DNA from: an uncultured bacterium
Lineage (GTDB): Bacteria > Fermentibacterota > Fermentibacteria > Fermentibacterales > JCC-6
Assembly: GCA_964541235.1 (NCBI GenBank)
Contig: CAZIPI010000001.1
Coordinates: 110,774-174,773 of the forward strand
DNA length: 64,000 nucleotides
Direction of reading: 5' to 3'
A model generated the notes under the pieces. It worked only from the letters and a program-made list of their open reading frames with translations, had not been told where the DNA came from and searched no databases. How positions within the stretch are numbered: the stretch's first letter is position 1; each line of letters begins with the position of its first letter. Positions 1 through 64,000 of the stretch are shown one piece after another. A program made the position numbers and the translations under genes.

Positions 1-389
1 AAGGCAATGGTGGGAACGGTGTACTTCAGTGCCTGCCGCCAGACCGTCTCGGTCTGGGGTTCCACCCCGCCCACGGCGCAGAACACGGCCACCCCTCCAT
101 CCAGGACCCGAAGGGACCTTTCCACCTCGGCGGTGAAATCAACGTGGCCGGGAGTGTCTATGATGTTTATGGCCACGTTCTTCCACATGCATCTGGTGGC
201 GGCGGAGACTATGGTTATACCCCTCTCCCTTTCCTGGGGCATCCAGTCCATCACCGCGGTGCCATGGTCAACGTCGCCCATGCGGTGCGTGCGTCCCGTG
301 TAGTAGAGGATCCGCTCGGTAACAGTGGTCTTGCCCGCGTCAATGTGGGCGAAGATACCGATGTTCCGGAGAGCGCTGGGCGTGTTCAT
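1..389 (-). CDS. Elongation factor G family translational GTPase, N-terminal ~129 aa only (gene continues off the left edge)
   Basis: Reverse translation from ATG at 387-389 gives [43 protein letters not shown]...[45 protein letters not shown]. This carries the G1 (AHIDAGKTT) and G3 (DTPGHVDF) GTPase motifs and the EF-G-specific layout. An in-frame stop lies just upstream at 423-425. It is not in the ORF track because it is truncated by the window edge. Confidence 0.8.
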
Positions 390-457
390 GGAAAGACCTG
401 TCCCCCCCTGCTGAAGCGGTTTTCAGGAGGGCAACCTTACAATGGCGGGGGGTATTG

Positions 458-958
458 TCAAGTTCGGCGGTAGATGGAAAGCTCCCTCTCCGCCCTGCGG
501 GGATCAGGGTCGGGAACGGCCTCCACAGCTTCTATCAGAGCTATGTACTCACCGGGAAGGCGGTTCTCCAGAGCGCCCCTGACCACATGTTCACGGTACC
601 AGTCGAAGGGCTTCAGTGCCGGGTCAATGGCGGTGGCGCAGTAAACCCAGGCGCTGATCCTGGAACCGTCCATCATGGTCAGTTCCACCAGCCTGTTCTC
701 GTAGCCGTGCCCCACACCCTCAATGGCATCAAGAACCCCCTTCTCATCGGGCTTCAGGCTGTACACCACCCCCAGCACCTCATGGTCGGGATCCCCGGTG
801 AGACATGCGTCGCACTTGGCCGAGCCGTCCCTCTCGCCCGCCTTGTGAAAGGCCAGCCTGTAGCCTGAGAGCCTGCCGACACCCACCCTGACAGCGGACG
901 GGATCCGCGAGCAGAGCCTTGCTGTGGACATGTTTGAACCGTAGGCGAAGTAATGCAT
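458..958 (-). CDS. Gamma-glutamylcyclotransferase-like protein (AIG2/GGACT fold)
   Basis: The ORF 458-1018 contains the motif YFAYGSNM typical of GGCT/AIG2-like enzymes. The start was moved to the internal ATG at 956-958 (MHYFAYGSNMS), which overlaps the upstream stop by 1 nt. Confidence 0.65.
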   Translation of the reverse strand: MHYFAYGSNMSTARLCSRIPSAVRVGVGRLSGYRLAFHKAGERDGSAKCDACLTGDPDHEVLGVVYSLKPDEKGVLDAIEGVGHGYENRLVELTMMDGSRISAWVYCATAIDPALKPFDWYREHVVRGALENRLPGEYIALIEAVEAVPDPDPRRAERELSIYRRT

Positions 959-1872
959 CAGTACCCCTGTCCCGTCAGGAACCTGCAGCCCCCGCCGCAC
1001 CCTCCGGCATGGGCGCACTTTTCACTGCAGCCCCCGCCGGACGATCCCCTGAATGCCTTCACCGCTTCCAGGGCGGAAAGGGCTGAAAAACCTTCTTCAA
1101 CAACGCTGCCCAGCACGTCCGGGCTCTGTTCGCACACCCTGAGAGTGCCGTCGGGGCCCACCGCCCATTTGCTTTCCCCGCAATGGCAGGCCGTGGGGGT
1201 TACACCCCAGTCCTCCAGCCCGGGGAAGACGCAGGGTTCCAGGGGAACACCGGCGAAGACCGGGAGCCCTGTTGAAGAGCAGACCTCTCCAGCGGAGCGG
1301 AAGGCCTGTTCCAGCTCCGTCCTGGACGGCAGATAGGCCTGGTCATCAGCCAGCCCGCGGGGAACGAAGCGGTTGAGGCAGAGCGCAGAGGCGCCCAGCG
1401 CGGCGGCGAGCCCCGCTGCGCTCCCTGTCCGGTGAAAGCTATCGAATGTTACACAGAAGGATACCGTGACGGTGGCTCCCGTGGACGAGGCGGCGGCGAT
1501 CCCCGCCGAAACCTCTCTGAAAGGGGTTTCAACTCCCACATCGAAGTGCCGCACCCCGGAGTCGAAGAGGCGCCGGGCAAGGGCGTCGTTCAGCAGGACC
1601 CCGTTGGTGGCCACCGCAACGGTGAAACCGCGGGAACGCGCCAGGGCCGCTATATCGGGGAGGTCCTCCCTGAGAAGGGGTTCGCCTCCGGTTAGGGTTA
1701 TCCCCGAGCCGGAGGCATGGGCCTCAAGGCTTCCGAACAGCATGTCTATCCCGGAGAGGGGCAGTTCTTTGGGAACCGCGCTTCCAGGCCTCCTCCAGTA
1801 GTTGTAGCAGAACCCGCAGGACAGGTTGCACCGGGGTGTGACCTCAAAGGCGAACCAGCTGCCTTTCAACAA
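958..1872 (-). CDS. Radical SAM protein with C-terminal SPASM/twitch-like Cys-rich domain (304 aa)
   Basis: A CNLSCGFC (CxxxCxxC) motif sits near the N-terminus, followed by a G-rich SAM-binding stretch. The C-terminus has multiple Cys (CHCGESKW...CEQSP...CSEKCAHAGGCGGGC) as in the auxiliary Fe-S cluster domain of SPASM maturases. Confidence 0.8.
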   Translation of the reverse strand: MLKGSWFAFEVTPRCNLSCGFCYNYWRRPGSAVPKELPLSGIDMLFGSLEAHASGSGITLTGGEPLLREDLPDIAALARSRGFTVAVATNGVLLNDALARRLFDSGVRHFDVGVETPFREVSAGIAAASSTGATVTVSFCVTFDSFHRTGSAAGLAAALGASALCLNRFVPRGLADDQAYLPSRTELEQAFRSAGEVCSSTGLPVFAGVPLEPCVFPGLEDWGVTPTACHCGESKWAVGPDGTLRVCEQSPDVLGSVVEEGFSALSALEAVKAFRGSSGGGCSEKCAHAGGCGGGCRFLTGQGY

Positions 1873-2571
1873 CTAGACCGTCAGCAGGTGGGCGAAGAGC
1901 GGTTCGAGGTAGGGCTGCATCTCCTGGAAGCCCCGAAGGCGATCGCTGCCTGCCCCGTTCTCGAGGATCTCGTAGAGAAGCTGCACCTCCATGATGGTAT
2001 CGCCGGGAAAACGCTGCATGTCAGGGTGATGGCCGATGCCGGAAACACTCTGGAGAAGCGCCCATGTCTGGAACCGCATGAAGAGGGTGTCCGAGGCGGA
2101 CCGGTACACGGCCTCGGTGAGATCTCCCGCGGAACGAAGTCTTTCCAGCTCCCTGAGCCTTGCGTCAAGGTCGAAAAGTGCGTTCTCTTCCATCAGCCTG
2201 TTCCAGGGGGGCATCATCCTGGTCATGTGGACCGGGTTCATGCGGCTCAGCCTGAGGGCCCTGGTCTCCACCATGAGAGCCGCTGCCGAGACTGCCCTGG
2301 AGAGGCCATCGGTGCTGCCGGACGGGTTCAGGGCCTCCACGCACCGGCGTATCCCGGCTACAATGCTGTCGGCCTTGACGGGGTCCAGCTCACCCGAGGG
2401 TCCGAAGGATCCGCCCGACCCGGGAACCCTGTTCAAAAGCAGCCAGTACTCCCTTATCCTCCCCCACTCCCTGGAATCGAGAACGTTGCGAAGCGCCGCC
2501 CTCTCCACAGGGCTCAGAAGCTGATGGCACTCCTGGGGAATAGCCGGGGGAGGATCGTGATGGATCATCAT
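1873..2571 (-). CDS. Hypothetical protein (232 aa), no recognisable motif; co-operonic with the radical SAM enzyme
   Basis: The ORF abuts the radical SAM start (1872/1873). It overlaps the upstream FMN reductase stop by 4 nt. Coding-like codon usage. Confidence 0.5.
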   Translation of the reverse strand: MMIHHDPPPAIPQECHQLLSPVERAALRNVLDSREWGRIREYWLLLNRVPGSGGSFGPSGELDPVKADSIVAGIRRCVEALNPSGSTDGLSRAVSAAALMVETRALRLSRMNPVHMTRMMPPWNRLMEENALFDLDARLRELERLRSAGDLTEAVYRSASDTLFMRFQTWALLQSVSGIGHHPDMQRFPGDTIMEVQLLYEILENGAGSDRLRGFQEMQPYLEPLFAHLLTV

Positions 2572-3167
2572 CGAGCCTCCCCCTTAAGGGCTGAAGTGAT
2601 CCTGACCAGTTCCGCTGCAACCCTTTGAACGGCCCTTGCGTTCCTTGCGTCGGCAAACCCTCCGCTTCCGTCAAAGGCCTGGCCGGCCGAACCCACGGCA
2701 TGCTGTGATGGGATGACCAGCACACCGAGGTTCGCAAGCAGTGACCTGAGGACGGAAAGGCTTCTGAGCCCGCCCAGACTGCCCGGGGAGGCCGAGACCA
2801 GCGCGGCGGTCTTTCCGCGGAAGGCGCTCAGGGGTTTCTCGTCAGGGGTACGGGACCGTGACGCCCAGTCCAGCGCGTTCTTCAGCAGCGGAGTGATTGA
2901 ACCGTTGTACTCGGGAGAGGCTATGAGAAGACCGTCATGCCGGGAAAGCAGCTCCTTGAACGAGAGAGCGTTCCGGGGTATCCCTTCCGAAGACTCGAGG
3001 TCTTCGTTCATGAGGGGCATGGGGTGGTCGCCCAGTTCGATGATGGTCACCTCTCCGCCGGCCTCCTCCACGGAAGCGGCTGCAAGCCCCAGGAGAGCCC
3101 TGTTGTACGAGCCCTTCCTCGAACTGCCGGCGAAAGCCAGTATCGAAGGCCTGCCTCCGTCCCCCAT
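2568..3167 (-). CDS. NAD(P)H-dependent FMN reductase family protein
   Basis: Motifs LAFAGSSRKGSYN and IASPEYNGSITPLLKNALDW match the NADPH-dependent FMN reductase / flavodoxin-like fold family. Confidence 0.75.
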   Translation of the reverse strand: MGDGGRPSILAFAGSSRKGSYNRALLGLAAASVEEAGGEVTIIELGDHPMPLMNEDLESSEGIPRNALSFKELLSRHDGLLIASPEYNGSITPLLKNALDWASRSRTPDEKPLSAFRGKTAALVSASPGSLGGLRSLSVLRSLLANLGVLVIPSQHAVGSAGQAFDGSGGFADARNARAVQRVAAELVRITSALKGEAR

Positions 3168-3718
3168 CAGTCGCCGGCGCCCTTCACCCCGGCCCAGGTG
3201 GTGGGCAGAAGGGCCTGGTACTCCAGTATCCCTATCTCGGCTGTGGCGATGAACGCGTGATAGGTCGAGAAATCATCGGCGCCGTCGGGGCCCCGTGCCA
3301 GCAGTATCGGATAGGTGTTCCCGGGAACCAGGGGCTTGTCGTACTGGTCGCCTGAGTCCAGCGGTATGGTGAACCTTATCTCTGTGTTCCCTCCCGATTC
3401 GGAACCTCCGTCAATGGTGACGTCGTTGCTGCCCCCCAGAAGGGTGTCGGCCCTGTGGGATGTGGTCTGCCATCCCCAGTCATCACGGATGTAGGTGCTG
3501 CCCCCAGAAACGTATCCGATGATGATGTTGGCGTCCAGCATCATCATGGATGGATCGAACCCCACCGCCACCCAGCCGGTGGTGGGCCCTGTGAGTTCCA
3601 CGGCCAGGTCGCCCCCGGCAAGCGTTTCCCACCTGAGAACGAAACCCGAAACCTCGATCTCCTGCCATGCCAGAGTTGTTCCTGCCAGGACTGCGCAAAC
3701 GATCAATGACCTCATCAT
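3167..3718 (-). CDS. Secreted DOMON-like domain protein (paralog of 3802-4335)
   Basis: Start placed at MMRSLIVCAVLAGTTLAWQ (signal peptide), preceded by a GAAAGGAAGG Shine-Dalgarno sequence. It shares the block TTGWVAVGFDP..MM.DAN.IIGYV.GG..YIRDD with the divergent neighbour. The ORF-track start at 3763 is an upstream extension. Confidence 0.55.
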   Translation of the reverse strand: MMRSLIVCAVLAGTTLAWQEIEVSGFVLRWETLAGGDLAVELTGPTTGWVAVGFDPSMMMLDANIIIGYVSGGSTYIRDDWGWQTTSHRADTLLGGSNDVTIDGGSESGGNTEIRFTIPLDSGDQYDKPLVPGNTYPILLARGPDGADDFSTYHAFIATAEIGILEYQALLPTTWAGVKGAGD

Positions 3719-3801
3719 GACAAGCCTTCCTTTCACAAGCGGACCTGTTGCATAATAATACAATTACGGGGTAAGGAAACCACATCGAAGAGGGAGGAAT
3801 C

Positions 3802-4335
3802 ATGAAAAGGTTGATGGCGCTTTCCGGTCTTCTTCTCCTGGCTTCCGGCTGCGGCGACGACGCCACGGGACCGTCGGGCAACGAGGGGTGGAAAAGCTAC
3901 ACCGCCGGCGGAATGGAGATACAGTGGAGGGTCACCGAGAACCAGACCGTACTGCAGGTCAAGCTGTCCGCGCCCACCACGGGATGGGTGGCGGTGGGCT
4001 TCGACCCGACGGTGATGATGAAGGACGCCAACTTCATAATCGGTTACGTGCAGGGTGGCACCGGCTACATCCGCGACGATTTCGGGACCGGGGCGACCAC
4101 TCACCAGGCGGACACCACTCTCGGCGGGACCAGCGACGTGACACTGCTGGGCTCCGGAGAGACCGGCAGCACAACGACCATCGAGTTCTCCATACCCATG
4201 AATTCCGGTGACGAATACGATTCGGCCCTGGTTCAGGGCAGCACTCACACCTTTCTTCTGGCGTACGGACCCAACGGCGGCGACGACTTCGGCACTCCCC
4301 ACCAGTTCGTTCAGGCCGTTGCGCTTGAGCTGTAG
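3802..4335 (+). CDS. DOMON-like domain lipoprotein (lipobox LLASGC)
   Basis: Signal peptide MKRLMALSGLLLLASGC. The conserved block TTGWVAVGFDPTVMMKDANFIIGYVQGGTGYIRDD is shared with 3167-3718. Confidence 0.6.
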   Translation: MKRLMALSGLLLLASGCGDDATGPSGNEGWKSYTAGGMEIQWRVTENQTVLQVKLSAPTTGWVAVGFDPTVMMKDANFIIGYVQGGTGYIRDDFGTGATTHQADTTLGGTSDVTLLGSGETGSTTTIEFSIPMNSGDEYDSALVQGSTHTFLLAYGPNGGDDFGTPHQFVQAVALEL

Positions 4336-4344
4336 GAGGATCAC

Positions 4345-5076
4345 ATGAGAAGCGCAGGCATGATTCTTCTTGTCGCGGTCCCTCTTCTGGGATACGGCCC
4401 GGGAATGCTCAACATCGAAACACCCTCCCCCTCAGTGGAAAAGGGCAGCATCGAGTTCAGGCTGAACCACCGTTTCTACGGCTCGGCCCTTAAGGACGAG
4501 CCGCTGGAGACCTTCTTCGGAATGGACAACGGGGCCAATGTGGGCGTGGAACTGGGATGGTTCCCGGTGGACGGGCTGGAGGTACGGGCGGGACACGTGC
4601 GCTCGGGCAGGGAGTACGGTCTGTCCGGCCACTGGAGCGCCTACATCGACAGGTTCCAGGCATCGTTCTCCATGGGTTTCTCATCGGTGAAACCCGCCGC
4701 CAATCAGGACAGGGAAGGGGGGCTTACTCTCCTGGGAGCCTTCTCGGCCCCTTTCGCTTCGGACAGGGTGATACCCACGCTGAACTACAGCTACCACCAG
4801 AGGCTCGACAGGCACGGCCCCGGATTCGGGCTCTCCGTTGGTCTGTCCGACAACACGGCCCTTGTTGGCGAGTACTTCCCCGTGGTTGACCGTGACGCGG
4901 ACGATCCGGCGATACTCTCCGAGGACGCGTTCAGTTTCGGCGTGAGAAGGACCACCTGGGGCCACCAGTTCGTGATCTGCCTTGGCAACGGAAAGGGTGT
5001 GGGCCCCCATGGCCAGCTGAACGGGGCGGCCACCAACGACCTTTCGGTGGCGTTCACCGTGAGAAGGATGTTCTGA
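4345..5076 (+). CDS. Putative outer-membrane beta-barrel protein (hypothetical), C-terminal Phe
   Basis: N-terminal hydrophobic signal, alternating amphipathic segments, and a terminal ...VAFTVRRMF (aromatic C-terminus typical of OMPs). It lies 9 nt after the DOMON lipoprotein gene. Confidence 0.45.
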   Translation: MRSAGMILLVAVPLLGYGPGMLNIETPSPSVEKGSIEFRLNHRFYGSALKDEPLETFFGMDNGANVGVELGWFPVDGLEVRAGHVRSGREYGLSGHWSAYIDRFQASFSMGFSSVKPAANQDREGGLTLLGAFSAPFASDRVIPTLNYSYHQRLDRHGPGFGLSVGLSDNTALVGEYFPVVDRDADDPAILSEDAFSFGVRRTTWGHQFVICLGNGKGVGPHGQLNGAATNDLSVAFTVRRMF

Positions 5077-5117
5077 CTTCCCGCCCGGGAGGTCCCGGGG
5101 AGGACGGACAGGGAGGC

Positions 5118-6389
5118 ATGGAGGTTGGCGGGGTAGCCCTTTCCTCGGGTCGGTACGCCGCGAACCCCCCGGAAAGGTTCGGCGTCATCGTCGCCGGAGC
5201 GGGCCCCGCAGGCCTGTTCTGCGCGCAGAGCATTCGAAACCGCGAAGGCGGGGTTCTGCTGCTGGAGCGGAACCCGGGGCCGGGAGCAAAACTTCTGCTC
5301 TCGGGTTCGGGGCAGTGCAACTTCACACACACGGGCAGTGTTCAGGATCTCACCTGCAGGTACGGCAGGGCGGGGAACTTCGTGAAACCGGCGCTTCACG
5401 CATTCTCCAACTCCGATCTGGTGGCCTTCATCGAATCTTTGGGAGTGCCGACCGCCGTCAGGGATGACGGAAAGGTCTTCCCCGCATCCATGAGGGCGTC
5501 CGATGTGCTTGCGGCCCTGCAGGGGAGATGCCGGGAGAGAGGCGTGAGGATCATCTGCGGCTCCCGGGTCACATCGGTATCCCACGACGTGAGCGGTTTT
5601 ACCGTCACTGCCGAAGGCCGCGAATTCCTGTCCCGAGCCCTGGTGCTCTCCACCGGGGGTTGCTCCCATCCCGAGACGGGTTCCACCGGGGACGGTTACG
5701 CCGTGGCCGGATCCCTGGGGCATACCATCGTCGAGGTTACGGAAGCCCTGGCACCTGTCGGCGTCAGCGATCCGCTTATCAGAGGCCTGGCAGGGATCTC
5801 GGTGAGGGACGCAACGGTGCGTCTGGTCCGGGACGGCCGAAGAACGTTCGCGGTGACCGGGGATGTGCTTTTCACCGGCAGCGGTCTCTCGGGCCCCGGC
5901 ATCCTCGATCTGAGCCGGTACATAAGGGAAGGCGATGTCCTTTGGGTCTCGATGACCGGAACAGACCCCGATCAGCTTGCGGAACGGCTGTCGGAGGAGT
6001 TCGAGGGTGGAAGGACGCCGGTGAACGTCCTGCGGAACCTGGGCATTCCCGCAAGGCTCTCCCGGGTCATCCTGCAGAGCGGCGGCATTCCTCCATCCGT
6101 AAGGGCGGCGGAACTGCCGGGCACCCTGCGCAGGAAGGTGCTGGAACTGGTAACCGCCTTTCCGGTGAGAGTGGCGCGCAAGGGCGGTTTCAGTGTGGCG
6201 ATGGCCACGGCGGGAGGTGTGCGCCGGGATGAGATCAACAGGCACACCATGGAGTCAAGGATCCTTCGGAACCTCTTCTTCGCGGGAGAGATCATGGACG
6301 TGGACGGCGACACCGGGGGGTACAACATCCAGTGGGCGTTCTCGTCCGCCTGCGCCGCTGCCCTGGGTGCCTCGGAGACAACCGTCTGA
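5118..6389 (+). CDS. NAD(P)/FAD-dependent oxidoreductase, HI0933/BaiN-like flavoprotein family
   Basis: GVIVAGAGPAGLFCA dinucleotide-binding motif, overall architecture and the C-terminal GGYNIQWAFSSA stretch resemble HI0933-like aminoacetone-oxidase-family proteins. Confidence 0.7.
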   Translation: MEVGGVALSSGRYAANPPERFGVIVAGAGPAGLFCAQSIRNREGGVLLLERNPGPGAKLLLSGSGQCNFTHTGSVQDLTCRYGRAGNFVKPALHAFSNSDLVAFIESLGVPTAVRDDGKVFPASMRASDVLAALQGRCRERGVRIICGSRVTSVSHDVSGFTVTAEGREFLSRALVLSTGGCSHPETGSTGDGYAVAGSLGHTIVEVTEALAPVGVSDPLIRGLAGISVRDATVRLVRDGRRTFAVTGDVLFTGSGLSGPGILDLSRYIREGDVLWVSMTGTDPDQLAERLSEEFEGGRTPVNVLRNLGIPARLSRVILQSGGIPPSVRAAELPGTLRRKVLELVTAFPVRVARKGGFSVAMATAGGVRRDEINRHTMESRILRNLFFAGEIMDVDGDTGGYNIQWAFSSACAAALGASETTV

Positions 6390-6470
6390 CAGGGCGCACC
6401 GCTCTGCTGGCACAGCTCCCGGACCTTCAGCTATAATCCGGCAACTTTCAGCAGAAGGGCTTTCGGGGCA

Positions 6471-7700
6471 ATGAACAGAAACACACGGGCATGGTCCATC
6501 GTACTGGCTGGAATGGGCATCAATCTCTCTTTCGGGGTTCTCTACGCATGGAGCATCTTCGCCGCGAATCTCCGGGATTCCTTCGGCTGGAGCAGCACCC
6601 AGGCCTCCCTTCCCTACACCATGGCGGTGGCCATGTTCGCAGTGATGATGATCTTCGGGGGGCGTCTGCAGGACAGGTACGGCCCCAGGGCCGCCGTGAC
6701 CCTTGCCGGGATCCTGGTGGGGGGCGGCATGATCCTTGCCAGCCTGCTGCCAACGGTCCCCGGTCTCGCGCTTTCGTTCGGCCTTCTGGCCGGTTCCGGA
6801 ATAGGCCTGGGTTACTCCGCCACGACACCCGTCGCGATCAAGTGGTTCCCCCCGGAGAGGAAGGGGCTCATTTCGGGAATGGTGGTGGGAGGATTCGGGG
6901 CAGCGACCCTCTACATAGCCCCCCTTACCAACCATCTCATCGAGAACCACGGCGTCTTCAGCTCATTCAGGATACTCGGGGCATGTTTCCTGCTGGTGGT
7001 GGTGGGTCTGGCCCAAACCCTGCGGAACCCTTCCGAGCCATTGCCCGCCAGGGCGGCGGGGCCCTCCGCTGCCGCGGGCGACATGAACTGGAAGCAGATG
7101 ATCCGCACCCCGCAGTTCTACCAGTTGTGGGTGATGTTCCTTGCCGGAGCGCTTGCGGGCCTGATGATCATCGGACACCTTTCCACCATTGCCAGGGTCC
7201 AGACCGGCCGGAACTACGGCTTCATGCTAGTGGCTTTCATGGCGGTCAGCAACGCCCTGGGAAGGCCCATAGCCGGGACGATCTCGGACAGGCTGGGAAG
7301 AGCTAAGACCATGATGATCCTCTACATAGCTCAGGGTGCGGTACTTCTGTTCTTCTCGGGCTTCTCGGGGTTCGCTTCGATATTGTTCGGGGCGGCAGTG
7401 GTCACTTTTGCTTACGGGGCCATGCTTTCGGTGTACCCTTCGGCTGTGGGGGACTTCTACGGTACCAGGAACCTGGGCCTCAACTACGGTGTGCTGTTCA
7501 CAGCCTGGGGAGCGGGTGGGCAGATCGGACCCATCATGGCGGGCCGGATCCTTGACGCCACAGGCGGCTATGACGCCGCATACCGCACGGCGGCGGCGCT
7601 CTGTTTCCTGGCGGCGGTCATCGGGTTCACCCTGAAACCGGTGAAGAAGCCGGGCTTACCCTCAGGAAGCCCCACCCGGCAGGGACCCGTGCATTCTTGA
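6471..7700 (+). CDS. MFS transporter, oxalate/formate antiporter (OFA)-like
   Basis: Twelve predicted hydrophobic segments. The N-terminus WSIVLAGMGINLSFGVLYAWSIF is typical of OFA-family MFS proteins. Confidence 0.75.
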   Translation: MNRNTRAWSIVLAGMGINLSFGVLYAWSIFAANLRDSFGWSSTQASLPYTMAVAMFAVMMIFGGRLQDRYGPRAAVTLAGILVGGGMILASLLPTVPGLALSFGLLAGSGIGLGYSATTPVAIKWFPPERKGLISGMVVGGFGAATLYIAPLTNHLIENHGVFSSFRILGACFLLVVVGLAQTLRNPSEPLPARAAGPSAAAGDMNWKQMIRTPQFYQLWVMFLAGALAGLMIIGHLSTIARVQTGRNYGFMLVAFMAVSNALGRPIAGTISDRLGRAKTMMILYIAQGAVLLFFSGFSGFASILFGAAVVTFAYGAMLSVYPSAVGDFYGTRNLGLNYGVLFTAWGAGGQIGPIMAGRILDATGGYDAAYRTAAALCFLAAVIGFTLKPVKKPGLPSGSPTRQGPVHS

Positions 7701-7821
7701 CTCATGGGCTGAACGGCCCAATACTCATCCCTTGACGTGGGCTCATCAGTAAAGGCGCGCCGCAGGGTATCGTCAGCTGTTTGAGGGTGCCACCGGCTTA
7801 CAGGCCGACGAGGGGAGAGAA

Positions 7822-8631
7822 ATGAGAAGATTGCTTGCCGTACTGCTGTCGCCGGCCGCGGCCATGGCGATCACGATAACAGCCGACGACTTCAACTACG
7901 CAGCCGGCATCACGGGCTCCTTCTACTATCTCACCGGGGGGACCTGGCCCGGGTGGAGCGGAAGTGTGGATTCCTGGGACTTCTCGGGCATCAGCAGTTC
8001 CGAGTACGCCGGATTCGACGTCATGGCCAAGTCGGCCTCGCCCCACGGCGGAGACTTCGGCAGCGCCGATTACGCTGAGAGGGTGGTACAGGCCGATGTG
8101 GGAACCGTCTGGTTCTACTCTTCCCTCAACGGCGACTACCTCCAGCACGGGGCCACACTTCCCTGGCTCTCGTACCAGTACAAGGTCACCTACTCACCTG
8201 TCATAGCCTGCCTTGACTTCCCTCTCAGCGTGGGCAAGAGCTGGAGTTACGAGTTCACTTATGACTTCTGGGTCGGGTTCGTTCATGTGATAGTCAATGA
8301 AAGCCACTCAAAGGAGATCGTGGGCTCCGGGATCATCAAGGTGCCCGCTTCGGGAGGCCAGTGGTGGCCCTGCCTGGTCCTGCGTGACCATGCGGTGATC
8401 TCCGACAACTGGGGTGTGACCAACAAGAACGTATGGATCTACAGCTGGCTGGTCCCCGACGGTTTCATAGGCCAGAGCGGGGTGGCCTCCATCGAGAGCG
8501 TTGACGGGGCCGGCCCTGGGTTCACGAACTACTCCAGACGTTATGTCCTGGCCAGCTCCAACATCAACCCCGACCCCTGGAGCGCCATGACCAGCACCAC
8601 ATGGGGCAGGATCAAGAGCCTTCCCCATTAG
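7822..8631 (+). CDS. Secreted hypothetical protein (269 aa)
   Basis: Signal peptide MRRLLAVLLSPAAAMA. Aromatic/Gly-rich sequence with no catalytic motif recognised. Confidence 0.45.
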   Translation: MRRLLAVLLSPAAAMAITITADDFNYAAGITGSFYYLTGGTWPGWSGSVDSWDFSGISSSEYAGFDVMAKSASPHGGDFGSADYAERVVQADVGTVWFYSSLNGDYLQHGATLPWLSYQYKVTYSPVIACLDFPLSVGKSWSYEFTYDFWVGFVHVIVNESHSKEIVGSGIIKVPASGGQWWPCLVLRDHAVISDNWGVTNKNVWIYSWLVPDGFIGQSGVASIESVDGAGPGFTNYSRRYVLASSNINPDPWSAMTSTTWGRIKSLPH

Positions 8632-8664
8632 TGCAGCCGGTTCCACACCTTTCCAAGGAGGAAG

Positions 8665-9339
8665 ATGATCGGCCCTCTGCTGCTTGCGGTATCAGTTCTT
8701 GAATTGCAGCCCGCAGATCCCTCGTTCCACCGGCGGCTGACCTTCGGCCTTGAGATCGGCGGTTCCCTTTCGGTGGGCGAGTTGCTTCCCATCGAGTTCA
8801 AGCCCTCGCCGGACGCCGAGTGGGGGATCATCGTGCCGGTCCCCCTCTACCCGGGGAACGGCCTGGACGTGGGTGCCTTCGTGGAGTACCGCCCCACGGA
8901 ATGGATGGGTGTCAGGGCGGGCTGGGGAACACAGGTCCCGGTGCAGCCCATGGCCGCCCTGCCGAGTTACATACGGGACGTGACGGGAAGCTTCAACCGG
9001 TTCGGGCTGGACCTCTTCGGTTACGCCGGCGGGGGAAGGATGTACGGTGACGCGGGAATGGGAGTCTTCTTCTCCAAGGCCTCCTACAGGTTCCTTTTCG
9101 ATGACTTCACCACACAGGAGGAGGAGTGGGAGACCGTCACCGGTGATACCTGGACGGCGGGGATAACACCCCAGGTCGGGATGGACCTGTTCCTGAACGA
9201 CGGAACGGCCATAGGGGGCAGGCTTCTGGCACCCATATCACTTGTCTCCGATGACGGCAAGGATGACACGTCCGACGAAGGTTTCGGAAACTACTCCGGG
9301 GGGATCCAGCTGCGCCTGCATTTCAAGCGGCTGTTCTGA
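8665..9339 (+). CDS. Putative outer-membrane beta-barrel hypothetical protein, C-terminal Phe
   Basis: N-terminal hydrophobic segment, Gly/aromatic-rich sequence, and a terminal LRLHFKRLF. It lies immediately downstream of the secreted protein. Confidence 0.4.
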   Translation: MIGPLLLAVSVLELQPADPSFHRRLTFGLEIGGSLSVGELLPIEFKPSPDAEWGIIVPVPLYPGNGLDVGAFVEYRPTEWMGVRAGWGTQVPVQPMAALPSYIRDVTGSFNRFGLDLFGYAGGGRMYGDAGMGVFFSKASYRFLFDDFTTQEEEWETVTGDTWTAGITPQVGMDLFLNDGTAIGGRLLAPISLVSDDGKDDTSDEGFGNYSGGIQLRLHFKRLF

Positions 9340-9354
9340 CCACCGTCCCGGCGC

Positions 9355-11397
9355 TCACCGGTCATCGGGCTCCCCGCCGTGCCAGATGCCTCCACCGATT
9401 ATTGACTGGGCGATGTTGGTGAAGTGGTCCGCTGCCCTTTCACAGTACTCTATGTAGTCCAGAATGGCAAGACCGGTCATGTTGGCCAGGTGCGAAGCCA
9501 GTGCCTCGCCGTACTTCTCCCGGGCCTCTTCGCTTATCTTGTTCATGCGCCCCTCGAGTATCAGCAGGCGCTGGGCAGCTCCGATATCGTTATGCTTGAT
9601 GGTCTTGACCGCCTCCCTGGCCATCTCGGTCAGAGCGCTGGATGCCGACACCGCAAGGGCGGGCAGCGGCCCCTCCTCGGACGTGACGTCGCCGGACACC
9701 CTGGACCTGGCCTCCATGATGTTCACCGCGTGGTCCGAGATGCGCTCAAGGTCGTTGATGGAGTGGATTATCACGGGAAGGCTCAGTGACTGCTCCCGGG
9801 ATAGCTCACCCTGGAACAGCTTCGAGGCGTAATCGGTCATGTCCCTCTGCATCACGTCAACCCTGTCCTCCATCCGGACTATCTCGTCCGCGTCGTGGCG
9901 CCCGGTGAGGAAGTGCTCGGAAGCCATCAGCAGGCACTCCCCGGAGTACTCGGCCATCCTCCCCATCTCGCGGTTCAGGGTGTCTATGGCCAGCACCGGG
10001 CTTTCGAGAAGGTTGAAGTCGAGGACCATCCCGGGTTCCAAACCGGCCGCCACCCGTTCATCCGGCACCAGCAGCCTGCAGAGCCTGGTGAGAAGAGGGA
10101 CCAGGGGAATGAACACGATGCAGTTGGCGATGTTGAAGATGGTGTGGGCGTTGGCCACCTGGCGCATGGTGTCGGCGGATGTCAGCCGGACAAGTTCGAG
10201 GAACAGGCCGTCCTTCCTGAGAGCGAACAGCATGAAATAGGCGGCGCCCAGCAGGTTGAAAAGTGTGTGGGCCATGGCCGCCTGCCTGGCCGCCCTGTTG
10301 CTTCCCAGGGCCGCAAGCTGGGCTGTGATGGTGGTTCCGATGTTGTCGCCGAGAACCAGGAACACTGCTCCCTGCAGGTTCACAAGGCCGATCCCCGCCA
10401 GGGTCATGGTGAGGCCCACGGTGGCGCTCGAACTCTGCACCAGGACGGTGATGAGGGTCCCGGCGAACACCGCCAGAAGGGGGTGCGTGCTGAAATCGGC
10501 GAAGAAGTTCCTCACGGGGGCACTGGCGCGAAGGGGCTTCATGACGTCGCTCATCACGGACATGCCCATGACAAGAAGGCCGAGACCCATCAACGCCCTG
10601 CCCCACAGTTTCAGGTTTCGTCCCCGCCCCAGGAAAGAAAGGGCGAAGCCCGCGGCGATTATGGGGAACGCGTAGTCACTGATCTTGAAGGCGATGAGCT
10701 GGCCGGTGATGGTGGTGCCTATGTTGGCCCCCAGGATCACTCCCACCGCCTGCTGCAGCGTCATCAGCGAGCTGTTCACGAAACCCACGGTGATCACCGT
10801 CGTGGCGCTGGAACTCTGGATGGCAGCGGTGACCAGGGCCCCTGTGGCAATGCCCATTATCCTGTTGGAAGTAATGCGCTTGAGTATCCCCTTCAGCCTG
10901 TTCCCGGCAACCTGCTGAAGGTTGGATGACATGAACTGCATTCCCAGGAGAAAGATGGCCAGACCGCCCAGCACCTGAAAGATGATGAAGAAAAGGTTGA
11001 TGGAGACAAGGGTGATGGATGCCCTGCAGAGTTCGCCCTCGGAATCGCCTGCGACGGCGGTCACCAGTATCTCGCCCATATCCTCGCCGAACTCAAGGTT
11101 CATCATGGCCATCCCGCACGAGTCGGTATAGACCACGTACCCCGACAGCCCCTCCTGCATCACCGTCATGTAGCCGGGATGGGGGTGAAGGAGGGCGTCG
11201 CCGCTCTGGACCACGAAGTTCACCGGAACGCCCAGGGCCGGGGTGCAGTCGCCGGTGTGCAGCACCTGAACCGACAACGGTTCGGAGAGCATCCGGCCGG
11301 TGTTCCCGTAGGTCTTTCCGGACATGGAACTCACCTGCAGCTCGGCGGCATAGGCCAGCGGGAACAACAGAAGCGACAACAGCAGGAAGACGCGCAA
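9355..11397 (-). CDS. Na+/phosphate cotransporter (NptA/type II family) with C-terminal PhoU-like domain and an unusual ~120-aa N-terminal secreted domain
   Basis: Repeated GANIGTTITAQL / GDNIGTTITAQL motifs are characteristic of NptA. The C-terminal helical region is PhoU-like. The N-terminus has a signal peptide (MRVFLLLSLLLFPLAYA) before the transporter core. Confidence 0.8.
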   Translation of the reverse strand: MRVFLLLSLLLFPLAYAAELQVSSMSGKTYGNTGRMLSEPLSVQVLHTGDCTPALGVPVNFVVQSGDALLHPHPGYMTVMQEGLSGYVVYTDSCGMAMMNLEFGEDMGEILVTAVAGDSEGELCRASITLVSINLFFIIFQVLGGLAIFLLGMQFMSSNLQQVAGNRLKGILKRITSNRIMGIATGALVTAAIQSSSATTVITVGFVNSSLMTLQQAVGVILGANIGTTITGQLIAFKISDYAFPIIAAGFALSFLGRGRNLKLWGRALMGLGLLVMGMSVMSDVMKPLRASAPVRNFFADFSTHPLLAVFAGTLITVLVQSSSATVGLTMTLAGIGLVNLQGAVFLVLGDNIGTTITAQLAALGSNRAARQAAMAHTLFNLLGAAYFMLFALRKDGLFLELVRLTSADTMRQVANAHTIFNIANCIVFIPLVPLLTRLCRLLVPDERVAAGLEPGMVLDFNLLESPVLAIDTLNREMGRMAEYSGECLLMASEHFLTGRHDADEIVRMEDRVDVMQRDMTDYASKLFQGELSREQSLSLPVIIHSINDLERISDHAVNIMEARSRVSGDVTSEEGPLPALAVSASSALTEMAREAVKTIKHNDIGAAQRLLILEGRMNKISEEAREKYGEALASHLANMTGLAILDYIEYCERAADHFTNIAQSIIGGGIWHGGEPDDR

Positions 11398-11617
11398 TGC
11401 AGTTCTCCGTTGAGGGAACCTTGAGGACCACCACCCCTGATCGGGAACGAAAGGGGAATATGGGCATTTGGGGCGGGAATGAAAACCTTGCGGGGAGGGT
11501 TGCGCCTCAGGCCGCCGATGCTATGTTCACGGGTCCGCACCCCCCGGATGGATGCTGGGCGGTTCGGTAAGTCTGTATTCATGACACTGGTATTATCATA
11601 TAAAAATGGAGGATAAC

Positions 11618-13810
11618 ATGCTTACCCCCTGGTTCTGGTTCGCTCCCGCCGGCTCGGTTCTCGCGCTGGTGGTGGCCTTCCTTTTCTACAGGAGCATGAT
11701 GGCCGAGAGCGAGGGCACGCCCAGAATGGCCTCCATCGCCCTGGCTGTTCGAAAAGGCGCCATGGCCTATCTGAAGCAGCAGTACAGGGTGGTTGCCGTT
11801 GTCTTCCTCTGCCTCACCCTGTTCTTCGCCTTCATGGCCTATGTTCTGAAAGTGCAGAACGGCTGGGTGCCGTTCGCCTTCGTCACTGGCGGGTTCTTCT
11901 CGGGCCTGGCGGGGTTCTTCGGGATGAAGACCGCCACATACGCTTCTTCGAGAACCGCAAACGCCGCCATGCAGTCGCTGAACCGGGGTTTGACCCTGGC
12001 ATTCAGGAGCGGCGCGGTGATGGGGCTGGTGGTGGTGGGGCTGGCCCTTCTGGACATCTCGATATGGTTCATCATACTGAACAGGTTCTACCCTGCTTCC
12101 CAGGGGCCCGCGTCTCTGATAGTCATCACCACCACAATGCTCACCTTCGGCATGGGGGCCTCCACACAGGCGCTCTTCGCCAGGGTGGGCGGCGGCATCT
12201 TCACAAAGGCGGCTGACGTTGGAGCCGACCTGGTGGGCAAGGTCGAGGCAGGCATCCCCGAGGACGACCCCAGGAACCCGGCCACCATAGCCGACAACGT
12301 GGGCGACAACGTTGGGGATGTTGCAGGGATGGGGGCCGACCTTTACGAGTCGTACTGCGGAGCCATCCTTGCCACCGCGGCGCTGGGCGCCACAGCATAT
12401 GCCGCCTCGGGGGCGGCGGTGCAGATGAACAGCGTGGTGGCCCCCATGCTGATCGCCGGGATCGGAACCATTCTGTCCATAGCCGGGATCATGATAGTCA
12501 GGACCAGGGAGGGGGCGACGCAGAGACAGCTTCTCGATTCACTTGGAAGGGGAGTGAACTTCAGCTCGATACTCATTCTGCTTGCTTCCGCCCTTGTTCT
12601 GAACCTTCTTGGAATACCCAACGCCTGGGGTATCTGGGGTTCCCTTTTCACGGGCCTGGTGGTTGGGATAGTCATCGGCAGGTCAACGGAGTACTTCACA
12701 TCACACGGTTACAGGCCCACCAGGGCCATAGCCGCCCAGGCTGCAACAGGCCCGGCTACCGTCGTGATCTCAGGCATCGGTACCGGTCTGATCTCCACTG
12801 CAATACCTGTGTTCATGGTTTCGCTGGGCACCATCCTTGCCTTCTTCTTCGCTTCCGGCTTCGATTTCCAGAACCTGCCCATGGGGCTCTACGGGATCGG
12901 GATCGCCGCGGTGGGAATGCTTTCCACGCTCGGGATCACACTGGCCACCGACGCCTACGGTCCGATAGCGGACAATGCCGGCGGCAACGCCCAGATGGCT
13001 GGCCTGGGGTACGAGGTAAGGGAGAGGACCGATGCCCTGGATGCTCTTGGCAACACAACCGCAGCCACTGGAAAGGGCTTCGCGATTGGCTCGGCGGCGC
13101 TAACGGCCCTGGCCCTGCTTGCGGCCTACCTCGAGGAGATAAGGATAGGCCTTCTCAGGGTCGGGGTGGAGTTCTTCCAGTTGGGCGGCGCCACCGTTGA
13201 GGTTGCCTCGGCCTCCCTTCGGGAGCTGATGGCTTTCTACAATGTCCACCTGATGTGCCCCACTTTCCTGGGTGGAACGTTCATCGGCTCCATGATGGCC
13301 TTCCTGTTCTGCGGCCTCACCATGAACGCCGTGGGGCGGGCCGCGGGACGCATGGTCGAGGAGGTCAGGAATCAGTTCCGGGAGAAGCCGGGCATAATCC
13401 AGGGCACCGATGAGCCCGACTACGCCAGGTGCGTTGCCATATCCACCCGAGGGGCCCAGCGGGAGATGATACTTCCCGCAGGGCTGGCGATAGTGGTCCC
13501 CATCGTCACCGGGGTGGTCCTGGGTGTGGGCGGGGTCATGGGTCTGCTTCTCGGGGGGCTGGCGTCGGGCTTCGTACTGGCTGTTTTCATGGCCAACGCC
13601 GGCGGTTCATGGGATAACGCCAAGAAGTTCGTCGAAGAGGGGAACATGGGCGGCAAGGGTTCAGAGGCTCACAAGGCCACCGTCATCGGGGATATGGTGG
13701 GCGACCCCTTCAAGGACACCTCGGGGCCCAGCCTGAACATCCTCATCAAGCTCATGAGCATGGTTTCCATTGTGATGGCCGGCTTCACCGTCACGTTCCA
13801 TTTCCTGTGA
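11618..13810 (+). CDS. hppA: Membrane-bound K+-stimulated/H+ (or Na+)-translocating pyrophosphatase
   Basis: Signature GADLVGKVEAGIPEDDPRNPATIADNVGDNVGDVAGMGADLYESY and ~16 TM segments. The start was chosen at the second ATG (11618), which has a GGAGGA Shine-Dalgarno sequence 5 nt upstream; the ORF-track start is 11606. Confidence 0.9.
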   Translation: MLTPWFWFAPAGSVLALVVAFLFYRSMMAESEGTPRMASIALAVRKGAMAYLKQQYRVVAVVFLCLTLFFAFMAYVLKVQNGWVPFAFVTGGFFSGLAGFFGMKTATYASSRTANAAMQSLNRGLTLAFRSGAVMGLVVVGLALLDISIWFIILNRFYPASQGPASLIVITTTMLTFGMGASTQALFARVGGGIFTKAADVGADLVGKVEAGIPEDDPRNPATIADNVGDNVGDVAGMGADLYESYCGAILATAALGATAYAASGAAVQMNSVVAPMLIAGIGTILSIAGIMIVRTREGATQRQLLDSLGRGVNFSSILILLASALVLNLLGIPNAWGIWGSLFTGLVVGIVIGRSTEYFTSHGYRPTRAIAAQAATGPATVVISGIGTGLISTAIPVFMVSLGTILAFFFASGFDFQNLPMGLYGIGIAAVGMLSTLGITLATDAYGPIADNAGGNAQMAGLGYEVRERTDALDALGNTTAATGKGFAIGSAALTALALLAAYLEEIRIGLLRVGVEFFQLGGATVEVASASLRELMAFYNVHLMCPTFLGGTFIGSMMAFLFCGLTMNAVGRAAGRMVEEVRNQFREKPGIIQGTDEPDYARCVAISTRGAQREMILPAGLAIVVPIVTGVVLGVGGVMGLLLGGLASGFVLAVFMANAGGSWDNAKKFVEEGNMGGKGSEAHKATVIGDMVGDPFKDTSGPSLNILIKLMSMVSIVMAGFTVTFHFL

Positions 13811-13817
13811 CGGAGGG

Positions 13818-14648
13818 TCAGCCCAAGGCGCGGTCCCAGGGGGCGGGTATCTCCGCAGGGAACCGCCACAGGTCGGTGTGCCCCTGGTCCGCCACGTACA
13901 GACCGTCACCCGAGTGCCGCCCGTAACCGAGCCATGAGTGGAACGGAACCTCGTTGATGCAGTCACCCGATACGATGGTCTTCGTCTTCTTGCGGGGCTG
14001 GTCACGAAGCTCCTGGTCAGCATCGGTGAACCGGCTCAGTGCGGCCAGGTTGAAGAGCCCGGTCTGCAGTTCGGTGAAGATAACCTGGCGGAACACCTTT
14101 CCCGGCCTGTGGGTCGAATACCATGCGTACTCGACCGGGGTCAGGTTGGATACCAGGAGCAGTTGGATCGGGCACATCACCAGGTAGATGTGGCGCTCCC
14201 TCTGAGCGGTGTCGGGAACACCGGCGGCGGCCGCCACCTCTGACGGCGACATCTCCTCGTGACAGCTGCCCGGCCCGAAATGGTGCAGCGGCCCCCCCTT
14301 CTCCATCTCCAGCACCTCTCCGCCGGTCTTCACAAGGAACACACGCCTGTATGCGCTAATGGGAGTGCAGGAAAAGGCGTTGTTGGAAAGGGCGGTCTTT
14401 GTGCGCTTGCCCGCGGCGGAAGCCGCCAGGGCGCTCATGGAATCGCCCGAAGGGTCCCGCCATCCGCCCTCCTCAAGGTAGCTGAAGCCGGGCTTTGTGC
14501 CTTCGATGACAAGGTCCACAAATATCTTCCGGCCCTTGAAGTGCTTGCCGGAGCCCGGGCTTGTGTGCCGGGCAAGACCCTCGATCCCCAGGGATGTGGC
14601 TGTTATGACGCCCTGCGGGATCCAGAGGACAAGACCAGGATCAGCCAT
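13818..14648 (-). CDS. Hypothetical protein (276 aa)
   Basis: Long ORF convergent with hppA, with no motif recognised by eye. Confidence 0.4.
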   Translation of the reverse strand: MADPGLVLWIPQGVITATSLGIEGLARHTSPGSGKHFKGRKIFVDLVIEGTKPGFSYLEEGGWRDPSGDSMSALAASAAGKRTKTALSNNAFSCTPISAYRRVFLVKTGGEVLEMEKGGPLHHFGPGSCHEEMSPSEVAAAAGVPDTAQRERHIYLVMCPIQLLLVSNLTPVEYAWYSTHRPGKVFRQVIFTELQTGLFNLAALSRFTDADQELRDQPRKKTKTIVSGDCINEVPFHSWLGYGRHSGDGLYVADQGHTDLWRFPAEIPAPWDRALG

Positions 14649-14773
14649 TCCCCACGCTCCTTTGCTTGCGCCCGGCCAGGGGCATACAACGGCTCTTCGG
14701 TCTTCGACCCCGGAGACCCTTCAAAAAAAGAATAGCGAGAACGGCAGGAACAGTCAAGGAAACCGGGGGGTTG

Positions 14774-15853
14774 TCAGTACCTGAGGATCAGGGCCATCCT
14801 CTGGTAGTTGTCCAGGGCTCCGTCCGGAACGAAGACGACCTCTCCCTTGCCGGCTATGACCGCCTCGATGATCTCATCCACCGCGTCATCGATCACACCC
14901 GGTGATCCAGGAGAATCGGACGGCGTGACGCCCATCCCCGTTCCGTCAACCGTCGCCGGACAATGAAAACCCTCCTCCACAAGAAGGACCTTGCCCCTCC
15001 CCTCATGCGACGCAGCCCATATCCCGCCAAGTGTCGCCAGGACCCGGTCTGCTGCGGCTGCCCTGGAGAGTTCATCGATCCTGGACTGCCTGATCCCGGC
15101 GAGATGCTCCTCGACCCGGGGCCAGACCATTGCACCCAGGTCATGAACCGGCGTTCCGTCATGGCTGCCCTTCAACGCACCCCTGACAGGGACGGACGAT
15201 TGGTCGCGGAACATGGATACGAACTTGTCAACCCCCGTGACGAAGAGAGGAAGCGGTTCGGCGGCGGCATATCCGGCCAGGGAGGAGGCAACCGTCATGA
15301 AGAACTGCCTGTGTCGCTGGTCACGGAAGGCCGACCGGCTCACTCCCCTGCCTCCGGGGAGAGAAGTCGCCCCGCCGGGACCTGTATGCTCCATTGGAAA
15401 GCTGCCGTCCCTGACCTCACTCAGGGTGTCACGGAAGCCCTCGTACAACCGGGTCGGCTTCTCGCTCAGAACCAGAAGCCAGTACCTGGCGGAGCGGTTC
15501 AGTGCGAAGACCAGGTCCCTGGTCAGGAACGTCTCGTCAACGACCACCCTCTCCCTGAGGGTGAATGGAAGATGGAACACCCTGTACATGCTGCTGTTTG
15601 CGAACACAGCCATCCCGTCAAGGTTCACGTTGTGGTCCACCGAATCCGCAGCTTCGTTGAGGTTGCGCAGGACTCCGGCGATCTGGCGCTTCCCGAACTC
15701 CTTCATCAGCCTGTCCACGGCCTGACCGACAAGGTTCTTCAACCTCACCGGATCCTGCCTGTTCTCAGGGAATGTGCGGTTGGCGGGCATGGTGACCGTT
15801 ACTGCGGGGTATCCCCTCTCCTTCTGCAGCAGCTCCAAGTCCAGACGGTTCAT
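14774..15853 (-). CDS. Hypothetical protein (359 aa), translationally coupled to the upstream antiporter gene
   Basis: The ATG overlaps the antiporter stop (ATGA, 15850-15853), and an AGGAAGGGA Shine-Dalgarno sequence lies upstream. Soluble protein with no canonical motif. Confidence 0.5.
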   Translation of the reverse strand: MNRLDLELLQKERGYPAVTVTMPANRTFPENRQDPVRLKNLVGQAVDRLMKEFGKRQIAGVLRNLNEAADSVDHNVNLDGMAVFANSSMYRVFHLPFTLRERVVVDETFLTRDLVFALNRSARYWLLVLSEKPTRLYEGFRDTLSEVRDGSFPMEHTGPGGATSLPGGRGVSRSAFRDQRHRQFFMTVASSLAGYAAAEPLPLFVTGVDKFVSMFRDQSSVPVRGALKGSHDGTPVHDLGAMVWPRVEEHLAGIRQSRIDELSRAAAADRVLATLGGIWAASHEGRGKVLLVEEGFHCPATVDGTGMGVTPSDSPGSPGVIDDAVDEIIEAVIAGKGEVVFVPDGALDNYQRMALILRY

Positions 15854-18195
15854 GATTCTCCCTTCCTGTGGAAATACGAGGCTATCAGGGCAAGCCTTCG
15901 CAGGTGTTCCTCGGCGCTTTCGTCAGGGGTCCCGATGAGCAGGACGAGGGCTTTCGCCGAGTTTCCGCCGGCGATGCCGGCGAACCCTTCCGACCGTGTT
16001 GCCAGAAGCGCCATGGGCGCCGGTGGAAAACCCTTGTGGGTGTGGAGCAGCAGACACTCCGGCGAAAGCCACAGGGCCGCCTCGCTCTGCTGCGCCATGC
16101 AGTCCTCCAGAAGCGTGTCCCTGGCCGGTGAGGGCCTGGGATACACGGCCTCGATCATGGCCCGGACAGCACCTGATACCGAACTTTCGCCGATCTCGCT
16201 GAAAACCGATGAAGGCGTGAACACATGGTGCAGTTCTTCCGCGTCAGGGGCAGGACCCTCACCGGTCTCCCATTTCATCTCCGGAGGGTAGATCAAGAGG
16301 AACGGCCGGGAGCCCAGCAGCCTGTTAATGACACCGGACAGCCTGGCCTGCACGGGCTGCCAGGCCAGCCTTCCTGTCCTCGCCTGGAAGAGAACGGGCA
16401 GGTCGCCGTCGCGGAACACCTCATTCAGCAGCCCCGGCAGGCCATGCCAGTCCTCGAGGGCGTGATGCGCCGTCGCCGGGTCCGCAGTATCAAACATCCC
16501 TTTTTGCACCATGGCCTTCACCGTGCGGGAGGACGCCACTAGAACGATGCTGCTCCCGGACTGGACGGCGAGCCTCTGAATGACCTCCCATGCGGCGGCG
16601 AAGCCCGGCTGATTCTCCATCAGAGGCGGAACCGCAGCGATAATGCGTTTGCACGTGTTCACGGGGGCAGGATTCCTGAACCGCAGCACCAGGAACCTTC
16701 CGTTCTCCACCAGAAGGCCCGGGACGTCCTCGTACCCGCTCTCCAGCGAGAACTCCTCATCAATTATCACCGTGGAGACCCTGAAATCCAGCGATGCTCC
16801 CATGATCCCCTCCACCACACCGGGGGCGACACGGGTCACTGGCTGGACCGGGGTGTCGGCATCCACGGCCAGTATCACCGCCTCCGCCAGTATCTTCTCG
16901 GCGCTCGCCACAGCCTGTTCGCTGTCGCCCGCCTCCGAGGTGATCATCAGCGGGTAGATCGGCTGGCCGAACCTTCTGCGGCGAAGCATGATGGCCAGCG
17001 ACATCAGCGGCTCTATCTGGTGTGCCGCGCTTATGGGGACCATTATCCGCTCCGGGGCGCCGGAGCTGTCGAGGTGGGTCGAGGCAAGCGATAAGGCAAG
17101 CCTTCTCCCGAACCTCTCGGTGATCCAGGGACCCATCACGCATGTGGCCAGGATCATCAGAATGGTCCCGTTGAGCACCTCTTCGGAGAACACCCCCAGC
17201 CTGACCCCGACTATCACCGCGGCCAGTGTGGCAGCCGCCTGGTTCACACTGAGTCCGAACAGCAGGCCGGTCTCGTCGCGCGAGAAACGGAGCGCCCTTC
17301 CGCCCAGGAAGGCGGCGGCGAACTTGGTCGAAAAGGCGGCGGCAACCATGTAGAGCATCACAATCCATGCGCCGGCCGAACCCGCCAGCGCCCGCACATT
17401 GACCATCATCCCCACCGAGAGAAGGAAGAACGGGATGAAAAGGGATTCGCCCACGAAGCGGAGCCTTATCATCAGCCTGCTCTGGTCGGGTATGAGCATG
17501 TTCAGGGTCAACCCGGCAAGGAATGCCCCGATGATGGGTTCAAGGCCCGCAAGCGGGGCCAGCGCCGAGCATGCGTAGGCGCATGCCAGGACGAAGAGGA
17601 ACCCGGGAACGCTCTCGGCGGGAACCCTTCTGAAGAACCAGCGTCCCATGCGGGGAACGCTCCAGACCACCACGCCCACGTAAACCGCCAGCAGTGTGAC
17701 CAGGCGGATCCAGAACAGGGGGGTGAGGTCACCCTGGACCGACTCGGCGACCACGGCCAGAACAAGCAGGGCCAGGGAGTCCGTGAGGACCGTTCCTCCC
17801 ACGGCGGTGGTCACCACCCTCTCCTTCACAAGGCCGAGACGCTGAACTATGGGGTAGGTCAGGAGCGTGTGGGAGGCGAACATGCTGGCCATGAGAATGG
17901 CCGCCGGCCATGACAGCCCCAGAACCAGCAGCGCCCCCCACATGCCCAGCAGCTGGGGTATGAGAAAAGTGATGCCGCCGAAGACAACGCTGTTGCCGCG
18001 TTCCCTTCCGAAGCGGTGCATGTCCACTTCCAGCCCTGCGATGAACATCAGGTACAGCAGCCCCACGGCCCCCAGGGGCTGGACCATGCTGTCCGCCTGG
18101 AGCAGGCGGAGCGCGTGGGGGCCTAGTGCGGCTCCAGCCAGGATAAGCCCCACGAGCCCGGGAAGCTTGAGCCGCTGGAACACTATCGGGACCAC
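15850..18195 (-). CDS. Cation:proton antiporter (CPA/Na+-H+ exchanger family) fused to a C-terminal PTS EIIA type-2 (EIIA-Ntr-like) domain; start codon uncertain
   Basis: The N-terminal ~400 aa has about 12 TM segments with the exchanger-like LILAGAALGP motif. The C-terminal ~150 aa (LLHTHKGFPP...ALVLLIGTPDESAEEHLRRLALIASYF) resembles PTS_EIIA_2. The track start is a GTG. The upstream in-frame extension (to the stop at 18283) encodes a complete TM1 (AFTFGIAIAAVLVVPIVFQRL), so the true start is probably upstream and non-ATG. Confidence 0.7.
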   Translation of the reverse strand: MVPIVFQRLKLPGLVGLILAGAALGPHALRLLQADSMVQPLGAVGLLYLMFIAGLEVDMHRFGRERGNSVVFGGITFLIPQLLGMWGALLVLGLSWPAAILMASMFASHTLLTYPIVQRLGLVKERVVTTAVGGTVLTDSLALLVLAVVAESVQGDLTPLFWIRLVTLLAVYVGVVVWSVPRMGRWFFRRVPAESVPGFLFVLACAYACSALAPLAGLEPIIGAFLAGLTLNMLIPDQSRLMIRLRFVGESLFIPFFLLSVGMMVNVRALAGSAGAWIVMLYMVAAAFSTKFAAAFLGGRALRFSRDETGLLFGLSVNQAAATLAAVIVGVRLGVFSEEVLNGTILMILATCVMGPWITERFGRRLALSLASTHLDSSGAPERIMVPISAAHQIEPLMSLAIMLRRRRFGQPIYPLMITSEAGDSEQAVASAEKILAEAVILAVDADTPVQPVTRVAPGVVEGIMGASLDFRVSTVIIDEEFSLESGYEDVPGLLVENGRFLVLRFRNPAPVNTCKRIIAAVPPLMENQPGFAAAWEVIQRLAVQSGSSIVLVASSRTVKAMVQKGMFDTADPATAHHALEDWHGLPGLLNEVFRDGDLPVLFQARTGRLAWQPVQARLSGVINRLLGSRPFLLIYPPEMKWETGEGPAPDAEELHHVFTPSSVFSEIGESSVSGAVRAMIEAVYPRPSPARDTLLEDCMAQQSEAALWLSPECLLLHTHKGFPPAPMALLATRSEGFAGIAGGNSAKALVLLIGTPDESAEEHLRRLALIASYFHRKGES

Positions 18196-18328
18196 AAGGA
18201 CAGCAGCGATGGCAATGCCGAAGGTGAATGCAGGATCTGACGGATCAAGACCGTGAAGAACGCTGGCCAGAGAACTCTCCCTTCAGGCTTCCCCTGTGAA
18301 ATATTCGGCGGTACGGGGCGCATGGAAA

Positions 18329-18353
18329 GGGGCGCCCCCGGGTAGGGCGCCCC
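18329..18353 (-). terminator. Putative intrinsic terminator after rpsG
   Basis: Perfect 9-bp GC stem GGGGCGCCC/GGGCGCCCC with a 7-nt loop, followed on the minus-strand transcript by UUUCC. Confidence 0.5.
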
Positions 18354-18370
18354 GTCATGCCTTTAGGGGG

Positions 18371-18838
18371 CTACCAGCGGTAGTGGGCGAAAGCCTTGTT
18401 GGCTTCCGCCATCTTGTGGGTGTCTTCCCTTTTCTTGACGCTGTTGCCCTCGCCCTGGGAGGCCTCGATGAACTCCTGGGCCAGCCGCTGGGCCATGCTG
18501 CGTCCCTTCCGGCCCCTGGAGTAGCTGATGATCCACCGCATGGCCAGTGCGTCCCGCTCGCTCTGCTTGACTTCCACGGGGACCTGGTAGGTGGACCCTC
18601 CGACACGTCTGGATTTCACCTTCAGTGTTGGACGGACGTTGTTCATGGCCTTGTTGAACACTGCCACCGGATCCTGGCCGGTCTTCTCTGCGATCATGTC
18701 GAAGGCATCGTAAACCACGCCCTCGGCCACCGACCGCTTGCCCTGGTGCATGATGTTGTTGATGAACTTGGCTATCACCAGGTTGCCGTACTTCCTGTCC
18801 GGGAGTATCTCGCGCCTTTTCGGTCTGTTCCTTCTCAT
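18371..18838 (-). CDS. rpsG: 30S ribosomal protein S7
   Basis: MRRNRPKRREILPDRKYGN...HYRW, full-length S7. Confidence 0.95.
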   Translation of the reverse strand: MRRNRPKRREILPDRKYGNLVIAKFINNIMHQGKRSVAEGVVYDAFDMIAEKTGQDPVAVFNKAMNNVRPTLKVKSRRVGGSTYQVPVEVKQSERDALAMRWIISYSRGRKGRSMAQRLAQEFIEASQGEGNSVKKREDTHKMAEANKAFAHYRW

Positions 18839-18843
18839 GACGC

Positions 18844-19215
18844 CTACGCTTCCTTCTTCGTCCCGTACTTGGACCGGCTCTGCTTGCGCCCGCTTACGCC
18901 GCTGGCATCCTCCACACCCCGGATGATGTGGTAACGCACGCCCGGCAGGTCCTTCACCCTGCCCCCGCGCACGAGGACCACCGAGTGCTCGTTGAGGTTG
19001 TGCCCCTCTCCGGGAATGTAGGCAGTGACTTCATATCCGTTCCGAAGCCTGACCCTGGCCACTTTTCTGAGCGCTGAGTTGGGCTTTTTGGGCGTGGATG
19101 TATACACACGGGTGCAGATGCCCTTCTTCTGAGGGCAGGAGGTGAGGGCAGGGGCCTTCGTCTTGGCGACCTGCTTGCTTCTTCCCATCCGCACCAGTTG
19201 ATTGATGGTGGGCAA
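18844..19215 (-). CDS. rpsL: 30S ribosomal protein S12
   Basis: [12 protein letters not shown]...[11 protein letters not shown], canonical S12. Confidence 0.95.
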
Positions 19216-19271
19216 ATTCTCTCCTTTCAGAACTTTACGTTACTTGTTCCTGCAACGGCGGAACAGCAACC

Positions 19272-22200
19272 TTACGCATCGAAATGAATAATGTCAAGCG
19301 TATCTTCTTCCCTCTCAAGCCGGACCGGCTCGGGCAGGTCCGCGCCGTCGGGAAGGAAGAGCCTTACGTTCTTGTACATGGGCAGCCCGGTCCCAGCCGG
19401 GATCAGGTGACCCACGATGACATTCTCCTTCAGGCCGATCAGGGGATCAACCTTCGCCTGCACCGCGGCATCCGCCAGAACCGTGTTGGTCTCCTGGAAC
19501 GAGGCGGCCGAGAGGAAGCTGTCGGTGGCAAGCGAGGCCTTGGTGATCCCCAGCAGGAGAACGTCGCTGGTGGCCGGCCTCTTGCCCTGGCGCATCACAT
19601 CCATGTTGTGCCTGTTCAGCTCGAGCCGGTCAACCTGGGAACCCTCGAGGAAACGGGTGTCGCCCGGGTCCTCGATCTTGGCCTTGGAGAGCATCTGGCG
19701 AACCACGATCCCCACGTGCTTGTCGTTGATCTTCACTCCCTGAAGCCTGTAGACCTCCTGTATCTCGTTGAGAAGGTAGTCTTCCACTGCTTCGGTTCCC
19801 CTGACCCTGAGAATGTCGTGGGGGTCAAGGGGGCCTTCGGTGAGCTTGTCGCCGGCTTCAACATGGTCGCCTTCACGGACCCTGATGTGCTTCGAGGCGG
19901 CGATCTTCACCGAGGATTCCTGCCCCTGATCGCCGCGGATGGTGATGGTGCGCATGGCCGCCTTGATGGAGCTCAGGCTTATCACTCCGCTGATCTCGGC
20001 GATGGCCGCAGCGTCCAGCGGGCATCTGGCCTCCACCAGCTCCTCCACCCTTGGCAGACCTCCGGTGATGTCCCTCTGCTGGCCCAGCCTTCTCTCTATC
20101 CTGGCAAGGTGAACGCCCATCTTTATCAGGGCGCCGTCCTCCACACGAAGGTGGGCTCCGCTGGGAATGGGGTACACACCGAGAACGTTGTCCTTGATGA
20201 ACTCCTCCACCGGGTCCTGGTCCTGGGTGCGCTGCCTGCCACGGGCCACTGTATGGCTTCGAAGACCCCTGCGGGAGAAGCTGGCTATGAACAGCATCCT
20301 TCCGCCCTGAATGGAGTCGCAGAGCATGGAGACCAGCTTCCTGGTACCGGTATGGCCCCGGTTGAGGTCGGCTATGGAGAGGATGAAGGGAACCTGCCTG
20401 CTGAAGGCCAGCAGAGATTCCACGAACTCCTGCTCCACATCCTCGTTGTTCCTTGAAGCCGATTCCCCGAGCTTGTCAGCGGCTGCCCTGAGCTTCTTCC
20501 AGTGTTCGCCGCCGCTCTTCCTGCCCAGGGCCTCCATCGAGTTCACCGCGTCCATGAACGCGGCGTAGCTTCCGGTGTGAACTCTGCGGCAGTCAACTCC
20601 CACGTGGGGGACGGTGAGCTTGCCGTCCAGCGTGAAGTCCTCAAGGAGCGAGGTGTTCCTCACCGAACTCAGGTCTCTGTATGTGAACACCAGGCGGCCT
20701 GCGGAGGAATCGGCCTCACGCAGAAGGTCGTGCATGGTGCGCAGCTCCCTGTCGCGCCTCTGGGGTCTTCCGCTGAGAACAACGATGTGCTCGGGAAGGA
20801 CGAATAGGTGAGGATGGAGCGTGCGGCTCCTGTCCTCCACAATCACCATCTGCCTCCGCTGCTCGCTGTCGATCTCCTCACGGAGGGTTATCTCCTCCTC
20901 GATGTCAACGTAGTGAACCGAGCCGTTGTGCTCGCTCACGATGGGGATGATGAACGGGTCGCTCCTGCAGATAAGGTCGTCCCTCTCAACCTGCTGGTCT
21001 TCCAGCACGCTGAGAATGGAGCCGGGTACGATGTCGTACGTGGAGACCGAGTCTCCCCTGTCGTCCAGAATGACAACCTGCCCGTTCCTGGTGGCGATCC
21101 TGTTCACCCTGCCGGATTCGTCAACGCCTTCGACGATGTGGATGTTGCGGAAGCTCACTGTTCCGGCCCTTCTGGACCTGACTTCCGTCTCCTTGGCCTC
21201 ACGGCCTGCCACACCGCCGGTGTGGAAGGTTCTCAGGGTGAGCTGCGTGCCCGGTTCCCCGATGGATTGGGCGGCTATCACACCGACCGCCTCGCCCCTG
21301 GTCACCTTCCGGTTGCGGCTGAGGTCCCATCCGTAGCACTTTGCGCATAGGCCGTGATCGGCCTCGCAGGTCAGGACACTTCGGATCCTGACGGTCTCGA
21401 TCCCCTTTTCCTCGATACGGGATGCGTGATCAGGGGTTATCTCGTTCCCGGCCTCGAGTATGATCTCATCGCCTACCGGGTCGAAGACATCCTCTGCGGT
21501 AACCCTTCCCACGATCCTGTCGCGGAGCGGTTCCAGCACTTCCTCGCCCTCCTTGAGGGCGCTGATGTTCCTTCCCCTGATGGTGCCGCAGTCATCCATG
21601 GTTATCACCACGTCCTGGCACACGTCCACCAGCCGCCTGGTGAGATAGCCGGCGTCGGCTGTCTTCAGGGCGGTATCCGCGAGGCCCTTTCTGGAACCGT
21701 GGGTGCTGATGGAGTACTCGATGACGGAAAGACCCTCTTTGAGCGAGCTGATGATGGGTGTCTCGATGGTCTCGCCCAGCTCTCCGGAAAGCTTCTTCTT
21801 GGGCTTCGACATGAGACCCCTCATGCCGGCCAGCTGCCTGACCTGGTCCACGCTTCCGCGTGCCCCGGAATGGGCCATCATGAAGATGGGGTTGAAACCC
21901 GAGTTGTCCCTCTCAAGGACATCCATCATGGATTTCTTCACATCGTCGGTGGCCTTGCTCCAGATGTCTATGATGCGGTTGTAGCGTTCGGCCTCGGTGA
22001 GTTCGCCCTTCCCGGTCCGGTCCTCCACCTCCGCCACGAGCCTCCGGCTCTCCTGCACTATCTCGGGCTTCACGCCGGGTATGATCATGTCCTTCATGCC
22101 TACGGTGAGACCGCTTACGGTGCTGTAATGGAAGCCGGTATCCTTCAGGTTGTCGAGGAAAACGGCGCATGCAACCGATCCCTCGTGCTGGTGGCAGCGG

Positions 22201-24044
22201 GAGACCATGGCCGAAAGGCCCTTCTTGCCGAACACCTTCTCGTGGGGGATCTGGCCGTTGGCCATGATGTAGCCCATGCCTTCGGGGATTATCCTGTTGA
22301 AGACCACCTGCCCCGGAGTGGTGTAGTCCTTCCAGAGGGTGGGCTTCCGTATTCCCCCGTCATTGCCCTTTTCGTCTATCCTGTTGATGCCGCGTATCTT
22401 TATCTTCGCGTGCAGGTCAACCTTGCCCGCATCCAGGGCTCCGATGACCTCTTCGCGGCTGCAGAAGATCATCCCCTCGCCCTTGACCCCGGGCATGGGC
22501 TTCGTGAGGTAGTACACGCCGATGACCATGTCGTGGCTCGGGGTGACCACCGGTTCGCCGCTGGCGGGCTTCAGGATGTTCCTGCTGCCCAGCATCAGCA
22601 TCCTGGCCTCCACCTGGGCCTCGGCGGACAGTGGAACGTGAACGGCCATCTGGTCGCCGTCGAAGTCCGCGTTGAAGGCGGCGCAGGCCAGAGGGTGCAG
22701 CCTTATGGCAAGGCCTTCCACCAGCACCGGCTCGAAGGCCTGTATTCCAAGCCTGTGGAGCGTGGGCGCCCTGTTGATGAGAACCGGATGGTTCCTGATG
22801 ACCTTCTCGAGTATCGCCCAGACTTCTTCGGGGCGCTCCTCGACCTTCTTCTGGGCCATCTTCACACCGCAGCCGTACTTCTTCTCCCACCTGGCAACCA
22901 CGAAGGGCTTGAAGAGCTCCAGCGCCATGGTCTTCGGAAGACCGCACTGATGAAGCCTCAGCTCAGGGCCCACCACGATCACGCTTCTGCCGGAGTAGTC
23001 CACCCTCTTGCCCAGAAGGTTCTGCCTGAACCTTCCCCTCTTACCCTTCAGAAGGTCCGAAAGGCTTCTGAGGGGGCGCATCCCGGCGCCCTTTACGGGC
23101 TTGCGCCGGCTGGAGTTGTCGAGGACGGCGTCAACGGCTTCCTGGAGCATCCTCTTCTCGTTCCTGAGGATCACATCGGGGGCCTGGAGGTCGAGAAGCC
23201 TCTTGAGACGGTTGTTCCTGTTGATGACCCTTCTGTAAAGGTCGTTCAGGTCACTGGAGGCGAATCGTCCTCCGTCCAGGGGAACCAGGGGGCGAAGCCC
23301 CGGGGGGAGCACCGGGAGTATCCTGAGGATCATCCACTCCGGCTTGTTCTCGGCCCTGGAGTTGGTGAAGGCGACCACCTCTTTCAGCCGCTTCACGTTC
23401 TTCTGCCTTCTGGACAGGGTGGTCTCGTTGGCGATGGAGGTCCTGAGCATCGCCGCAAGTTCCTCAAGGTCTATAACGGAAAGGAGCGTGGCGATGGCCT
23501 CGGCTCCCATGCCGACCTTGAAGGTGTCCTTCCCGTAAGTCTCCCTGGCGGCGTAGTACTCTTCGTCACCGAGGACGGTGCCGGGCCTGAGCTGGGGGTG
23601 ATCGCTCTCTACGACGATGTAGGATTCGTAGTAGAGGACCCTTTCCAGGTCAATGTTGGTTATGTCGAGAAGCTTGGATATCTGGCGGTTCTTGTAGTAC
23701 CAGATGTGGCACACCGGCACCGCAAGGTCGATGTGGCCCATGCGGCTGCGGCGCACCTTGGACATGGTTACCTCCACACCGCAGCGGTCGCACTTCACAC
23801 CCCGGTACCTGATCCTCTTGTAGCGTCCGCAGGCGCACTCCCAGTCCTTCTCGGGACCGAAGATGCGCTCGCAGAAGAGACCGTCAGGCTCAGGCTTGTA
23901 GCTCCTGTAGTTGATCGTTTCGGCTTTCGTTACCTCGCCGTGGGACCAGTTCCGTATGGTGTCCGGAGAGGCGAGGCTGATGCGTATTCCCTGGAAATCC
24001 GCGGGAAAAGCATTCACATCTCTGGGAGAGGGATTGCTGTGCAT
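19272..24044 (-). CDS. rpoC: DNA-directed RNA polymerase subunit beta' (about 1590 aa)
   Basis: Zn-binding CxxC motifs (CACGRYK, CDRCGVEV) and NADFDGD at the active site. The start was set at the ATG at 24042-24044 (MHSNPSPRD...), 1 nt after the rpoB stop; the ORF-track start at 24077 would overlap rpoB. Confidence 0.95.
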   Translation of the reverse strand: MHSNPSPRDVNAFPADFQGIRISLASPDTIRNWSHGEVTKAETINYRSYKPEPDGLFCERIFGPEKDWECACGRYKRIRYRGVKCDRCGVEVTMSKVRRSRMGHIDLAVPVCHIWYYKNRQISKLLDITNIDLERVLYYESYIVVESDHPQLRPGTVLGDEEYYAARETYGKDTFKVGMGAEAIATLLSVIDLEELAAMLRTSIANETTLSRRQKNVKRLKEVVAFTNSRAENKPEWMILRILPVLPPGLRPLVPLDGGRFASSDLNDLYRRVINRNNRLKRLLDLQAPDVILRNEKRMLQEAVDAVLDNSSRRKPVKGAGMRPLRSLSDLLKGKRGRFRQNLLGKRVDYSGRSVIVVGPELRLHQCGLPKTMALELFKPFVVARWEKKYGCGVKMAQKKVEERPEEVWAILEKVIRNHPVLINRAPTLHRLGIQAFEPVLVEGLAIRLHPLACAAFNADFDGDQMAVHVPLSAEAQVEARMLMLGSRNILKPASGEPVVTPSHDMVIGVYYLTKPMPGVKGEGMIFCSREEVIGALDAGKVDLHAKIKIRGINRIDEKGNDGGIRKPTLWKDYTTPGQVVFNRIIPEGMGYIMANGQIPHEKVFGKKGLSAMVSRCHQHEGSVACAVFLDNLKDTGFHYSTVSGLTVGMKDMIIPGVKPEIVQESRRLVAEVEDRTGKGELTEAERYNRIIDIWSKATDDVKKSMMDVLERDNSGFNPIFMMAHSGARGSVDQVRQLAGMRGLMSKPKKKLSGELGETIETPIISSLKEGLSVIEYSISTHGSRKGLADTALKTADAGYLTRRLVDVCQDVVITMDDCGTIRGRNISALKEGEEVLEPLRDRIVGRVTAEDVFDPVGDEIILEAGNEITPDHASRIEEKGIETVRIRSVLTCEADHGLCAKCYGWDLSRNRKVTRGEAVGVIAAQSIGEPGTQLTLRTFHTGGVAGREAKETEVRSRRAGTVSFRNIHIVEGVDESGRVNRIATRNGQVVILDDRGDSVSTYDIVPGSILSVLEDQQVERDDLICRSDPFIIPIVSEHNGSVHYVDIEEEITLREEIDSEQRRQMVIVEDRSRTLHPHLFVLPEHIVVLSGRPQRRDRELRTMHDLLREADSSAGRLVFTYRDLSSVRNTSLLEDFTLDGKLTVPHVGVDCRRVHTGSYAAFMDAVNSMEALGRKSGGEHWKKLRAAADKLGESASRNNEDVEQEFVESLLAFSRQVPFILSIADLNRGHTGTRKLVSMLCDSIQGGRMLFIASFSRRGLRSHTVARGRQRTQDQDPVEEFIKDNVLGVYPIPSGAHLRVEDGALIKMGVHLARIERRLGQQRDITGGLPRVEELVEARCPLDAAAIAEISGVISLSSIKAAMRTITIRGDQGQESSVKIAASKHIRVREGDHVEAGDKLTEGPLDPHDILRVRGTEAVEDYLLNEIQEVYRLQGVKINDKHVGIVVRQMLSKAKIEDPGDTRFLEGSQVDRLELNRHNMDVMRQGKRPATSDVLLLGITKASLATDSFLSAASFQETNTVLADAAVQAKVDPLIGLKENVIVGHLIPAGTGLPMYKNVRLFLPDGADLPEPVRLEREEDTLDIIHFDA

Positions 24045-24045
24045 T

Positions 24046-27000
24046 CTAGTTCTCCTCCTCGGTAACCAGTTCCACATCCAGGGCCAGGCTTCGCATCTCG
24101 TTCAGAAGAACGCTGAAGGCCTCCGGCGTGCTGGAAGGAGGGATGGCCTTGCCCTGGACGATACTGCTGTACGCCCGGTTCCTTCCCTCGACGTCATCGG
24201 ATTTGATGGTGAGCATCTCCTGAAGGCAGTGGGCAGCGCCGTACGCCTCGAGAGCCCAGACTTCCATCTCTCCCAGTCTCTGCCCGCCGTTCTGCGCCTT
24301 GCCGCCCAGGGGCTGCTGCGTGACCATTGCGTAAGGGCCGGTTGAACGGGCGTGTATCTTGTCTTCGACCTGGTGGGCGAGTTTCATCACGTACATGAGC
24401 CCCACCGTGACCCTTTCATCCATGGGTTCACCGGTCCTGCCGTCAAAGAGAACTGTCTTTCCGTCGCGGGGAAGGCCCGCCTCCTCCAGGCTGTCCTCTA
24501 TCACCGTGTTCTCCGCCGAGTCGAACACCGGTGTGACGACATCGTAGCCCAGGGTCTTGGCCGCCCATCCGAGGTTGGTCTCCATGATCTGACCGACGTT
24601 CATACGGGAAGGCACGCCCAGCGGGTTGAGGCATATGTCAACGGGGGTGCCGTCCGGAAGGTAGGGCATGTCCTCCTCGGCGACGATGATGCTCACGATG
24701 CCCTTGTTACCGTGCCTGCCCGCCACCTTGTCGCCTACCCTGAGCTTGCGCCTCTTGGCCACATAGACCTTGACGAGCTTGATGACCCCGGGTTTCAGTT
24801 CGTCCCCTACGTTCACCCTGTTCTCGGCCTGAATGAACTCCTGCTGGATCCTGTCAAGCTCGCGGCTGGTGCTGCGCAGTATCCGCCTTGCCCTGTCGTC
24901 GGCCTTCAGGTCCTCGCAAAGCTGCCGGCCGTAATCAATGTCGGTGAAGTTCACCTTGCGCAGGGAGGCCGTGGTCAGCTTCCGGCCGCCGGGAACGTAC
25001 TGCTCGCCGGTAACCGCGTCTATGAGGTTCACCGCCTTCTGTCCCGCGAGCACCTCGCACAGCATGTCGTCCCTCTCCTTGCAGAGCCTCTGCTCTCGGT
25101 TGAGCTTCTGCTCCCTCAAGGCGTCGATGCGCTCCTCAAGGACCCTCCGGCCCCTCTCGGTGTCATCCCTGCGGGAATAGACCTTCACGTCCACCACGAT
25201 GCCGTCCATGCCGTTGGGCGCCCTGAGGGACGTATCCTTCACGTCCCCGGCCTTCTGCCCGAAGATGGCCCGGATGAGCCTCTCCGCGGGAGAGAGGTCC
25301 TGCTCGCCCTTGGGGCTCACCTTGCCCACAAGAATGTCGTCGGACCTTACCCTGGCGCCGATCCTGATGATCCCGTTCTCGTCCAGGTTCCGCTTCCGGT
25401 CCTCGCCCACGTTGGGAATGTCGCGAAGAAGCTCCTCGGGACCGAGCTTGGTCTCCCGGAAGTTCACCTCGTACTCCTCGATGTGAACGCTGGTGAAGAG
25501 GTCGTTCTTGACCAGCCTCTCGCTCACCACAACCGCGTCTTCGTAGTTGTAGCCGTTCCAGGGGGTGAAAGCCACCAGGGCGTTGACCCCCAGCGCAAGG
25601 CTGCCGTCACAGGTCGCCATGCCGTCCGCCAGGATGGTCCCTTCCTCAACCCTCTGGCCCGGGCTCACTATGGGCTTCTGGTTGATGCAGGTGTCCTGGT
25701 TGCTCCGCTGGAACTTCTTCAGTTCGTAAACGTCGTCGCGGTCGAAATCGTACTCGTCGCCGTCGGCCCTGACGACGATCCTGCGCGAGTCCACCTCGAC
25801 CACTGACCCGCCCCTTCTGGCTGTCACCAGAGCGCCGCTGTCACGGGCGGCAACAGGTTCCATGCCGGTCCCCACCACCGGAGGCTGGGTGTAGAGCAGG
25901 GGAACCGCCTGTCTCTGCATGTTGGAGCCCATCAGCGCCCTGTTGGCGTCGTCGTGCTCGAGGAAGGGTATAAGGCTGGCGGAGAGCCCCACAAGCTGCA
26001 TCGGGCTCACGTCTATGTATTCGATGTCCTCCGGGCGAACCATGGGAAAGTTCCCGGCCTTCCTGGCCCGGACGAGCGGGCCGCAGAGGTATCCCCTGGA
26101 ATCCACCGGCGAGTCGGCCTCGGCTATGGTGGTCCGGTCCTCGCGGTCGGCGGAGAGGTAAACCACCTCATCGGTGACCTTGCCGTTGATGACCCTCCGG
26201 TAGGGGGTTTCGAGGAACCCGAAGCGGTTGATGGAGGCATAGACGGAGAGGGTGGTGATAAGACCGATGTTGGGTCCTTCCGGTGTCTCCACGGGGCACA
26301 CCCTTCCGTAGTGGGTGTGGTGGACGTCCCTCACGTCGAAGCCTGCCCTCTCCCTGGTGAGCCCGCCCTCTCCCAGCGCGCTGGTACGGCGCTTGTGGGT
26401 GAGCTCGGCCAGCGGGTTGGTCTGCTCCATGAACTGGGAGAGCTGACTGGAGCCGAAGAACGTGTTGATGACGCTGGAAAGGGTCCGGGAGTTCACCAGG
26501 TCCTGCGGGCGCAGCTTGTCTTTGTCCTGGTGACCCATTTTGTCACGGATTGTGCGGGCCATCCTGCTCAGGCCCTTGCTGAACTCCTGGCTGAGAAGCT
26601 CGCCCACCGTCTTCACCCTGCGGTTTCCCAGATGGTCGATGTCGTCAGCGGTGTTGGTGCCCTCACGGAGCATTATCAGGTTGTCAACTATGGCGACCAG
26701 GTCTTCCACCACCAGGGTGAGACGGTCCATGGACGTGTTTATGTTGAGCCGCTCGTTCAGCTTGTAGCGCCCGACCTCGCTGAGGCTGTAGCGCTTGCTG
26801 TCGAAGAACATGCTTCTCAGGTAGCTCCTGGCGTGGTCCAGCGAGGGCGCCTCGGTCCCGCGAAGCGCCTCGTAGATCCACATGGTGGCAGAATCTTCGC
26901 TTTTGTCCATTCCGGCGCCGAGACTGGACTCCTCCTTGGCCAGCGTCTTCCTTATACCGTCGAAGTTGTCCCTCTCGGAGCGGGATTCGAGGAACCTGGC

Positions 27001-27846
27001 CTTCGTTATCCCGCGGGCCACGAGGTTCTCCAGCTTCTCAACCGTTTCCACCGGCTCGTCGCAGCGGACAAGCACCTCGCCGGTCTCAGGGTCTGCAATG
27101 TCCTCGGCGAAGGTACGATGAATGAAATCACCGCTTCTGGACTGGCGCTTGAGCATGGCTTCCAGGTCCTTCACCACTACCGGATAGAAAGCTGCGAGTA
27201 TCTGGGCGTCGGTGGTGAGCCCCAGGGCCCTGAGAAGCATGGTGACCGGAATGCGCTTGTTCCGCCTGTCGATGATGGCAAAGATCTGATCGTTGGGATC
27301 AAGGTTTATCTCCAGCCACGATCCCCTCTGGGGGATCACCCGGGCGCTGTGGACCCTGCGGTTCCTCTGCTGAAGCTTCTCCTCGAAGAATACGCCGGGG
27401 CTCCGGTGGAGCTGGCTCACGATGACCCTTTCGGCACCGTTGATGATGAACGAGCCGCTGTCGGTCATGATGGGAAGGCTTCCCAGAAAGACCTTCTGGT
27501 CAACCCCCATCTTGAAGCTCTTCGACTCGGGGTCACGGGTGACCAGCCGCATCACGGCGTTCAGGTTGGCGCAGTAGGTGACGCCTCTCTCCAGGGCTTC
27601 CTTTACGGTGTGCTTCGGTGGGGATACCTCATAGCTCACGTACTCCAGGGAAAACTCCTTGCTTGCGCTCTCGATGGGAAATGTGTCCAGGAATATCTTG
27701 TGTAAACCTTGGGGAAGTCTTTCATCGGAAGGCACATCCGCCTGTAGAAAATTCTCGAAGGAATCCCGCTGTACCTTCAGCAGGTCGGGTACTTCCAGGG
27801 CAGGGGTAACCCGCGAATAGTTCCTGACAGATCTATCCTTATTCAC
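24046..27846 (-). CDS. rpoB: DNA-directed RNA polymerase subunit beta
   Basis: MNKDRSVRNYSRV..., the rif-region motifs and a C-terminal EEEN tail. Confidence 0.95.
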   Translation of the reverse strand: MNKDRSVRNYSRVTPALEVPDLLKVQRDSFENFLQADVPSDERLPQGLHKIFLDTFPIESASKEFSLEYVSYEVSPPKHTVKEALERGVTYCANLNAVMRLVTRDPESKSFKMGVDQKVFLGSLPIMTDSGSFIINGAERVIVSQLHRSPGVFFEEKLQQRNRRVHSARVIPQRGSWLEINLDPNDQIFAIIDRRNKRIPVTMLLRALGLTTDAQILAAFYPVVVKDLEAMLKRQSRSGDFIHRTFAEDIADPETGEVLVRCDEPVETVEKLENLVARGITKARFLESRSERDNFDGIRKTLAKEESSLGAGMDKSEDSATMWIYEALRGTEAPSLDHARSYLRSMFFDSKRYSLSEVGRYKLNERLNINTSMDRLTLVVEDLVAIVDNLIMLREGTNTADDIDHLGNRRVKTVGELLSQEFSKGLSRMARTIRDKMGHQDKDKLRPQDLVNSRTLSSVINTFFGSSQLSQFMEQTNPLAELTHKRRTSALGEGGLTRERAGFDVRDVHHTHYGRVCPVETPEGPNIGLITTLSVYASINRFGFLETPYRRVINGKVTDEVVYLSADREDRTTIAEADSPVDSRGYLCGPLVRARKAGNFPMVRPEDIEYIDVSPMQLVGLSASLIPFLEHDDANRALMGSNMQRQAVPLLYTQPPVVGTGMEPVAARDSGALVTARRGGSVVEVDSRRIVVRADGDEYDFDRDDVYELKKFQRSNQDTCINQKPIVSPGQRVEEGTILADGMATCDGSLALGVNALVAFTPWNGYNYEDAVVVSERLVKNDLFTSVHIEEYEVNFRETKLGPEELLRDIPNVGEDRKRNLDENGIIRIGARVRSDDILVGKVSPKGEQDLSPAERLIRAIFGQKAGDVKDTSLRAPNGMDGIVVDVKVYSRRDDTERGRRVLEERIDALREQKLNREQRLCKERDDMLCEVLAGQKAVNLIDAVTGEQYVPGGRKLTTASLRKVNFTDIDYGRQLCEDLKADDRARRILRSTSRELDRIQQEFIQAENRVNVGDELKPGVIKLVKVYVAKRRKLRVGDKVAGRHGNKGIVSIIVAEEDMPYLPDGTPVDICLNPLGVPSRMNVGQIMETNLGWAAKTLGYDVVTPVFDSAENTVIEDSLEEAGLPRDGKTVLFDGRTGEPMDERVTVGLMYVMKLAHQVEDKIHARSTGPYAMVTQQPLGGKAQNGGQRLGEMEVWALEAYGAAHCLQEMLTIKSDDVEGRNRAYSSIVQGKAIPPSSTPEAFSVLLNEMRSLALDVELVTEEEN

Positions 27847-27880
27847 TGCCGCTCCTCACAACTGAAAGGAAACACGAAAT

Positions 27881-27926
27881 GCCCGGAAAAGGGGACGGAA
27901 GGGACGGGACCGTATCCCGCCCCTTC
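27881..27926 (-). promoter_or_regulatory. rplL-rpoB intergenic attenuator/partial terminator hairpin
   Basis: A 12-bp stem (GAAGGGACGGGA ... TCCCGCCCCTTC, one mismatch) with loop CCGTA at 27898-27926. On the minus transcript it is followed by CGUCCCCUUUUCC. The position matches the known rplL-rpoB attenuator. Confidence 0.55.
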
Positions 27927-27947
27927 ACCCGGACTGCCTTCGAGAGC

Positions 27948-28328
27948 CTACTTGAGTAGAACAGTTGCGCCGGCTTCCTCAAGCTGCTTCTTGAACTCTT
28001 CGGCTTCCGCCTTCTCAGCGGCTTCCTTGATCTTGGAGGGAACTCCGTCAACAAGGTCCTTGGCCTCCTTGAGGCCCAGGTTGGTCAGTTCCCTGACAAC
28101 CTTGATGACGGCGATCTTCTTGGAGCCGAAGCTCTCGAGGATCACGTCGAACTCGGTCTGCTCCTCGACCTCGGCGGCGGCCGCAGGACCCGCGGCTGCC
28201 ACAGCCACTGCAGGAGCGGCTGCCGAGACACCGAACTTCTCTTCCATTTCCTTGACAAGCTCGGCGAGCTCGAGAACGGTCATATTGGAAATGGCCTCGA
28301 TTATGGCGGCCTTCTTGTCGTCACTCAT
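27948..28328 (-). CDS. rplL: 50S ribosomal protein L7/L12
   Basis: [26 protein letters not shown]...GATVLLK. Confidence 0.95.
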
Positions 28329-28383
28329 GGTTATTCCTCCGTGTTAGGCAATCGGACCCTTGGGTCGCGTTACTGGTATCTAC

Positions 28384-28917
28384 TCAGTTCTCTTTGCTTT
28401 CCCTGACCGCATTCAGCGCGTAGAGAAGTTTCCTTATCACGCCGCCGGAAACGGTGACGAATCCACGTATGGGAGCTGTGGCGGAACCCAGCACCCGGGC
28501 CAGGAGCTCATCACGTCCCGGCATGTCCGCCAGGCTTGCGACCTGGGCCGCATTGAAGCTCCTGCCGGCCACGAAACCGCCCTTGATGACCGGCCGGCCA
28601 CCGTGGGTGGAAGCGAAATCCTTCAGAAGCTTCGCCGGAAGCACTTCGTCACGGCTGGACGCCAGTGCGGTGGGCCCCGAAAGGCAGCCGAAAACGCCTT
28701 CCTCGCCTGTGAGCTCGATGCCCTTGAGAACTATGTCCAGCAGGGTGTTCTTCACAACTGTGAACTGCACACCGCGCTCCCGCATGGTTCTTCTGAGTTC
28801 GGTCATCTCCGCCACGGTGATGCCGGTGAAATCCGCCAGAACGAATGTCCCGTTCACGGAAAGGTCTTCCGTGAGCGAAGCGACGGTGGTTTCCTTACGC
28901 TGTCTGGTTATGCTCAT
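28384..28917 (-). CDS. rplJ: 50S ribosomal protein L10
   Basis: 177-aa L10-like sequence, placed between rplA and rplL. Confidence 0.9.
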   Translation of the reverse strand: MSITRQRKETTVASLTEDLSVNGTFVLADFTGITVAEMTELRRTMRERGVQFTVVKNTLLDIVLKGIELTGEEGVFGCLSGPTALASSRDEVLPAKLLKDFASTHGGRPVIKGGFVAGRSFNAAQVASLADMPGRDELLARVLGSATAPIRGFVTVSGGVIRKLLYALNAVRESKEN

Positions 28918-28927
28918 TCCACCCTCC

Positions 28928-29632
28928 TCACTTGAGTACCGACCGGAGATCGGCGGTGTCGACCCGAACTCCGGGGCCCATGGTGGAAGAGACCGACATG
29001 CTGATGATGTACTTGCCCTTTGCCGTAGCAGGCTTGAGCTGCATCACCTTCTCCATGAAGGCCACAATGTTCTCCCTGAGGGCAGGCTCATCGAAACTCA
29101 CCTTCCCCACGGGAACGTGAAGCACACCGGTCTTGTCAACCCTGAAGCTGATCTTGCCGGCCTTGGCCTCTTTGACTGCCTGAGCGATGTCCATGGTAAC
29201 TGTACCTGTCTTGGGGTTGGGCATCAGTCCCCTGGGACCGAGGATCCTGGCAACGGCGCCCAGGCCCTTCATCATGTCCGGGGTGGCTATCACCACGTCG
29301 AACTCAAGCCAACCCGACTTTATGCGTTCGATGGTTTCCTCGTCGCCCACCGCATCCGCGCCGGACTCTTTCGCCTCTTCGGCTTTCTCGCCCCTGGCGA
29401 ACACGAGGACCCTTACTTTCCGTCCGGTTCCGTTGGGAAGGATGCATGTGCCCCTTACCACCTGGTCCGAATGCTTGGGGTTGACGCCCAGGTTCACCGC
29501 GACCTCGACGGTCTCGTCGAACCTGGCTGTGGCGGCCCCCTTCACAAGGGCGATGGTCTCGTCGAGGGTGTACGACTTGAGCCGGTCCACCGTTTCACGC
29601 GCCAGGGCGAACCTTCTGCTGACCTTAGCCAT
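28928..29632 (-). CDS. rplA: 50S ribosomal protein L1
   Basis: [17 protein letters not shown]...[22 protein letters not shown]. Confidence 0.95.
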
Positions 29633-30053
29633 CCACCACCTCCAGGCCCATGCTCCGGGCGGTGCCCCGGATCATCTCCACCGCGGATTCCTCGGATGCG
29701 GCGTTGAGGTCCTTCATCTTCGTGCGGGCAATCTCGCGGCACTGGGCAAGGGTTACGGTCCCAACCTTGTTGCGGTTGGATTCCGGCGACCCCTTTGCCA
29801 GGCCGGCGGCCCGTTTCAGAAGGATCGCAGCGGGAGGCGACTTGAGCTCGAAGGTAAAGCTTCTGTCCTTGTAGACCGTGACCACCGCCGGGATGATCAG
29901 GCCTTCCTGCCCCTGGGTACGGGCATTGAACTCCTTGCAGAACCCGGCGAGGTTGATGCCGTACTGGCCCAGTGCGGGCCCCACGGGGGGCGCCGGAGTG
30001 GCCTGTCCTGCGGGGAGCTGAAGCTTTACCATGCCCAAGATCTTCTTGGCCAT
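29625..30053 (-). CDS. rplK: 50S ribosomal protein L11
   Basis: [30 protein letters not shown]. The start was set at the internal ATG (30051-30053), which has an AAAGGAG Shine-Dalgarno sequence; the ORF-track start is 30068. Confidence 0.9.
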
Positions 30054-30150
30054 GGGAACTCCTTTCATCCGTCCCGTTCCTCCCCTTGATGGAACGGCGG
30101 CGGACCGATTGCGGGGTTGGAAAACCCCCTGTTATGGCCCGGGGTTTCCC

Positions 30151-30732
30151 CTAGACCAGCCTGATCTGGGAATGGTCAATCTCCACCGGGGCCTTGCGGC
30201 CGAAGATCGTGAAGATGACCCTCACCTTACCCCTCTCGGGGTTGATGGACTCGATGACGCCCGTGAAATTGCGGAAGGGGCCCTCCACCACGCGGACGGT
30301 CTGACCGACCTTGAAGGATATCCGGACGACCTTCCTCTCCTCGGAGCCGTCGGTCTGGCCGAGGATCCGCCGCATGTCCGAGTCCGGCAGCGGTGTGGGT
30401 CTTCCCTTGTTCATGGGAGGAAAACCGCTCACGTTGACCATGCCCCTTATGTCGAGAATCATCTCGTCGTCAACTTCCAGCTGGACGAAGACGTAGCCCG
30501 GGTAGAGCTTCTTCTCTCTGGTGACATCCTTGCCGTTCCGGCGGTTGGTGATCTCCTCGGTGGGAATGACCACCTTTCCGACCCGGCCGGGGAACTTCCT
30601 CTTGAGCGCGCCTTCGAGGAACTTCTTCACCCTGAGCTCGTAGCCGGAGTAGGAGTGCACCACGTACCACTTGAGGTTCCCGGTTTCCTCCAGGACGCCC
30701 TCTTCCACGGCGGACAGCCCGGGTGCCGCCAT
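30151..30732 (-). CDS. nusG: Transcription termination/antitermination factor NusG
   Basis: NGN domain (KWYVVHSYSGYE) plus the KOW motif (FKVGQTVRVVEGPFRNFTGVIESI). Confidence 0.95.
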   Translation of the reverse strand: MAAPGLSAVEEGVLEETGNLKWYVVHSYSGYELRVKKFLEGALKRKFPGRVGKVVIPTEEITNRRNGKDVTREKKLYPGYVFVQLEVDDEMILDIRGMVNVSGFPPMNKGRPTPLPDSDMRRILGQTDGSEERKVVRISFKVGQTVRVVEGPFRNFTGVIESINPERGKVRVIFTIFGRKAPVEIDHSQIRLV

Positions 30733-30974
30733 CAGTCGAGCGTCCTGATGAGGAAGGACATGGTCTGGGAGGCAAGGGTGTCCGCCAGGAAAATCCAGAC
30801 AGCCACCACCGCCACGGCGGCCAGGATGACCCAGGTGGATGCTATGGTCTCATCCCTGGTGGGCCAGGCCACCTTCACCAGCTCCGCCTTGACTTCACCA
30901 AGGAACTCGACGGCCAACCCCGTCCATCTGGACAGGAAGCCGAGTCTGCCTCCACCGGCCGTTTTAGCCGCCAT
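30732..30974 (-). CDS. secE: Preprotein translocase subunit SecE
   Basis: Start at the internal ATG (MAAKTAGG...EFLGEVKAELVKVAWPTRDE...). Single C-terminal TM segment. The position between tRNA-Trp and nusG is canonical. Confidence 0.85.
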   Translation of the reverse strand: MAAKTAGGGRLGFLSRWTGLAVEFLGEVKAELVKVAWPTRDETIASTWVILAAVAVVAVWIFLADTLASQTMSFLIRTLD

Positions 30975-31037
30975 GTTGAAATGCTCCGTCCCGTCGTTTC
31001 GTTTTCGTTGCACTGCCGTGGCCAACCGTCTGGGAAC

Positions 31038-31113
31038 TGGCAGGGCAGGAAGGACTCGAACCCTCAACCCCCGGATTTGGAGTCCGGTGCACTGCCAATT
31101 GTGCTACTGCCCT
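31038..31113 (-). tRNA. tRNA-Trp (anticodon CCA)
   Basis: Manual fold gives acceptor stem AGGGCAG/CTGCCCT, anticodon loop CUCCAAA, T-loop TTCGAGT and an encoded 3' CCA. 76 nt. Confidence 0.9.
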
Positions 31114-31138
31114 GCGTTCCCCGCCGCCGCGCCCGGTT

Positions 31139-31288
31139 CTACTTGCCTTCCCTGTGCTTGGTATGCTTTCGGCAGAACCGGCAATACTTGTTCAACTCCA
31201 TCCTGTCCGGATGGGTTCTCTTGTTCTTCGTGGTGCTGTAGTTGCGATGCTTGCACTCGGTGCAGGCCAGGGTGATTATCACTCGCAC
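31139..31288 (-). CDS. rpmG: 50S ribosomal protein L33 (GTG start)
   Basis: Reverse translation gives (M/V)[48 protein letters not shown], which has the L33 Cys4 motif. It is not in the ORF track because it is 49 aa with a GTG start. Confidence 0.85.
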
Positions 31289-31295
31289 CTTTCAC

Positions 31296-32492
<1,197 letters not shown>

Positions 32493-32566
32493 GTGTCTGG
32501 CTCCCTCTCATGAGTGGGTTTTCCGGTTGACCCGTTTTCCGCCCTTTTTTATCGCAATACCAGGCC

Positions 32567-32642
<76 letters not shown>

Positions 32643-32668
32643 TTTCCAGACCATCCAGAAAACCTCTT

Positions 32669-32744
32669 TGGAGCGGGAGACGGGGTTCGAACCCGCGACC
32701 CTCAGCTTGGAAGGCTGATGCTCTGCCAACTGAGCTACTCCCGC
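32669..32744 (-). tRNA. tRNA-Gly (anticodon TCC)
   Basis: GCGGGAGTAGCTCAGTTGGCAGAGCATCAGCCTTCCAAGCTGAGGGTCGCGGGTTCGAACCCCCGTCTCCCGCTCCA. Confidence 0.9.
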
Positions 32745-32762
32745 TCATAGAATAAAACATCC

Positions 32763-32851
32763 TGGTGGCGAGGGGTGGATTCGAACCACCGTAGGCGTCC
32801 GCCAACAGATTTACAGTCTGCCCCCTTTGGCCGCTCGGGAACCTCGCCACC
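32763..32851 (-). tRNA. tRNA-Tyr (anticodon GTA), type II with long variable arm
   Basis: GGTGGCGAGGTTCCCGAGCGGCCAAAGGGGGCAGACTGTAAATCTG...GGTTCGAATCCACCCCTCGCCACCA. The 3' CCA does not appear to be encoded. End coordinates are accurate to about 2 nt. Confidence 0.85.
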
Positions 32852-32886
32852 GCTATGCAAACCACGCCGTAAAGCGCATTTCTTCC

Positions 32887-32962
32887 TGGAGCTGGCGATG
32901 GGACTTGAACCCGCAACCTGCTGATTACAAATCAGCTGCTCTGCCAGTTGAGCTACGCCAGC
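32887..32962 (-). tRNA. tRNA-Thr (anticodon TGT)
   Basis: GCTGGCGTAGCTCAACTGGCAGAGCAGCTGATTTGTAATCAGCAGGTTGCGGGTTCAAGTCCCATCGCCAGCTCCA. Confidence 0.9.
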
Positions 32963-32973
32963 ACAGGGTCACG

Positions 32974-33003
32974 AACATACAACACAAAAATACAATCCGT
33001 CAA
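32974..33003 (-). promoter_or_regulatory. Putative sigma70-type promoter of the tRNA-tuf transcription unit
   Basis: On the minus strand, TTGACG (32998-33003), an 18-nt spacer, then TATGTT (32974-32979), about 11 nt upstream of the mature tRNA-Thr 5' end. An A-rich tract upstream looks like an UP element. Confidence 0.5.
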
Positions 33004-33029
33004 GCTTTTTTCAGCCGCCCGGCCGCAAG

Positions 33030-33058
33030 TTGACGAAGCGTCTTTTCCAACGTACTCT
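33030..33058 (+). promoter_or_regulatory. Putative divergent promoter for the lipoprotein/ABC operon
   Basis: TTGACG (33030-35), a 17-nt spacer, then TACTCT (33053-58), about 30 nt upstream of the ATG at 33091. Confidence 0.35.
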
Positions 33059-33090
33059 ACCGGGTGGGGAAGATACCCCTTGGAGGTAAA

Positions 33091-33909
33091 ATGTCAACGA
33101 CCATGACCCGAACGCTTCTGTTTGCGGCGCTGCTTCTTGTCATCGGGTGCGGCGGCGGGATACGGGACGAGCTGTCCATGGTGCCCGGCACCTGCCTCTT
33201 CCATGTTCACCTTGAAAAGGGCATCTCGCCGGCGGTCCTGAACGAGCTGGTATCCCTTGACCGCAACCTGGTGCTGGCCGAGTCCCTTCTCGCAAGGGGC
33301 CCAGTAGGCGTAACCCTGATGGGGGTGGACATCACCAGCCTCTCCCCGCAGTTCCTGTTCCTCACCAGGCGTGTCTCCCCGGACAGGGCCGCCGACCTTG
33401 CGGCCGAAATGCTGAACCTGTCCAGGACCGAAGACGGCAGCCGCATCAACCTTGCTGACAGGACAGGCCTCATCCGGGCATCGGTCACGGGCAGGAAGGG
33501 GTGGACGGCGATCTACCTCGGACCCGCTGCCAACATCACTGCGGATGCCTGGCTCAGGATGGAGAAGGTGGGCTCCCTGGCCGCGGACGAAGCCCTTCTT
33601 CAGGCGCTTCCCGGCAGACACCATGCCACGCTCATGCTGCCGGGGAACCTTTTCGCCTTCGTTTCGCTCCTTCCTGTTGAACGTTACATCCCCTGGTGGG
33701 AGGAGTACACCAGGATCTCGCGGCTGGTCAGGCCTTCCGCCATGACCCTTTCGGTCACTTGGCCATCGAGCGGAAGGATCGTCCTCGAAGCCATCATGGC
33801 ACGGGAGGACGGAGGCGTGACCTCCGCACGGTTCTCCATCGACGATACGGGTGTGAGCCCCGACAGCGTTTTCGCGCTCCTGTCCGGGCTCGCCGGAGGT
33901 CTTCTGTGA
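33091..33909 (+). CDS. Hypothetical lipoprotein (lipobox LLVIGC)
   Basis: Start at an ATG with a GGAGGT Shine-Dalgarno sequence. Signal peptide MSTTMTRTLLFAALLLVIGCGGG. The stop overlaps the next gene's GTG start (GTGA). Confidence 0.55.
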   Translation: MSTTMTRTLLFAALLLVIGCGGGIRDELSMVPGTCLFHVHLEKGISPAVLNELVSLDRNLVLAESLLARGPVGVTLMGVDITSLSPQFLFLTRRVSPDRAADLAAEMLNLSRTEDGSRINLADRTGLIRASVTGRKGWTAIYLGPAANITADAWLRMEKVGSLAADEALLQALPGRHHATLMLPGNLFAFVSLLPVERYIPWWEEYTRISRLVRPSAMTLSVTWPSSGRIVLEAIMAREDGGVTSARFSIDDTGVSPDSVFALLSGLAGGLL

Positions 33910-34580
33910 ACCCGGTGATAGAGGCCCGCGGCATCCACAGATCGTTCGGCGACATACCGGTGCTCCAGGGACTCGACATCTCCATGGAACCGGGAGGCTT
34001 CATAGCCGTCACAGGAAGGAGCGGCTCGGGGAAGAGCACGCTGCTGGGAATTCTCGGCACCCTTGACAGGGACTTCAAGGGGACCCTTCACATCGGCGGG
34101 GTGGACACCGCCACCCTTGACGGAGAAGCCCTTGCCGGTCTGAGACGGGAGAAGCTGGGCTTCATATTTCAGGACTTCCACCTTCTTCCGAACCTGACCG
34201 CGCTGGAGAACGTGCTTCTGCCGGCGGTCTTCTCGGGACGGGAGATGGAGCCTGTGGAGAGGGAGGCGCGGGAACTGCTGGACAGGCTCGGCATACGCCT
34301 GGACGCAACCCCCAGCCGCTTCCTCTCCAGGGGTGAGAGGCAGAGGGTTGCAGCCGCCAGGGCGCTGGCAGGAAAGCCCGACGTTCTCCTGGCCGATGAG
34401 CCCACAGCAAGCCTTGATGAGGCCAGCGAGGAGATCCTTTTCGATCTCCTCGACAGCATGCGCCGGGAAAAGGGGTTCGCCCTGATGGCGGTGGTCCACA
34501 CCGCCGGCGTCCTTGAACGGGCCGACAGGGTCCTGGACCTGAGGGAGGGGGTGCTTCACGATGCGGGCATCCATGCGTAA
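33906..34580 (+). CDS. ABC transporter ATP-binding protein (LolD/MacB-type)
   Basis: Walker A (GRSGSGKST), the ABC signature (LSRGERQRVAAARAL) and Walker B (VLLADEPTASLD). The GTG start at 33906 was chosen; the track ORF 33696-34580 is an N-terminal over-extension. Confidence 0.85.
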   Translation: MNPVIEARGIHRSFGDIPVLQGLDISMEPGGFIAVTGRSGSGKSTLLGILGTLDRDFKGTLHIGGVDTATLDGEALAGLRREKLGFIFQDFHLLPNLTALENVLLPAVFSGREMEPVEREARELLDRLGIRLDATPSRFLSRGERQRVAAARALAGKPDVLLADEPTASLDEASEEILFDLLDSMRREKGFALMAVVHTAGVLERADRVLDLREGVLHDAGIHA

Positions 34581-35847
34581 GGCGATGCATCTCTGGAACA
34601 AGGGCCACTGGAGGGACTACCTGTTCAGCCAGGCCATGCTTCTGGTGGCATCCCTCCTCCTTGTTTTCTTCATCTCCATCGGTCTGGGCGTGGGGCGCAT
34701 ACTCGACCGCTTCCTGTCCAGCGACCTCCCCGAGGAGCAGGTGAGGGTCACTCCGCAGGTGATCTCCGCGGGGTTCTTCCAGACCGAAAGGGGCGGGGTG
34801 GAGATAACCGACGCGCTTCTCGACTCGCTCCTTGAGATGCCCCAGGTGGCACGGATAGACCGGCAGGTCTATGCCCATGTGCCCGCCTACCTCCGGGGGC
34901 TCCTGGGCGGCAGGAACTACTACACGGACATCACCATGGAGGGGGTCACCAGCGCTTTCGTGCCGGACAGCCTCGAGGAGCGGTTCGGGTGGGACTACAC
35001 CCTTGCCGACAGCTCGAGGGCAAGGCTGCCGATAATCCTTTCCGAGAACCTTCTTCTTCTGTACAACGCCGGCTTCGCCGAGGCCCACGGGCTGATGGGT
35101 CTCACACAGCAGGGAGTAGTGGGACTGGAGTGCCAGGTCACCCTTGGCGCCAGCTCCATCGCCAGCCTGCAGGCAAGGCCGATAACCGTCAACGCACAGA
35201 TAATCGGCACCAGCAGGAACATGGCCCTTTTCGCCCTGGCGGTTCCCATCGGTTTCGTCGAGGAGGTGAACCAGCTCTTTCTGCCTGACAGGGCCCACAG
35301 CTACAGCGCCCTGATGGTAACCGCAACCTCGGCCGAACTGGTCCCAGAGATCGTGAGGAAGGCCGAATCCCTGGGCCTCCGCGCCGAAACCCACCGGGGG
35401 ATCGCCCAGAAGGCCGAGATCCTGGTGGGCATAGTGACCGCGGCACTGGGGGCCCTGGCGGTGGCCATACTCGGCGCCGCCCTTGCAAGCGCCGTACACA
35501 CACTGGTGGCGGACCTGAAGAACCGTTCCTACGCCCTGGGGGTCCTGGTGGCCCTGGGAACCACCAGGGAGAGGCTTGCCCAGGTGTTCGCCTTCCAGAT
35601 CTTCCTGATGTCCGCCGCCACCACCCTGATCGGCGGGCTCACAGGCTGCGGGCTTGCTGCGCTGGTGAGTTACGGCCTTCTCTCACTCCTTCCCGTACTG
35701 CAGATGGCAGTCCCCTCACTGGCGGTGTTCCCCGTGGCCCATCTCCTGGCGGGGCTGGGAACCGTTCTTCTGGCTTCCACAGCATGGGCGTGGTTCTTCT
35801 TCAGAAAGATACTCGGCACGCCGGTGACCGAGTTGTTGAGGCGGTAA
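34561..35847 (+). CDS. ABC transporter permease, FtsX/LolE-like
   Basis: One N-terminal TM segment, a large periplasmic loop and three C-terminal TM segments. Adjacent to the ATPase gene. Confidence 0.7.
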   Translation: MRASMRKAMHLWNKGHWRDYLFSQAMLLVASLLLVFFISIGLGVGRILDRFLSSDLPEEQVRVTPQVISAGFFQTERGGVEITDALLDSLLEMPQVARIDRQVYAHVPAYLRGLLGGRNYYTDITMEGVTSAFVPDSLEERFGWDYTLADSSRARLPIILSENLLLLYNAGFAEAHGLMGLTQQGVVGLECQVTLGASSIASLQARPITVNAQIIGTSRNMALFALAVPIGFVEEVNQLFLPDRAHSYSALMVTATSAELVPEIVRKAESLGLRAETHRGIAQKAEILVGIVTAALGALAVAILGAALASAVHTLVADLKNRSYALGVLVALGTTRERLAQVFAFQIFLMSAATTLIGGLTGCGLAALVSYGLLSLLPVLQMAVPSLAVFPVAHLLAGLGTVLLASTAWAWFFFRKILGTPVTELLRR

Positions 35848-37040
35848 TGGGAAAGATATGCCTTCTGATATGCCTGGCGTGTGCCGGCGGGCTCATGGCC
35901 CAGTGGCCGGACAAGGTGATAGCAACCGTATCCACCGGGCAACACCCCAACGACGCCTGCTTCTCATCCGACGGGACAAGCGCCTTCGTGGCGGTGGGCT
36001 ACGGCCTGCTTTCCAGGATAAGCACCCAGTCCTGGACCGTGAGCGGAGTGCTCTCTCTGGGGGGAACCCCGATGTGCGTCACCACCGCCGGGAACACCGT
36101 GCTGGTGGCTGACGAGGGGCTTGACCGGCTTCTGTTCATCGATGGGGACTCACTGACGGTCCTGGCTGAACGGGCCATGGCCCCGGGACCGGCGGAGTTC
36201 CAGACCTCTCCCGACGGAAGCCGGGTGTACCTTTCCCACAGCGGCGGGTTCGTCAGCGTCATTGACGTTCAGACCATGGAGATAGAGTCTGTCGTATGGG
36301 TGGGCTACCAGCCCGGGGGCTGCCATGTGACCCCGGAAGGCGGAACCCTCTTCATAGCCGACAACCAGAGCCCCGAGGAAACGGCTTTCATCCTTCCGGA
36401 AGGGCCCGTCCAGAGGTTCGTATCCGGCATGGACAGCTTCGACTGCACGGGAGCGCAGGGCAAGCTCTACTTCTCCAACCCTTCCTGGGGAATCCTTCTC
36501 AGGGTTGACCAGGCGACCCGCCAGACAGAGGGAAGCCTGGGCCTCACCGGAGCCGAGCCGAGGTGGATGGCGCCCATCCCGGGCACACCCTACATGGCTG
36601 TGGTCTCCACATCTGACAACACGCTCAGGATCATAGACACCGGTCAGTTCCAGCAGTCGGGGCAGATCGCGGTCGGCGCTTCACCTCAGCGCATAAGGGT
36701 CTCCCCCGACGGCGCCTACATCCTCGTGCCCTGCCGCGGCACCGGGAAGCTCTACGTCATCGGACATGACCCGGCTGGTGTGGAGACCGGCGGCACAGGT
36801 TTCTCGCTTCGCAGTGCCGGTCCATCCGGCGCACCCGCAGTAACACTTGAACTTGACCGCCCGGTGTGCGTCACCGTGACCCTTCACGACCTTGCGGGCC
36901 GCACCGTGGCCCGGCTCCACCACGGCCCCCTTCCGGCGGGAGTACATACATTCCAGTGTCCCGGCCTGCCTGCGGGAGTGTACCACGCCGCGGCAAGGGG
37001 GGGCATCGAGGGCGGGTGCAGGCTGACGGTCATCAGATGA
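35847..37040 (+). CDS. Secreted beta-propeller (YVTN/YncE-like repeat) protein with C-terminal T9SS-type/FlgD-Ig-like sorting domain
   Basis: Start placed at MGKICLLICLACAGG (signal). Repeated 'S.DG...YV' blades. The C-terminal ~70 aa (VTLHDLAGRTVARLHHGPLPAGVHTFQCPGLPAGVYHAAARGG...LTVIR) resembles Por/T9SS C-terminal domains. Confidence 0.55.
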   Translation: MGKICLLICLACAGGLMAQWPDKVIATVSTGQHPNDACFSSDGTSAFVAVGYGLLSRISTQSWTVSGVLSLGGTPMCVTTAGNTVLVADEGLDRLLFIDGDSLTVLAERAMAPGPAEFQTSPDGSRVYLSHSGGFVSVIDVQTMEIESVVWVGYQPGGCHVTPEGGTLFIADNQSPEETAFILPEGPVQRFVSGMDSFDCTGAQGKLYFSNPSWGILLRVDQATRQTEGSLGLTGAEPRWMAPIPGTPYMAVVSTSDNTLRIIDTGQFQQSGQIAVGASPQRIRVSPDGAYILVPCRGTGKLYVIGHDPAGVETGGTGFSLRSAGPSGAPAVTLELDRPVCVTVTLHDLAGRTVARLHHGPLPAGVHTFQCPGLPAGVYHAAARGGIEGGCRLTVIR

Positions 37041-38020
37041 ACCTGGCCTTCGTTGTTCCGGTAACACGCCCGGAAGACGCCAGGGCCCTGGCTGAATGTC
37101 TGGCCGGTTCCCCGGTGACCGGGGACTGCGAGATCGTCTTCGTAACAGGGCGGAAGATTCCGGGCCTTCCCGCAAACGTCCATTGCCTGGAGACACGTGA
37201 GAGGCACGCCTCGGCCAGGCGGAACCTTGGGGTAAAGGCCACTGCGGCTGAATGGATAGCTTTCCTTGACGACGACACTCTGCCGACCGGGACCTGGTTC
37301 AAGGCCCTTTCGCATGCCATTGACGGTGCCGACCCCATCGTCACAGGCCCCACGCTGCCCATGGGCAGGGACCTCGATGAAAGGCTATCCGACCTTGTAA
37401 CCACGTCGGCCCTTGGCGAGGGAAGCATGCTCTACGGCTCAAGGGATGGGTCCTCGCCGGGTTTCAGCTCCGTCTATCTGTGCAACTGCCTGGTCAAGCG
37501 TGAGGTATGGGAACGTGTAGGAGGTTTCAACGAACTGGCGGACTGGCGCGTGGACGACACCGAGTTCTTCTACATCGCCCTGCGCCTTGGCTTCCGTCCG
37601 GTCTTCATAAGGGCCTTCACTGTCAGGCACCGGCGCAGGGGTTTCTTCCACGGCTTCCTGCCCCACCAGTTCAGGGCGCGCTTCGCCACCGGCATGAACA
37701 CGGTGATCTTCCCCGAGATATTCCTTCGGATACCGGGGGTTACCGCCATGCTAGCGGGCCTCGCTCTCGCACCGGTGATCGCTGCCGTGCCGGTCCTGCT
37801 GAAAGCCGTCATTCTTCTCTACTTCTGCGCGCTGCTCCTTGACACCCTGCTGCGGATACCCCGTGACAAAGCGGCCGCGCTTCTTCCGGTGTGCCACCCG
37901 ATCCATCACGCGACGATCGCCACCGGGTTCACACTGGGCCTCCTGCACACTCTCCTCACGCGGCGCAGGCACAAGACCGTCCTGGCCCACCGCGCGGAAA
38001 GGTACGGTGTGTTCCGGTGA
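37037..38020 (+). CDS. Glycosyltransferase family 2 with C-terminal membrane anchor
   Basis: ATG at 37037 overlapping the upstream stop (ATGA). Contains the DDD motif (IAFLDDDTLP) and C-terminal TM helices. Confidence 0.65.
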   Translation: MNLAFVVPVTRPEDARALAECLAGSPVTGDCEIVFVTGRKIPGLPANVHCLETRERHASARRNLGVKATAAEWIAFLDDDTLPTGTWFKALSHAIDGADPIVTGPTLPMGRDLDERLSDLVTTSALGEGSMLYGSRDGSSPGFSSVYLCNCLVKREVWERVGGFNELADWRVDDTEFFYIALRLGFRPVFIRAFTVRHRRRGFFHGFLPHQFRARFATGMNTVIFPEIFLRIPGVTAMLAGLALAPVIAAVPVLLKAVILLYFCALLLDTLLRIPRDKAAALLPVCHPIHHATIATGFTLGLLHTLLTRRRHKTVLAHRAERYGVFR

Positions 38021-38046
38021 GACGGCGTCCCTACGGCTTCGCCTCC

Positions 38047-39099
38047 ATGGCGCTTCGCAGCCTGTTCTCCGGAACGCCTCCGTACCTTGTCTTCTTTGTG
38101 ACATCCAGGTGCGACGCAAGGTGCGTCACCTGCTTCAACTGGAGGAACCTGAACTCGAAGCGGAAGGACCAGGAACTGTCCCTTCAGGAGATCGAGAGGA
38201 TAGCCGGTTCCTGCAAGCGGAGCGTCTTTCTATCCCTGTCGGGAGGGGAACCTTTCCTGAGGGATGACATCGCCGCCATCTGCGGGGCATTCTGCGCACG
38301 GGCAGGGACGATGATGATCAACATACCCACCAACTGCCTGCGTCCGGAAGAGATAAGGGACAGGACCCTTCAGATACTCCGGGCCTGCCCGAGGACCATC
38401 CTTCAGGTCGAGCTTTCCATCGACGGCGTCGGCGAGGTGCACGACACCGTAAGGGGTGTTCCCGGCAACTTCGGGAAAGCCATGGAGACCTTCGGGAAAC
38501 TGCACGAGCTTCAGCAGGGACAGCCTCGGCTCAGGCTCAAGGTCTGCTCTGTGCTCAACACCTGGAACCGCCACCAGATCCGCGACCTGATGGAGTTCGT
38601 GAAGCGGAACATGCCGGTGGACGACCATTCCATCGTGCCCGTTCACGGAGAACCAAGGGACGGGTCGGTCCGGGGGGACCCGGTGGAAGACTTCCGGGAA
38701 GCGGCGGCTCTCGCCGACTCGCTGCGCAACCGCGGCAGTGCAGGGTTCAGGGCCCGGGTCTTCAGGGAGGTCCAGTCACTGGCAAGGCAGAGCATGCTCG
38801 GCGCACTGGGCGGAACCGGCCGCCGATTCGTTTGTCCCGGCGGCTCGAAGATAGCCGTGATAGGGGAAACCGGCCTTGTCTATCCCTGTGAGACCATGAT
38901 GGCCGAACCCCTTGGCGACCTTCGGAAGGAAGACTACGACCTGCCCCGGATCCTCTCCCGGAAGGCAGTGAACGGGAAGTGCCAGTGCGGCTGGTCATGT
39001 GCGCACCTGGCCTCTGTCCTTTTCTCTCACCGAGGCAGGCTGAAGCTGGCGCTGCGAATGGCTGGCCTGCCCGCGAGCCGCAGGGGGGGATGCAACTGA
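38047..39099 (+). CDS. Radical SAM protein with C-terminal SPASM-like Cys cluster
   Basis: CDARCVTC (CxxxCxxC) at residues ~22-29 after the MALRSLFSG start, with SGGEPFL following. C-terminal Cys residues (CPGGSKI...YPCE...CQCGWSCAHL). Confidence 0.75.
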   Translation: MALRSLFSGTPPYLVFFVTSRCDARCVTCFNWRNLNSKRKDQELSLQEIERIAGSCKRSVFLSLSGGEPFLRDDIAAICGAFCARAGTMMINIPTNCLRPEEIRDRTLQILRACPRTILQVELSIDGVGEVHDTVRGVPGNFGKAMETFGKLHELQQGQPRLRLKVCSVLNTWNRHQIRDLMEFVKRNMPVDDHSIVPVHGEPRDGSVRGDPVEDFREAAALADSLRNRGSAGFRARVFREVQSLARQSMLGALGGTGRRFVCPGGSKIAVIGETGLVYPCETMMAEPLGDLRKEDYDLPRILSRKAVNGKCQCGWSCAHLASVLFSHRGRLKLALRMAGLPASRRGGCN

Positions 39100-40190
39100 G
39101 GCTCCTGCACGTCATCAACAACCTCAGCATTGGGGGAGCGGAGGTGCTTCTTCGCGGTTCCCTTCCGCTATTGAGGGAGCGGGGGGTGACGGCCGCGATA
39201 CTGGTGCTCTCCGGTGATGGCCGGGATATGTCGAACGACATGGTTGAAGAGGGCATCCGCGTGCTGAGAAGCCGTGCGGGCCGGTTGTCATCTCCGGCTC
39301 AGGTCCCTGAGGTCCGCAGACTTCTGAAGAGCTTCGATCCCGACATCGTTCATGTACACCTGTTCCCCTCCCTGTACTGGACCGCTCTCGCTTGCCCCGG
39401 AAACGGCCCCCCGATGGTGTACACCGAACACAGCACCATGAACAGGAGGAGGGGGCTCCCCTTCCTCCGCCCCGTGGAGACCCTCATCTACCGCCGCTAC
39501 ATAAGGATCATCTGCATCAGCGAGGGCGTTCGCGGTTCGCTCCTTTCCTGGAACCCGTCCCTCTCCCGAAGGGCCGTGGTGGTACACAACGGGATAGACA
39601 TTCAACGGATCAGAGGGGCTGAACCTGCGAACAGGGGTGAGCTTTGCCCGGGGTGCGCCCCAGGGGACAGACTGCTGGTCATGGCCGCCTCGTTCACCCG
39701 GAAGAAGGACCAGGCTACGGTGATAAGGGCTCTCGGGCACCTGCCGGAATGCTTCCGCCTGGTGCTTCCCGGTGACGGTCCCACCATCGGGGAGATGAAA
39801 AGGCTCGCCGGCGATCTTGGCCTGGCTGCGAGGGTGGGATTTCCCGGCCATTGCACCGATATCCCCGGCATCCTGAAGGCCTGCGACTACGGGATCCAGT
39901 CTTCGAACCACGAGGGGTTCGGTCTCGCTGCGGTGGAATCCATGGCGGCAGGGATACCGTTGTTCGCATCACGGATCCCCGGTCTGTCCGAGGTGGTGGG
40001 TGACGCAGGCATCCTGTTCCGGCCGGGCGATCACAGGGAACTGGCCCAGACCATCCTTGAGACTGACAGGCAGGAGGGAGCCAGGGTGAACCTTTCGCAA
40101 AAGGGGATGGAACGGGCCGAACGTTTCCGGATCGAGAACATGGTGGAAAAGCTGTTGAACATCTACGGCTCGGTGCTGGAACGGGCCTGA
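39090..40190 (+). CDS. Glycosyltransferase family 4
   Basis: ATG with a GGGGGGGA Shine-Dalgarno sequence, overlapping the radical SAM stop by 10 nt. GT-B fold with the EGFGLAAVESMAAGIP motif (the E-x7-E region). Confidence 0.8.
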   Translation: MQLRLLHVINNLSIGGAEVLLRGSLPLLRERGVTAAILVLSGDGRDMSNDMVEEGIRVLRSRAGRLSSPAQVPEVRRLLKSFDPDIVHVHLFPSLYWTALACPGNGPPMVYTEHSTMNRRRGLPFLRPVETLIYRRYIRIICISEGVRGSLLSWNPSLSRRAVVVHNGIDIQRIRGAEPANRGELCPGCAPGDRLLVMAASFTRKKDQATVIRALGHLPECFRLVLPGDGPTIGEMKRLAGDLGLAARVGFPGHCTDIPGILKACDYGIQSSNHEGFGLAAVESMAAGIPLFASRIPGLSEVVGDAGILFRPGDHRELAQTILETDRQEGARVNLSQKGMERAERFRIENMVEKLLNIYGSVLERA

Positions 40191-41530
40191 ACCGGGAGGG
40201 GCCCCTTCCGGGACAGGGCCGTCAGAGCTTTCTCCACCAGCAGAAATGCCAGCACCGTTGCCGGAAGCAGCGGCAAAAAACGGACATCAATGAGGATAAC
40301 CCCGGCCAGGCAGCCCAGCAGAGCGCCGAACAGCTCGATGGCAGCCAGGTTCCCGCCCGACACGTCCAGCACAAGCTCCTCCAGCTCGTTCAGGTCCAGC
40401 TGGTTCACCCTGGCCTGGACTATGCCCTTTACGTTGATCCCCGACGCCGCCCTTCCGGCGAACTTCCTGGCGGCGAGCCTGAACTCGGGCGAGAGGATCC
40501 TTCTTCCGGCCATGGCCGCCAGGCTGGCCACCTGTCCGTCCAACTGGCTCGAGACCCAGTTCCAGAGCCCGTCGGAGGCCAGCAGTGACCGTACTTTCAG
40601 TACGCCCAGCTCAACCCCCTCGGTCCTGGCCCACTGTGAAACGCTCTCCCTGAGATCGTCGAGCTTTCCCTGGAACCAGCTCCTGAAACCGGGTGAATCG
40701 ATCCAGGACTGTATCTCTTCCGTGTTTGCGTCCAGGAAGGCCAGTACTTCGTCGAAAAACCCGGGGGAACGCACTTTGCGCCGTATCTCCCTGATCAGCA
40801 GCTCCTCGTCCACCCTTAGCACCTTCTTGCCCAGGCCCAGGAACACCCGCTCCAGAAACCTCTTCGAGGAGATGTATTCTTCCAGCACGTTGTTCACCAT
40901 TGCCGAGACAGCTGCGCTGTTCCTGTCCGCAAGCGCCAGGAGGGAGCGCACAACAGCCTCCCGCGTGACCGGGTTCGCAAGCTCCTGCCGCACTGCTTCC
41001 CTGACCCGTGGCCAGACGCTCCCGGCGGCGGTCCTCTCCCTGATGAACTCGGTGATGAACTCCTGAACCTTCAGTATCAATGCCCCGGAATGGGCTTCAA
41101 GGATATCCACTGTCACCTTCTGCAGGTATCCGGCGGCGGCCGCCCTGACCTTTCTGCCCGTAAGCAGCCTGTGAACGTGGTCAACAGCGGCATGGGCGCC
41201 CTTTTCCAGCAGACCGTTCTGTTCGAGGTAATCCAGAACGGAATCGGTGTCCAGCAGCCTGGTCGCCACGGCTTCGCCTACGGCCCGGGCGAGTTCATCC
41301 CTCTTGGCCGGAATGAGCCCCTGGCGCCCGAATACCGTCCTCCTGTGGGGTCTGAACAGCATTCTTATGGCGAAGTGATTGGTCCAGAGCCCCACGGTTC
41401 CCGAGAGGGACACCATGAAGGGCCAGTCGAAGAACACCCGGGAGGGGAAAAAGTGGCCAAGGGCTCCGGATACGCAGGTCAGGGCCGGCAGAGCGATCAT
41501 CGTCGCCCGGCGAAGGCTTCTGACGTTCAA
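40163..41530 (-). CDS. DUF445-family membrane-associated protein (hypothetical)
   Basis: N-terminal TM segment (MIALPALTCVSGALG), a long helical middle region and C-terminal TM segments. Length and layout are typical of the DUF445/YjiN family. Its start overlaps the TPR gene stop by 4 nt. Confidence 0.55.
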   Translation of the reverse strand: MNVRSLRRATMIALPALTCVSGALGHFFPSRVFFDWPFMVSLSGTVGLWTNHFAIRMLFRPHRRTVFGRQGLIPAKRDELARAVGEAVATRLLDTDSVLDYLEQNGLLEKGAHAAVDHVHRLLTGRKVRAAAAGYLQKVTVDILEAHSGALILKVQEFITEFIRERTAAGSVWPRVREAVRQELANPVTREAVVRSLLALADRNSAAVSAMVNNVLEEYISSKRFLERVFLGLGKKVLRVDEELLIREIRRKVRSPGFFDEVLAFLDANTEEIQSWIDSPGFRSWFQGKLDDLRESVSQWARTEGVELGVLKVRSLLASDGLWNWVSSQLDGQVASLAAMAGRRILSPEFRLAARKFAGRAASGINVKGIVQARVNQLDLNELEELVLDVSGGNLAAIELFGALLGCLAGVILIDVRFLPLLPATVLAFLLVEKALTALSRKGPLPVQARSSTEP

Positions 41531-44286
41531 TTGCCGAACCTGAGCCGGAGGTAGTAATCCAGGTCGATCTTTTCCCAGGTATCCACCGCCGGCGTTCTGG
41601 TGTAGTCGAGGTTGAGCCCGAGCAGCAGTGAGAGCGGACCCGGAAGGTCGAAGTCCAGCTCAGTGTTCCCGTAGGAAACGGTGTGGCGGGCATCTCCGGG
41701 AGGGATGTATATGCTGCCGGCCAGCCAGAGGTGCGGCAGCCAGTGTACGGGGCGCCTCATCCAGACACCGACCGATGCGTAGGAAGTTACTCGGTCGGTC
41801 CTGTCCTCACCCACTGACCAGCGTGTGTTCACCAGCCCCACGCCTGCCTCCGGGGCGAACCAGATCCACTCAGCGGGCCAGCTCTTCCAGCCTATGGCGG
41901 AGTAGGAACTGACCTGCCATGGTCTGACTGTCAGGGGCTGGCGGTCCCAGCTGGAGCTGATCCCGGCGTACAGCCTTTCCGTGAAGAAGTGCTCAAGTGT
42001 CAGGGAACCGTAGGCTGACTCCCTCTCCCTTGTGCCGTTCCTCTCCTCCAGCCGCATGCTCCCGTTGAGCTTCAGTGAACTCCCCCGGACATAGTTGAGA
42101 CCAATCGAGGCTCCGCCGCTTATGGAGGATTCCTCCTGGTTGCCGCTGGAGAACGACAGGTCCGCCCACAGGCTCCAACTAAGAGGGCTGTACTTCTCCC
42201 TGTGCCAGGACCTGTCATAATCGCCACCGGTTATGTAAAGTATCCTTGATTCCGCGTAGGAATAGCCGGGCATTATCCTAAGTGCGTCGAGATACCTCTG
42301 GGCCGCGCGTTCAGGATTGCCGAGCCGCTCCTCAAGCAGGCCGAGATAGCAGATGGTGAAGACCGACGAGGGATCCCGGGCCAGGGCGGCCAGCAGAGCC
42401 TCCTGCGCCTCCTGAAGCCTGCCCTCGAAGAGCCTGGCCTCCCCCAGTTCCGACAGGACCGAGGCGGTGGAATCAAAGGCGAGAGCCATGGCCAGCCTGT
42501 CCCCCGCACCTGAGTAGTCGCCGGTCCTGTAGAAGAAGCCGGCAACCTCACGATGAGCTTCCACATCATCACCGGCAAGGCCCGAGGCGGCAAGGAAACA
42601 CTCGCCTGCCCTCTGGCCGTCTTCAAGTGATTCGTAAAGACCCCCCAGGTCTATCCAGTCCCAAGGGCTGGTGCTTCCCATCGTCATGGCCCTGTCCGCG
42701 GCCCGTTTCGCATAGTCCTTGAAACCCAGGCCCAGGGCGTTCCAGCCGTAGCGGGTGTAGGCCCCGCTTCCCGGGACAAGGTCCGCAACCGAGTCTGCGG
42801 CGACAACTGAACCGGAGTCGGACAGGATGAAGAACTTCTCCACCAGCCCCACCTCGGCTTCCGCTGCCGATGAGGACAGGTATCCATCGATGGCTCTCAG
42901 GGCGCTTCCGTGCTCTCCGGTCTGCCGGTACAGCCTGGCCAGGTTCAGCAGCCCGAAGCTGTAGTCCGGGCTTGCCTGTACGGCCCTCGCAAAGAACCCT
43001 GTGGCGCCGGGAACGTCACCGGCCATGAGACGGATGTTACCCATCTCCCCAAGCATCCAGGGGTCGTCACCGATGTGCTCGATCGCCATGCCGAACCACG
43101 CCATGGCTGCATTGTCGTCGCCGCCCTCCCTGAACAGGGCGCCACGGCGCTGCCACCCGTAGGTGTAGGAGCTGTCCAGCGAGACACCGCTCTCGTAGGC
43201 TTCCGCCGCTGCGGAAAGGTCACCGACGGATTCCAGGGTCCATCCCAGCTCGCCCCAGGCCCAGCTGGAAGGGTTGTGTTCGAGGCTCTTCCGGAATGCC
43301 TCGGCGGCCCGGTACAGGTCTCCCGTGTCTTCGCAGGCAAGGCCCAGGTCTATCCAGGCCTGGGAGAAAGAACTGTCCGCAGCCACCGCCTCCTCCAGGA
43401 ACTCCACGGCACGGAACGGGTCTTCGGCCAGTAATCCCAGCCTGTGATAGGCCCACGCGTAGGAGGGGTTGGCCTGGACCCCGGCAGAATAGTACTCGCC
43501 GGCGGTCTCCAGCCTTCCCAGTTGTTCCATGAGAAGCCCCAGCTGACCCCATGTCCAGTAGTCGTCGGGTGAGGCGGATACTACGTTCCTGAACGCCTTC
43601 ACGGCGTGGCCCAGCCTCCCCTGCTCCTCGTGAAGCGAGCCTATGAGCCGCAGGGTGCCCAACCTGTCAGGGTTCGACAGCAGCACTCCCTCCAGTACGG
43701 AAAGGGCGGAATCATGCATTCCAAGGTAGCCGAAAACAGCGGCCTTCTCCTCCATCATCGAATAGCCGAGGGGGTGCTGGTCTATCCCGCGGTCGAGGGT
43801 CTGAAGCGCCTCCTGAAGGCGGCCCAGGTCTTCCAGGGCCCACGCGGCGGTAAGCACCGCAGGGATGAAACCGGGGTCCACGGAAAGTGCCGCAGAGGCC
43901 AGCCTGTACGCCTCGTCGGGGTCAGGAACGGTGAGGCTGTAGTAGGCATAGGATTCCAGAAGGACCGGATCGTCCCCTGGCGCAAGCTCCATGGCCTTCC
44001 GGAAGGCGGCTTCGGCGCCTTCCCGGTCCGATTCAGTGAGAATGGCGCCCAGGGCGGTCCAGGAGCGGAAGTCCGTTGAATCCTCCTGTACCCCTGCCAG
44101 AGCCAGTTCGAGGGAACCGTCATCCCCTGAATAGTACATTGAGAGGGCGATGGAGGGGTTACGGCCCGCAGCGGAGTCCGGCAGGTTCCCCGCCAGTTCC
44201 AGCGCCTCCGCATGGTCTGCGGTCCTGTAGCTTCCATACCAGCCCTCGGGCCAGAACACCGACACAAGGAGAAGGAACAAGGCCAA
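41527..44286 (-). CDS. TPR-repeat protein (919 aa) with C-terminal putative beta-barrel/porin-like domain
   Basis: Many 34-aa W/Y-LG-x-A-Y repeats across the first ~680 aa. The last ~230 aa is rich in alternating aromatic/small residues (SYASVGVWMRRP...LDYYLRLRFGN). Confidence 0.65.
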   Translation of the reverse strand: MALFLLLVSVFWPEGWYGSYRTADHAEALELAGNLPDSAAGRNPSIALSMYYSGDDGSLELALAGVQEDSTDFRSWTALGAILTESDREGAEAAFRKAMELAPGDDPVLLESYAYYSLTVPDPDEAYRLASAALSVDPGFIPAVLTAAWALEDLGRLQEALQTLDRGIDQHPLGYSMMEEKAAVFGYLGMHDSALSVLEGVLLSNPDRLGTLRLIGSLHEEQGRLGHAVKAFRNVVSASPDDYWTWGQLGLLMEQLGRLETAGEYYSAGVQANPSYAWAYHRLGLLAEDPFRAVEFLEEAVAADSSFSQAWIDLGLACEDTGDLYRAAEAFRKSLEHNPSSWAWGELGWTLESVGDLSAAAEAYESGVSLDSSYTYGWQRRGALFREGGDDNAAMAWFGMAIEHIGDDPWMLGEMGNIRLMAGDVPGATGFFARAVQASPDYSFGLLNLARLYRQTGEHGSALRAIDGYLSSSAAEAEVGLVEKFFILSDSGSVVAADSVADLVPGSGAYTRYGWNALGLGFKDYAKRAADRAMTMGSTSPWDWIDLGGLYESLEDGQRAGECFLAASGLAGDDVEAHREVAGFFYRTGDYSGAGDRLAMALAFDSTASVLSELGEARLFEGRLQEAQEALLAALARDPSSVFTICYLGLLEERLGNPERAAQRYLDALRIMPGYSYAESRILYITGGDYDRSWHREKYSPLSWSLWADLSFSSGNQEESSISGGASIGLNYVRGSSLKLNGSMRLEERNGTRERESAYGSLTLEHFFTERLYAGISSSWDRQPLTVRPWQVSSYSAIGWKSWPAEWIWFAPEAGVGLVNTRWSVGEDRTDRVTSYASVGVWMRRPVHWLPHLWLAGSIYIPPGDARHTVSYGNTELDFDLPGPLSLLLGLNLDYTRTPAVDTWEKIDLDYYLRLRFGN

Positions 44287-44289
44287 TTC

Positions 44290-45069
44290 TCACACTCCAG
44301 TTTCAAGAACGGACACCAGGATGCCTGATATCCCCACCGCCCAGCAGTACCAGCAGAACCTGTGAAGCGCTCCGGCCTGGACGAACCGCACCAGAAGCCT
44401 CAGCGAGCCGTACCCCACCAGGGCGGACACTGCGAAGCCCGCGGCAAGCACGCCTATTGGGGTATTCCATTCAGCCTTGGGCAGTTCCAGGACTGCGGCC
44501 CCGAGTATGGCGGGCACCGACAGCAGAAAGGAGAACCTGGCCGCCGCCGCCCTGTCAACACCCCGGAACAGACCGGCGGAGATGGTCATGCCGGAGCGGG
44601 AGACCCCGGGCAGGACCGCCACGGCCTGAAAGACACCTGTCAAGAGCCCGCACGCCAAACCGGGTTCCCGGTTCCCCTTTTGGGGGAACCTGGTGAGAAA
44701 GAGGACCGCACCGGTGAGCAGCATGAGAGTGCTCACCACCAGGGGCATCCCGGAAATCCTCTCAACGCCCCTGGAGAGGAAGACCCCCACTATCCCTGCC
44801 GGAACAGAGGCCACAGCCAGGGCAATGGCCATGTTGACGCTCCGGCGCGTTCCCTTCAGAACCCCCGATGCCAAGGACAGAATGTCGCCGCCGTAAACAA
44901 GCAGGACAGCCAGGAGGGTCCCGAGGTGAAGCATGATGTCGAACGCCAGTGTCTTCCCGGGAACCTCCATCACCGCTGAAGCCAGGGCCAGGTGCCCCGA
45001 GCTGGATACGGGAAGGAACTCGGTAACACCCTGTATGAACGCCAGGATGATGCTTTCGGCGTATGTCAC
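44290..45069 (-). CDS. uppP: Undecaprenyl-diphosphatase (BacA/UppP)
   Basis: TEFLPVSSSGHL and PGVSRSGMTI motifs. GTG start at 45067-45069, overlapping the lysC stop (GTGA). The track ORF 44290-45282 is an over-extension into lysC. Confidence 0.85.
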   Translation of the reverse strand: MTYAESIILAFIQGVTEFLPVSSSGHLALASAVMEVPGKTLAFDIMLHLGTLLAVLLVYGGDILSLASGVLKGTRRSVNMAIALAVASVPAGIVGVFLSRGVERISGMPLVVSTLMLLTGAVLFLTRFPQKGNREPGLACGLLTGVFQAVAVLPGVSRSGMTISAGLFRGVDRAAAARFSFLLSVPAILGAAVLELPKAEWNTPIGVLAAGFAVSALVGYGSLRLLVRFVQAGALHRFCWYCWAVGISGILVSVLETGV

Positions 45070-46268
45070 GATTCCACGAACTCCCTGTGAAGGGCCCTGA
45101 GGGCCGTGTCCCGTTGTTCGGCAAGAACCAGGGCGCTGATGGTGGCATGTGAATCCACGGTCTGAAGCATTTCCACCCCTGCGCCGGAGAGGGCGGAGCT
45201 GAATCTCGCCATGACCCCCTTCATCCCGTGCATACCGGCTCCCACGATGGAGACCTTGGCGCAGGACGCCAGACGCCGGCACTGGTAACCCAGCCCGGAA
45301 AGGAGACGGGTGACCCCGTCGCTTTCGCCTGCGGGCACCGTGAACACCACCGTATCCCCGAGTACGCTGAACATATCCATGGATACCCCGGCGTCGGCCA
45401 CCGCGCTGAACACCCTGGAATGGAAACCACAGAAGGGCTCTGAACCTCCCTGTACTGTGATCCTTGCCACTTCGGGTCCCGATGCCACTCCGACAATGTA
45501 GTTCTCGCAGTTCACAAGCTCCGGCTCCACGCTTGTCACCGTCTTCCCCGTGGAGAACGACCTGACCTCGATGGGAAGGCCTGCGGCTATCGAGGCTTCA
45601 GCGGCCCTGGGGTTCACGATCTTCGCCCCCTGCCACGCCATCTGCCTCAGGTCCTCAGCGCATACAGTCCTGAGCTTCCTTGCCCCGGGAACGGTCTCAG
45701 GGTCGGCTGTGAACACCGATTCCACTGTCTTGTAGAAGACCGCTTCGTCCGCCTTCAGGGCGGCGGCCAGGACCACGGCGGTGGTGTCGCTGCCGCCCCT
45801 TCCGAGCGTTGTCACACACCCCTCCGGTGAGATACCCTGAAAACCGGCCACCACCGCCACGGCTCCCCGGTCCAGAACACGCCTGATCATGGAGACATCA
45901 ACGCTGACCACCCTGGCGTCGCCTGATGAGCCGTCGGTGGTGATCCCGGCCTCCCAGCCGGTCAGTGCTTCCGCGGCAATGGAGTTACGCCTCAGAAGAG
46001 CCGCTGTCACAAGGGCGCTTATGATCTCGCCGCACGCCATGAGCCTGTCGCGCTCGGCTGGTGACGCACCCTCGGGCAACAGCCTCAACAGGGTGTCGGT
46101 GGCGTACGGGTCTCCGGCCCTTCCCATGGCGGAAACCACTACAACAAGGCTCTGGCATTCATCAAGCAGCGATCCGCAGAGCTCAGCAGTCCTTCTTTGG
46201 GACTCCGGGTCCGCAAGGCATGTTCCGCCGAACTTGGCGACAAGCAGTTTCTTCAACAAGGTTCGCAA
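45066..46268 (-). CDS. lysC: Aspartate kinase
   Basis: LLVAKFGGTCLA, VVVSAMGR..TD and C-terminal ACT domains. Several TTG start candidates (46254-46268). The gene overlaps the upstream GT4 gene by at least 70 nt. Confidence 0.85.
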   Translation of the reverse strand: MRTLLKKLLVAKFGGTCLADPESQRRTAELCGSLLDECQSLVVVVSAMGRAGDPYATDTLLRLLPEGASPAERDRLMACGEIISALVTAALLRRNSIAAEALTGWEAGITTDGSSGDARVVSVDVSMIRRVLDRGAVAVVAGFQGISPEGCVTTLGRGGSDTTAVVLAAALKADEAVFYKTVESVFTADPETVPGARKLRTVCAEDLRQMAWQGAKIVNPRAAEASIAAGLPIEVRSFSTGKTVTSVEPELVNCENYIVGVASGPEVARITVQGGSEPFCGFHSRVFSAVADAGVSMDMFSVLGDTVVFTVPAGESDGVTRLLSGLGYQCRRLASCAKVSIVGAGMHGMKGVMARFSSALSGAGVEMLQTVDSHATISALVLAEQRDTALRALHREFVES

Positions 46269-47292
46269 ACTCCTCGCATGTTCTTTCCCATGTGTACAGC
46301 TTCTCGGCCCTGGACCTGGCGGCCGAGCCCATCATGGTCCTCATGTGGTGGTGGTCAAGGAGGCTGGAAAGATGCCCGGCCATCCCCTCCGCATCCCCGG
46401 GTTCGTAAAGCAGTCCCTCCAACCCGTGGGTCACCATCTCCGGAACCGCTCCGCTCCGGGAGGCAACAACGGGAAGCCCGGCCCACATGGCTTCCGCCAC
46501 AGCGATCCCGTACGCCTCCCACGGCGCTCCGTTGACCAGCAGGTCGGCCCGGCACATAAGCCGGTGAACTGCCTCCTTCTCCTGATGGCCCGGCACGGTC
46601 ACCAGACCGCAAAGCTCAGGGGAGGACGCGGCCCGCAGTATCTCCCCTGCGTAACGCGGCTCCTCCTGATGGGAGCCTGCGAGTACCAGTTCATAATCGT
46701 TTCTCCCCAGGAGCGCGCAGGCCCTGAGCACAAGTTTCTGGTTCTTCCTCTCCGTCAGGGCTCCGGCGCATAGAATGACCTTGCGTCCCCCGGGCCGGGG
46801 CTCAGCCCTTTCGACCGGAAACCGGTCGAAACCCGGGGGGATGGTCCTTATCCTTCCGGCCTCTATCCCCAGAAGCTCCAGCCCCCGGGCCGTGGCCAAG
46901 CTGTTGCACCATACCAGGTCGCCCCTGCTCACCATCCACCGGACCGCTGCCCTGTACAGCCTGCGGGGCCTTTGGGGTGTGTCCATCCATTCCAGGTGAT
47001 GCACCAGGTAGAGCACCGGCACCTTCCAGAGACTCAACATGGCCCTGAGGGGAGCCATGACGCCGTAGCTCCTGCTCACCATGACAACGTCCGGCCTTCC
47101 GGCAGCCACCCTTCGCGCCACATGGATGGAGCCGGGGAGCTTCCCTCCCCTGGCCCGGGCGGGGACCGTGCTGAAATGCACCCTGTCCACCCGGTGCCCC
47201 CTTTTCTCCAGGGCGTCCGCCACCTTCCCGTTGAATTCGTAACCGCCGGTCCGGTGGTCCCGCGTACCAAGCATTACAAAGGAGATCCTCAT
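46183..47292 (-). CDS. Glycosyltransferase family 4
   Basis: GT-B fold with the C-terminal EAYGIAVAEAMWAGLPVVASRSGAVPEMV motif. Confidence 0.75.
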   Translation of the reverse strand: MRISFVMLGTRDHRTGGYEFNGKVADALEKRGHRVDRVHFSTVPARARGGKLPGSIHVARRVAAGRPDVVMVSRSYGVMAPLRAMLSLWKVPVLYLVHHLEWMDTPQRPRRLYRAAVRWMVSRGDLVWCNSLATARGLELLGIEAGRIRTIPPGFDRFPVERAEPRPGGRKVILCAGALTERKNQKLVLRACALLGRNDYELVLAGSHQEEPRYAGEILRAASSPELCGLVTVPGHQEKEAVHRLMCRADLLVNGAPWEAYGIAVAEAMWAGLPVVASRSGAVPEMVTHGLEGLLYEPGDAEGMAGHLSSLLDHHHMRTMMGSAARSRAEKLYTWERTCEEFANLVEETACRQVRRNMPCGPGVPKKDC

Positions 47293-47429
47293 GAAACCGC
47301 CCCCAGCGTGTCCGGACCCATGGACGGATTATAGCCTTACGGCGGCGACGAGTCATTTCCGGTGTCATCCTCGGGCGGCGCAGGTTTTCGTATATTCGGT
47401 GCCGGAACCGTTTCAAAGGGCGGAAACCT

Positions 47430-48623
47430 GTGAAAAAGCTCCTTCTTCTGACTTCTGCTCTCCCCCCGGCCAGCACCGGGGCAACACACGCCCTGATGGG
47501 CCTGTGCAGATATCTGCACCGATACGGCTGGCAGCTCCGGATCCTTTCTGTGCCCGACCCCGATCCCTCCACCCGAGACGAATCCCTGAAGGCCGAGCTG
47601 CCTTCCTCGATACCTGTCACACCGTTCGCATCCGCCACCGGGCGGACACCGGGACACTTGCTTCCCTGCAGCATGCCGGGAACGCCGGACAGGCTGGTCC
47701 GGTACCGGAAACAGGTCGTCCGTCTGGGTCTTTCGATGATCGAGACCTCACCCCCCGATCTGATCATGCCCCTGGTCCCCCTGCACTCACTGAACCTGGC
47801 GGCCATGGACCTTTCAGGAAGGACCGGCATCCCTGCGGTGCCGTACTTCACCGAACTGTGGGCCGCCGACTGCCGTACGCGCGAACCCCGCGGTCTGCGC
47901 AAACTGCTCACCGGCCTGATGGAGAGGCACACCGTGAGGGCCGCGTCGGCCCTTGTAACGGCCACGGAAGGCGGGGCCGGCTACTTCCTTCAAAGATACC
48001 CCGGCATCTGCCCGCCGACCCACGTGGCGGCAAACTCCTTCGACCCCGACAGGGTCACCCCTGCAGATCCCGTCCCCAGGGGGGATACCCTGAGGATCGC
48101 CTGGGTTGACGACTTCTGGGGATCGCACAACCCGGAACCGCTGCTTGCGGGGATCAGCGAGTTCCTGCGCAGGAACCCTGACGCCGCGGTCTCGGTGGAA
48201 CACACAGGCCAGGTCCCCCGCAGCCAGGGGGCCGTTCAGAAGGTGATGTTTCACGGCACACTGCCCTGGCGCGGGATCCCCGGCTTCATGTCGTCCTGCC
48301 ATCTTCTTCTGCTGTCCCTGCCCCCGGGCCGGCAGACCCACCGTTACTGCCCCGGCATCGCTGCGGACTGCCTGCGGACCGGAAGGCCCATAATGGCCGC
48401 CACACCCGAGGGAGATATGAGCCAGAAGCTGCGATCCCTGGGAAACGCCTACATATGCGATCCCGACCCCATGGCAGTGGCTTCCACCCTCGAGAACGTG
48501 TACGACCACTGGAGAAAGGGGATCCTGCAGGCTCCCAGGGACCAGGTAAGGATATCCGAACAGCTTGACGCAACCGGCGTCATCAGGGATCTCGCCGCCT
48601 TCCTTGCGGGGGTTGCGGGTTGA
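47430..48623 (+). CDS. Glycosyltransferase-like protein (divergent GT-B fold), GTG start
   Basis: N-terminus LLLLTSALPPASTGATHALMGL fits a GT-B N-domain. Divergent from the GT4 gene at 46183-47292. Confidence 0.5.
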   Translation: MKKLLLLTSALPPASTGATHALMGLCRYLHRYGWQLRILSVPDPDPSTRDESLKAELPSSIPVTPFASATGRTPGHLLPCSMPGTPDRLVRYRKQVVRLGLSMIETSPPDLIMPLVPLHSLNLAAMDLSGRTGIPAVPYFTELWAADCRTREPRGLRKLLTGLMERHTVRAASALVTATEGGAGYFLQRYPGICPPTHVAANSFDPDRVTPADPVPRGDTLRIAWVDDFWGSHNPEPLLAGISEFLRRNPDAAVSVEHTGQVPRSQGAVQKVMFHGTLPWRGIPGFMSSCHLLLLSLPPGRQTHRYCPGIAADCLRTGRPIMAATPEGDMSQKLRSLGNAYICDPDPMAVASTLENVYDHWRKGILQAPRDQVRISEQLDATGVIRDLAAFLAGVAG

Positions 48624-48640
48624 GCAACGAAAGGAACAGC

Positions 48641-49120
48641 ATGACCGAAGTGACGCTTGCCGAGATGCCCGTGGACGTCCAGGGCTTCACCCGTCTTCTT
48701 TCCGGCCTGAACGGAACCCCAGAGGGGGCTGCAGCAGGGATCATAGCCGCGCTCTCGGTGATGGCCGGGAACAGGGGTGCTGGAAGGGAGTGCGTGAGCG
48801 CCGCGGACCCGTCACTTCCCGGATCGAGAATGCGTTTCGTGGAGGAAAGGCTTCAGGGAAGGGAGTACCTTACCCAGAGCTACTTCGCCGGGACTGCACC
48901 CGAGAGCGGCTACCGTCTTCAGCCAGGGCCGCTGGTCATCCGTTTCTCCACCAACCCCTACAGCGGAGATGCTTCCCAGGGGCGGGTGAAGCTCTTCGTC
49001 CAGTGTTCCGGGGCCGACAGCCCCAGACCGGTCACGGTTGCCAGGAACGCCGACGGAACATGGACTGCGGTGGAGTGGAGTTCGCTGCTTCTGGGGGTCA
49101 GGCCGCCGGCTCAGCCCTGA
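48641..49120 (+). CDS. Hypothetical protein (159 aa)
   Basis: ATG with an AAAGGAA Shine-Dalgarno sequence 5 nt upstream. The track ORF starts at a TTG at 48620. Confidence 0.4.
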   Translation: MTEVTLAEMPVDVQGFTRLLSGLNGTPEGAAAGIIAALSVMAGNRGAGRECVSAADPSLPGSRMRFVEERLQGREYLTQSYFAGTAPESGYRLQPGPLVIRFSTNPYSGDASQGRVKLFVQCSGADSPRPVTVARNADGTWTAVEWSSLLLGVRPPAQP

Positions 49121-50367
49121 GGGAACTCCACCGCCATCCCCATCACAAGGGCCCGGATATCCGAAGACGGGTAGAACGGGTCGGATGACACCCCCACGAA
49201 GTCGTCACCCAGCATCTTCCAGACCGTGGAGGAGATGGAGCACTCGGGCAGCCTTCCCACCAGTTTTCCCGAGGCATCCATGAGGTACGCCAGCTGGACC
49301 GGGGCCCCGAAACCCCCTGTTGGTGTGAAGTCCCCTCCAGAGGTCACACTGACGTAGATGGCCGGTTTGCCGTCCAGAAGCCTCTCCAGTGTGAGATCGG
49401 ACGGCTTGACCCTGAGGTCCGGGTAGCCCAGCGAGGGAACGCCGTCGTAGTGAGCGGCCGCGGCCCCGGTAAGGGGAAGGCCGTAGGTGGACGAGACCCT
49501 GATGTCGGTGAACGGCTGGACGAAGACCCCGTCGCGCACCAGCGGGACACCCGGGGCGGGGGTCACGGTGCCCTCGGCGTCGAAGAAGGGGGCTCCCTGC
49601 CTTTCATCGGCGAACTGGAGCAGAGTCAGGCGGTCCGAGAAGACCTTCCGGCCCCGCTTGTCCTTCAAAAGGGATGAACCGGTGGCGTACATTCGCCCGT
49701 GCAGGTCGCTGGTGGTCTGTGACAGGACCGTGGAGGTTTCGGTGAAGACCACGTTGTGGACCCCTGATGCAGGCGGCGCCACCGGGTTCAGGAACGCCCT
49801 GAACTCACGGCGGATCTCGTCCAGCACCTTTTCCCGATCCCAGTCCGTCCCTCCGCTGGCCACGAAACCGTCCATGATGGCGCTGCTGTCCGTTCTCTTG
49901 AAGGTGAGCGCCAGGGTGTAACCACTATGGACGAAACCGAGATCAAGGCCACCTCCGGAAAGGGCATGGCTCTTTCTTGCGAAGCTGAGCTTCCCGGAGA
50001 CGAGGATATGGGGGAACTCGCCGGAGAGAACGGACATCAGCGCCTCCGCCTCTGTCAGGACGTCTCCGTTCTCCCCGCCCGGAACTTCCCTGTGACCCGT
50101 CAGGCCGCTGTTGGGCGCCCAGGGGAAAGGGACGCTGCCCAGGGCTTCCTTCGCCCTTGTCCTCAGGTCATCATGGTCCGGCCGGCCGAGACAGCCCGCC
50201 ACGCCCACCGTCTCGCCGTCGTACAGCCTGAGGCCGGTCTGAAGGATGCTCCTGCTCCTCACCGAGTCCACACTGCCCGCGGTGATGCCGGCGGTTGCGT
50301 CCTCAATGCTCACAGTGCTTGTCTGTTCCACCATTACCCTGCCTCCGCCCTGCTCAGTCCCGACCAT
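49111..50367 (-). CDS. PmbA/TldE-family metalloprotease component
   Basis: Architecture and conserved C-terminal region of the PmbA_TldD superfamily. ATG at 50365-50367 overlaps the TldD stop by 1 nt (TGATG). Confidence 0.7.
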   Translation of the reverse strand: MVGTEQGGGRVMVEQTSTVSIEDATAGITAGSVDSVRSRSILQTGLRLYDGETVGVAGCLGRPDHDDLRTRAKEALGSVPFPWAPNSGLTGHREVPGGENGDVLTEAEALMSVLSGEFPHILVSGKLSFARKSHALSGGGLDLGFVHSGYTLALTFKRTDSSAIMDGFVASGGTDWDREKVLDEIRREFRAFLNPVAPPASGVHNVVFTETSTVLSQTTSDLHGRMYATGSSLLKDKRGRKVFSDRLTLLQFADERQGAPFFDAEGTVTPAPGVPLVRDGVFVQPFTDIRVSSTYGLPLTGAAAAHYDGVPSLGYPDLRVKPSDLTLERLLDGKPAIYVSVTSGGDFTPTGGFGAPVQLAYLMDASGKLVGRLPECSISSTVWKMLGDDFVGVSSDPFYPSSDIRALVMGMAVEFPQG

Positions 50368-51695
50368 CACTTCACCTGCATCCTGCGGACCCTGACGAAA
50401 GGTCCTCCGAATCCCACCGGCAAAGGGTACTGCTCCATCTTTCCGCAGCCGCCGCCCACGAAGCCAAGCACCTCCCACTCCCGGGAGAGACCGTCGATCT
50501 CGCCCAGGGTTTCCATCACGTTCCCAGTGATGACAGATACCTTCAGAGGCTCGCATATCCGCCCCCCCCGGATCCGGTACGCCAGATTGGGGGCGATGGT
50601 GAAGGTGGACATCCCTGAGCCGTGCTTCACGGTCTCAACAAGTATTCCGTCGTCTATCCCGGCCAGGAGGTCATCCTTCGGTGTGCTTCCCGGCTCGATG
50701 CAGGTGGTGGTCATCCTGGGTATGGGTTCGTAGTTGAAGTTTACCGCACGGGCGTTCCCTGTTGGAGCCTCCGACAGCTCGGCAGCGGTGAAGGCGCTGT
50801 GAAGCCTTCCCGAAAGAACGCCGTTCCTCACAAGGAAGGTTCTGCCCCCGGGCGTTCCTTCGTCGTCGAAGGGAGTGCAGCCCACACCCGGAACTGTCCC
50901 GTCGTCCCAGATGGAGAGGCTCTCAGGGCCCACCACGGCCCCTATGGGCCATTCCCGCAGCATGGTCTCGTCGCCAAGCATGAAATCGGCCTCGCTCTTG
51001 TGACCAAAGCTCTCGTGTGCGAATATCCCCGCCGCCAGAGGCGAGAGGACCACCGTCCGCTCCCCGGGGGTCACATCCTCAGCCTCCCTGAGGTAGCGGA
51101 GGGTCGTGTCGAGATGTGCCCGAAGGGCGTCGTGGTGCCCCGAAAGCTCATCAGGCTTGAGCCCTGTCTTCATGTACTGTTCCGATGCCCTGGATTCGCC
51201 CTCGGCCATGGAGAACGATATGCCCAGCCCGCAGTGGAACCTGTCGAACGAGACGTCGGCGCCCAGGCTGGACACTATCCTCTTCCGGGAGTAGCCGTCG
51301 GACATGATGCCCTGCCACGAACCAATCTGGGGGAAGGCCTTCAGTTCATCGAAGTACGACCCCAGCATGGCGGTCTTGTCTTCCACGCTCATCCCGGGAC
51401 GGCCCGAGATCCTTTCGCCCCTTTCACGGGACAAACCGTCGAGAACGGGGTGTCCGGTCACCGCCCCTGCACGTGCCATGGCCGCCAGATCGTCCAGCTT
51501 CCCCTGCACCGCTGACTGCCGGGGATCGGTGAGCGACGAGAAGTACCATCTTGCGCCGTCGAACACCCTGACGAAAGCTGTGTTCTCGGTCCTCACCTTC
51601 CTCTGTTCGAGCTTTCCCATCACAAAGGCGATGACCGTAGTCACGCTCTCCTCGAGACGTACATCCGAGAACACACCGCCGGGGAATCTGTACAT
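50367..51695 (-). CDS. tldD: TldD-family metalloprotease
   Basis: HExxxH-type motif (HESFGH) and a Gly-rich C-terminus. Start at MYRFPGG, ATG at 51693-51695. Confidence 0.85.
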   Translation of the reverse strand: MYRFPGGVFSDVRLEESVTTVIAFVMGKLEQRKVRTENTAFVRVFDGARWYFSSLTDPRQSAVQGKLDDLAAMARAGAVTGHPVLDGLSRERGERISGRPGMSVEDKTAMLGSYFDELKAFPQIGSWQGIMSDGYSRKRIVSSLGADVSFDRFHCGLGISFSMAEGESRASEQYMKTGLKPDELSGHHDALRAHLDTTLRYLREAEDVTPGERTVVLSPLAAGIFAHESFGHKSEADFMLGDETMLREWPIGAVVGPESLSIWDDGTVPGVGCTPFDDEGTPGGRTFLVRNGVLSGRLHSAFTAAELSEAPTGNARAVNFNYEPIPRMTTTCIEPGSTPKDDLLAGIDDGILVETVKHGSGMSTFTIAPNLAYRIRGGRICEPLKVSVITGNVMETLGEIDGLSREWEVLGFVGGGCGKMEQYPLPVGFGGPFVRVRRMQVK

Positions 51696-52537
51696 TGAAC
51701 ACCGCCCTTCCCAATTCGACAATTGAATGCAAGTATATTCAACAGGGGAAAGGACGTAAAATATTGGCTGATTACTACGCAGGTTTTGCCGAGTATTACG
51801 ATGCCCAGCTGGAATCTGCGGGCGGCCGTGACGATGCCCCTTTCTACGCTTCCCTGGCGGCTTCCTCCCCGGGGCCGGTACTCGAGCTGGGCTGCGGAAC
51901 AGGCAGGATAACCCTGGCCATGCTTGCTGCCGGAGCCAGGGTCACGGGATTGGACCTGTGCCCCCAGATGCTGGAGATAGCACGCAGGAAGATCTCTTCG
52001 CTTCCGGCTCCGCAGCGGGAACGGGCCGAGACGGTCCAGGGCGACATGACGTGTTTCGACCTGGGTCGAAGGTTCGACCTGATAGTCACCCCTTTCCGCC
52101 CATTCCAGCACCTTGCGACCCCTGAGCAGCAACTTGCGTGCCTTGCCTGCGTAAGAAAACATCTGGCTCCCGGGGGCACATTCGTGCTGGACATATTCGA
52201 CCCCGATCTCGACATCCTGACGGACAGGGGAAGGGTCAACGAGTTCGGTGATGAACCGCCGGTACGCCTTCCCGACGGAAGCCTGATGACGGTCCGCTAC
52301 CGGACCCCGGGGATGAACTGGGCAACCCAGGTCTGCGAATGCGAGATGATCTACCTTCTGGAGCGGCCTGACGGCAGCCGGGAAAGGCTGGTCCAGGATT
52401 TCATCATGCGCTGGACCTACCGCTTCGAGGCGGAACACCTGCTATCACTGGCGGGGTTCAGGGTCCGCCAGGTGTTCGGCGGTTACCGGGGCGAGCCAGC
52501 AGGGGCGGGAGAGCTGGTTTTCATCGCTGAAGCCTGA
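51695..52537 (+). CDS. Class I SAM-dependent methyltransferase (start ambiguous: TTG at 51695 or 51764)
   Basis: Motif I VLELGCGTGRIT, followed by post-I acidic, motif II and motif III features. Confidence 0.7.
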   Translation: MNTALPNSTIECKYIQQGKGRKILADYYAGFAEYYDAQLESAGGRDDAPFYASLAASSPGPVLELGCGTGRITLAMLAAGARVTGLDLCPQMLEIARRKISSLPAPQRERAETVQGDMTCFDLGRRFDLIVTPFRPFQHLATPEQQLACLACVRKHLAPGGTFVLDIFDPDLDILTDRGRVNEFGDEPPVRLPDGSLMTVRYRTPGMNWATQVCECEMIYLLERPDGSRERLVQDFIMRWTYRFEAEHLLSLAGFRVRQVFGGYRGEPAGAGELVFIAEA

Positions 52538-52702
52538 CTCGATTTCGTTCCGCGGCACCGCAAACCGCGACGATCCAGAAAAGTATTCAACTTACCGAGT
52601 TTTCCACAGCGTGGAATGTAACTTGGATGCCCTTCATATGGGCATTTCTCTATGGTGCGCTTCTTTTTCAACAGTGTTGTCCACAAACCGGTGGGGACCG
52701 GT

Positions 52703-54016
52703 TCACACAACTCTAAGAAGCGCTTGGATTTGGTCCGGTGACAGGGGTGCCCTGCACGGTATCCCGATCCTGGGAGCCAGCCCCTTCCGGCTGAGCTTCC
52801 TCAAGCCGGCAAGGAGTACCGGGAGCAGTTTCAGCTCACCCTCGGGCTCCGGCCAGTCAAGCGGTTCGCGCAGTACCCCGCCGGTCCAGCTCACCGTACA
52901 GCCCCGGAGCAGCCTGAGCAATGCCCCCCTTCTGGCCATCAGCGATCCGTGGACCACACCCTGGACCAGCCTGTGAAGGGGGGTGGGGTGTTCGACCGGT
53001 TCCACCCGATAATGCTCGAGCCCCACTCTGAACAGTGAACGGCGGCCGCAGAGGTCCCTGAAGGCCTGCAGGAAATCGCCATACTCGCCCGGTTCCTCCC
53101 CGTCAAGAAGCCTGCGTGCAAGGACGAGGCCGCCAACCGAGCCTTCCGAGGGGAACGGCCCGCGAAACGGGCCGGCGGGTGGAGAATGGCTGATCCTCCA
53201 GTCGTCTCCCAGGTAAACCGCCTTCTCCCCGGTGAGCCTTCCCGCCCGGTTGCAGGGAGGGTCCAGCTCAAGGATCTTCCTGGCTTCCAGGACGGAAGCT
53301 GAAAAGGCATCCGGACACAGTGTCCAGCACAGCCCGTGGGTCCTGGCGACCAGTTCCCGGACACCAGCCCCGCCCCCTCCGGTGAACCACGAGGAAAGCC
53401 TTGCTCTGATGTTCCCCGAGGTTCCCACATACAGAACGCCTCCCCGGGCGTCATGCATCTCGTACACACCCGGAAGCCCCGGCGCCGCGAGCCTGGTCTC
53501 CCGGCTGACCCTGCTCCGGCCCGGGTCGGGCTCCTGCGGCATCCGCTCCCAAATGAACCGGGTGGCCTCCACATGATCGCGGGCGCGTCTCAACTCAGGA
53601 AGCGCCCAGCCAAGGTAGCCGGCGACGGCCCTGATGCTGTATGCACCAAGCCCGGGGAGCCTCTCCCCGGCAAGCTCCCTGGTGCACGCCATCCCCTCCA
53701 GGGGCATGCCTGTGAGCCATCCCAGCCACTTCCCCTCGTAAAGCGCGTGGTGTGCCACGGGCCGACCCAGGGACAGGACCCGGCGCATGATGTGGGCGGC
53801 CTCGGTCACGTGGACCCCACTGGAGGACTCCTGTACGGTCAGGCCGGTGATGGCCCTGACCCTGTCCGGGACCGGCTTCCCGGCAGGGGTTCTGACGGTG
53901 AGCGAAAGAACAGGATCGCCGGCAACGGCCCACGCCAGTTCCAGAAGGGTCCCGCTGCCCGGCATGCCCGATGCCTGCACGTCCACGAAAACGGGCTGAA
54001 GCTGTTCGATCCCCAT
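52703..54016 (-). CDS. DEDD-like exonuclease domain fused to GIY-YIG nuclease domain (Cho/UvrC-N-like)
   Basis: The N-terminus VFVDVQASG... resembles the DnaQ Exo I motif but has Q in place of the catalytic E. The central PGVYEMHDARGGVLYVGTSGNIRARLSSW region is a GIY-YIG motif. Confidence 0.55.
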   Translation of the reverse strand: MGIEQLQPVFVDVQASGMPGSGTLLELAWAVAGDPVLSLTVRTPAGKPVPDRVRAITGLTVQESSSGVHVTEAAHIMRRVLSLGRPVAHHALYEGKWLGWLTGMPLEGMACTRELAGERLPGLGAYSIRAVAGYLGWALPELRRARDHVEATRFIWERMPQEPDPGRSRVSRETRLAAPGLPGVYEMHDARGGVLYVGTSGNIRARLSSWFTGGGGAGVRELVARTHGLCWTLCPDAFSASVLEARKILELDPPCNRAGRLTGEKAVYLGDDWRISHSPPAGPFRGPFPSEGSVGGLVLARRLLDGEEPGEYGDFLQAFRDLCGRRSLFRVGLEHYRVEPVEHPTPLHRLVQGVVHGSLMARRGALLRLLRGCTVSWTGGVLREPLDWPEPEGELKLLPVLLAGLRKLSRKGLAPRIGIPCRAPLSPDQIQALLRVV

Positions 54017-54039
54017 ATCACGGCATTATATCTCGCGCT

Positions 54040-54969
54040 ATGAAAAAAGCCCTGAACTGTCTGGCGGGTCTGACCCGGAACTCACTTTCCACATCGCTGG
54101 TGCTCTTCAGGGTCATGGTCCCCGCCCTGCTTGTGGTGCGCATCGTGAGCCACCTGGGAGTCCTGGAGCCGCTGGGGGAGTTCATGGCCCCGGTCATGCG
54201 TGCGGCGGGGCTCCCGGGGGAGACGGGCATAGTCTGGATAACCGGCATGCTCACCAACATGTACGGCGGTCTGGCCCTTCTGGCGGGAATGGCGGGGGAA
54301 CTCCAGCTCACGGTGGGACAGATGACCAGCCTGGGCATGATGCTGCTTCTGGCGCACTCCATGCCGGTGGAGGTCACCGTGGCGGCCCGTTCCGGAGTGA
54401 GCCCTTTCCTCGTGATCCCGTTGAGGGTGGGCTCGGCTGTGGTTGCCGGGTTCCTGCTCAAGGTGACCGGTCTCACCGGCAGGCTGAACGGCACGCCGGT
54501 GATACTATGGAGGGGCGTGCCCCAGACCGGAGGCATGGCGGACTGGGCCATGGGCCTTCTGAAGACGATGGGAACCATCTTCGTTGTGATCTTCCTTGTT
54601 CTGGCGGTCCTTTCGATCCTTGAAAGGGTGGGGTTCACCGGATTCCTGCAGAAGGTTCTAAGACCCGCGTTCAGGCTTGCCGGCATCGGCCCTGAAGCCA
54701 CCACCATTACCGTTGTGGGGCTTGTGCTTGGCATCTCCTACGGGGGTGGACTGGTGATAAAGGCCGCTTCCCGCGGCGACATACCCGCAAGACAGGTGAC
54801 CGCTGCCGTCTGCTTCATGAGCCTGTGCCACGCCGTGGTTGAAGACACTGCACTGGTGGCGACCCTGGGCGCCTGGACACCAATGATCTCACTGGGAAGG
54901 ATACTCTTCTCATGGAGCATCATGGCCCTTGTCTATGCCCTTCCCGGATCGAGGGCCCAAGAAACCTGA
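54040..54969 (+). CDS. Nucleoside-recognition (Gate) domain membrane protein (SpmA/SpmB / YjiH-like)
   Basis: ATG at 54040 (MKKALNCLAG). About 8 TM segments, with the repeated 'GE..G....G' pattern of the nucleoside_tran/Gate domain. Confidence 0.55.
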   Translation: MKKALNCLAGLTRNSLSTSLVLFRVMVPALLVVRIVSHLGVLEPLGEFMAPVMRAAGLPGETGIVWITGMLTNMYGGLALLAGMAGELQLTVGQMTSLGMMLLLAHSMPVEVTVAARSGVSPFLVIPLRVGSAVVAGFLLKVTGLTGRLNGTPVILWRGVPQTGGMADWAMGLLKTMGTIFVVIFLVLAVLSILERVGFTGFLQKVLRPAFRLAGIGPEATTITVVGLVLGISYGGGLVIKAASRGDIPARQVTAAVCFMSLCHAVVEDTALVATLGAWTPMISLGRILFSWSIMALVYALPGSRAQET

Positions 54970-56296
54970 CGCACAATTCGATGTCGGGTTCCACCGGAAG
55001 CTCTCCGGCCATCACCGCGTCCTCGAGACATGCCACAGCCCGGCCGAGCCGCACCCCGGTGATGCCCATGGCATCTGAGAGGGCCTTCCCTGTGCCGCGG
55101 GCCAGAAGCCTTCTCCTCTCCTCCCGGCGTTCCAGGCGGGATGAGAGCTCACTCAGGTTCTCCAGACCCCTGCTGCGGGTCTCAGGGGCCTTCGACAGCA
55201 CGTCGGCCCGGGCAAGCGACAGAAGCATATCGAGGTCCCCCCCGGCGTCGTTGGCCAGCCTGCGGACAGCTCCGTCGCTCCAATCAGCGGAGTAGAGAAC
55301 AGGCCTCATGTGGTTCCTCACCAGGAACTCGAGGCTCCTTCGCCATGCCCTGGGGAAGCGCATGGAAACGGCTGCGGAAACAGCAAGCCCGGCGCCCGTT
55401 GCCTCATGGCCGTGAAAGTGTGGCTCACTGCGGAAGTCGGCGGAACGTGCGGCGCCCTTGCCGGCATCGTGGAACAGCGCCGCCCACCTGAGAAGAGGGT
55501 CCCCGGGCGTGTTGCGGACCACCTGAAGGGTGTGTTCCCAGGGGTCCAGGTTGTGATGCCTTCCCTGTGATTCTCCCCGAAGGCCGGCGAGCCCCTCAAG
55601 TTCGGGAAGAAGGACAAGAAGGACCCCCGACCCCAGCATGGCGTCCAGTGTGCCGGGAAGATTAGCGCCGTCCGCCGCCAGAAGAAGGTTCATCTCCTTC
55701 AGCTTCCTTTCGGCAGCCACATGAACCAGGTCCCCGGCATGCCCGCGGATCGCCGACGCCGTCATGTCCTCGATGGAGAAGCCCAGAGTGGCCATGAAGC
55801 GGAACGCCCTGAGTATCCTGAGCGGGTCCTCCCTCATGGATACATCCGGGTCTCCCGGGGTTCTCAGGAGCTTCAGCCTCAGGTCGTCAAGGCCGCCGAA
55901 GGGATCTATCAGCTCCCCCCTTTCGTCCATGGCCATGGCGTTCACCGTGAAGTCGCGCCTGAGAAGGTCGTCGGCCAGGTCCGTTCCGAAAGTTACCTTG
56001 GGGTGCCGCGAACCCGGGTAGTAACGTTCGCCGGTCCTGAGCGTTGTTATCTCACAGCTCTCACCCGTCTCGCCGTCCCTTGCGGTAAGGGTCCCGAAGG
56101 CAATACCCATGTCCAGAACGGAGTAGCCGGCCTGCTCCAGGAGATGCCGGACCCTCTCGGGAACAGCGTCGGTGGACAGGTCGATGTCGCCCCCGGGCTG
56201 GATCCCCAGCAACTGGTCACGGACAGAGCCGCCTACGATGTAAAGCCTGTACCCGGCCCTTGAAAAGCTTTCCCGAAGCCGCTCCAGAATTGTCAT
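54920..56296 (-). CDS. cca: CCA tRNA nucleotidyltransferase / poly(A) polymerase family protein with HD domain
   Basis: ATG at 56294-56296 with a GGGAGGG Shine-Dalgarno sequence. Motifs GGSVRDQLLG...DIDL (nucleotidyltransferase head), RDFTVNAMA and ALFHDAGK (HD). Confidence 0.75.
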   Translation of the reverse strand: MTILERLRESFSRAGYRLYIVGGSVRDQLLGIQPGGDIDLSTDAVPERVRHLLEQAGYSVLDMGIAFGTLTARDGETGESCEITTLRTGERYYPGSRHPKVTFGTDLADDLLRRDFTVNAMAMDERGELIDPFGGLDDLRLKLLRTPGDPDVSMREDPLRILRAFRFMATLGFSIEDMTASAIRGHAGDLVHVAAERKLKEMNLLLAADGANLPGTLDAMLGSGVLLVLLPELEGLAGLRGESQGRHHNLDPWEHTLQVVRNTPGDPLLRWAALFHDAGKGAARSADFRSEPHFHGHEATGAGLAVSAAVSMRFPRAWRRSLEFLVRNHMRPVLYSADWSDGAVRRLANDAGGDLDMLLSLARADVLSKAPETRSRGLENLSELSSRLERREERRRLLARGTGKALSDAMGITGVRLGRAVACLEDAVMAGELPVEPDIELCVRFLGPSIREGHRQGP

Positions 56297-56397
56297 GATC
56301 GGGCCCTCCCGCTGATACATGCTTGTTGCAGCCGGGGGAAACAAGCGGGACCGGCGTTCTCACGCCGGTCCCGTGCATGGCAAGACTTCGCGGGCAG

Positions 56398-57177
56398 CTA
56401 CCGTACCGGTATGTAGTCCTCGGCCACTATCGCCTGGCCTTCGGCACTGAGAGCGAAGTTCAAAAACTGCGCTGCTGCGCCGGAGGGCTGGCCCATCGTG
56501 ACAAGTATCAGGGGCCTTACAACGGGATAGGAACCGTCCTTCACATGCTCGACGGTGGGGGATGCTCCGTTGACAGCCAGGGGCTTAACGCTGGAGTCGA
56601 GGTATCCCAGGCTGAGGAAGCCCACAGTTCCGGGGGTAGTGGCGATAGTGGTCCTCACGGCGCCGTTCGAAGGTTGAAGGATGGCGGCATCGGTGATGAG
56701 AGAGCTCCCCATCACGATCTCCTCGAATGCCGCCCTGGTCCCGGAGCCCTCCTCCCTGGCGACCACGGTAATGGCCATGGAGCCGCCTCCGACCTGAGAC
56801 CAGTTGTCAATGGTCCCCTCGAAGATCCCTCTTACCTGTTCCATGGTCAAAGCACCGACAGTGCACCCGGGATGGGCTGCGATGGCAATCCCGTCCTTGG
56901 CGATGGTATGGACAACCATCGCAGGGTACTCGGAACGTTCCGAATCCTTGATCTCCCTGGATGCCATTCCGATATCCACGGTACCCTCGGCGGCGCTCTT
57001 CACCCCCACACTGCTTCCGCCTCCGGAAACGATGACGGTGATGGTGGGATTGGCCGCCTCGAACGCTTCACCAAGGCGCTCCGCCAGGGGCTGCACAGTT
57101 GTTGAGCCGGCCAGTGTCACTTCTGCGGCTGCCGCTGCGCACGCAAGGCAAAGGACCGTCAAGATCGCCTTCTTCAT
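56398..57177 (-). CDS. pstS: Phosphate ABC transporter substrate-binding protein
   Basis: Signal peptide, then TLAGSTTVQPL...SGGGSSVG...GMASR, which is the PstS/PBP fold. Confidence 0.9.
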   Translation of the reverse strand: MKKAILTVLCLACAAAAAEVTLAGSTTVQPLAERLGEAFEAANPTITVIVSGGGSSVGVKSAAEGTVDIGMASREIKDSERSEYPAMVVHTIAKDGIAIAAHPGCTVGALTMEQVRGIFEGTIDNWSQVGGGSMAITVVAREEGSGTRAAFEEIVMGSSLITDAAILQPSNGAVRTTIATTPGTVGFLSLGYLDSSVKPLAVNGASPTVEHVKDGSYPVVRPLILVTMGQPSGAAAQFLNFALSAEGQAIVAEDYIPVR

Positions 57178-57315
57178 TTTCTTCCTTTCTTGCTGCAGTT
57201 CTTCGTTCCGGAGCCGGCCCGCGAGGGGTGAAGCGCGGGCCGGCGGACAGGAGGAGTTCCGGGATTGTTCCTCGAAGGCTCCCGGCGCCTTCTCTGGCGC
57301 GGTGAGGGGAGTCGG

Positions 57316-57969
57316 TCAGTTGAAGTCAACCACTTCCCCGGAGACGGTGAAGATCACTCTCTCGCAAATGTTGATGACCCTGTCGCCAACCCTCTCCAGG
57401 TTGTGGGCAACCCAGTCCAGAAGCATGCACTGCTCCATGTTGGTCGGACGTTCCATGACGAATGTGAGAAGCTCCCTGTGCACCTGCCGGGAAAGGATGT
57501 CGATCTGAATGTCCCTGGTGGGAATGCTGCGGGCCGACTGCTGGTCTCCCTCACAGAAGGCCTTCAGCGCGTCCTCAAGCATTCCCGTGGCGATGTCGGC
57601 CATTCTCGGGATGTCCACCAGAGGCTTCACCAGCGGCTCTCCCGCGATCTTCCTGCTTATCCGCGATATGCCCTTGGCGTAATCGCCGATGCGCTCAACT
57701 TCGTTGGTGATCTGAAGAACGCTGAAGATGAACCTCAGGTCTCCCGCCACCGGCTGCTGGGTTGCGATGAGCCGGATGCAGTTCTCCTCTATGCTCCAGC
57801 ATCTGTGGTTCACCTGCTCGTCGGACTGGATCACCAGGTCGGCGCCCTTCATGTCCCTGGTGCCCAGGTACTTCACGGAGTCCCTGAGGTTCTTCTTCAC
57901 GAGTTCGACCACCGATGTCATCTGGTTCTTCAGCTCCTGAAGATCCATCTGGTACTGTTCCCTGCTCAT
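57316..57969 (-). CDS. phoU: Phosphate signalling complex protein PhoU
   Basis: Two PhoU repeats with the E..D...E/ERIGD motifs. Confidence 0.9.
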   Translation of the reverse strand: MSREQYQMDLQELKNQMTSVVELVKKNLRDSVKYLGTRDMKGADLVIQSDEQVNHRCWSIEENCIRLIATQQPVAGDLRFIFSVLQITNEVERIGDYAKGISRISRKIAGEPLVKPLVDIPRMADIATGMLEDALKAFCEGDQQSARSIPTRDIQIDILSRQVHRELLTFVMERPTNMEQCMLLDWVAHNLERVGDRVINICERVIFTVSGEVVDFN

Positions 57970-57983
57970 TGAGGCTTCTCTTT

Positions 57984-58751
57984 CTATCCGAAGCGGCCGG
58001 TTATGTAGTCTTCCGTCCTCCGGTCGGAGGGGGAGGTGAAGATCCTGTTGGTGGGGCCGAACTCCACCAGGTTCCCGGCCCTGTCGTCATCGGTGAGAAG
58101 GAACGCCGTGTAGTCCGAGACCCTGGCGGCCTGCTGCATGTTGTGGGTGACTATCACAATGGTGTAGCGCTCCTTCAATGTGTTCATCAGCTCTTCTATC
58201 TTCACAGTGGCCACAGGGTCCAGGGCCGATGCCGGCTCATCCATGAGGATCACCTCCGGCTCCACTGCGATGGCACGAGCTATGCAAAGCCTCTGCTGCT
58301 GGCCGCCGGAAAGGGCCATGGCGGACTTGTGCAGCTGGTCCTTCACCTCATCCCAGAGCGCCGCCCTGGTAAGGCTCTCCTCGGCGATGCCGGCCAGCCT
58401 GGACCGGTTCCTCACGCCGTGGATCCTTGGACCGTATGTTACATTGTCGAAAATGGACTTGGGGAATGGGTTGGGCCTCTGGAACACCATTCCAACTCGT
58501 TTCCTGAGACTGACCACATCCTCGCGGAAGATGTCCCCCCCGTCCAGCAGCACGGAACCCCGGGTGCGGACACCCGGGATCAGCTCGTTCATCCTGTTGA
58601 AGCTTCGAAGGAGGGTGCTCTTTCCGCAGCCCGAGGGGCCGATGAACGCGGTTATCCTGTTGGAGGGGATGTCCAGGGTGATGCCCGAGAGCGCCCGGAA
58701 ATCGCCGTAGAAGAGTGAGTAATCCCTGGTAGTAAGCCTTGCCTGTTCCAT
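57984..58751 (-). CDS. pstB: Phosphate ABC transporter ATP-binding protein
   Basis: Walker [24 protein letters not shown], and a PstB-type C-terminus. Confidence 0.95.
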
Positions 58752-58754
58752 GGG

Positions 58755-59603
58755 CTACCTCGCGTCCCGGGAGATGCGCCGGGAGATCATGTTTATGGAG
58801 AGGTTCATCACGACCACCAGAACCACAAGCACCGCGGCTGTTGCCATGGCCTTGTCGAACGCTCTGGTCTCCATGGCCAGATAATAGACATGGAGGGCCA
58901 TGGACCTCCCGCTGGACAGAAGGGAGGTGGGGGTCCTGTAGCTTCCTCCCAGAGTCACGAAGAATATGGCTGTCTCGCTGACTACCCTGCCTGCTCCCAG
59001 TACCACTCCGGTGGTTATGCCGGGGAACGCAGAGGGTAGTATCACCTTCCGGATCGTCTCCCAGCGCGACGCCCCAAGGGCCAGCGAGCCTTCCCTGTAG
59101 GAGTTGGGGACCGCCTTCATGGCTTCCTCGGTGGTCCTTATGATCACCGGTATGATCAGGCATGAACCCGCCAGGGCTGCGGAAGCCAGGCTGAAGCCCA
59201 GCTTCAGGGTTGTTACGAACAGCGCGTAGCCGAAGAGCCCGAAGATTATCGAGGGCACTCCCGCAAGCGTCTCCACACCGAACCTTGCTGCCGCTGTGAG
59301 CCTTTTCATAAGGGACGACCTGGCCTGATCGGCGTACTCCACAAGGTAGATGCCTGCCCCGACACCCAGAGGTGTGGCCACGGCCAGGGTCATCACCACC
59401 AGATATACCGTTGTGATGATGGTGGACTGGATGCCGCCCTCTCCCGAGAGGCCCCCGCGTGGTGATGTGGTGAAGAACTCGGGGGTTATGTCCGCAAACC
59501 CCTTCACTACGACGTAGCCAACCACGGAAAGCATTATGAGGACCGCAGCGAGCCCTGCCAGCCAGAATACTGTAAAGGCGGCGGTCTGTACCAGTTTTCT
59601 CAT
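58755..59603 (-). CDS. pstA: Phosphate ABC transporter permease PstA
   Basis: Six TM segments with the EAA-like motif, placed downstream of pstC. Confidence 0.9.
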   Translation of the reverse strand: MRKLVQTAAFTVFWLAGLAAVLIMLSVVGYVVVKGFADITPEFFTTSPRGGLSGEGGIQSTIITTVYLVVMTLAVATPLGVGAGIYLVEYADQARSSLMKRLTAAARFGVETLAGVPSIIFGLFGYALFVTTLKLGFSLASAALAGSCLIIPVIIRTTEEAMKAVPNSYREGSLALGASRWETIRKVILPSAFPGITTGVVLGAGRVVSETAIFFVTLGGSYRTPTSLLSSGRSMALHVYYLAMETRAFDKAMATAAVLVVLVVVMNLSINMISRRISRDAR

Positions 59604-60517
59604 CTCGATCCGCTCCCGGCAAGGCTTGCCTTCATGAGCCCCCTTGCACTGATGTTGACCAGCATGATGAGAATGAAAAGGACAACACCCGTGGCGAAGA
59701 GGGCGCTTTCATGGACACCGGTGGCGTAGGAGATCTCCACGGCGATGTTCCCGGTGAGCGTTCTGGCCCTGCTCAGAAAGATCGAAAGCGGGTTGCCCGT
59801 AAGGGCCTTGGGCATGATCACCGAATTGCCTATCACCATTATCATGGCAATGGTCTCGCCAAGGGCCCGCCCGAGTCCCAGCACGATGGCGCTCAGTATC
59901 CCCGAACGGGCGGCCGGAATGTTGACCCTCCAGATGCTCTCCCACCTTGTGGCTCCCAGGGCCACGGACCCGTTGTAGTAGCTCCTGGGAACGCTCCTCA
60001 GCGAGGTCTCCGCCACGCTGGCGATGGTGGGCAGTATCATCACCGCCAGCACGATGGAAGCGGAAAGAAGGCCGAACCCGGTGTTTCCCGGCACTTCGAT
60101 ACCCCTGATCATGGGCACCAGCACCACCATGCCGAAGAGCCCGTACACCACCGAGGGGATCCCGGCCAGGAGCTCCACCGAAGGCCTCACTATCCCCGCC
60201 ATCCAGCGGGGAGCGACCTCGGCCAGGAAAACGGCGCACCCCAGCGCCAGGGGTACGCCTATCACGACTGAACCAAGGGTCACCAGGCCGGAACCTGCTA
60301 TCATTGCAAGTATTCCGTACGAGTCCTGCCCGGGGCGCCAGACCTTCTCAGACAGCATGCTCAACGGGCCGATGCCGCGAAACGCGGGGAGGGATTCCTT
60401 CAGGGTGAAGAACCCTATCAGGAACACGATGGCAACCGATGACAGGGCGGATGCCACGAGAAGCGCCCTCATGGTGTTCTCCACCCTGTTCTTGCTGGTT
60501 GTCCTGCGGCCCGGCAT
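59600..60517 (-). CDS. pstC: Phosphate ABC transporter permease PstC
   Basis: Six TM segments. Overlaps pstA by 4 nt. Confidence 0.9.
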   Translation of the reverse strand: MPGRRTTSKNRVENTMRALLVASALSSVAIVFLIGFFTLKESLPAFRGIGPLSMLSEKVWRPGQDSYGILAMIAGSGLVTLGSVVIGVPLALGCAVFLAEVAPRWMAGIVRPSVELLAGIPSVVYGLFGMVVLVPMIRGIEVPGNTGFGLLSASIVLAVMILPTIASVAETSLRSVPRSYYNGSVALGATRWESIWRVNIPAARSGILSAIVLGLGRALGETIAMIMVIGNSVIMPKALTGNPLSIFLSRARTLTGNIAVEISYATGVHESALFATGVVLFILIMLVNISARGLMKASLAGSGSR

Positions 60518-60529
60518 GTTCCGTCCCGC

Positions 60530-61372
60530 TCAGTTCACAGGGAGGTAGTGTTCTGCCACAACGATGGCCTGGCCGTCCTCGCTGAGTATGAACTCAAGCC
60601 AGGCTGCGCTCACGCCCGAAGGTTCACCGTTGGTGATCATGTTGAGAGGCCTGGAGACGGGGTAGCTCCCGTTGGCCACGTTCTCAGGTGTGGGCTGGGC
60701 TCCGTCTATGGACAGGGTCTTGACGGACTGGTCAAGATAGCCGAACGAGAGGTAGGCGATTGCGCCGGGAGTGGTGCTGCAGGTGGTTCGAACGGCTCCG
60801 TTGGAGGGCTGCAGAATGGCGCTCTCAGCCATGAGGGCATCCCCGAGGACCAGCTCCTCGAAGGCTCCCCTGGTTCCGGAACCTTCCTCCCTGGAAACCA
60901 CGATGATGTCCATTCGGGGGCCGCCCACCTGATCCCAGTTGGTTATCACGCCAGAGAAGATATCCCTGCACTGGTCCATGGTCAGATCAGCCACAGGTAT
61001 CCCCGGCTCGGCGACGATGGCGATACCGTCGTTGGCGATGGTATGAACCACGATCCCGGGGAACTCCTCGAACTCCGAGGTCTTCACGTGCCTTGAAGCC
61101 ATGCCGATCTGGGCGCTGCCGTCGCCGGCGCTCTTCACGCCCACACTGCTGCCTCCGCCGCTGACAATGATGGTCACGCCAGGGTTGAGGGCTTCGAAAG
61201 CCTCTCCAAGGACTTCGGCCAGGGGCTGGACAGTGGTGGAGCCCACGACGCTTATCTCACCGCTGAGGGCAGCCGGTGTTTCCGGGGTGGACCCATCCGA
61301 GGCCGGCTCGGGCTGCCCGCCGCAGGCCGCGGCCAGCATAAGCGCCGCCAGGATGGCTGTTGCTGTTTTCAT
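60530..61372 (-). CDS. pstS: Phosphate ABC transporter substrate-binding lipoprotein (second PstS paralog)
   Basis: Lipobox LAAACGG. By eye it shares about two-thirds identity with 56398-57177 (VGSTTVQPLAEVLGEAFEALNPGVTIIVSGGGSSVGVKSA...). Confidence 0.9.
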   Translation of the reverse strand: MKTATAILAALMLAAACGGQPEPASDGSTPETPAALSGEISVVGSTTVQPLAEVLGEAFEALNPGVTIIVSGGGSSVGVKSAGDGSAQIGMASRHVKTSEFEEFPGIVVHTIANDGIAIVAEPGIPVADLTMDQCRDIFSGVITNWDQVGGPRMDIIVVSREEGSGTRGAFEELVLGDALMAESAILQPSNGAVRTTCSTTPGAIAYLSFGYLDQSVKTLSIDGAQPTPENVANGSYPVSRPLNMITNGEPSGVSAAWLEFILSEDGQAIVVAEHYLPVN

Positions 61373-61398
61373 TGCGAAACTCCGTTCCGGCGGCGATC

Positions 61399-62460
61399 CT
61401 AGAAGTTCATCCGCCAGTTGAGGTACATGTTGGTGTAGCCGTCGACCGACTCGCTCTCGAAACCGTAGTTCCTGGCACCCAGCATCAGGGTGTTCCTGCC
61501 GCTGGTAAGGTCAAGCCCCACGCAGAAGTCCAGGGCCGTTACGTTGTTCTCGGGCTCGTCGGCGCCCTCGGCAAGCATCGTGGACGGGTTCACCATGTCG
61601 TACCTCACAGCGGGACGAACCGCCCTTACGAACCCTTCCCCGACCGCGAACTCGGCCGCCACCCCAAGGCTCATGCAGCTGCCGTCGCTCTTCTCCATGC
61701 CCTCCACGTCAGCACCGGTCCGGCCAAGCATGGCGTACTCGCCCTCGAAGAACAGCTTCGATCCCTGGCCCAACGGGTACTTCACCACCGCGAACACATC
61801 AATGCCGCTGCTGCTCCAACTGTCAGTGGTGCCGGTGGTGTCCTCTATCTCCGGCTGACCTATGCTGCTGAAGGCCGCGCCAAGGGTGAGCCACTCCGAT
61901 GCGTCGGCGGATACCCGGGCAGCAAGCTGACGGCTCCTGTCGTTGTCCGCGATCTTGTTGGCGCCCATTCCGTTGAAGTAGGCAAGGTCTATGGTCACCG
62001 GCTCGAACGACGCCACAAGGCAGATGCCGTTGTCACGAAGGGCGTAGTTCCTGTAGTCGCCCACGCTGGCCGTGTAGGCCCTGTCCGCGAAGTACATGCT
62101 GCCGCCGGAACGAGTGTTCGCGTAGCCGAACGGAACCTTGAACTGACCGCCCATGAGGGAAAGGTTCTCGCTCAGGTTCAGGTTCAGGTACATGTCCGCC
62201 AGCTTGATACTGCCGTTGGTGCTTGAAAGCTCGAGGTTGATCTTGCCGTCAACGAAGCTGTTCAGCGTGGGAAGCCAGTCAATGGTGAAAAAGGAAGACA
62301 TGTTGTTCTCGGGGTTGATATCTTCCTGACCGTAGAAGTCCCAGCGGAAGTAACCGGTACCCTTGAACTTCAGAAGCTCTGACCCGCCGGTGCTGAACTC
62401 CCCGGCGGCCAGCGAGACAGCTGCCAGGACCAGGACCGCAGCCATGAATGCTCTCATCAA
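61399..62460 (-). CDS. Outer-membrane porin, probably phosphate-selective OprO/OprP-like
   Basis: Signal peptide, beta-strand periodicity and a terminal ...YLNWRMNF. It heads the pst operon directly downstream of phoR. Confidence 0.6.
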   Translation of the reverse strand: MMRAFMAAVLVLAAVSLAAGEFSTGGSELLKFKGTGYFRWDFYGQEDINPENNMSSFFTIDWLPTLNSFVDGKINLELSSTNGSIKLADMYLNLNLSENLSLMGGQFKVPFGYANTRSGGSMYFADRAYTASVGDYRNYALRDNGICLVASFEPVTIDLAYFNGMGANKIADNDRSRQLAARVSADASEWLTLGAAFSSIGQPEIEDTTGTTDSWSSSGIDVFAVVKYPLGQGSKLFFEGEYAMLGRTGADVEGMEKSDGSCMSLGVAAEFAVGEGFVRAVRPAVRYDMVNPSTMLAEGADEPENNVTALDFCVGLDLTSGRNTLMLGARNYGFESESVDGYTNMYLNWRMNF

Positions 62461-62534
62461 ACTACCCCTTTCGGTTGTTTTCGGTTCGGCACCTGCCGTG
62501 CCGGGTGGTAAGATCCCGCAGGGGTGTTAACCGG

Positions 62535-62566
62535 GTATTCAGGTTATGTTGAGGGATTGTTAAGGA
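62535..62566 (-). promoter_or_regulatory. Candidate Pho-box-like direct repeats upstream of porin/pst operon
   Basis: The minus strand reads TTAACAatccCTCAACAtaacCTGAATA, i.e. three 7-mers at roughly 11-bp spacing, about 75-105 nt upstream of the porin start. Confidence 0.3.
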
Positions 62567-62579
62567 ACCCCGGCGTCAC

Positions 62580-64000
62580 TCAGGGGGCAGCGGGGACCGA
62601 CACCGTGAAGATTGCGCCGGAGCCGGGGGTGCTTTCCACCCTCACGGTTCCCCCCATTCCTTCAACGATGTGTTTCACGATGGCCAATCCAAGGCCGGTT
62701 CCGCCCACCCTTCGGGAACGGGAGCGGTCAACAACGTAGAACCTCTCGAACAGCCTTGGAAGGTGTTCGGGGGCAATGCCCGGGCCGGTGTCGGAAACCG
62801 CCACGGCAACCAGACCGGCGTACTTCCCTGCGGTGATCTGTACCCGGCCGGCGTCGGTGTACTTCACGGCGTTCTCCAGAAGGTTCACCATCACCTGTTC
62901 AAAGCGGTACCTGTCCACGAAGACCTCCGGAGACGGATCCGGAAGGCTGACCTCCAGTTCCAGCCCCTTCTTCTCAATGGTTGTCTTGAAGAGGGGAAGC
63001 ACCGCCTCGATGACTTCCTTCATGGAGACCCGGGAGGGTGTCTCGGAAACCGAAGCATCCTCCAGCTCCGACAGGGTCTGAATGTCCCTCACCAGGTTTA
63101 TCATTCTGTCGGTGTTCCTGGCGATCACCTGCAGAAGCGGCCCGGGGTCGTCTCCCGGGTTCTCCATCATGGTCTCGGTGTAGCCCTTGATGGCGGTGAG
63201 CGGGGTCCTGAGTTCATGGGCCACATTCAGCGTGAACTCACGCTTTATGTTCTCCATCTGCTCCTCGCGGGTTATGTCGCGGAACGAGAAAACACGTCCC
63301 GGGGCCCCCTCGATGGAGGCGGATACGTATGCGATAACGGCTCCCGCTGCCTCGAGCCTTCCGCTTTCGCCTGACGAGCAGAGCACCTCGGCCACCGCCG
63401 GGGGGATCCCGCGCCCATCCTCCCTCACCGCGAACATTCTGCGGAAGGAATCGTTCATCATCACGATGCCTCCACGGCCATCCGTTACCAGAAGCCCCTC
63501 GACGATGGACCTGAGCACTGCCAGGTTCCTGCGGTCGCTGGCGCGGATCTCCTGTACAAGCTTCTCGGTCCGCGACAGAGTTTCATTGAGGGTCACCGCC
63601 AGCTGCATGTGTTCCCTGGTCTTCCCGGGTGAGGCCCGAGCCCCCATGTCGCCCGCCTTCACCCTGTCCGCCACCTCGGCCAGTTCCCTGAGGGGGAACG
63701 CTATCCCCCTGGCAATGAGCCAGCCAGCCGCAAGGGCAAGAAGCAGCAGGCAGAACAGCATCAACAGGATCTTTCCAGCCAGGCTTTTGAGAGTCCCCTG
63801 CCAGCGGTCGGTCTCAAGGCTGACCCGCATCACGGCGATAACGCTGTCAACGAAGAAAATGGGAACCGAGGCGTTGAGCATGTACGGGTCACCGGCGGAA
63901 CCGGGGTTCTCATACGTTCCCTCTCTGCCGTTGAAGGCCGTTATAACGTCCGGCCGGGTGCGAAGGTTTTCCGGCAGGGGGGAGCCGGGGTCACTGTCGG
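62580..64000 (-). CDS. phoR: Sensor histidine kinase, PhoR-like (N-terminus probably beyond window end)
   Basis: TM segment, HAMP-like and PAS region, then the H-box (HELRTPLTAIKGY), N, G1 (DTGPGI) and G2 (GGTGLGLAIV) boxes. The reading frame stays open upstream of the first Met at 63881, toward the window edge. Confidence 0.8.
   Translation of the reverse strand, partial: DSDPGSPLPENLRTRPDVITAFNGREGTYENPGSAGDPYMLNASVPIFFVDSVIAVMRVSLETDRWQGTLKSLAGKILLMLFCLLLLALAAGWLIARGIAFPLRELAEVADRVKAGDMGARASPGKTREHMQLAVTLNETLSRTEKLVQEIRASDRRNLAVLRSIVEGLLVTDGRGGIVMMNDSFRRMFAVREDGRGIPPAVAEVLCSSGESGRLEAAGAVIAYVSASIEGAPGRVFSFRDITREEQMENIKREFTLNVAHELRTPLTAIKGYTETMMENPGDDPGPLLQVIARNTDRMINLVRDIQTLSELEDASVSETPSRVSMKEVIEAVLPLFKTTIEKKGLELEVSLPDPSPEVFVDRYRFEQVMVNLLENAVKYTDAGRVQITAGKYAGLVAVAVSDTGPGIAPEHLPRLFERFYVVDRSRSRRVGGTGLGLAIVKHIVEGMGGTVRVESTPGSGAIFTVSVPAAP

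Follow-up and report, generated by a model that had tools for sequence, protein, structure and literature searches.

Along the minus strand of the window, the 64,000-nucleotide stretch of DNA from a Fermentibacteria bacterium analyzed here, five genes run from position 3718 to 458 with zero intergenic space, in the order DOMON protein, FMN reductase, a 232-aa protein without a known domain (which we name U232), radical SAM/SPASM enzyme (rSAM), and GGCT/AIG2-like enzyme. The question raised by this locus is whether all five genes serve one pathway, as the original prediction proposed. Its gene calls hold: all five ORFs are present and are real genes, since homologues at 50 to 80% identity exist for each, without frameshifts. 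Its domain calls hold as well, with Pfam matches for DOMON, FMN_red, Radical_SAM, and GGACT/AIG2_2 and neither a Pfam nor an NCBIfam match for the 232-aa ORF. All coordinates below refer to the minus strand unless stated otherwise.

Overlaps of 1 to 4 nt had been described at every junction. Three are as described, namely, TGATG at 3167, where the FMN reductase ATG overlaps the DOMON stop, ATGA at 2568-2571, and TGATG at 958, where the GGCT-like ATG overlaps the rSAM stop. The fourth is not an overlap; the U232 stop TAG directly abuts the rSAM start TTG (1870..1875), in the same frame, without a spacer and without a Shine-Dalgarno-like sequence upstream, from which we infer a probable termination-reinitiation site. 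Throughout the window clade, the rSAM start codon is TTG or CTG, and never ATG or GTG. Given that TAG alone separates the two in-frame ORFs of the window, a read-through, fused U232-rSAM protein was considered, and it was rejected because relatives start rSAM at a CTG within a CTGA overlap, in a frame different from that of U232. Because such starts are used via translational coupling, gene callers often truncate this rSAM, and the shortened models miss its CX3CX2C motif.

Comparison across genomes places the conserved unit elsewhere than in the five-gene set. U232 is followed directly by rSAM at every one of the about 36 loci examined except L014, a count that takes in short contigs holding just the rSAM 5' end. 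These loci include Fermentibacteria, Bacteroidales, and one Pseudomonadota MAG; in the locus search, 8 of 143 motif matches were confirmed by tblastn against the divergent window protein. The U232 stop lies 0 to 20 nt from the rSAM start in 19 other loci, and the two proteins co-diverge (pairwise identities, r=0.92, 24 loci, Mantel p about 5e-4). The remaining neighbors of the pair vary by locus and comprise PMT_2/DUF5916, an FGE-sulfatase domain, toxin-antitoxin genes, and an SNF transporter. None of the GGCT, FMN reductase, and DOMON genes adjoins the pair in Fermentibacteria loci with an rSAM 35 to 47% identical or in other phyla. Judged by gene neighborhoods, the conserved unit is thus U232 plus rSAM, not five genes, and the pair points to an undescribed protein-maturation system rather than to a five-enzyme pathway; a full-text search of the literature found no description of it. 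The exceptional locus, L014, is possibly decayed.

The enzyme of this pair (304 aa; 958..1872) lacks an RRE domain and belongs to the radical SAM superfamily (PF04055, E 3e-19, 70.4 bits versus a cut-off of 29.5). Its CX3CX2C motif (C15, C19, C22; 1807..1830), the site of the SAM-cleaving [4Fe-4S] cluster, is invariant in 38 homologues, and an AF2 model (pLDDT 90) shows alternating beta/alpha elements. The SPASM-type Cys cluster that had been proposed for the C terminus stands as far as the full cysteine pattern is concerned. C214, C229, C231, C247, C282, C286, C292, and C296 (985..1233) occupy conserved columns in A1/A7, and the pattern C214; C229-x12-G242-x4-C247; C282-x3-C286-x5-C292-x3-C296 can be set beside the 7-Cys motif CX9-15GX4C ... 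CX2CX5CX3C ... C that defines SPASM domains with two auxiliary clusters (PF13186/TIGR04085). The profile match falls short, as the window protein carries CX3C where the SPASM family has CX2C and scores 17.1 bits against PF13186 (cut-off, 21.5), which many of its homologues pass. The placement of the enzyme outside characterized families was borne out, with best NCBIfam scores of 35 to 63 bits against curated cut-offs of 265 to 650. Among solved structures, the nearest are SkfB, PqqE, anSME, and SuiB, and the best sequence match in the PDB is PqqE (6c8v, E 2e-32); its closest relatives by sequence and structure are peptide- or protein-modifying enzymes.

A short precursor peptide was rejected as substrate: a separate ORF would not fit between genes that leave no intergenic space, nor into flanks of just 84 nt and about 70 nt, and no conserved small ORF was found beside the pair in the other loci inspected. 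The original prediction had likewise seen neither an obvious short precursor nor a PqqD/MftB-like chaperone near rSAM, and the absence of a short precursor ORF and of a PqqD/RRE partner was upheld. Its guess that the 232-aa protein serves as substrate or scaffold is the one best backed by comparative genomics, in that U232 is the sole constant companion of rSAM, and we would read its role as that of a substrate.

U232 (1873..2571) belongs to an undescribed family. It matched nothing in Pfam, NCBIfam, or PADLOC, and Pfam at E 0.01, PqqD (PF05402) included, gave no match either. The family is rare, with 140 representatives among 1.84 billion (1.84e9) proteins in an exhaustive HMMER search; a homologue search with a broad U232 alignment had yielded few new members. 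A confident AF2 model (pLDDT 77) predicts nine helices in an all-alpha arrangement, for which no fold match was found. With this predicted architecture and without a PqqD match, U232 is not an RRE, a domain recognized by a winged helix-turn-helix, a three-stranded sheet, and PF05402. The family has in common a [T/S]-[R/H]-M-x-P loop, along with a pair of near-invariant Trp. In the window, the loop reads T117-R118-M119-M120-P121-P122-W123 (2203..2223); across 135 sequences, R118 is conserved in 90%, M119 in 87%, P121 in 86%, and T/S117 in 83%, and the loop is invariant in A5/A6. It is modeled as a flexible, low-confidence segment between helices 89-109 and 123-147. Conservation outside the loop extends to W36, W43, and R104. 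In double-domain proteins of Bacteroidales, the loop degenerates (SHFAPP, TRAIMP), and so its Met is not strictly required. Residues that classically donate cross-links, such as Cys or Tyr, are not conserved in the family. A signal peptide or lipobox is the rule among members: 111 of 142 score strongly for a hydrophobic segment at the N terminus, and outside the window clade, most of the others show weaker signal or lipobox sequences. The U232 of the window clade lacks the signal peptide typical of the family, and export is therefore not universal.

We propose, at roughly even probability, that rSAM works as a maturase in the manner of anSME, modifying U232, its partner, ahead of export. The functional core would be a two-gene cassette in which U232 and a small, RRE-less rSAM/SPASM enzyme are made by coupled translation. 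The enzyme would cleave SAM reductively, and the resulting 5'-deoxyadenosyl radical would modify U232 itself, most likely at or beside the exposed loop (T117-P122), by a cross-link, dehydrogenation, epimerization, or other chemistry. Since most U232 members bear an N-terminal signal, a cytoplasmic Fe-S enzyme could touch them only before export, and in most lineages, the modification would thus precede export or lipid anchoring. This logic would be that of anSME maturing sulfatases and QhpD maturing QhpC. In the window clade, U232 has lost its signal peptide, and the pair has come to share an operon, upstream of fusA, with a distinct module of DOMON and FMN reductase and, in some genomes, with the GGCT-like gene.

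Like rSAM, anSME is a SPASM radical SAM enzyme without an RRE (TM 0.73-0.75 to our model), and it acts directly on a full-length protein that is later exported; the structural similarity and the shared lack of an RRE, together with the complete SPASM cysteine set of rSAM, argue for a maturase. However, the profile match to anSME (4k36/4k37) is confined to the N-terminal core, rSAM residues 11-165, outside membership of that family, and helical U232 has neither a sulfatase fold or domain nor the C/S-x-P/A-x-R motif. Further, unlike anSME, the present rSAM has one partner only, to which it is tied both by strict gene linkage and by translational coupling. QhpD is a cytoplasmic SPASM radical SAM enzyme that modifies a dedicated protein subunit, QhpC, which then works in the periplasm. 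The reaction of QhpD is thioether formation, and QhpC is a small protein rich in Cys, whereas U232 has no conserved Cys and is not linked to dehydrogenase subunits.

Newly discovered post-translational chemistry comes in large part from SPASM radical SAM enzymes, most known cases of which act on short peptides. The pair described here is minimal and testable: an enzyme of about 300 aa without a recognition domain, one partner of 230 to 330 aa, and one conserved loop as the candidate modification site, in a combination that spans several phyla and has no entry in either Pfam or NCBIfam. Should U232 prove to be modified, the known substrates would gain a class at the protein level, perhaps along with a new reaction, and an orphan secreted or lipoprotein helical family of uncultured anaerobes would gain a function. 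More tentatively, and with the odds against it, the family may be a new class of helical proteins, mostly exported or lipid-anchored, whose function depends on an rSAM-installed modification or protein-derived cofactor at the Thr/Ser-Arg/His-Met-x-Pro loop. Were this true, the residue modified would be a Thr, Arg, Met, or Pro, perhaps with a cross-link to one of the two near-invariant Trp, a chemistry that is undescribed for SPASM enzymes.

Several features of U232 sit less easily with a substrate. At 232 aa, it is large relative to the typical SPASM substrate, it lacks the conserved cross-link donors noted above, and its loop is not strictly retained in the double-domain proteins. One alternative explanation, possible though clearly less probable than the maturase, is that U232 is a partner and not the substrate: rSAM would modify a small molecule (a lipid, tetrapyrrole, or cofactor precursor) or else a protein whose gene lies elsewhere, and the usually extracytoplasmic U232 would serve as binder, carrier, or user of the product by means of a pocket formed by W36, W43, R104, E136, and the RMxP loop. 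In the model, these conserved residues are spread across three helices and the loop, as in a binding site, and could mark a ligand-binding site instead of a modification. Aegiribacteria loci, in which a PMT_2 membrane glycosyltransferase and DUF5916 adjoin the pair, suggest envelope chemistry, and the best NCBIfam matches of the rSAM N terminus include the small-molecule enzymes AhbD, NirJ, MoaA, and Tes. However, the matches that span the full length of rSAM, in sequence as in structure, are with peptide or protein maturases and not with small-molecule enzymes. Moreover, the pair has no other constant neighbor, such that a second pathway component is not visible, and the tight translational coupling and co-divergence better fit a direct physical relationship.

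The genes around the pair bear on the proposal that all five form one pathway. DOMON_A (183 aa from the ATG at 3718; 3167..3718; PF03351, E 3e-19) begins with a hydrophobic, signal-like sequence, MMRSLIVCAVLAGTTLA, and is a predicted secreted DOMON protein (69.7 bits; cut-off, 32.7); it is found next to the pair in no loci but those of the close clade (L001-L004 and L103) and is an operon mate peculiar to the window lineage. The NAD(P)H-dependent FMN reductase (199 aa; 2568..3167) is assigned by PF03358 (E 6e-42, 143 bits versus 24), without reaching any of the NCBIfam equivalogs SsuE, ArsH, and MsuE; like DOMON, it flanks the pair in this narrow clade alone. The predicted GGCT/AIG2-like enzyme (166 aa; 458..958) matches PF06094 and PF13772 (E about 1e-12; 45.7 and 48.7 bits versus 22.8 and 27), and its N terminus, MHYFAYGSNM, may be compared with the YGS(N/L) motif expected there. 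It is present in L001-L004 and missing in L103, where EF-G comes straight after rSAM, and it is thus a variable accessory. EF-G follows the operon in all five of these loci; in the window, the fusA 5' end, recognized by its translation (1..388), lies about 70 nt downstream of GGCT. The same loci share a divergently transcribed arrangement (3802..5076, plus strand) of a predicted DOMON_B lipoprotein (3802-4335; PF03351, E 2e-20, 73.9 bits) and a DUF5777 beta-barrel protein (4345-5076; PF19089, E 9e-13). A sulfatase gene occurs in the island surrounding L002 and L103.

In a five-gene pathway, rSAM, the GGCT-like enzyme, FMN reductase, and DOMON protein would jointly produce or process a small molecule or peptide with redox activity, perhaps through cleavage of a gamma-glutamyl linkage, with U232 as a scaffold. 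Gene order and junctions of 0 to 4 nt are shared by the window and L001-L004, this operon setting is also the one in which U232 has lost its signal peptide, and a flavodoxin-fold reductase could in principle feed electrons to rSAM. Recent common ancestry can, however, explain a layout common to close relatives. That the five genes are a conserved functional unit is not supported within the clade, as L103 lacks GGCT, and beyond it, where the three extra genes are not beside the pair in the more distant loci. DOMON and flavin reductase genes also form a separate recurrent pair, which in L085, L005, and L012 draws on a non-homologous reductase family (PF01613). A pathway of five enzymes, whether gamma-glutamyl or redox-coupled, is thus not indicated, and we consider it improbable.

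The enzyme can also be compared with the SPASM systems that it most resembles. PqqE is the best full-length match among solved structures and shares the SPASM domain with two auxiliary clusters, but rSAM scores 48.4 bits against TIGR02109 (cut-off, 381); no PqqD chaperone, PqqA-like peptide, or PqqB/C is present in the window or L001-L004, and its partner is a protein of 230 to 330 aa. TIGR04133 (rSAM_w_lipo) is a radical SAM/SPASM family named for its pairing with a lipoprotein, and many U232 members carry a lipobox; the cut-off of 425 bits nonetheless lies well above the scores of 45.1 bits (window) and 64.9 bits (L013), which makes the present rSAM a different family. SkfB, SuiB, and CteB, the RiPP maturases with the closest overall folds, activate peptide C-H bonds aided by auxiliary Fe-S clusters, but they have an RRE at the N terminus and take short peptides with a leader as substrates, whereas the present rSAM starts 14 residues ahead of CX3CX2C and has no short precursor gene. 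Matches to AhbD/NirJ (TIGR04545, TIGR04051/54/55) reach 62.8 bits, in the N-terminal half only, against 500, without ahb/nir neighbors, and MftC (TIGR03962) reaches 34.9 bits against 265, without MftA/B. An anti-phage viperin (pVip) was rejected, as the generic rSAM core alone matches (residues 9-102; NF038283, 55.6 bits versus 180).

That rSAM is a divergent member of a characterized system (PqqE, MftC, anSME, AhbD/NirJ, a sactisynthase, or TIGR04133) is largely refuted and highly improbable: despite a generic similarity to all of them (E 1e-9 to 1e-17) and the top PDB match to PqqE, every score is 5- to 15-fold under the curated cut-offs, PqqA-D, MftA/B, sulfatase, and heme-biosynthesis neighbors are absent in the window and close loci, and the clade scores 210 to 456 bits on its own profile versus 182 or less for other rSAMs, with two exceptions, L100 (U232-linked, 166 bits) and L023 (264 bits without U232). 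Outgroup rSAMs at 23 to 28% identity (Hippea/Desulfurellales, Thermoplasmata, Patescibacteria, and others) have different neighbors and no U232. The L023 locus possibly holds a similar system built on a small lipoprotein that is not U232-like.

We found a compact SPASM-type radical SAM enzyme (rSAM, 304 aa, 958-1872, minus strand) that is inherited and translated together with a single helical protein (U232, 232 aa, 1873-2571, minus strand), a partner that is usually destined for export and carries one near-invariant exposed loop. The five contiguous minus-strand ORFs of the original prediction (458-3718) are all present, and Pfam backs four of them: a DOMON gene with a signal-like N-terminus (3167-3718; PF03351, E 3e-19), an NADPH-dependent FMN reductase gene (2568-3167; PF03358, E 6e-42), the radical SAM gene (PF04055, E 3e-19), and a GGACT/AIG2 (GGCT-like) gene (458-958; PF06094 and PF13772, E about 1e-12). 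The fifth, U232, had been described as having no recognisable domain, and it returned zero matches in Pfam, NCBIfam, and PADLOC. The further claim that all junctions overlap held for three of them (TGATG, ATGA, and TGATG) and not for U232/rSAM, where the TTG start directly follows the TAG stop in the same frame; no Shine-Dalgarno-like sequence precedes this TTG in the window sequence. A U232-rSAM read-through fusion was ruled out, as the rSAM of relatives lies in a different frame, with CTG inside a CTGA overlap.

Throughout the window clade, the rSAM lacks an ATG or GTG start and instead uses TTG right after TAG or CTG within CTGA (window 1870-1875; close relatives L001-L004 near 8693-8699; the deeper relative L103 9714-9717), and therefore public gene calls frequently shorten it to 217-261 aa, with loss of CX3CX2C (proteins P0006-P0014 and P0028). 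Such starts, touching or overlapping the stop codon of U232, suggest termination-reinitiation, which would tie production of the enzyme to that of its partner.

Beyond the window, U232 is the neighbor that persists. The nearest homologues are annotated as Candidatus Fermentibacteraceae or Aegiribacteria, and in L001-L004 (rSAM 55-59% identical) the ten-gene layout matches that of the window, between rpsG and fusA. L103, a deeper member of this clade, retains DOMON, FMN reductase, U232, and rSAM, followed directly by EF-G; the GGCT gene is absent, and tblastn likewise detects none there. In Fermentibacteria loci with rSAM 35-47% identical (L005-L012, L015, L016, L019/L085, and L086), neither GGCT, FMN reductase, nor DOMON adjoins the rSAM, and a U232 homologue is the ORF immediately upstream in every one. 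The same adjacency occurs outside the phylum, in a Bacteroidales locus (L013, with two tandem U232 domains) and a Pseudomonadota MAG (L101), as well as in unassigned metagenomic contigs (L087, L089-L091, L094, L096-L100, and L102), and short contigs holding just the 5' end of the rSAM gene again have the U232 homologue directly upstream. Wherever the two adjoin, 0-20 nt separate the U232 stop from the rSAM start, while other neighbors differ by locus (PMT_2 and DUF5916, an FGE-sulfatase domain, toxin-antitoxin genes, and an SNF transporter). Further, pairwise identity matrices of the two proteins are strongly correlated across 24 non-redundant loci (r=0.92, Mantel p about 5e-4), with U232 evolving faster (mean identity 26%, vs 42% for rSAM). 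The sole non-adjacent case, in Candidatus Sabulitectum silens JCC-6 (L014, 4989-5839 and 9794-10839), places U232 about 4 kb from rSAM; there, U232 is broken up into two ORFs that overlap, and rSAM is frameshifted in the SPASM region, a state that could reflect either joint decay or pseudogenisation or an assembly or sequencing error.

Among these variable neighbors, Aegiribacteria-type loci (L005, L006, L012, and L019/L085, about 11000-14900) carry a PMT_2 (ArnT-like) membrane glycosyltransferase after the pair, followed in L006 and L012 by a DUF5916-type protein of about 725 aa (Pfam-confirmed in L006 only), which hints at a cell-envelope context. In a single case (L100, 865-1974), a formylglycine-generating-enzyme-like (FGE-sulfatase) domain protein lies directly upstream of a divergent pair.

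The U232 family is rare: among 1.84 billion representatives searched exhaustively with HMMER, just 140 are relatives, and 66 of these reach E <=1e-10; all those checked are named "hypothetical protein," and distant members likewise lack any Pfam or NCBIfam match. Members are usually 260-340 aa long and begin with a signal peptide, a lipobox, or two helices in succession, the first transmembrane and the second bearing the lipobox. A strict hydrophobicity test finds an N-terminal hydrophobic segment in 111 of 142 members, and most of the others that lie outside the window clade show weaker yet visible signals, leaving that clade (P0105-P0116) as the only coherent group lacking one. A longer N-terminus for the window protein is ruled out by a TAA five codons upstream of its start codon. 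The family has no conserved cysteine; its signature comprises W36 (97%), W43 (99%), R104 (97%), E136 (87%), and the loop T/S117-R/H118-M119-x-P121-P/S/A122 (R 90%, M 87%, and P 86%), the window peptide being LSRMNPVHMTRMMPPWNR. The loop is relaxed in the double-domain proteins of Bacteroidales (L013 873-2468; P0117-P0127 and P0141; 490-535 aa, with a transmembrane helix and lipobox at the N-terminus), whose first domain reads SH(F/I)APP and whose second reads TRAIMP.

As for the enzyme, its SPASM Pfam score (17.1 bits) is below the 21.5 threshold, which many homologues pass; its SPASM cysteines are complete and conserved (C214; C229-x12-G-x4-C247; C282-x3-C286-x5-C292-x3-C296). Only 14 residues precede CX3CX2C, and the rSAM therefore lacks an N-terminal recognition domain. 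The expectation that it falls outside characterised families was borne out, with scores far below every NCBIfam equivalog cut-off (AhbD, 63 bits vs 500; PqqE, 48 vs 381; MftC, 35 vs 265; TIGR04133, 45 vs 425). That the pair belongs to a known system is essentially excluded. Scoring against the enzyme's own family profile separates the U232-linked clade (210-456 bits) from other rSAMs (<=182), with two exceptions (L100, U232-linked, 166 bits; L023, lacking U232, 264 bits). Outgroup rSAMs have different neighbors; in L023 (a Prevotellaceae MAG, 9159-10984), two small paralogous lipoproteins of 92 and 146 aa, with repeated (T/S)CY(D/K) motifs and not U232-like, precede the related rSAM and may represent a separate rSAM/lipoprotein system based on Cys. 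Across the full length, the family profile matches PqqE (6c8v, E 2e-32) and SkfB, whereas it matches anSME, MoaA, and others in the core only, and the structures closest to the AF2 model (pLDDT 90) are SkfB, PqqE, anSME (TM 0.73-0.75), and SuiB, all of which act on peptides or proteins by hydrogen abstraction.

We consider there to be an even chance that the rSAM modifies U232, most likely at or near the signature loop (T117-P122), in the cytoplasm before export; the modified protein would then leave by a Sec- or Lol-dependent route. The logic would be analogous to the maturation of sulfatases by anSME and of QhpC by QhpD, and the proposed working resembles that of such protein-maturing SPASM enzymes; the rSAM itself falls outside every curated family tried. 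The main, less probable alternative would have the rSAM make a small molecule that U232 binds or uses, with the conserved residues of U232 forming the binding pocket. The originally envisaged single five-gene pathway is weakened to the point of being improbable, given that L103 has no GGCT and that the extra genes show no linkage to the pair elsewhere. A full-text literature search found no published description of the U232-rSAM pair, and the partner family is undescribed. Modification of U232 by the rSAM can be directly tested in this conserved, minimal enzyme-protein pair, which, despite its rarity, should attract radical SAM specialists.

The window operon looks like a lineage-specific concatenation of DOMON-FMN reductase, U232-rSAM, and an optional GGCT, because DOMON plus a flavin reductase recurs as a separate pair in Fermentibacteria (window 2568-3718; L085 19498-20574; L005 18330-19500; L012 18918-20069). 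The reductases are non-homologous, being FMN_red (PF03358) in the window clade and Flavin_Reduct (PF01613) in L085, L005, and L012, the latter two assigned solely because their N-terminal sequences resemble that of the L085 gene. The recurrence suggests that DOMON and the reductase form a functional module that does not depend on the rSAM.

About 18 kb of unrelated genes interrupt the rpsL-rpsG-fusA (str) operon (window 1-18838), with fusA downstream of the rSAM operon (starting near 388, minus strand) and rpsG at 18371-18838 (minus strand). Besides the rSAM operon and the genes upstream of and divergent to it (a second DOMON, a DUF5777 barrel protein, an HI0933-type flavoprotein, and an MFS transporter), this island holds an Na/H exchanger, a baeRF-family protein, an H+-pyrophosphatase, and an Na/Pi-PhoU transporter. 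The rpsG-fusA site appears to be an insertion hotspot, because the islands at the same site in L001, L003, and L103 are shorter and different. The baeRF_family3 (bacterial archaeo-eukaryotic release-factor-like) gene (14774-15853, minus strand; E 4e-36) adjoins that for a 781-aa protein with the Na/H exchanger domain.

What the first reader, a model, noticed from the sequence alone, without database searches (positions are those of the whole stretch)
13818..18353. Antiporter-EIIA fusion plus two unknown proteins occupy the slot where fusA normally follows rpsG
Directly after the rpsG terminator comes a 781-aa cation:proton antiporter whose C-terminal ~150 aa resembles a PTS EIIA type-2 (EIIA-Ntr-like) regulatory domain. 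Its stop overlaps (ATGA) the start of a 359-aa soluble protein of unknown function. A 276-aa unknown lies 125 nt further downstream. A transporter carrying a phosphorylatable EIIA domain, translationally coupled to an unknown partner, is a candidate regulated ion-transport module. The 359-aa partner could be a regulatory or sensor component. Its predicted alpha/beta content and size are reminiscent of eRF1/Pelota-like (baeRF-type) folds, but that is speculative and rests on no motif. The antiporter start is also unclear, because the full first TM helix is encoded upstream of the first GTG with no ATG in frame.
Basis: partly seen in the sequence, partly recalled or inferred. Interest (0 to 1): 0.5.

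Follow-up and report, generated by a model that had tools for sequence, protein, structure and literature searches.

The report
Regulated antiporter beside Balon hibernation factor
After rpsG this uncultured Fermentibacteraceae-like bacterium encodes a cation/proton antiporter with stress-sensing tail domains, then a homologue of the ribosome hibernation factor Balon; both belong to known families, and the third gene is an unrelated conserved unknown.

Summary
The three ORFs, the ATGA overlap, the 125-nt gap and the missing canonical start are all real.

- **Truncation.** A roughly 130-nt deletion removed the last ~25 residues of the EIIA domain and the spacer. That deletion created the ATGA overlap, so the coupling is derived.
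- **Start codon.** The start is most likely a CTG at 18270, behind a GGGAG ribosome-binding site. It is conserved in three lineages and aligns with Met1 of homologues.
- **359-aa protein.** It is a Balon homologue (NCBIfam NF052287 above cutoff; PDB 8RD8 E=1.9e-37).
- **Gene pair.** The pair occurs in only three close lineages.
- **276-aa ORF.** It is a real, conserved family with no Pfam or PDB relative, often adjacent to H+-pyrophosphatase genes, and not part of the pair.

Verdict: new members of known kinds, moderate to low interest.

The parts
18326..18353 (-). Terminator-like hairpin after rpsG (GGGGCGCCC-uaccc-GGGGGCGCCCC then UUU).
   Evidence: Sequence. It is the only structure kept in the RNA centroid fold. 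The equivalent hairpin in L012/L069 has a T7 tail.
18277..18285 (-). In-frame TGA (18283-18285) overlapping a conserved ribosome-binding site, GAAGGGAG (GGGAG = 18277-18281).
   Evidence: The DNA alignment of window, L012 and L007 shows CTGAA(G/A)GGAG conserved in all three. Coordinates were checked.
15850..18270 (-). Antiporter gene, proposed full length of 806 aa from a CTG start at 18268-18270. The mechanical ORF call starts at GTG 18195 and gives 781 aa.
   Evidence: There is no canonical start between the TGA and TM1. In L007, L012 and L069 the first canonical start is about 70 codons inside the conserved coding region. The CTG is conserved 6-9 nt after the Shine-Dalgarno sequence in all three lineages. 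It falls in the same alignment column as Met1 of P0125, P0127, P0128, P0133 and P0147.
17125..18270 (-). CPA2-type Na+/H+ exchanger membrane domain.
   Evidence: Pfam PF00999 E=1.8e-51. NCBIfam TIGR00932 (CPA2) gives E=1.3e-29 but 103.6 bits, below its cutoff of 238.3.
16276..17058 (-). Cytoplasmic tandem USP-like module (approximate limits).
15853..16221 (-). EIIA type-2 (EIIA-Ntr-like) domain, truncated at its C-terminus. The predicted phospho-acceptor is His743 (codon 16042-16044) and the second conserved His is His789 (15904-15906), in 806-aa numbering.
15850..15853 (-). ATGA overlap of the antiporter stop and the Balon start, created by a roughly 130-nt deletion.
   Evidence: L012, L069 and L007 carry about 25 more antiporter codons plus a spacer of about 70-75 nt here. 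The breakpoints lie in GAAAGG-like repeats.
14774..15853 (-). Balon-family ribosome hibernation factor homologue (baeRF family 3), 359 aa.
   Evidence: NCBIfam NF052287 375.5 bits against a cutoff of 330, covering residues 7-359. Pfam PF18845 E=3.7e-36. phmmer to PDB 8rd8_B, the P. urativorans Balon, gives E=1.9e-37 over the full length. There is no GGQ or NIKS motif in the sequence.
13818..14648 (-). 276-aa conserved protein of unknown function. It is probably a separate transcription unit and not part of the antiporter-Balon pair.
11606..13810 (+). H+-translocating pyrophosphatase, convergent with the 276-aa gene (7 nt between the stop codons).
   Evidence: ORF. Pfam H_PPase is recorded for the identical gene on contig L001. 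The recurrent adjacency of the two families elsewhere is shown.

Best explanation
Downstream of the rpsL-rpsG terminator lies a two-gene stress unit.

**Gene 1** is a CPA2 cation/proton (probably K+ or Na+/H+) antiporter. Its cytoplasmic tail is a tandem USP-like module followed by an EIIA-Ntr-like domain. The gene most likely starts at a weak CTG codon (18270) behind a good Shine-Dalgarno sequence. In this lineage a roughly 130-nt deletion has removed the last helix of the EIIA domain.

**Gene 2** is a Balon homologue. By homology it should bind the A site of the ribosome together with EF-Tu and hold ribosomes in a hibernating state during stress.

Shown here: the family assignments, the domain architecture, the truncation, the conserved CTG, and conservation of the pair in three related lineages, one of which has a different upstream neighbour.

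Inferred: the two genes are co-transcribed and, in this window, translationally coupled. They would then be made together when growth stops. The tail would set antiporter activity in response to nucleotide or phosphorylation state, by analogy with free EIIA-Ntr controlling K+ transporters. Balon would act independently on ribosomes. The two products are probably linked by shared expression, not by physical interaction.

The 276-aa gene is a separate, conserved gene of unknown function whose family tends to sit next to pyrophosphatase genes.
For: - **Antiporter:** PF00999 E=1.8e-51.
- **Balon:** NF052287 above its equivalog cutoff, PF18845, and a full-length match to 8rd8_B at E=1.9e-37. The function of the family is taken from PMC10901736.
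- **Pair conservation:** L012, L069 and L007 all have antiporter followed by Balon. L007 has different upstream genes.
- **Deletion and overlap:**
- **CTG start:**
- **Precedent for EIIA-Ntr controlling a K+/H+ antiporter in trans:** PtsN and YcgO, PMC11808508 and PMC7349511.
- **Precedent for Balon genes lying in stress operons:** PMC10901736.
- **276-aa gene is separate:**
Against: - The window's own tail gives no Pfam EIIA or Usp hit.
- The AF2 model of the tail is mediocre (mean pLDDT 59, from 5 sequences), so the fold evidence rests on the better-modelled parts.
- The EIIA domain is truncated and may not fold or be phosphorylated.
- I could not check whether the genome has EI/NPr-type phosphodonors.
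- The antiporter-Balon adjacency is confined to three closely related lineages. 60 other Balon loci and two more distant antiporter homologues lack it, so it could be inherited synteny without shared function.
- Co-transcription was not shown, and promoter scans do not cover this phylum's promoter type.
- The window's Balon has Asn where relatives have a nearly invariant His (PTHR becomes PANR). The effect on ribosome binding is unknown.
- Ion specificity was not determined.
- CTG initiation is inferred, not measured.
Confidence: 0.62

Rival explanations
1. The pairing is mechanistic. The antiporter and Balon form one growth-arrest module in which K+ efflux or cytoplasmic acidification by the activated antiporter is the physiological trigger or cofactor for Balon-mediated hibernation. 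Balon might even dock on the USP/EIIA tail.
For: - The pair is kept in a different genomic context in L007.
- Coupling has tightened to an ATGA overlap in the window.
- In E. coli, YcgO-mediated K+ efflux under PtsN control has been proposed to cause growth cessation (PMC7349511; PMC11808508).
- Tandem USP proteins also neighbour Balon in two unrelated loci, L054 and L023.
Against: - Neither the Balon paper nor the baeRF paper mentions an antiporter link.
- 60 of the 62 nearest Balon loci lack any such antiporter.
- Antiporter homologues P0002 and P0004 lack Balon.
- Hundreds of clusters share the tail, whereas I found the antiporter-Balon pairing in only three closely related lineages.
- There is no evidence for any contact between the two proteins.
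Confidence: 0.18
2. The adjacency is historical accident. Two unrelated genes landed after the rpsG terminator in a recent ancestor and have not yet been separated, and the truncated EIIA domain marks a transporter that is decaying.
For: - The pair has a narrow phylogenetic spread.
- The deletion removed part of a conserved domain that all 19 aligned homologues keep.
- Distant homologue P0002 has an internal deletion in its membrane domain.
Against: - The window allele is intact over 806 codons with normal codon bias.
- It is identical across many samples and conserved within its 90% cluster.
- The pair sits after different upstream genes in L007.
- Both conserved His residues and the membrane domain are preserved.
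Confidence: 0.17
3. All three genes (antiporter, 359-aa, 276-aa) form one regulated ion-transport module, with the two downstream proteins as transporter accessories.
For: Same strand and short spacers.
Against: - The 359-aa protein is a Balon-family ribosome factor.
- The 276-aa gene is missing beside the pair in L007, L012 and L069.
- None of 84 loci of the 276-aa family has the antiporter or Balon nearby.
- A promoter-like site precedes the 276-aa gene.
Confidence: 0.03

Closest known systems
Balon (AOC03_06830 of Psychrobacter urativorans; PDB 8RD8/8RDV/8RDW; Pfam baeRF_family3; NCBIfam NF052287)
   Same: Full-length homology across all three aeRF1-like domains at E=1.9e-37. Scores above the NCBIfam equivalog cutoff. 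No GGQ or NIKS motif. The C-terminal domain aligns without large gaps. It lies beside stress-related genes, as reported for the family.
   Different: The nearly invariant His of the N-domain PTHR...P motif is Asn here. The position that is His-Pro in P. urativorans is Phe-Pro. The neighbour is an antiporter, not RaiA, Hsp20, OsmC or the other neighbours listed in the paper. Ribosome binding was not tested.
CPA2 antiporters with a USP-USP-EIIA cytoplasmic tail (uncharacterised family, at least 278 clusters at 50% identity)
   Same: Same membrane domain, same ~400-residue tail aligned end to end, and the same conserved His residues.
   Different: The window copy lacks the last ~25-40 residues that every other aligned member has. 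It uses a CTG rather than an ATG start, and its own sequence falls below Pfam detection for Usp and EIIA_2.
EIIA-Ntr (PtsN) regulation of K+ transport: YcgO/CvrA (shown in papers read here); TrkA and KdpD (from my own knowledge)
   Same: An EIIA-Ntr-type domain is paired with a monovalent cation/proton antiporter. In E. coli, unphosphorylated PtsN binds the cytoplasmic region of YcgO and inhibits K+/H+ antiport (PMC11808508).
   Different: Here the EIIA domain is covalently fused to the transporter (cis rather than trans). The transporter is CPA2 rather than CPA1. The tail has USP domains instead of RCK/CorC. Phosphorylation and regulation were not tested.
KefB/KefC glutathione-gated K+ efflux systems (CPA2)
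   Same: Same membrane-domain superfamily, with weak NCBIfam hits to KefB and KefC.
   Different: Scores are far below the equivalog cutoffs (25-28 bits against 750-800). The tail is USP+EIIA rather than a KTN/RCK domain.

Membership tests
Balon / AOC03_06830-family ribosome hibernation factor (baeRF family 3) | Sequence scores above the curated family cutoffs over the full length. | tested here: met
   NF052287 375.5 bits against a cutoff of 330, residues 7-359 of 359. PF18845 125.4 bits against 31.5.
Balon / AOC03_06830-family ribosome hibernation factor (baeRF family 3) | Three-domain aeRF1-like organisation homologous to the solved Balon structure. | tested here: met
   phmmer alignment of residues 6-359 to residues 5-369 of 8rd8_B, E=1.9e-37. 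No structure was predicted here for this protein.
Balon / AOC03_06830-family ribosome hibernation factor (baeRF family 3) | Absence of the aeRF1 GGQ and NIKS motifs. | tested here: met
   Neither string occurs in the 359-aa translation. The catalytic-loop region aligns with the GGQ-less relatives.
Balon / AOC03_06830-family ribosome hibernation factor (baeRF family 3) | [quoted passage not shown] | tested here: inconclusive
   The paper text read here does not give residue numbers. In the aligned segment, relatives have PTHRTxPxNxQDP and the window has PANRTFPENRQDP. The Pro and QDP are kept, but the conserved His is Asn.
Balon / AOC03_06830-family ribosome hibernation factor (baeRF family 3) | Binds the ribosomal A site with EF-Tu under stress. 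| not testable with these tools
   This needs ribosome pelleting or cryo-EM. tuf is present in the window at 31296-32507.
PTS EIIA type 2 (PF00359) domain | Sequence match to PF00359 at the gathering threshold. | tested here: not met
   The window tail gives no hit even at E<=10. Close relative P0001 scores 25.4 bits against a cutoff of 27. Relatives P0125 (28.6), P0128 (27.5), P0133 (35.4) and P0136 (43.6) pass.
PTS EIIA type 2 (PF00359) domain | EIIA-2 fold. | tested here: met
   [not shown]
PTS EIIA type 2 (PF00359) domain | Conserved phospho-acceptor His. | tested here: met
   His743 (806-aa numbering) is conserved in at least 90% of 20 family members. The equivalent His of P0136 aligns with the IPH His of PtsN 3urr. 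The second His (His789, EHL) is invariant. The mapping is transitive and rests on weak E-values.
PTS EIIA type 2 (PF00359) domain | Phosphorylated by an HPr/NPr-type donor. | not testable with these tools
   No EI or HPr gene was seen among the window ORFs scanned. The rest of the genome could not be searched.
CPA2 monovalent cation:proton antiporter | Na_H_Exchanger membrane domain with CPA2-type profile similarity. | tested here: met
   PF00999 175.6 bits. TIGR00932 gives E=1.3e-29 but 103.6 bits against a cutoff of 238, so the superfamily is certain and the subfamily assignment is approximate.
Universal stress protein (PF00582) tandem module | USP alpha/beta fold in tandem. | tested here: inconclusive
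   [not shown]

The most novel reading that the evidence does not exclude
In this Fermentibacteraceae-like lineage, a stress-gated K+(Na+)/H+ antiporter and Balon act as one growth-arrest device. A signal read by the USP/EIIA tail (nucleotide or phosphorylation state) would open cation/proton exchange, and the co-translated Balon would then lock ribosomes. [quoted passage not shown] A secondary candidate is the 276-aa family, whose confident model has no PDB neighbour and which is often adjacent to H+-pyrophosphatase genes. It may be an undescribed component of pyrophosphate energy metabolism.
Probability: 0.15. Interest if true: 0.6.

Novelty: new member of a known kind. Interest (0 to 1): 0.33.

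Why it matters
Balon was described only in 2024, and what controls its production is still open. A lineage in which its gene is welded to a signal-gated cation/proton antiporter gives a concrete hypothesis to test: ion or pH stress and ribosome hibernation are co-regulated.

The antiporter family itself carries a fused copy of the EIIA-Ntr regulator, which in E. coli acts in trans on K+ transporters, and the papers I searched do not describe it. It could show how that regulation works.

The practical yield for annotation is:
- a corrected CTG start;
- a named function for a 'hypothetical' 359-aa gene;
- a warning that the 276-aa gene should not be grouped with the other two.

None of this overturns current understanding.

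Tried and rejected
- **Pfam and NCBIfam on the window's antiporter tail.** Nothing, even at E<=10.
- **phmmer of the tail against PDB.** Noise only.
- **Profile of four EIIA-like domains against PDB.** The top hits were designed repeat proteins, which I take as artefacts. EIIA-Ntr 2a0j came third at E=0.0025.
- **Word-indexed homologue search.** It found only 2, then 4, relatives of the tail. The exhaustive HMMER search was needed to see the family.
- **Rfam.** No leader, riboswitch or small RNA at gathering threshold across the window or at E<=1 across 13700-18500. The single mir-1759 hit at E=0.9 is chance.
- **5' leader fold.** No more stable than shuffles (z=-0.26), so there is no evidence for a structured leader beyond the terminator hairpin.
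- **Frameshift or sequencing error as the cause of the missing start.** Rejected. The same lack of a canonical start, with the same in-frame TGA and CTG, is seen in three diverged lineages and in many independent assemblies.
- **An out-of-frame TTG at 18246-18248.** It runs into a stop after about 21 codons (read).
- **A spurious 276-aa ORF.** Rejected by codon composition and 544 homologues.
- **A common neighbour of Balon across 62 loci.** None found.
- **Fermentibacteria genome paper.** No information on PTS, pyrophosphatase or antiporters.
- **AlphaFold-database fold library.** Not available, so the 276-aa fold was compared with PDB only.
Full report
**Observation**

The minus strand carries rpoC (19272-24077), rpsL (18844-19215), rpsG (18371-18838), a 781-aa ORF (15850-18195, GTG start), a 359-aa ORF (14774-15853) and a 276-aa ORF (13818-14648). 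An H+-pyrophosphatase gene converges on the plus strand at 11606-13810.

- The antiporter stop and the 359-aa start overlap as ATGA, and the next gap is 125 nt.
- A 10-bp G+C hairpin with a short U tail follows rpsG at 18326-18353.
- All three ORFs have the codon-position G+C signature of real genes in this window.
- The same arrangement is found base-for-base on contigs from many independent sequencing runs.

**The 359-aa protein is a Balon homologue**

- It matches Pfam baeRF_family3 at E=3.7e-36.
- It matches NCBIfam NF052287, 'AOC03_06830 family ribosome hibernation factor', at 375.5 bits. That is above the equivalog cutoff of 330 and covers residues 7-359.
- phmmer against all PDB chains returns a single hit, 8rd8_B, at E=1.9e-37 over the full length. 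8RD8 is one of the Psychrobacter urativorans ribosome-Balon structures; the chain is deposited under a mis-annotated name.

Balon is a GGQ-less, NIKS-less aeRF1 relative. It occupies the A site of vacant or translating ribosomes together with EF-Tu during cold shock and stationary phase (PMC10901736). The window protein has neither GGQ nor NIKS.

There is one departure. In 58 aligned relatives, the N-domain segment that contacts the decoding centre reads PTHRTxPxNxQDP. The window has PANRTFPENRQDP, so the nearly invariant His is Asn. This is also true in the four other members of its 90% cluster. I could not tell from the paper text whether this His belongs to the 'HP motif'.

**The antiporter and its tail**

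Residues 2-357 of the 781-aa ORF match Na_H_Exchanger at E=1.8e-51, with weaker CPA2/Kef similarity. The remaining ~410 residues give no Pfam hit, even at E<=10 when scanned alone.

1. *Close relatives score near the threshold.* P0001 (58% identical) scores 25.4 bits on PF00359 against a cutoff of 27. Its C-terminal domain finds EIIA-Ntr 2a0j at E=0.0025.
2. *The architecture is widespread.* An exhaustive HMMER search of 1.84 billion cluster representatives found 496 clusters at E<=1e-3 and 278 at E<=1e-10. Most of the 150 listed are 800-860 aa, with the match spanning the whole query at positions ~400-800. Of ten scanned with Pfam, seven have Usp hits and seven have PTS_EIIA_2 hits. Four pass the cutoff, the best being P0136 at 43.6 bits.

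The architecture is thus a CPA2 membrane domain, a tandem USP-like module and an EIIA-2 domain.

In a 20-member alignment, the His of the LLLH motif (His743 in 806-aa numbering, codon 16042-16044) is at least 90% conserved. The His of EEHL (His789) is invariant. The equivalent FYH of P0136 aligns with the IPH active-site motif of PtsN 3urr.

**Truncation and the origin of the ATGA overlap**

All 19 aligned homologues continue for 25-40 residues after the window's ...FHRKG. That stretch is the last helix of the EIIA fold; the sequence in the closest relatives is ...FHEKGILEGIIxAERYEDVLSHDS.

In the three closest loci (L012, L069, L007) those codons are followed by a spacer of about 70-75 nt and then the Balon ATG. 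The window lacks about 130 nt, and the breakpoints fall in GAAAGG-like repeats. One repeat lies in the HEKG codons and the other in the Balon ribosome-binding site. A deletion between them predicts H-x-K-G-x-x-stop with an ATGA overlap, which is what is seen (HRKGES*).

The translational coupling is therefore a derived, lineage-specific state. It came at the cost of part of the regulatory domain. The allele is otherwise intact and is the only form in its 90% cluster, where all members are 781 aa as called.

**Start codon**

Upstream of GTG 18195 the frame stays open back to a TGA at 18283-18285. It encodes LASVLHGLDPSDPAFTFGIAIAAVL, which is the first transmembrane helix.

- In L007, L012 and L069 the first canonical start lies about 70 codons inside the conserved coding region, yet tblastn similarity runs to the same upstream point.
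- The three lineages share CTGAA(G/A)GGAG, which holds both the in-frame TGA and a Shine-Dalgarno sequence. Four or five codons later they share an in-frame CTG, at window 18268-18270.
- Homologues with ordinary ATG starts (P0125, P0127, P0128, P0133, P0147) have Met1 in exactly that alignment column.

I therefore place the start at CTG 18270, giving 806 aa. From general knowledge, CTG is a weak initiator in bacteria. That would suit a potentially harmful efflux system, but this is inference.

**Is the pair a unit?**

A scan of one genome per GTDB species with the Balon sequence returned 62 loci. Only the two closest have the antiporter immediately upstream. These are L012 (an uncultured bacterium, 65% identity) and L007 (a Candidatus Fermentibacteraceae MAG, 64%). 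A further metagenome contig, L069, is near-identical to L012 and shows rpoC-rpsL-rpsG-antiporter-Balon.

L007 has different upstream genes, so the pair is found in two different genomic contexts. More distant antiporter homologues have no Balon neighbour; these are P0002 (49% identity) and P0004 (33%, no EIIA part). The other 60 Balon loci share no common neighbour, though tandem USP proteins appear twice. Neither the Balon paper nor the baeRF paper mentions antiporter neighbours.

The association is real but narrow. It fits the published pattern that Balon genes sit among lineage-specific stress genes.

**Mechanism**

The best-supported reading is a co-expressed stress pair. The antiporter adjusts cytoplasmic cations and pH, and its activity is set by its USP/EIIA tail. 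Balon parks the ribosomes.

The closest precedent for the tail is E. coli PtsN (EIIA-Ntr). In its unphosphorylated form it binds the cytoplasmic region of the K+/H+ antiporter YcgO and inhibits it (PMC11808508). Release of that inhibition has been proposed to cause growth cessation (PMC7349511). Here the EIIA module is fused in cis.

These steps were not tested:
- whether the truncated domain still works;
- whether a phosphodonor exists in this organism;
- which ion is carried;
- whether Balon and the antiporter interact.

**The 276-aa gene**

It is genuine. There are 544 homologues; the 120 listed are 55-75% identical, nearly all 274-281 aa, and come from Fermentibacteria, Krumholzibacteria, Sabulitectum and other MAGs. 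All are annotated as hypothetical.

- It has no Pfam, NCBIfam or PDB sequence match, even with a 57-member profile.
- It is absent next to the antiporter-Balon pair in L007, L012 and L069.
- None of 84 loci of its own family has Balon or the antiporter nearby.
- At least 17 of those loci place it within about 500 nt of an H+-PPase gene, mostly on the same strand. One genome (three records) places it about 0.5 kb from a soluble pyrophosphatase gene, with a YbjN-like gene between them.
- Other recurrent neighbours are a PilZ protein, a PMT_2 glycosyltransferase and a GNAT acetyltransferase.
- In the window it converges on the H+-PPase gene with 7 nt between the stop codons, and a promoter-like site precedes it.

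It should be treated separately from the pair.

**Context and verdict**

The window holds the usual tRNA-tuf-secE-nusG-rplKAJL-rpoBC-rpsLG block; only tuf, at 31296-32507, was confirmed by Pfam, and the others are read from ORF order and size. An EF-G-like gene starts at 389 on the same strand and runs off the window. So fusA has been separated from rpsG by about 18 kb of transporter and other genes rather than lost.

The proposed three-gene 'regulated ion-transport module' does not hold. The components are new members of known families. The modest novelties are:
- the lineage-specific antiporter-Balon pairing;
- the conserved CTG start;
- the deletion that fused the two reading frames;
- in passing, the structurally orphan 276-aa family.

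Noticed in passing
[not shown]
   Followed up: partly
window 18268-18285 (-); L012 5935-5955; L007 ~2820-2850; L069 4936-4956: A conserved non-canonical CTG start follows a GGGAG Shine-Dalgarno sequence and an in-frame TGA. In L007, L012 and L069 the gene callers lost about 70 N-terminal codons because no ATG, GTG or TTG is available.
   Followed up: yes
window 1-389 (-): An EF-G-like gene ([32 protein letters not shown]...) starts at 389 and runs off the left end, about 18 kb downstream of rpsG on the same strand. I could not tell whether it is the housekeeping fusA or a paralogue.
   Followed up: partly
window 14774-15853 (-), residue 23: The window's Balon and all four other members of its 90% cluster have Asn in place of the nearly invariant His of the N-domain PTHR motif. 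The nearest relatives L012 and L007 keep SHR.
   Followed up: partly
window 19272-24077 (-): rpoC encodes about 1600 aa, which I judge long for a bacterial beta-prime. The relative L012 has the same length (1603 aa), which suggests a lineage-specific insertion. I did not analyse it.
   Followed up: no
window 9355-11397 (-): A 680-aa Na+/Pi cotransporter with C-terminal PhoU domains sits next to the H+-PPase gene. Together with an MFS transporter at 6390-7700 (+), this makes the region after rpsG rich in ion and phosphate-handling membrane proteins.
   Followed up: partly
L070 (P0002) 1062-3086; L012 ~7480-7580: The 49%-identical antiporter homologue P0002 lacks about 150 residues of the membrane domain, which could be a pseudogene or a misassembly. 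L012 has a run of N inside the tail region, so its apparent internal deletion is an assembly gap.
   Followed up: no
L007 1630-2751: The ORF upstream of the antiporter in L007 reads like a DNA-ligase N-terminus joined to a P-type ATPase C-terminus. This may be a chimeric join in that MAG, so the 'different context' argument for L007 carries some risk.
   Followed up: no

Follow-up and report, generated by a model that had tools for sequence, protein, structure and literature searches.

A widespread but uncharacterized pairing of a membrane glycosyltransferase with a radical SAM enzyme, and its possible role in tailoring membrane-linked sugars

Some described pathways place a glycosyltransferase (GT) next to a radical SAM (rSAM) enzyme. 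In the HpnI/HpnK/HpnJ system, which makes the bacteriohopanetetrol cyclitol ether head group, a membrane GT2 adds hexosamine to a lipid, and the adjacent rSAM enzyme is thought to ring-contract the sugar (PMC13459092). The calditol synthase of Sulfolobus acidocaldarius (Cds) is likewise an rSAM enzyme, and is proposed to act once glycosyl transfer is complete, turning the glucose on the lipid into a carbocyclic head group (PMC13459092). In mycofactocin biosynthesis, MftF oligoglycosylates premycofactocin (PMC7491314).

The locus described here lies in a 64-kb window (the whole stretch of DNA that was analyzed), whose source organism probably belongs to Candidatus Fermentibacteraceae. It resembles the Hpn system, whose GT2 is GT21-like, in having a GT2 beside an rSAM enzyme, with a substrate that is probably also membrane-anchored. 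However, HpnJ carries a B12-binding domain, whereas the window rSAM enzyme is twitch/SPASM-like; against HpnI the window GT2 reaches 17 of the 310 bits required, and no hopanoid genes lie near the window pair. A trio of genes at locus L008, which carries another family member, scores 156, 34, and 57 bits against HpnJ, HpnI, and HpnH (cut-offs 578, 310, and 225). The likeness to Cds is one of concept, in that a sugar already attached to a lipid would be tailored by radical chemistry. Most reported Cds homologs come from acidophiles, whereas the rSAM family here is spread across anaerobic bacterial and archaeal phyla.

At positions 33091-40190, seven ORFs with high GC3 coding signatures lie head to tail, and the same seven genes are found in independent gene calls (public contigs with identical proteins):

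33091..33909, plus strand: lipoprotein-like protein, 272 aa, with a signal peptide, a lipobox (...LLLVIGC), and a GGAGG Shine-Dalgarno sequence before ATG 33091
33906..34580, plus strand: ABC transporter ATPase of the MacB/LolD/DevA type, 224 aa (ABC_tran, 91.7 bits)
34561..35847, plus strand: FtsX/MacB-type (type VII ABC) permease, 428 aa (FtsX, 29.3 bits; cut-off 25.5)
35847..37040, plus strand: secreted YVTN beta-propeller protein, 397 aa, with a C-terminal FlgD_ig-like beta-sandwich tail (TIGR02276 YVTN repeat, 54 bits)
37037..38020, plus strand: membrane-embedded, MftF-like GT2, 327 aa, with a GT-A domain plus C-terminal helices (Glycos_transf_2, Glyco_trans_2_3, and MftF profiles)
38017..39099, plus strand: rSAM enzyme of an uncharacterized family, 360 aa from GTG 38017 or 350 aa from ATG 38047, with a twitch-like or abbreviated SPASM C-terminal Cys cluster
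39090..40190, plus strand: GT4 glycosyltransferase, 366 aa (Glyco_transf_4, 97 bits; Glycos_transf_1, 87 bits)

As read from the sequence, the lipoprotein and ATPase genes share a GTGA overlap, the ATPase and permease genes overlap by 20 nt, the permease and propeller genes have 1 nt in common (TAATG), and the propeller and GT2 genes meet in an ATGA overlap. The rSAM gene (end 39099) and the GT4 gene (start 39090) overlap by 10 nt. At the junction between the GT2 and rSAM genes, a start at GTG 38017 gives another GTGA overlap, whereas the database start at ATG 38047 leaves a gap of 26 nt. The GTG start is favored because the N-terminal “YGF” extension that it adds is conserved in orthologs. 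Terminator-like sites are no more numerous within the operon than chance would predict. The seven genes look like a single, tightly packed transcription unit, and both this appearance and the tight packing of plus-strand genes with stop/start overlaps were correctly anticipated by the original prediction.

The conserved, and probably also the functional, unit, however, is the GT2-rSAM pair (37037-39099), and neither the GT2-rSAM-GT4 triad that had been proposed nor the operon as a whole. Among orthologs at 57-100% identity, the GT2 gene is always immediately upstream of the rSAM gene with a 4-nt overlap, and the other neighbors vary. Sugar-nucleotide genes accompany the pair at L004, a bare pair with a ferredoxin gene upstream is present at L090, and the gene order of the operon minus GT4 is kept at L006 and L089. 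The GT4 gene occurs in L001-L003, which come from the identical organism, and is missing from L004, L090, and the two nearest relatives, L089 (GT2 78% identical) and L006 (rSAM 71% identical). GT4 is a species-specific addition to the operon.

The upstream genes could be read as parts of one seven-gene pathway, in which GT2 and GT4 build a glycan or a glycosylated protein, perhaps the beta-propeller, which is then radically modified and exported by the ABC system, with the propeller undergoing T9SS-type sorting. Codon overlaps run throughout the operon, and L006 and L089 preserve its order except for GT4. DevBCA is a glycolipid exporter, showing that MacB-type exporters can handle such products. 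Against DevA the ATPase reaches 147 bits, compared with 187 for LolD and 180 for MacB, all under the equivalog cut-offs. The architecture also matches DevBCA/MacB/LolCDE type VII systems (an ATPase plus a four-TM FtsX permease with a periplasmic domain; a protein identical to the permease carries precomputed PF28560 PCD-like and FtsX annotation), but the operon has no gene for a membrane-fusion protein.

Gene order provides little help to this pathway because the flanking genes of L006 and L089 are also syntenic, and its conservation is therefore not independent evidence. Wherever the pair has the ABC, lipoprotein, and propeller genes beside it, synteny extends over the full stretch from rpoB to DUF6935, and this is confined to one lineage of Fermentibacteraceae-like genomes. 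They are absent beside the pair at L004, at L090, and at all 82 distant loci described below. Neither the proposal that the ABC system exports the product nor the proposal that the propeller is the substrate thus gains independent support. The Por/T9SS-like domain suggested for the propeller was not confirmed either, as its C-terminal domain scores 21.2 bits against FlgD_ig (cut-off 27) and the tail matches neither Por_Secre_tail nor TIGR04183 in Pfam and NCBIfam profile searches. The lipoprotein-like protein has no Pfam or NCBIfam match. With GT4 also unconserved, we consider the full pathway improbable. The lipoprotein, transporter, and propeller are probably co-transcribed neighbors, for which DevBCA-like handling of the product is possible but unsupported.

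More distant relatives of the rSAM enzyme (82 loci, ≤38% identity) were found in Acidobacteriota, Omnitrophota, Elusimicrobia, Planctomycetota, Chloroflexota, Nitrospirota, Latescibacterota, Patescibacteria, Bathyarchaeota, and DPANN. At 42 of these loci, the gene directly next to rSAM on the same strand encodes a full-length membrane GT2 resembling MftF, often with overlaps of -4 or -1 nt, and such a GT2 gene lies within 1.6 kb at 52. The remaining 30, some with truncated flanks, have no GT2 gene within that distance, and the family may be functionally heterogeneous. GT2 genes are 6.5 times as dense beside the rSAM gene as in the outer flanks (Poisson P ~8e-26), and Pfam tallies agree, with GT2 in 42 of the 149 ORFs lying upstream and in 19 of the 144 lying downstream. 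Natural fusions are also known, with GT2 and rSAM forming a single ORF at L083 and L057. Of the best 150 family representatives, about 13 (~9%) are 600-740 aa long and look like GT fusions on that basis. All eight of the long representatives that were scanned proved to be such fusions: six GT2-rSAM, one rSAM-GT2, and one rSAM-WecG/TagA. This adjacency across phyla, together with the fusions, upholds the earlier claim that the rSAM enzyme is functionally tied to glycosyltransferases. The GT2-rSAM pair is an uncharacterized yet widespread module of many bacterial and archaeal phyla.

The company kept by family members hints at the acceptor. WecG/TagA enzymes use undecaprenyl-PP-linked acceptors. 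Locus L091 carries genes for a GT4, a pyruvyl transferase, an epimerase, and a PEP-CTERM protein, L092 combines a GT2 with a PMT_2 GT-C enzyme and a ferredoxin, and 17 partner ORFs match Glyco_transf_21, a GT family with lipid acceptors. Together with the WecG/TagA fusion, these contexts point to lipid-linked glycan assembly, and a polyprenyl-phosphate acceptor would suit a family found in Bacteria as well as Archaea.

The window GT2 itself barely exceeds the cut-off for Glycos_transf_2 (23.9 bits) and scores 52.9 bits against MftF (cut-off 280). Its AF2 model (pLDDT 93.5) shows a GT-A domain plus four C-terminal helices, and its best structural matches are BcsA (TMq 0.63), hyaluronan synthase (0.60), and PcManGT (0.55; a full-length match, TM 0.55/0.53). 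Invariant residues include DDD 78-80, E166, D174, H198, and H291, and some invariant residues fall in the membrane helices, in keeping with a lipid-linked glycan. Polyprenyl-phosphate glycosyltransferases of the ArnC/GtrB/DPMS type, which act with downstream tailoring and GT-C transfer, likewise combine a cytoplasmic GT-A domain with C-terminal membrane helices. ArnC, GtrB-like, and AglK-like models match distant homologs weakly (~30-38 bits) and the window GT2 not at all. The degenerate QxxRW motif of the window protein (HQFRA) and an operon that, unlike those systems, has no flippase or GT-C gene are points against a lipid-linked sugar.

The nearest curated relatives of the GT2 partners are MftF and the arsenosugar-associated GT2 TIGR04283, which share the GT-A domain, DxD, a Q-x-x-R-W-like motif, and C-terminal helices, and also serve rSAM-containing systems (MftC and ArsS). 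MftF glycosylates a small-molecule cofactor rather than a lipid (PMC7491314), which counts against a lipid acceptor. It is conceivable that the rSAM enzyme, which like MftC belongs to the SPASM/twitch type, produces or alters an aglycone (a small molecule or a peptide derivative) that the GT2 then glycosylates, as MftF is the best curated match of GT2 partners throughout the family. Yet these matches fall far under the cut-offs (53-135 versus 280 bits for MftF and 16-79 versus 182 for TIGR04283), as do those to MftC. MftA-E genes and an ArsS-type rSAM enzyme are missing here, no RRE domain or conserved small ORF accompanies the pair, and the WecG/TagA fusion and the PMT_2, pyruvyl-transferase, and epimerase contexts indicate glycan assembly. 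We therefore view a mycofactocin-like role as distinctly unlikely.

The rSAM enzyme (Radical_SAM, 56.4 bits) reached no cut-off when classified against curated families. It has the CxxxCxxC motif (C22/C26/C29) and five conserved C-terminal Cys residues, whereas a canonical SPASM domain has seven. The predicted C-terminal Cys cluster is present, but the SPASM assignment is weaker than had been proposed, since Pfam SPASM gives no match; the cluster looks twitch-like or like an abbreviated SPASM. An identity as an anSME-type sulfatase maturase was effectively refuted, in line with the original prediction: no anSME model is among the NCBIfam matches listed (all ≤55 bits), two of the seven SPASM Cys are absent, and the 64-kb window holds no sulfatase gene.

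Structural comparison placed the peptide maturase SkfB first, with CteB, SuiB, and PqqE also in the top set, and the leading position of SkfB is a point against a sugar substrate. The ATPase is similar to those of bacteriocin-export ABC systems as well. Such observations would suit a maturase that cross-links or epimerizes a ribosomal peptide for glycosylation by the GT2. However, profile searches found no RRE/PqqD domain, because the rSAM core begins ~20 residues from the N terminus. The operon leaves no intergenic space for a precursor peptide gene, and none was found; nor did small conserved ORFs appear outside coding regions near the pair at six loci. The glycosylated-peptide substrate entertained earlier was accordingly not borne out, and with only five C-terminal Cys conserved and polysaccharide genes as neighbors, a peptide maturase is very unlikely. 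Structurally, the window enzyme resembles BlsE, DesII, and AbmM, which act on sugars, to a degree comparable with its likeness to peptide-acting enzymes, and the fold does not discriminate sugar from peptide or lipid substrates. The missing RRE, the five Cys, and this similarity favor a sugar. BtrN, DesII, BlsE, and AbmM are nevertheless only 11-18% identical to the window enzyme and, unlike it, are antibiotic-pathway enzymes neither paired nor fused with membrane GT2s.

A further scheme would have the rSAM enzyme act on hydrocarbon, forming or altering a C-C bond, either of a membrane lipid or of a polyprenyl chain, in the manner of Tes/GDGT-MAS, Mss, and HpnH, with the GT2 adding the head group to that lipid. 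The enzyme is weakly similar in sequence and structure to Tes/GDGT-MAS and HpnH, B12-rSAM neighbors at L007, L008, and L092 resemble those of lipid clusters, and the GT2, with its conserved membrane helices, also gives GT21-like matches. The scores are far under cut-off (HpnH 36-57 versus 225 bits; Tes ~40 versus 450), the neighboring genes serve sugar-nucleotide and polysaccharide pathways and not lipid synthesis, and the pair, which occurs in Patescibacteria and DPANN archaea, spans both domains, whose core lipids differ. We find this scheme doubtful.

On balance, we lean toward the view that the pair acts as a unit in which the rSAM enzyme radically tailors a sugar that is part of, or will be added to, a glycoconjugate anchored in the membrane and probably linked to polyprenyl phosphate. 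The GT2 would transfer a sugar from a nucleotide-sugar at the cytoplasmic face to a membrane acceptor, most plausibly polyprenyl phosphate or another lipid. C22, C26, and C29 would bind the [4Fe-4S] cluster that converts SAM to the 5'-deoxyadenosyl radical, and the C-terminal Cys residues would hold one auxiliary cluster. Hydrogen abstraction would then occur on the sugar handled by the GT2, either in the lipid-linked product or in the nucleotide-sugar donor. By analogy with BtrN, DesII, BlsE, HpnJ, and Cds, the outcome might be an oxygen-independent change such as oxidation to a keto-sugar, epimerization, deoxygenation, or ring contraction. In this species, GT4 probably extends the glycan thereafter. 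It is only 29% identical to a second GT4 at 46183-47292, and GT4 genes also occur beside further rSAM family members (in 11 downstream ORFs, as well as at L091).

The unit of interest in the operon at 33091-40190 is a two-gene module, a GT2 glycosyltransferase gene followed by a radical SAM (rSAM) gene, and not the seven-gene locus or the GT2-rSAM-GT4 triad. The features concerned are as follows.

18371-32962, minus strand: tRNA(Thr-Gly-Tyr-Thr)-tuf-secE-nusG-rplK-rplA-rplJ-rplL-rpoB-rpoC, a canonical cluster with four tRNA genes, immediately upstream of the operon and divergent from it
33091-40190, plus strand: operon of seven genes (lipoprotein, ABC ATPase, FtsX permease, YVTN beta-propeller, GT2, rSAM, GT4)
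37037-38020, plus strand: GT2
38017-39099, plus strand: rSAM
39090-40190, plus strand: GT4

All seven open reading frames carry a GC3-rich coding signature in a window whose GC content is approximately 62%, and for six of them identical proteins with the same boundaries exist in public collections. The junctions are those of the original prediction: GTGA between the lipoprotein and ABC ATPase genes, TAATG between FtsX and the beta-propeller, ATGA between the propeller and GT2, and a 10-nt overlap between rSAM and GT4. The sequence also reveals a 20-nt overlap of the ATPase and FtsX genes. The rSAM start is most likely the GTG at 38017, which would create a GTGA overlap with GT2, because orthologs keep an N-terminal '...YGF...' extension and are themselves called from the overlapping start. 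A promoter scan yielded no sigma-70-type promoter on the plus strand upstream of 33091, and terminator-like hairpins within the operon do not exceed the number expected by chance. The DUF445 gene downstream is convergent with the operon and overlaps it by 28 nt. Because a canonical ribosomal and RNA polymerase cluster adjoins the operon, the locus lies in a housekeeping region rather than on a mobile island.

Close orthologs of the rSAM (65-100% identity) form only 11 clusters, and the next relatives are at 38%. Three of the loci examined (L001-L003) come from the same organism as the window. Two others, L006 (rSAM 71% identical) and L089 (GT2 78% identical; a 2.07-Mb contig), have the order lipoprotein-ABC-FtsX-propeller-GT2-rSAM without GT4, and their flanks from rpoB to DUF6935 are syntenic as well. 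Locus L004 (66%) has no ABC or propeller genes; there, GT2-rSAM comes after a GT2, an SDR-type epimerase/dehydratase, a nucleotidyltransferase, and a second epimerase. In L090 (57%) the GT2-rSAM pair stands alone, with a ferredoxin gene upstream. The 4-nt GT2/rSAM overlap is found in every one of these contexts (L001-L003, L089, L006, L004, and L090). The triad is not a conserved unit, since close orthologs keep the GT2-rSAM overlap but L089 and L006 lack GT4; the original prediction itself had named such a lack of conservation as grounds for refutation.

The MacB/LolD/DevA-type ATPase (ABC_tran, 91.7 bits) and the permease (FtsX, 29.3 bits; cut-off 25.5) form a MacB/FtsX type VII ABC transporter, a class defined by an ABC ATPase and a four-TM FtsX permease with a large periplasmic domain; a PCD-like periplasmic domain is precomputed on a protein identical to the permease. 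The ATPase falls below the NCBIfam cut-offs of the LolD, MacB, and DevA subfamilies. Pfam and NCBIfam confirm the YVTN-repeat beta-propeller, the radical SAM protein, and the GT4 domain of the 39090-40190 product. The C-terminus of the propeller scores 21.2 bits against FlgD_ig, under the cut-off of 27, and its tail has no match at E<=0.01 to the Por_Secre_tail models TIGR04183 and PF18962; no T9SS component genes occur in the 64-kb window. The T9SS label is therefore tentative. That all seven genes serve a single pathway is possible, and DevBCA-like glycolipid export by a MacB-type transporter offers a precedent, but the only support for the model is co-transcription in a syntenic lineage. 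The linkage of ABC and propeller genes to the pair is limited to that one lineage and therefore carries little independent weight.

A recent duplication as the origin of GT4 is ruled out by its 29% identity to the neighboring GT4. Additional GT4 genes are located at 46183-48623, past a minus-strand region (41527-45069) that encodes BacA (undecaprenyl-diphosphatase) and, ahead of it, a protein of 919 aa in which many TPR repeats are combined with a DUF481 outer-membrane barrel at the C-terminus. This TPR/DUF481-BacA-GT4 neighborhood relates to the envelope, and its synteny extends to L006 and L089.

The GT2 of the pair is a membrane-embedded glycosyltransferase of the GT-A type, with 23.9 bits against PF00535 (cut-off 23.3). 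Its AF2 model (pLDDT 93.5) has a GT-A domain followed by four C-terminal helices. Foldseek relates the protein to BcsA and hyaluronan synthase in their catalytic and interface core, and over its full length to PcManGT, an archaeal membrane mannosyltransferase. The DxD motif and catalytic acidic residues of inverting GT-A enzymes are present: residues D78-D79-D80, E166, D174, and H198 are invariant, and Y262, P284, and H291 are conserved in the helical region. An ortholog 81% identical to the window protein was found in a Candidatus Fermentibacteraceae MAG.

Judged from its sequence, the rSAM has the catalytic motifs of its superfamily and one Cys-rich auxiliary domain. A CxxxCxxC cluster motif and a GGE SAM-binding motif lie in a partial TIM barrel, and in an alignment of 24 family members C22, C26, and C29 are invariant, the GGE motif is kept, and a SPASM-type 'DG...HD..RG' strand is conserved. 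The same alignment has five conserved C-terminal Cys residues (C263, C281, C312, C314, and the near-invariant C318), which flank a predicted beta-hairpin at 269-279. Canonical SPASM domains have seven Cys residues and two clusters, and twitch domains have fewer Cys residues and one cluster. The five-Cys domain is compatible with a single auxiliary cluster. Pfam SPASM does not match the window protein and gives weak matches in many homologs.

The rSAM falls below every curated family cut-off in Pfam and NCBIfam; its top NCBIfam matches are NirJ1, PTO1314, AhbD, and similar models (at most 55 bits against cut-offs of 170-650), and its top PDB sequence match is SkfB (E=1e-4). As the original prediction required, it is not an anSME sulfatase maturase: no anSME model is among the NCBIfam matches shown, there are five rather than seven SPASM Cys residues, and no Sulfatase domain was detected in any window protein scanned. 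Membership among the RiPP maturases (sactisynthases, PqqE, MftC, and others) is rejected, given that there is no PqqD/RRE match, that the rSAM core starts near residue 20, and that the operon has no intergenic room for a precursor gene; a precursor might nevertheless be encoded in trans. A look for small open reading frames had been suggested. No conserved one was found outside coding regions in six loci, and a 52-aa frame that follows the rSAM in the L004 gene calls is unmatched in other loci.

The best curated relative of the window GT2 is MftF of the mycofactocin system, at 52.9 bits against a cut-off of 280, and a homolog in L008 scores 44.5 bits against MftC (cut-off 265). No other mft genes (mftA-E neighbors) are present. 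We reject membership in the mycofactocin system. A mycofactocin-like aglycone route is unlikely, and for it, as for a RiPP route, the RRE domain, precursor genes, and partner genes are all missing. An arsenosugar system is also excluded, with scores under the cut-offs and partner genes absent. A trio of B12-binding rSAM, GT2, and rSAM in L008 raised the possibility of a hopanoid HpnH/HpnI/HpnJ identity, which NCBIfam scores rule out (57, 34, and 156 bits against cut-offs of 225, 310, and 578). The window rSAM scores 36 bits against HpnH (cut-off 225) and the window GT2 17 bits against HpnI (cut-off 310); the window has no shc/hpn genes. A role in defense (viperin, GT4-conflict) is excluded because the matches are generic and partial: pVip at 42.9 bits, with the alignment limited to positions 3-159 of a 257-position profile, and NF038283 at 38 bits (cut-off 180), with no other defense matches. 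The SPASM contexts described in the eLife conflict-systems paper are unrelated.

The window locus is one ordinary member of a large uncharacterized family. A profile search of 1.84 billion representatives recovered at least 3,050 members (50%-identity clusters) at E<=1e-30. When one genome per GTDB species was scanned, relatives at 27-41% identity were recovered in 80 loci, from Acidobacteriota, Omnitrophota, Elusimicrobia, Planctomycetota, Chloroflexota, Nitrospirota, Myxococcota/Desulfobacterota, Latescibacterota, Patescibacteria, Bathyarchaeota, Woesearchaeota, and Nanoarchaeota; a cultured Pelotomaculum is among them. The family resides in glycan and glycoconjugate gene clusters. In Pfam tallies GT2 is by far the commonest neighbor (42 of 149 upstream and 19 of 144 downstream candidate ORFs), followed by GT4, further rSAMs (some B12-binding), SAM methyltransferases, SDR/epimerases, alkaline-phosphatase-superfamily proteins, and PMT_2.

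Adjacency was counted in 82 distant loci with a GT2 HMM built by iteration from the window GT2. A full-length MftF-like GT2 lies directly upstream on the same strand in 29 loci, with four more cut by a contig end; it is directly downstream of the rSAM in nine, within 1.6 kb and not directly adjacent in 10, and not found by this HMM in 30. Many of the GT2/rSAM junctions are at -4 or -1 nt. GT2 matches number 54 in the 209 kb beside the rSAM (the adjoining 1.4 kb) versus 30 in 750 kb of outer flanks of the same loci, a 6.5-fold difference in density (Poisson P ~8e-26).

The two enzymes are also found as one polypeptide. In two Elusimicrobia loci (L083:8462-11092 and L057:3-1943) a GT2 with membrane helices and an rSAM share a single ORF. 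Approximately 13 of the best 150 family representatives are 600-740 aa long, so that, judged by length, ~9% appear to be fusions. Ten atypically long representatives were scanned. The two of 464 and 487 aa have a Radical_SAM domain only, and all eight of 600-740 aa are fusions (six GT2-rSAM, one rSAM-GT2, and one rSAM-WecG/TagA).

P0205, P0206, P0207, P0211, P0223, P0270, P0331, P0329: fusion proteins of the rSAM family with glycosyltransferases

GT2 and rSAM form a unit that is conserved, coupled in translation, and fused repeatedly. Our searches of Pfam, NCBIfam, solved structures, and the literature turned up neither a curated family nor a structure or paper that covers this module, and no paper on a GT2-rSAM pair or on Fermentibacteria glycosyltransferases.

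Some contexts are more elaborate. In L091, a GT4 precedes the rSAM::WecG fusion, which is followed by a pyruvyl transferase, an epimerase, and a PEP-CTERM protein. The cluster at L092:4812-13244 (rSAM::GT2 fusion, B12-rSAM, short GT2, PMT_2 (GT-C) protein, B12-rSAM, ferredoxin) looks like an elaborate pathway for a radical-tailored polyprenyl-P-sugar. In Acidobacteriota-type loci (L008:5519-9134 and L007:8001-10664), a B12-binding rSAM, related to HpnJ, BchE, and ApyD and below the cut-off for all three, joins the rSAM or the GT2-rSAM pair, which suggests two successive radical steps in some lineages.

We infer that the GT2 glycosylates a membrane-embedded acceptor and that the rSAM would abstract a hydrogen atom from that sugar or its nucleotide-activated precursor, an oxygen-independent form of tailoring. 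Candidate chemistries are oxidation, epimerization, deoxygenation, or ring contraction, among which the sequence does not choose. In this species GT4 probably adds a further sugar. WecG/TagA enzymes are known to use only undecaprenyl-PP-linked acceptors, PMT_2-type GT-C enzymes use polyprenyl-P-sugars, and GT21-type enzymes use lipid acceptors. Polyprenyl-phosphate is the most economical acceptor for the GT2, because the pair is present in Bacteria and Archaea, including CPR and DPANN lineages, because WecG/TagA is a fusion partner, because PMT_2-type enzymes recur nearby, and because GT21-type profiles match 17 partner ORFs. Chemistry by the rSAM on the lipid tail instead of the sugar is disfavored by this same span of both domains and CPR/DPANN, and by neighborhoods made of sugar genes.

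For tailoring of the sugar, the twitch enzymes BtrN, DesII, BlsE, and AbmM are precedents that act on sugars. HpnI/HpnJ and Cds are precedents for rSAM tailoring of a lipid-linked sugar (PMC13459092). The GT2-rSAM module would work like these known systems, yet it belongs to none of them by their family tests. Tentatively, and with the odds somewhat against the full proposal, the pair and its natural fusions might be an unrecognized two-enzyme system common to Bacteria and Archaea that makes, on a carrier that is either a polyprenyl-phosphate or a membrane lipid, a radically rearranged or oxidized sugar (for example a carbocyclic, keto, or epimerized head group). Such a system would add a reaction new to radical SAM enzymes, at work in the primary synthesis of cell-envelope glycoconjugates in phyla that are anaerobic and mostly uncultivated; it would be analogous to HpnJ and Cds and evolutionarily independent of them.

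To our knowledge, the radical SAM enzymes known to act on carbohydrates are, with few exceptions, those of antibiotic pathways and of two lipid head-group cases, HpnJ and Cds, which both await reconstitution. Here, many phyla, among them candidate phyla, CPR, and DPANN, have members of an rSAM family that is joined physically and genetically to membrane glycosyltransferases. The interest is at the family level, where cross-phylum coupling and fusions make function directly testable. If lipid-linked sugars are tailored, the module would provide a new oxygen-independent route to unusual envelope sugars and an annotation for thousands of genes labeled just 'radical SAM protein' or 'glycosyltransferase', and single-polypeptide fusions (L083, P0206, and others) would be a handy entry for biochemistry.

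Several other regions of the window merit mention. At 2568-5076, the genes of two DOMON-domain proteins diverge from each other, with an FMN reductase and a DUF5777 membrane beta-barrel on their flanks; they may constitute an extracytoplasmic redox module. At 14774-18195 (minus strand), a gene for a baeRF (bacterial archaeo-eukaryotic release-factor family 3) protein overlaps an upstream gene whose 781-aa product has a Na+/H+ exchanger domain as its N-terminal half, an unusual pairing. An H+-pyrophosphatase is encoded at 11606-13810. The minus-strand region at 56398-63881 is devoted to phosphate uptake (PstS-like binding protein, PhoU, permease, and histidine kinase), and a Na/Pi cotransporter-PhoU fusion is encoded separately at 9355-11397.
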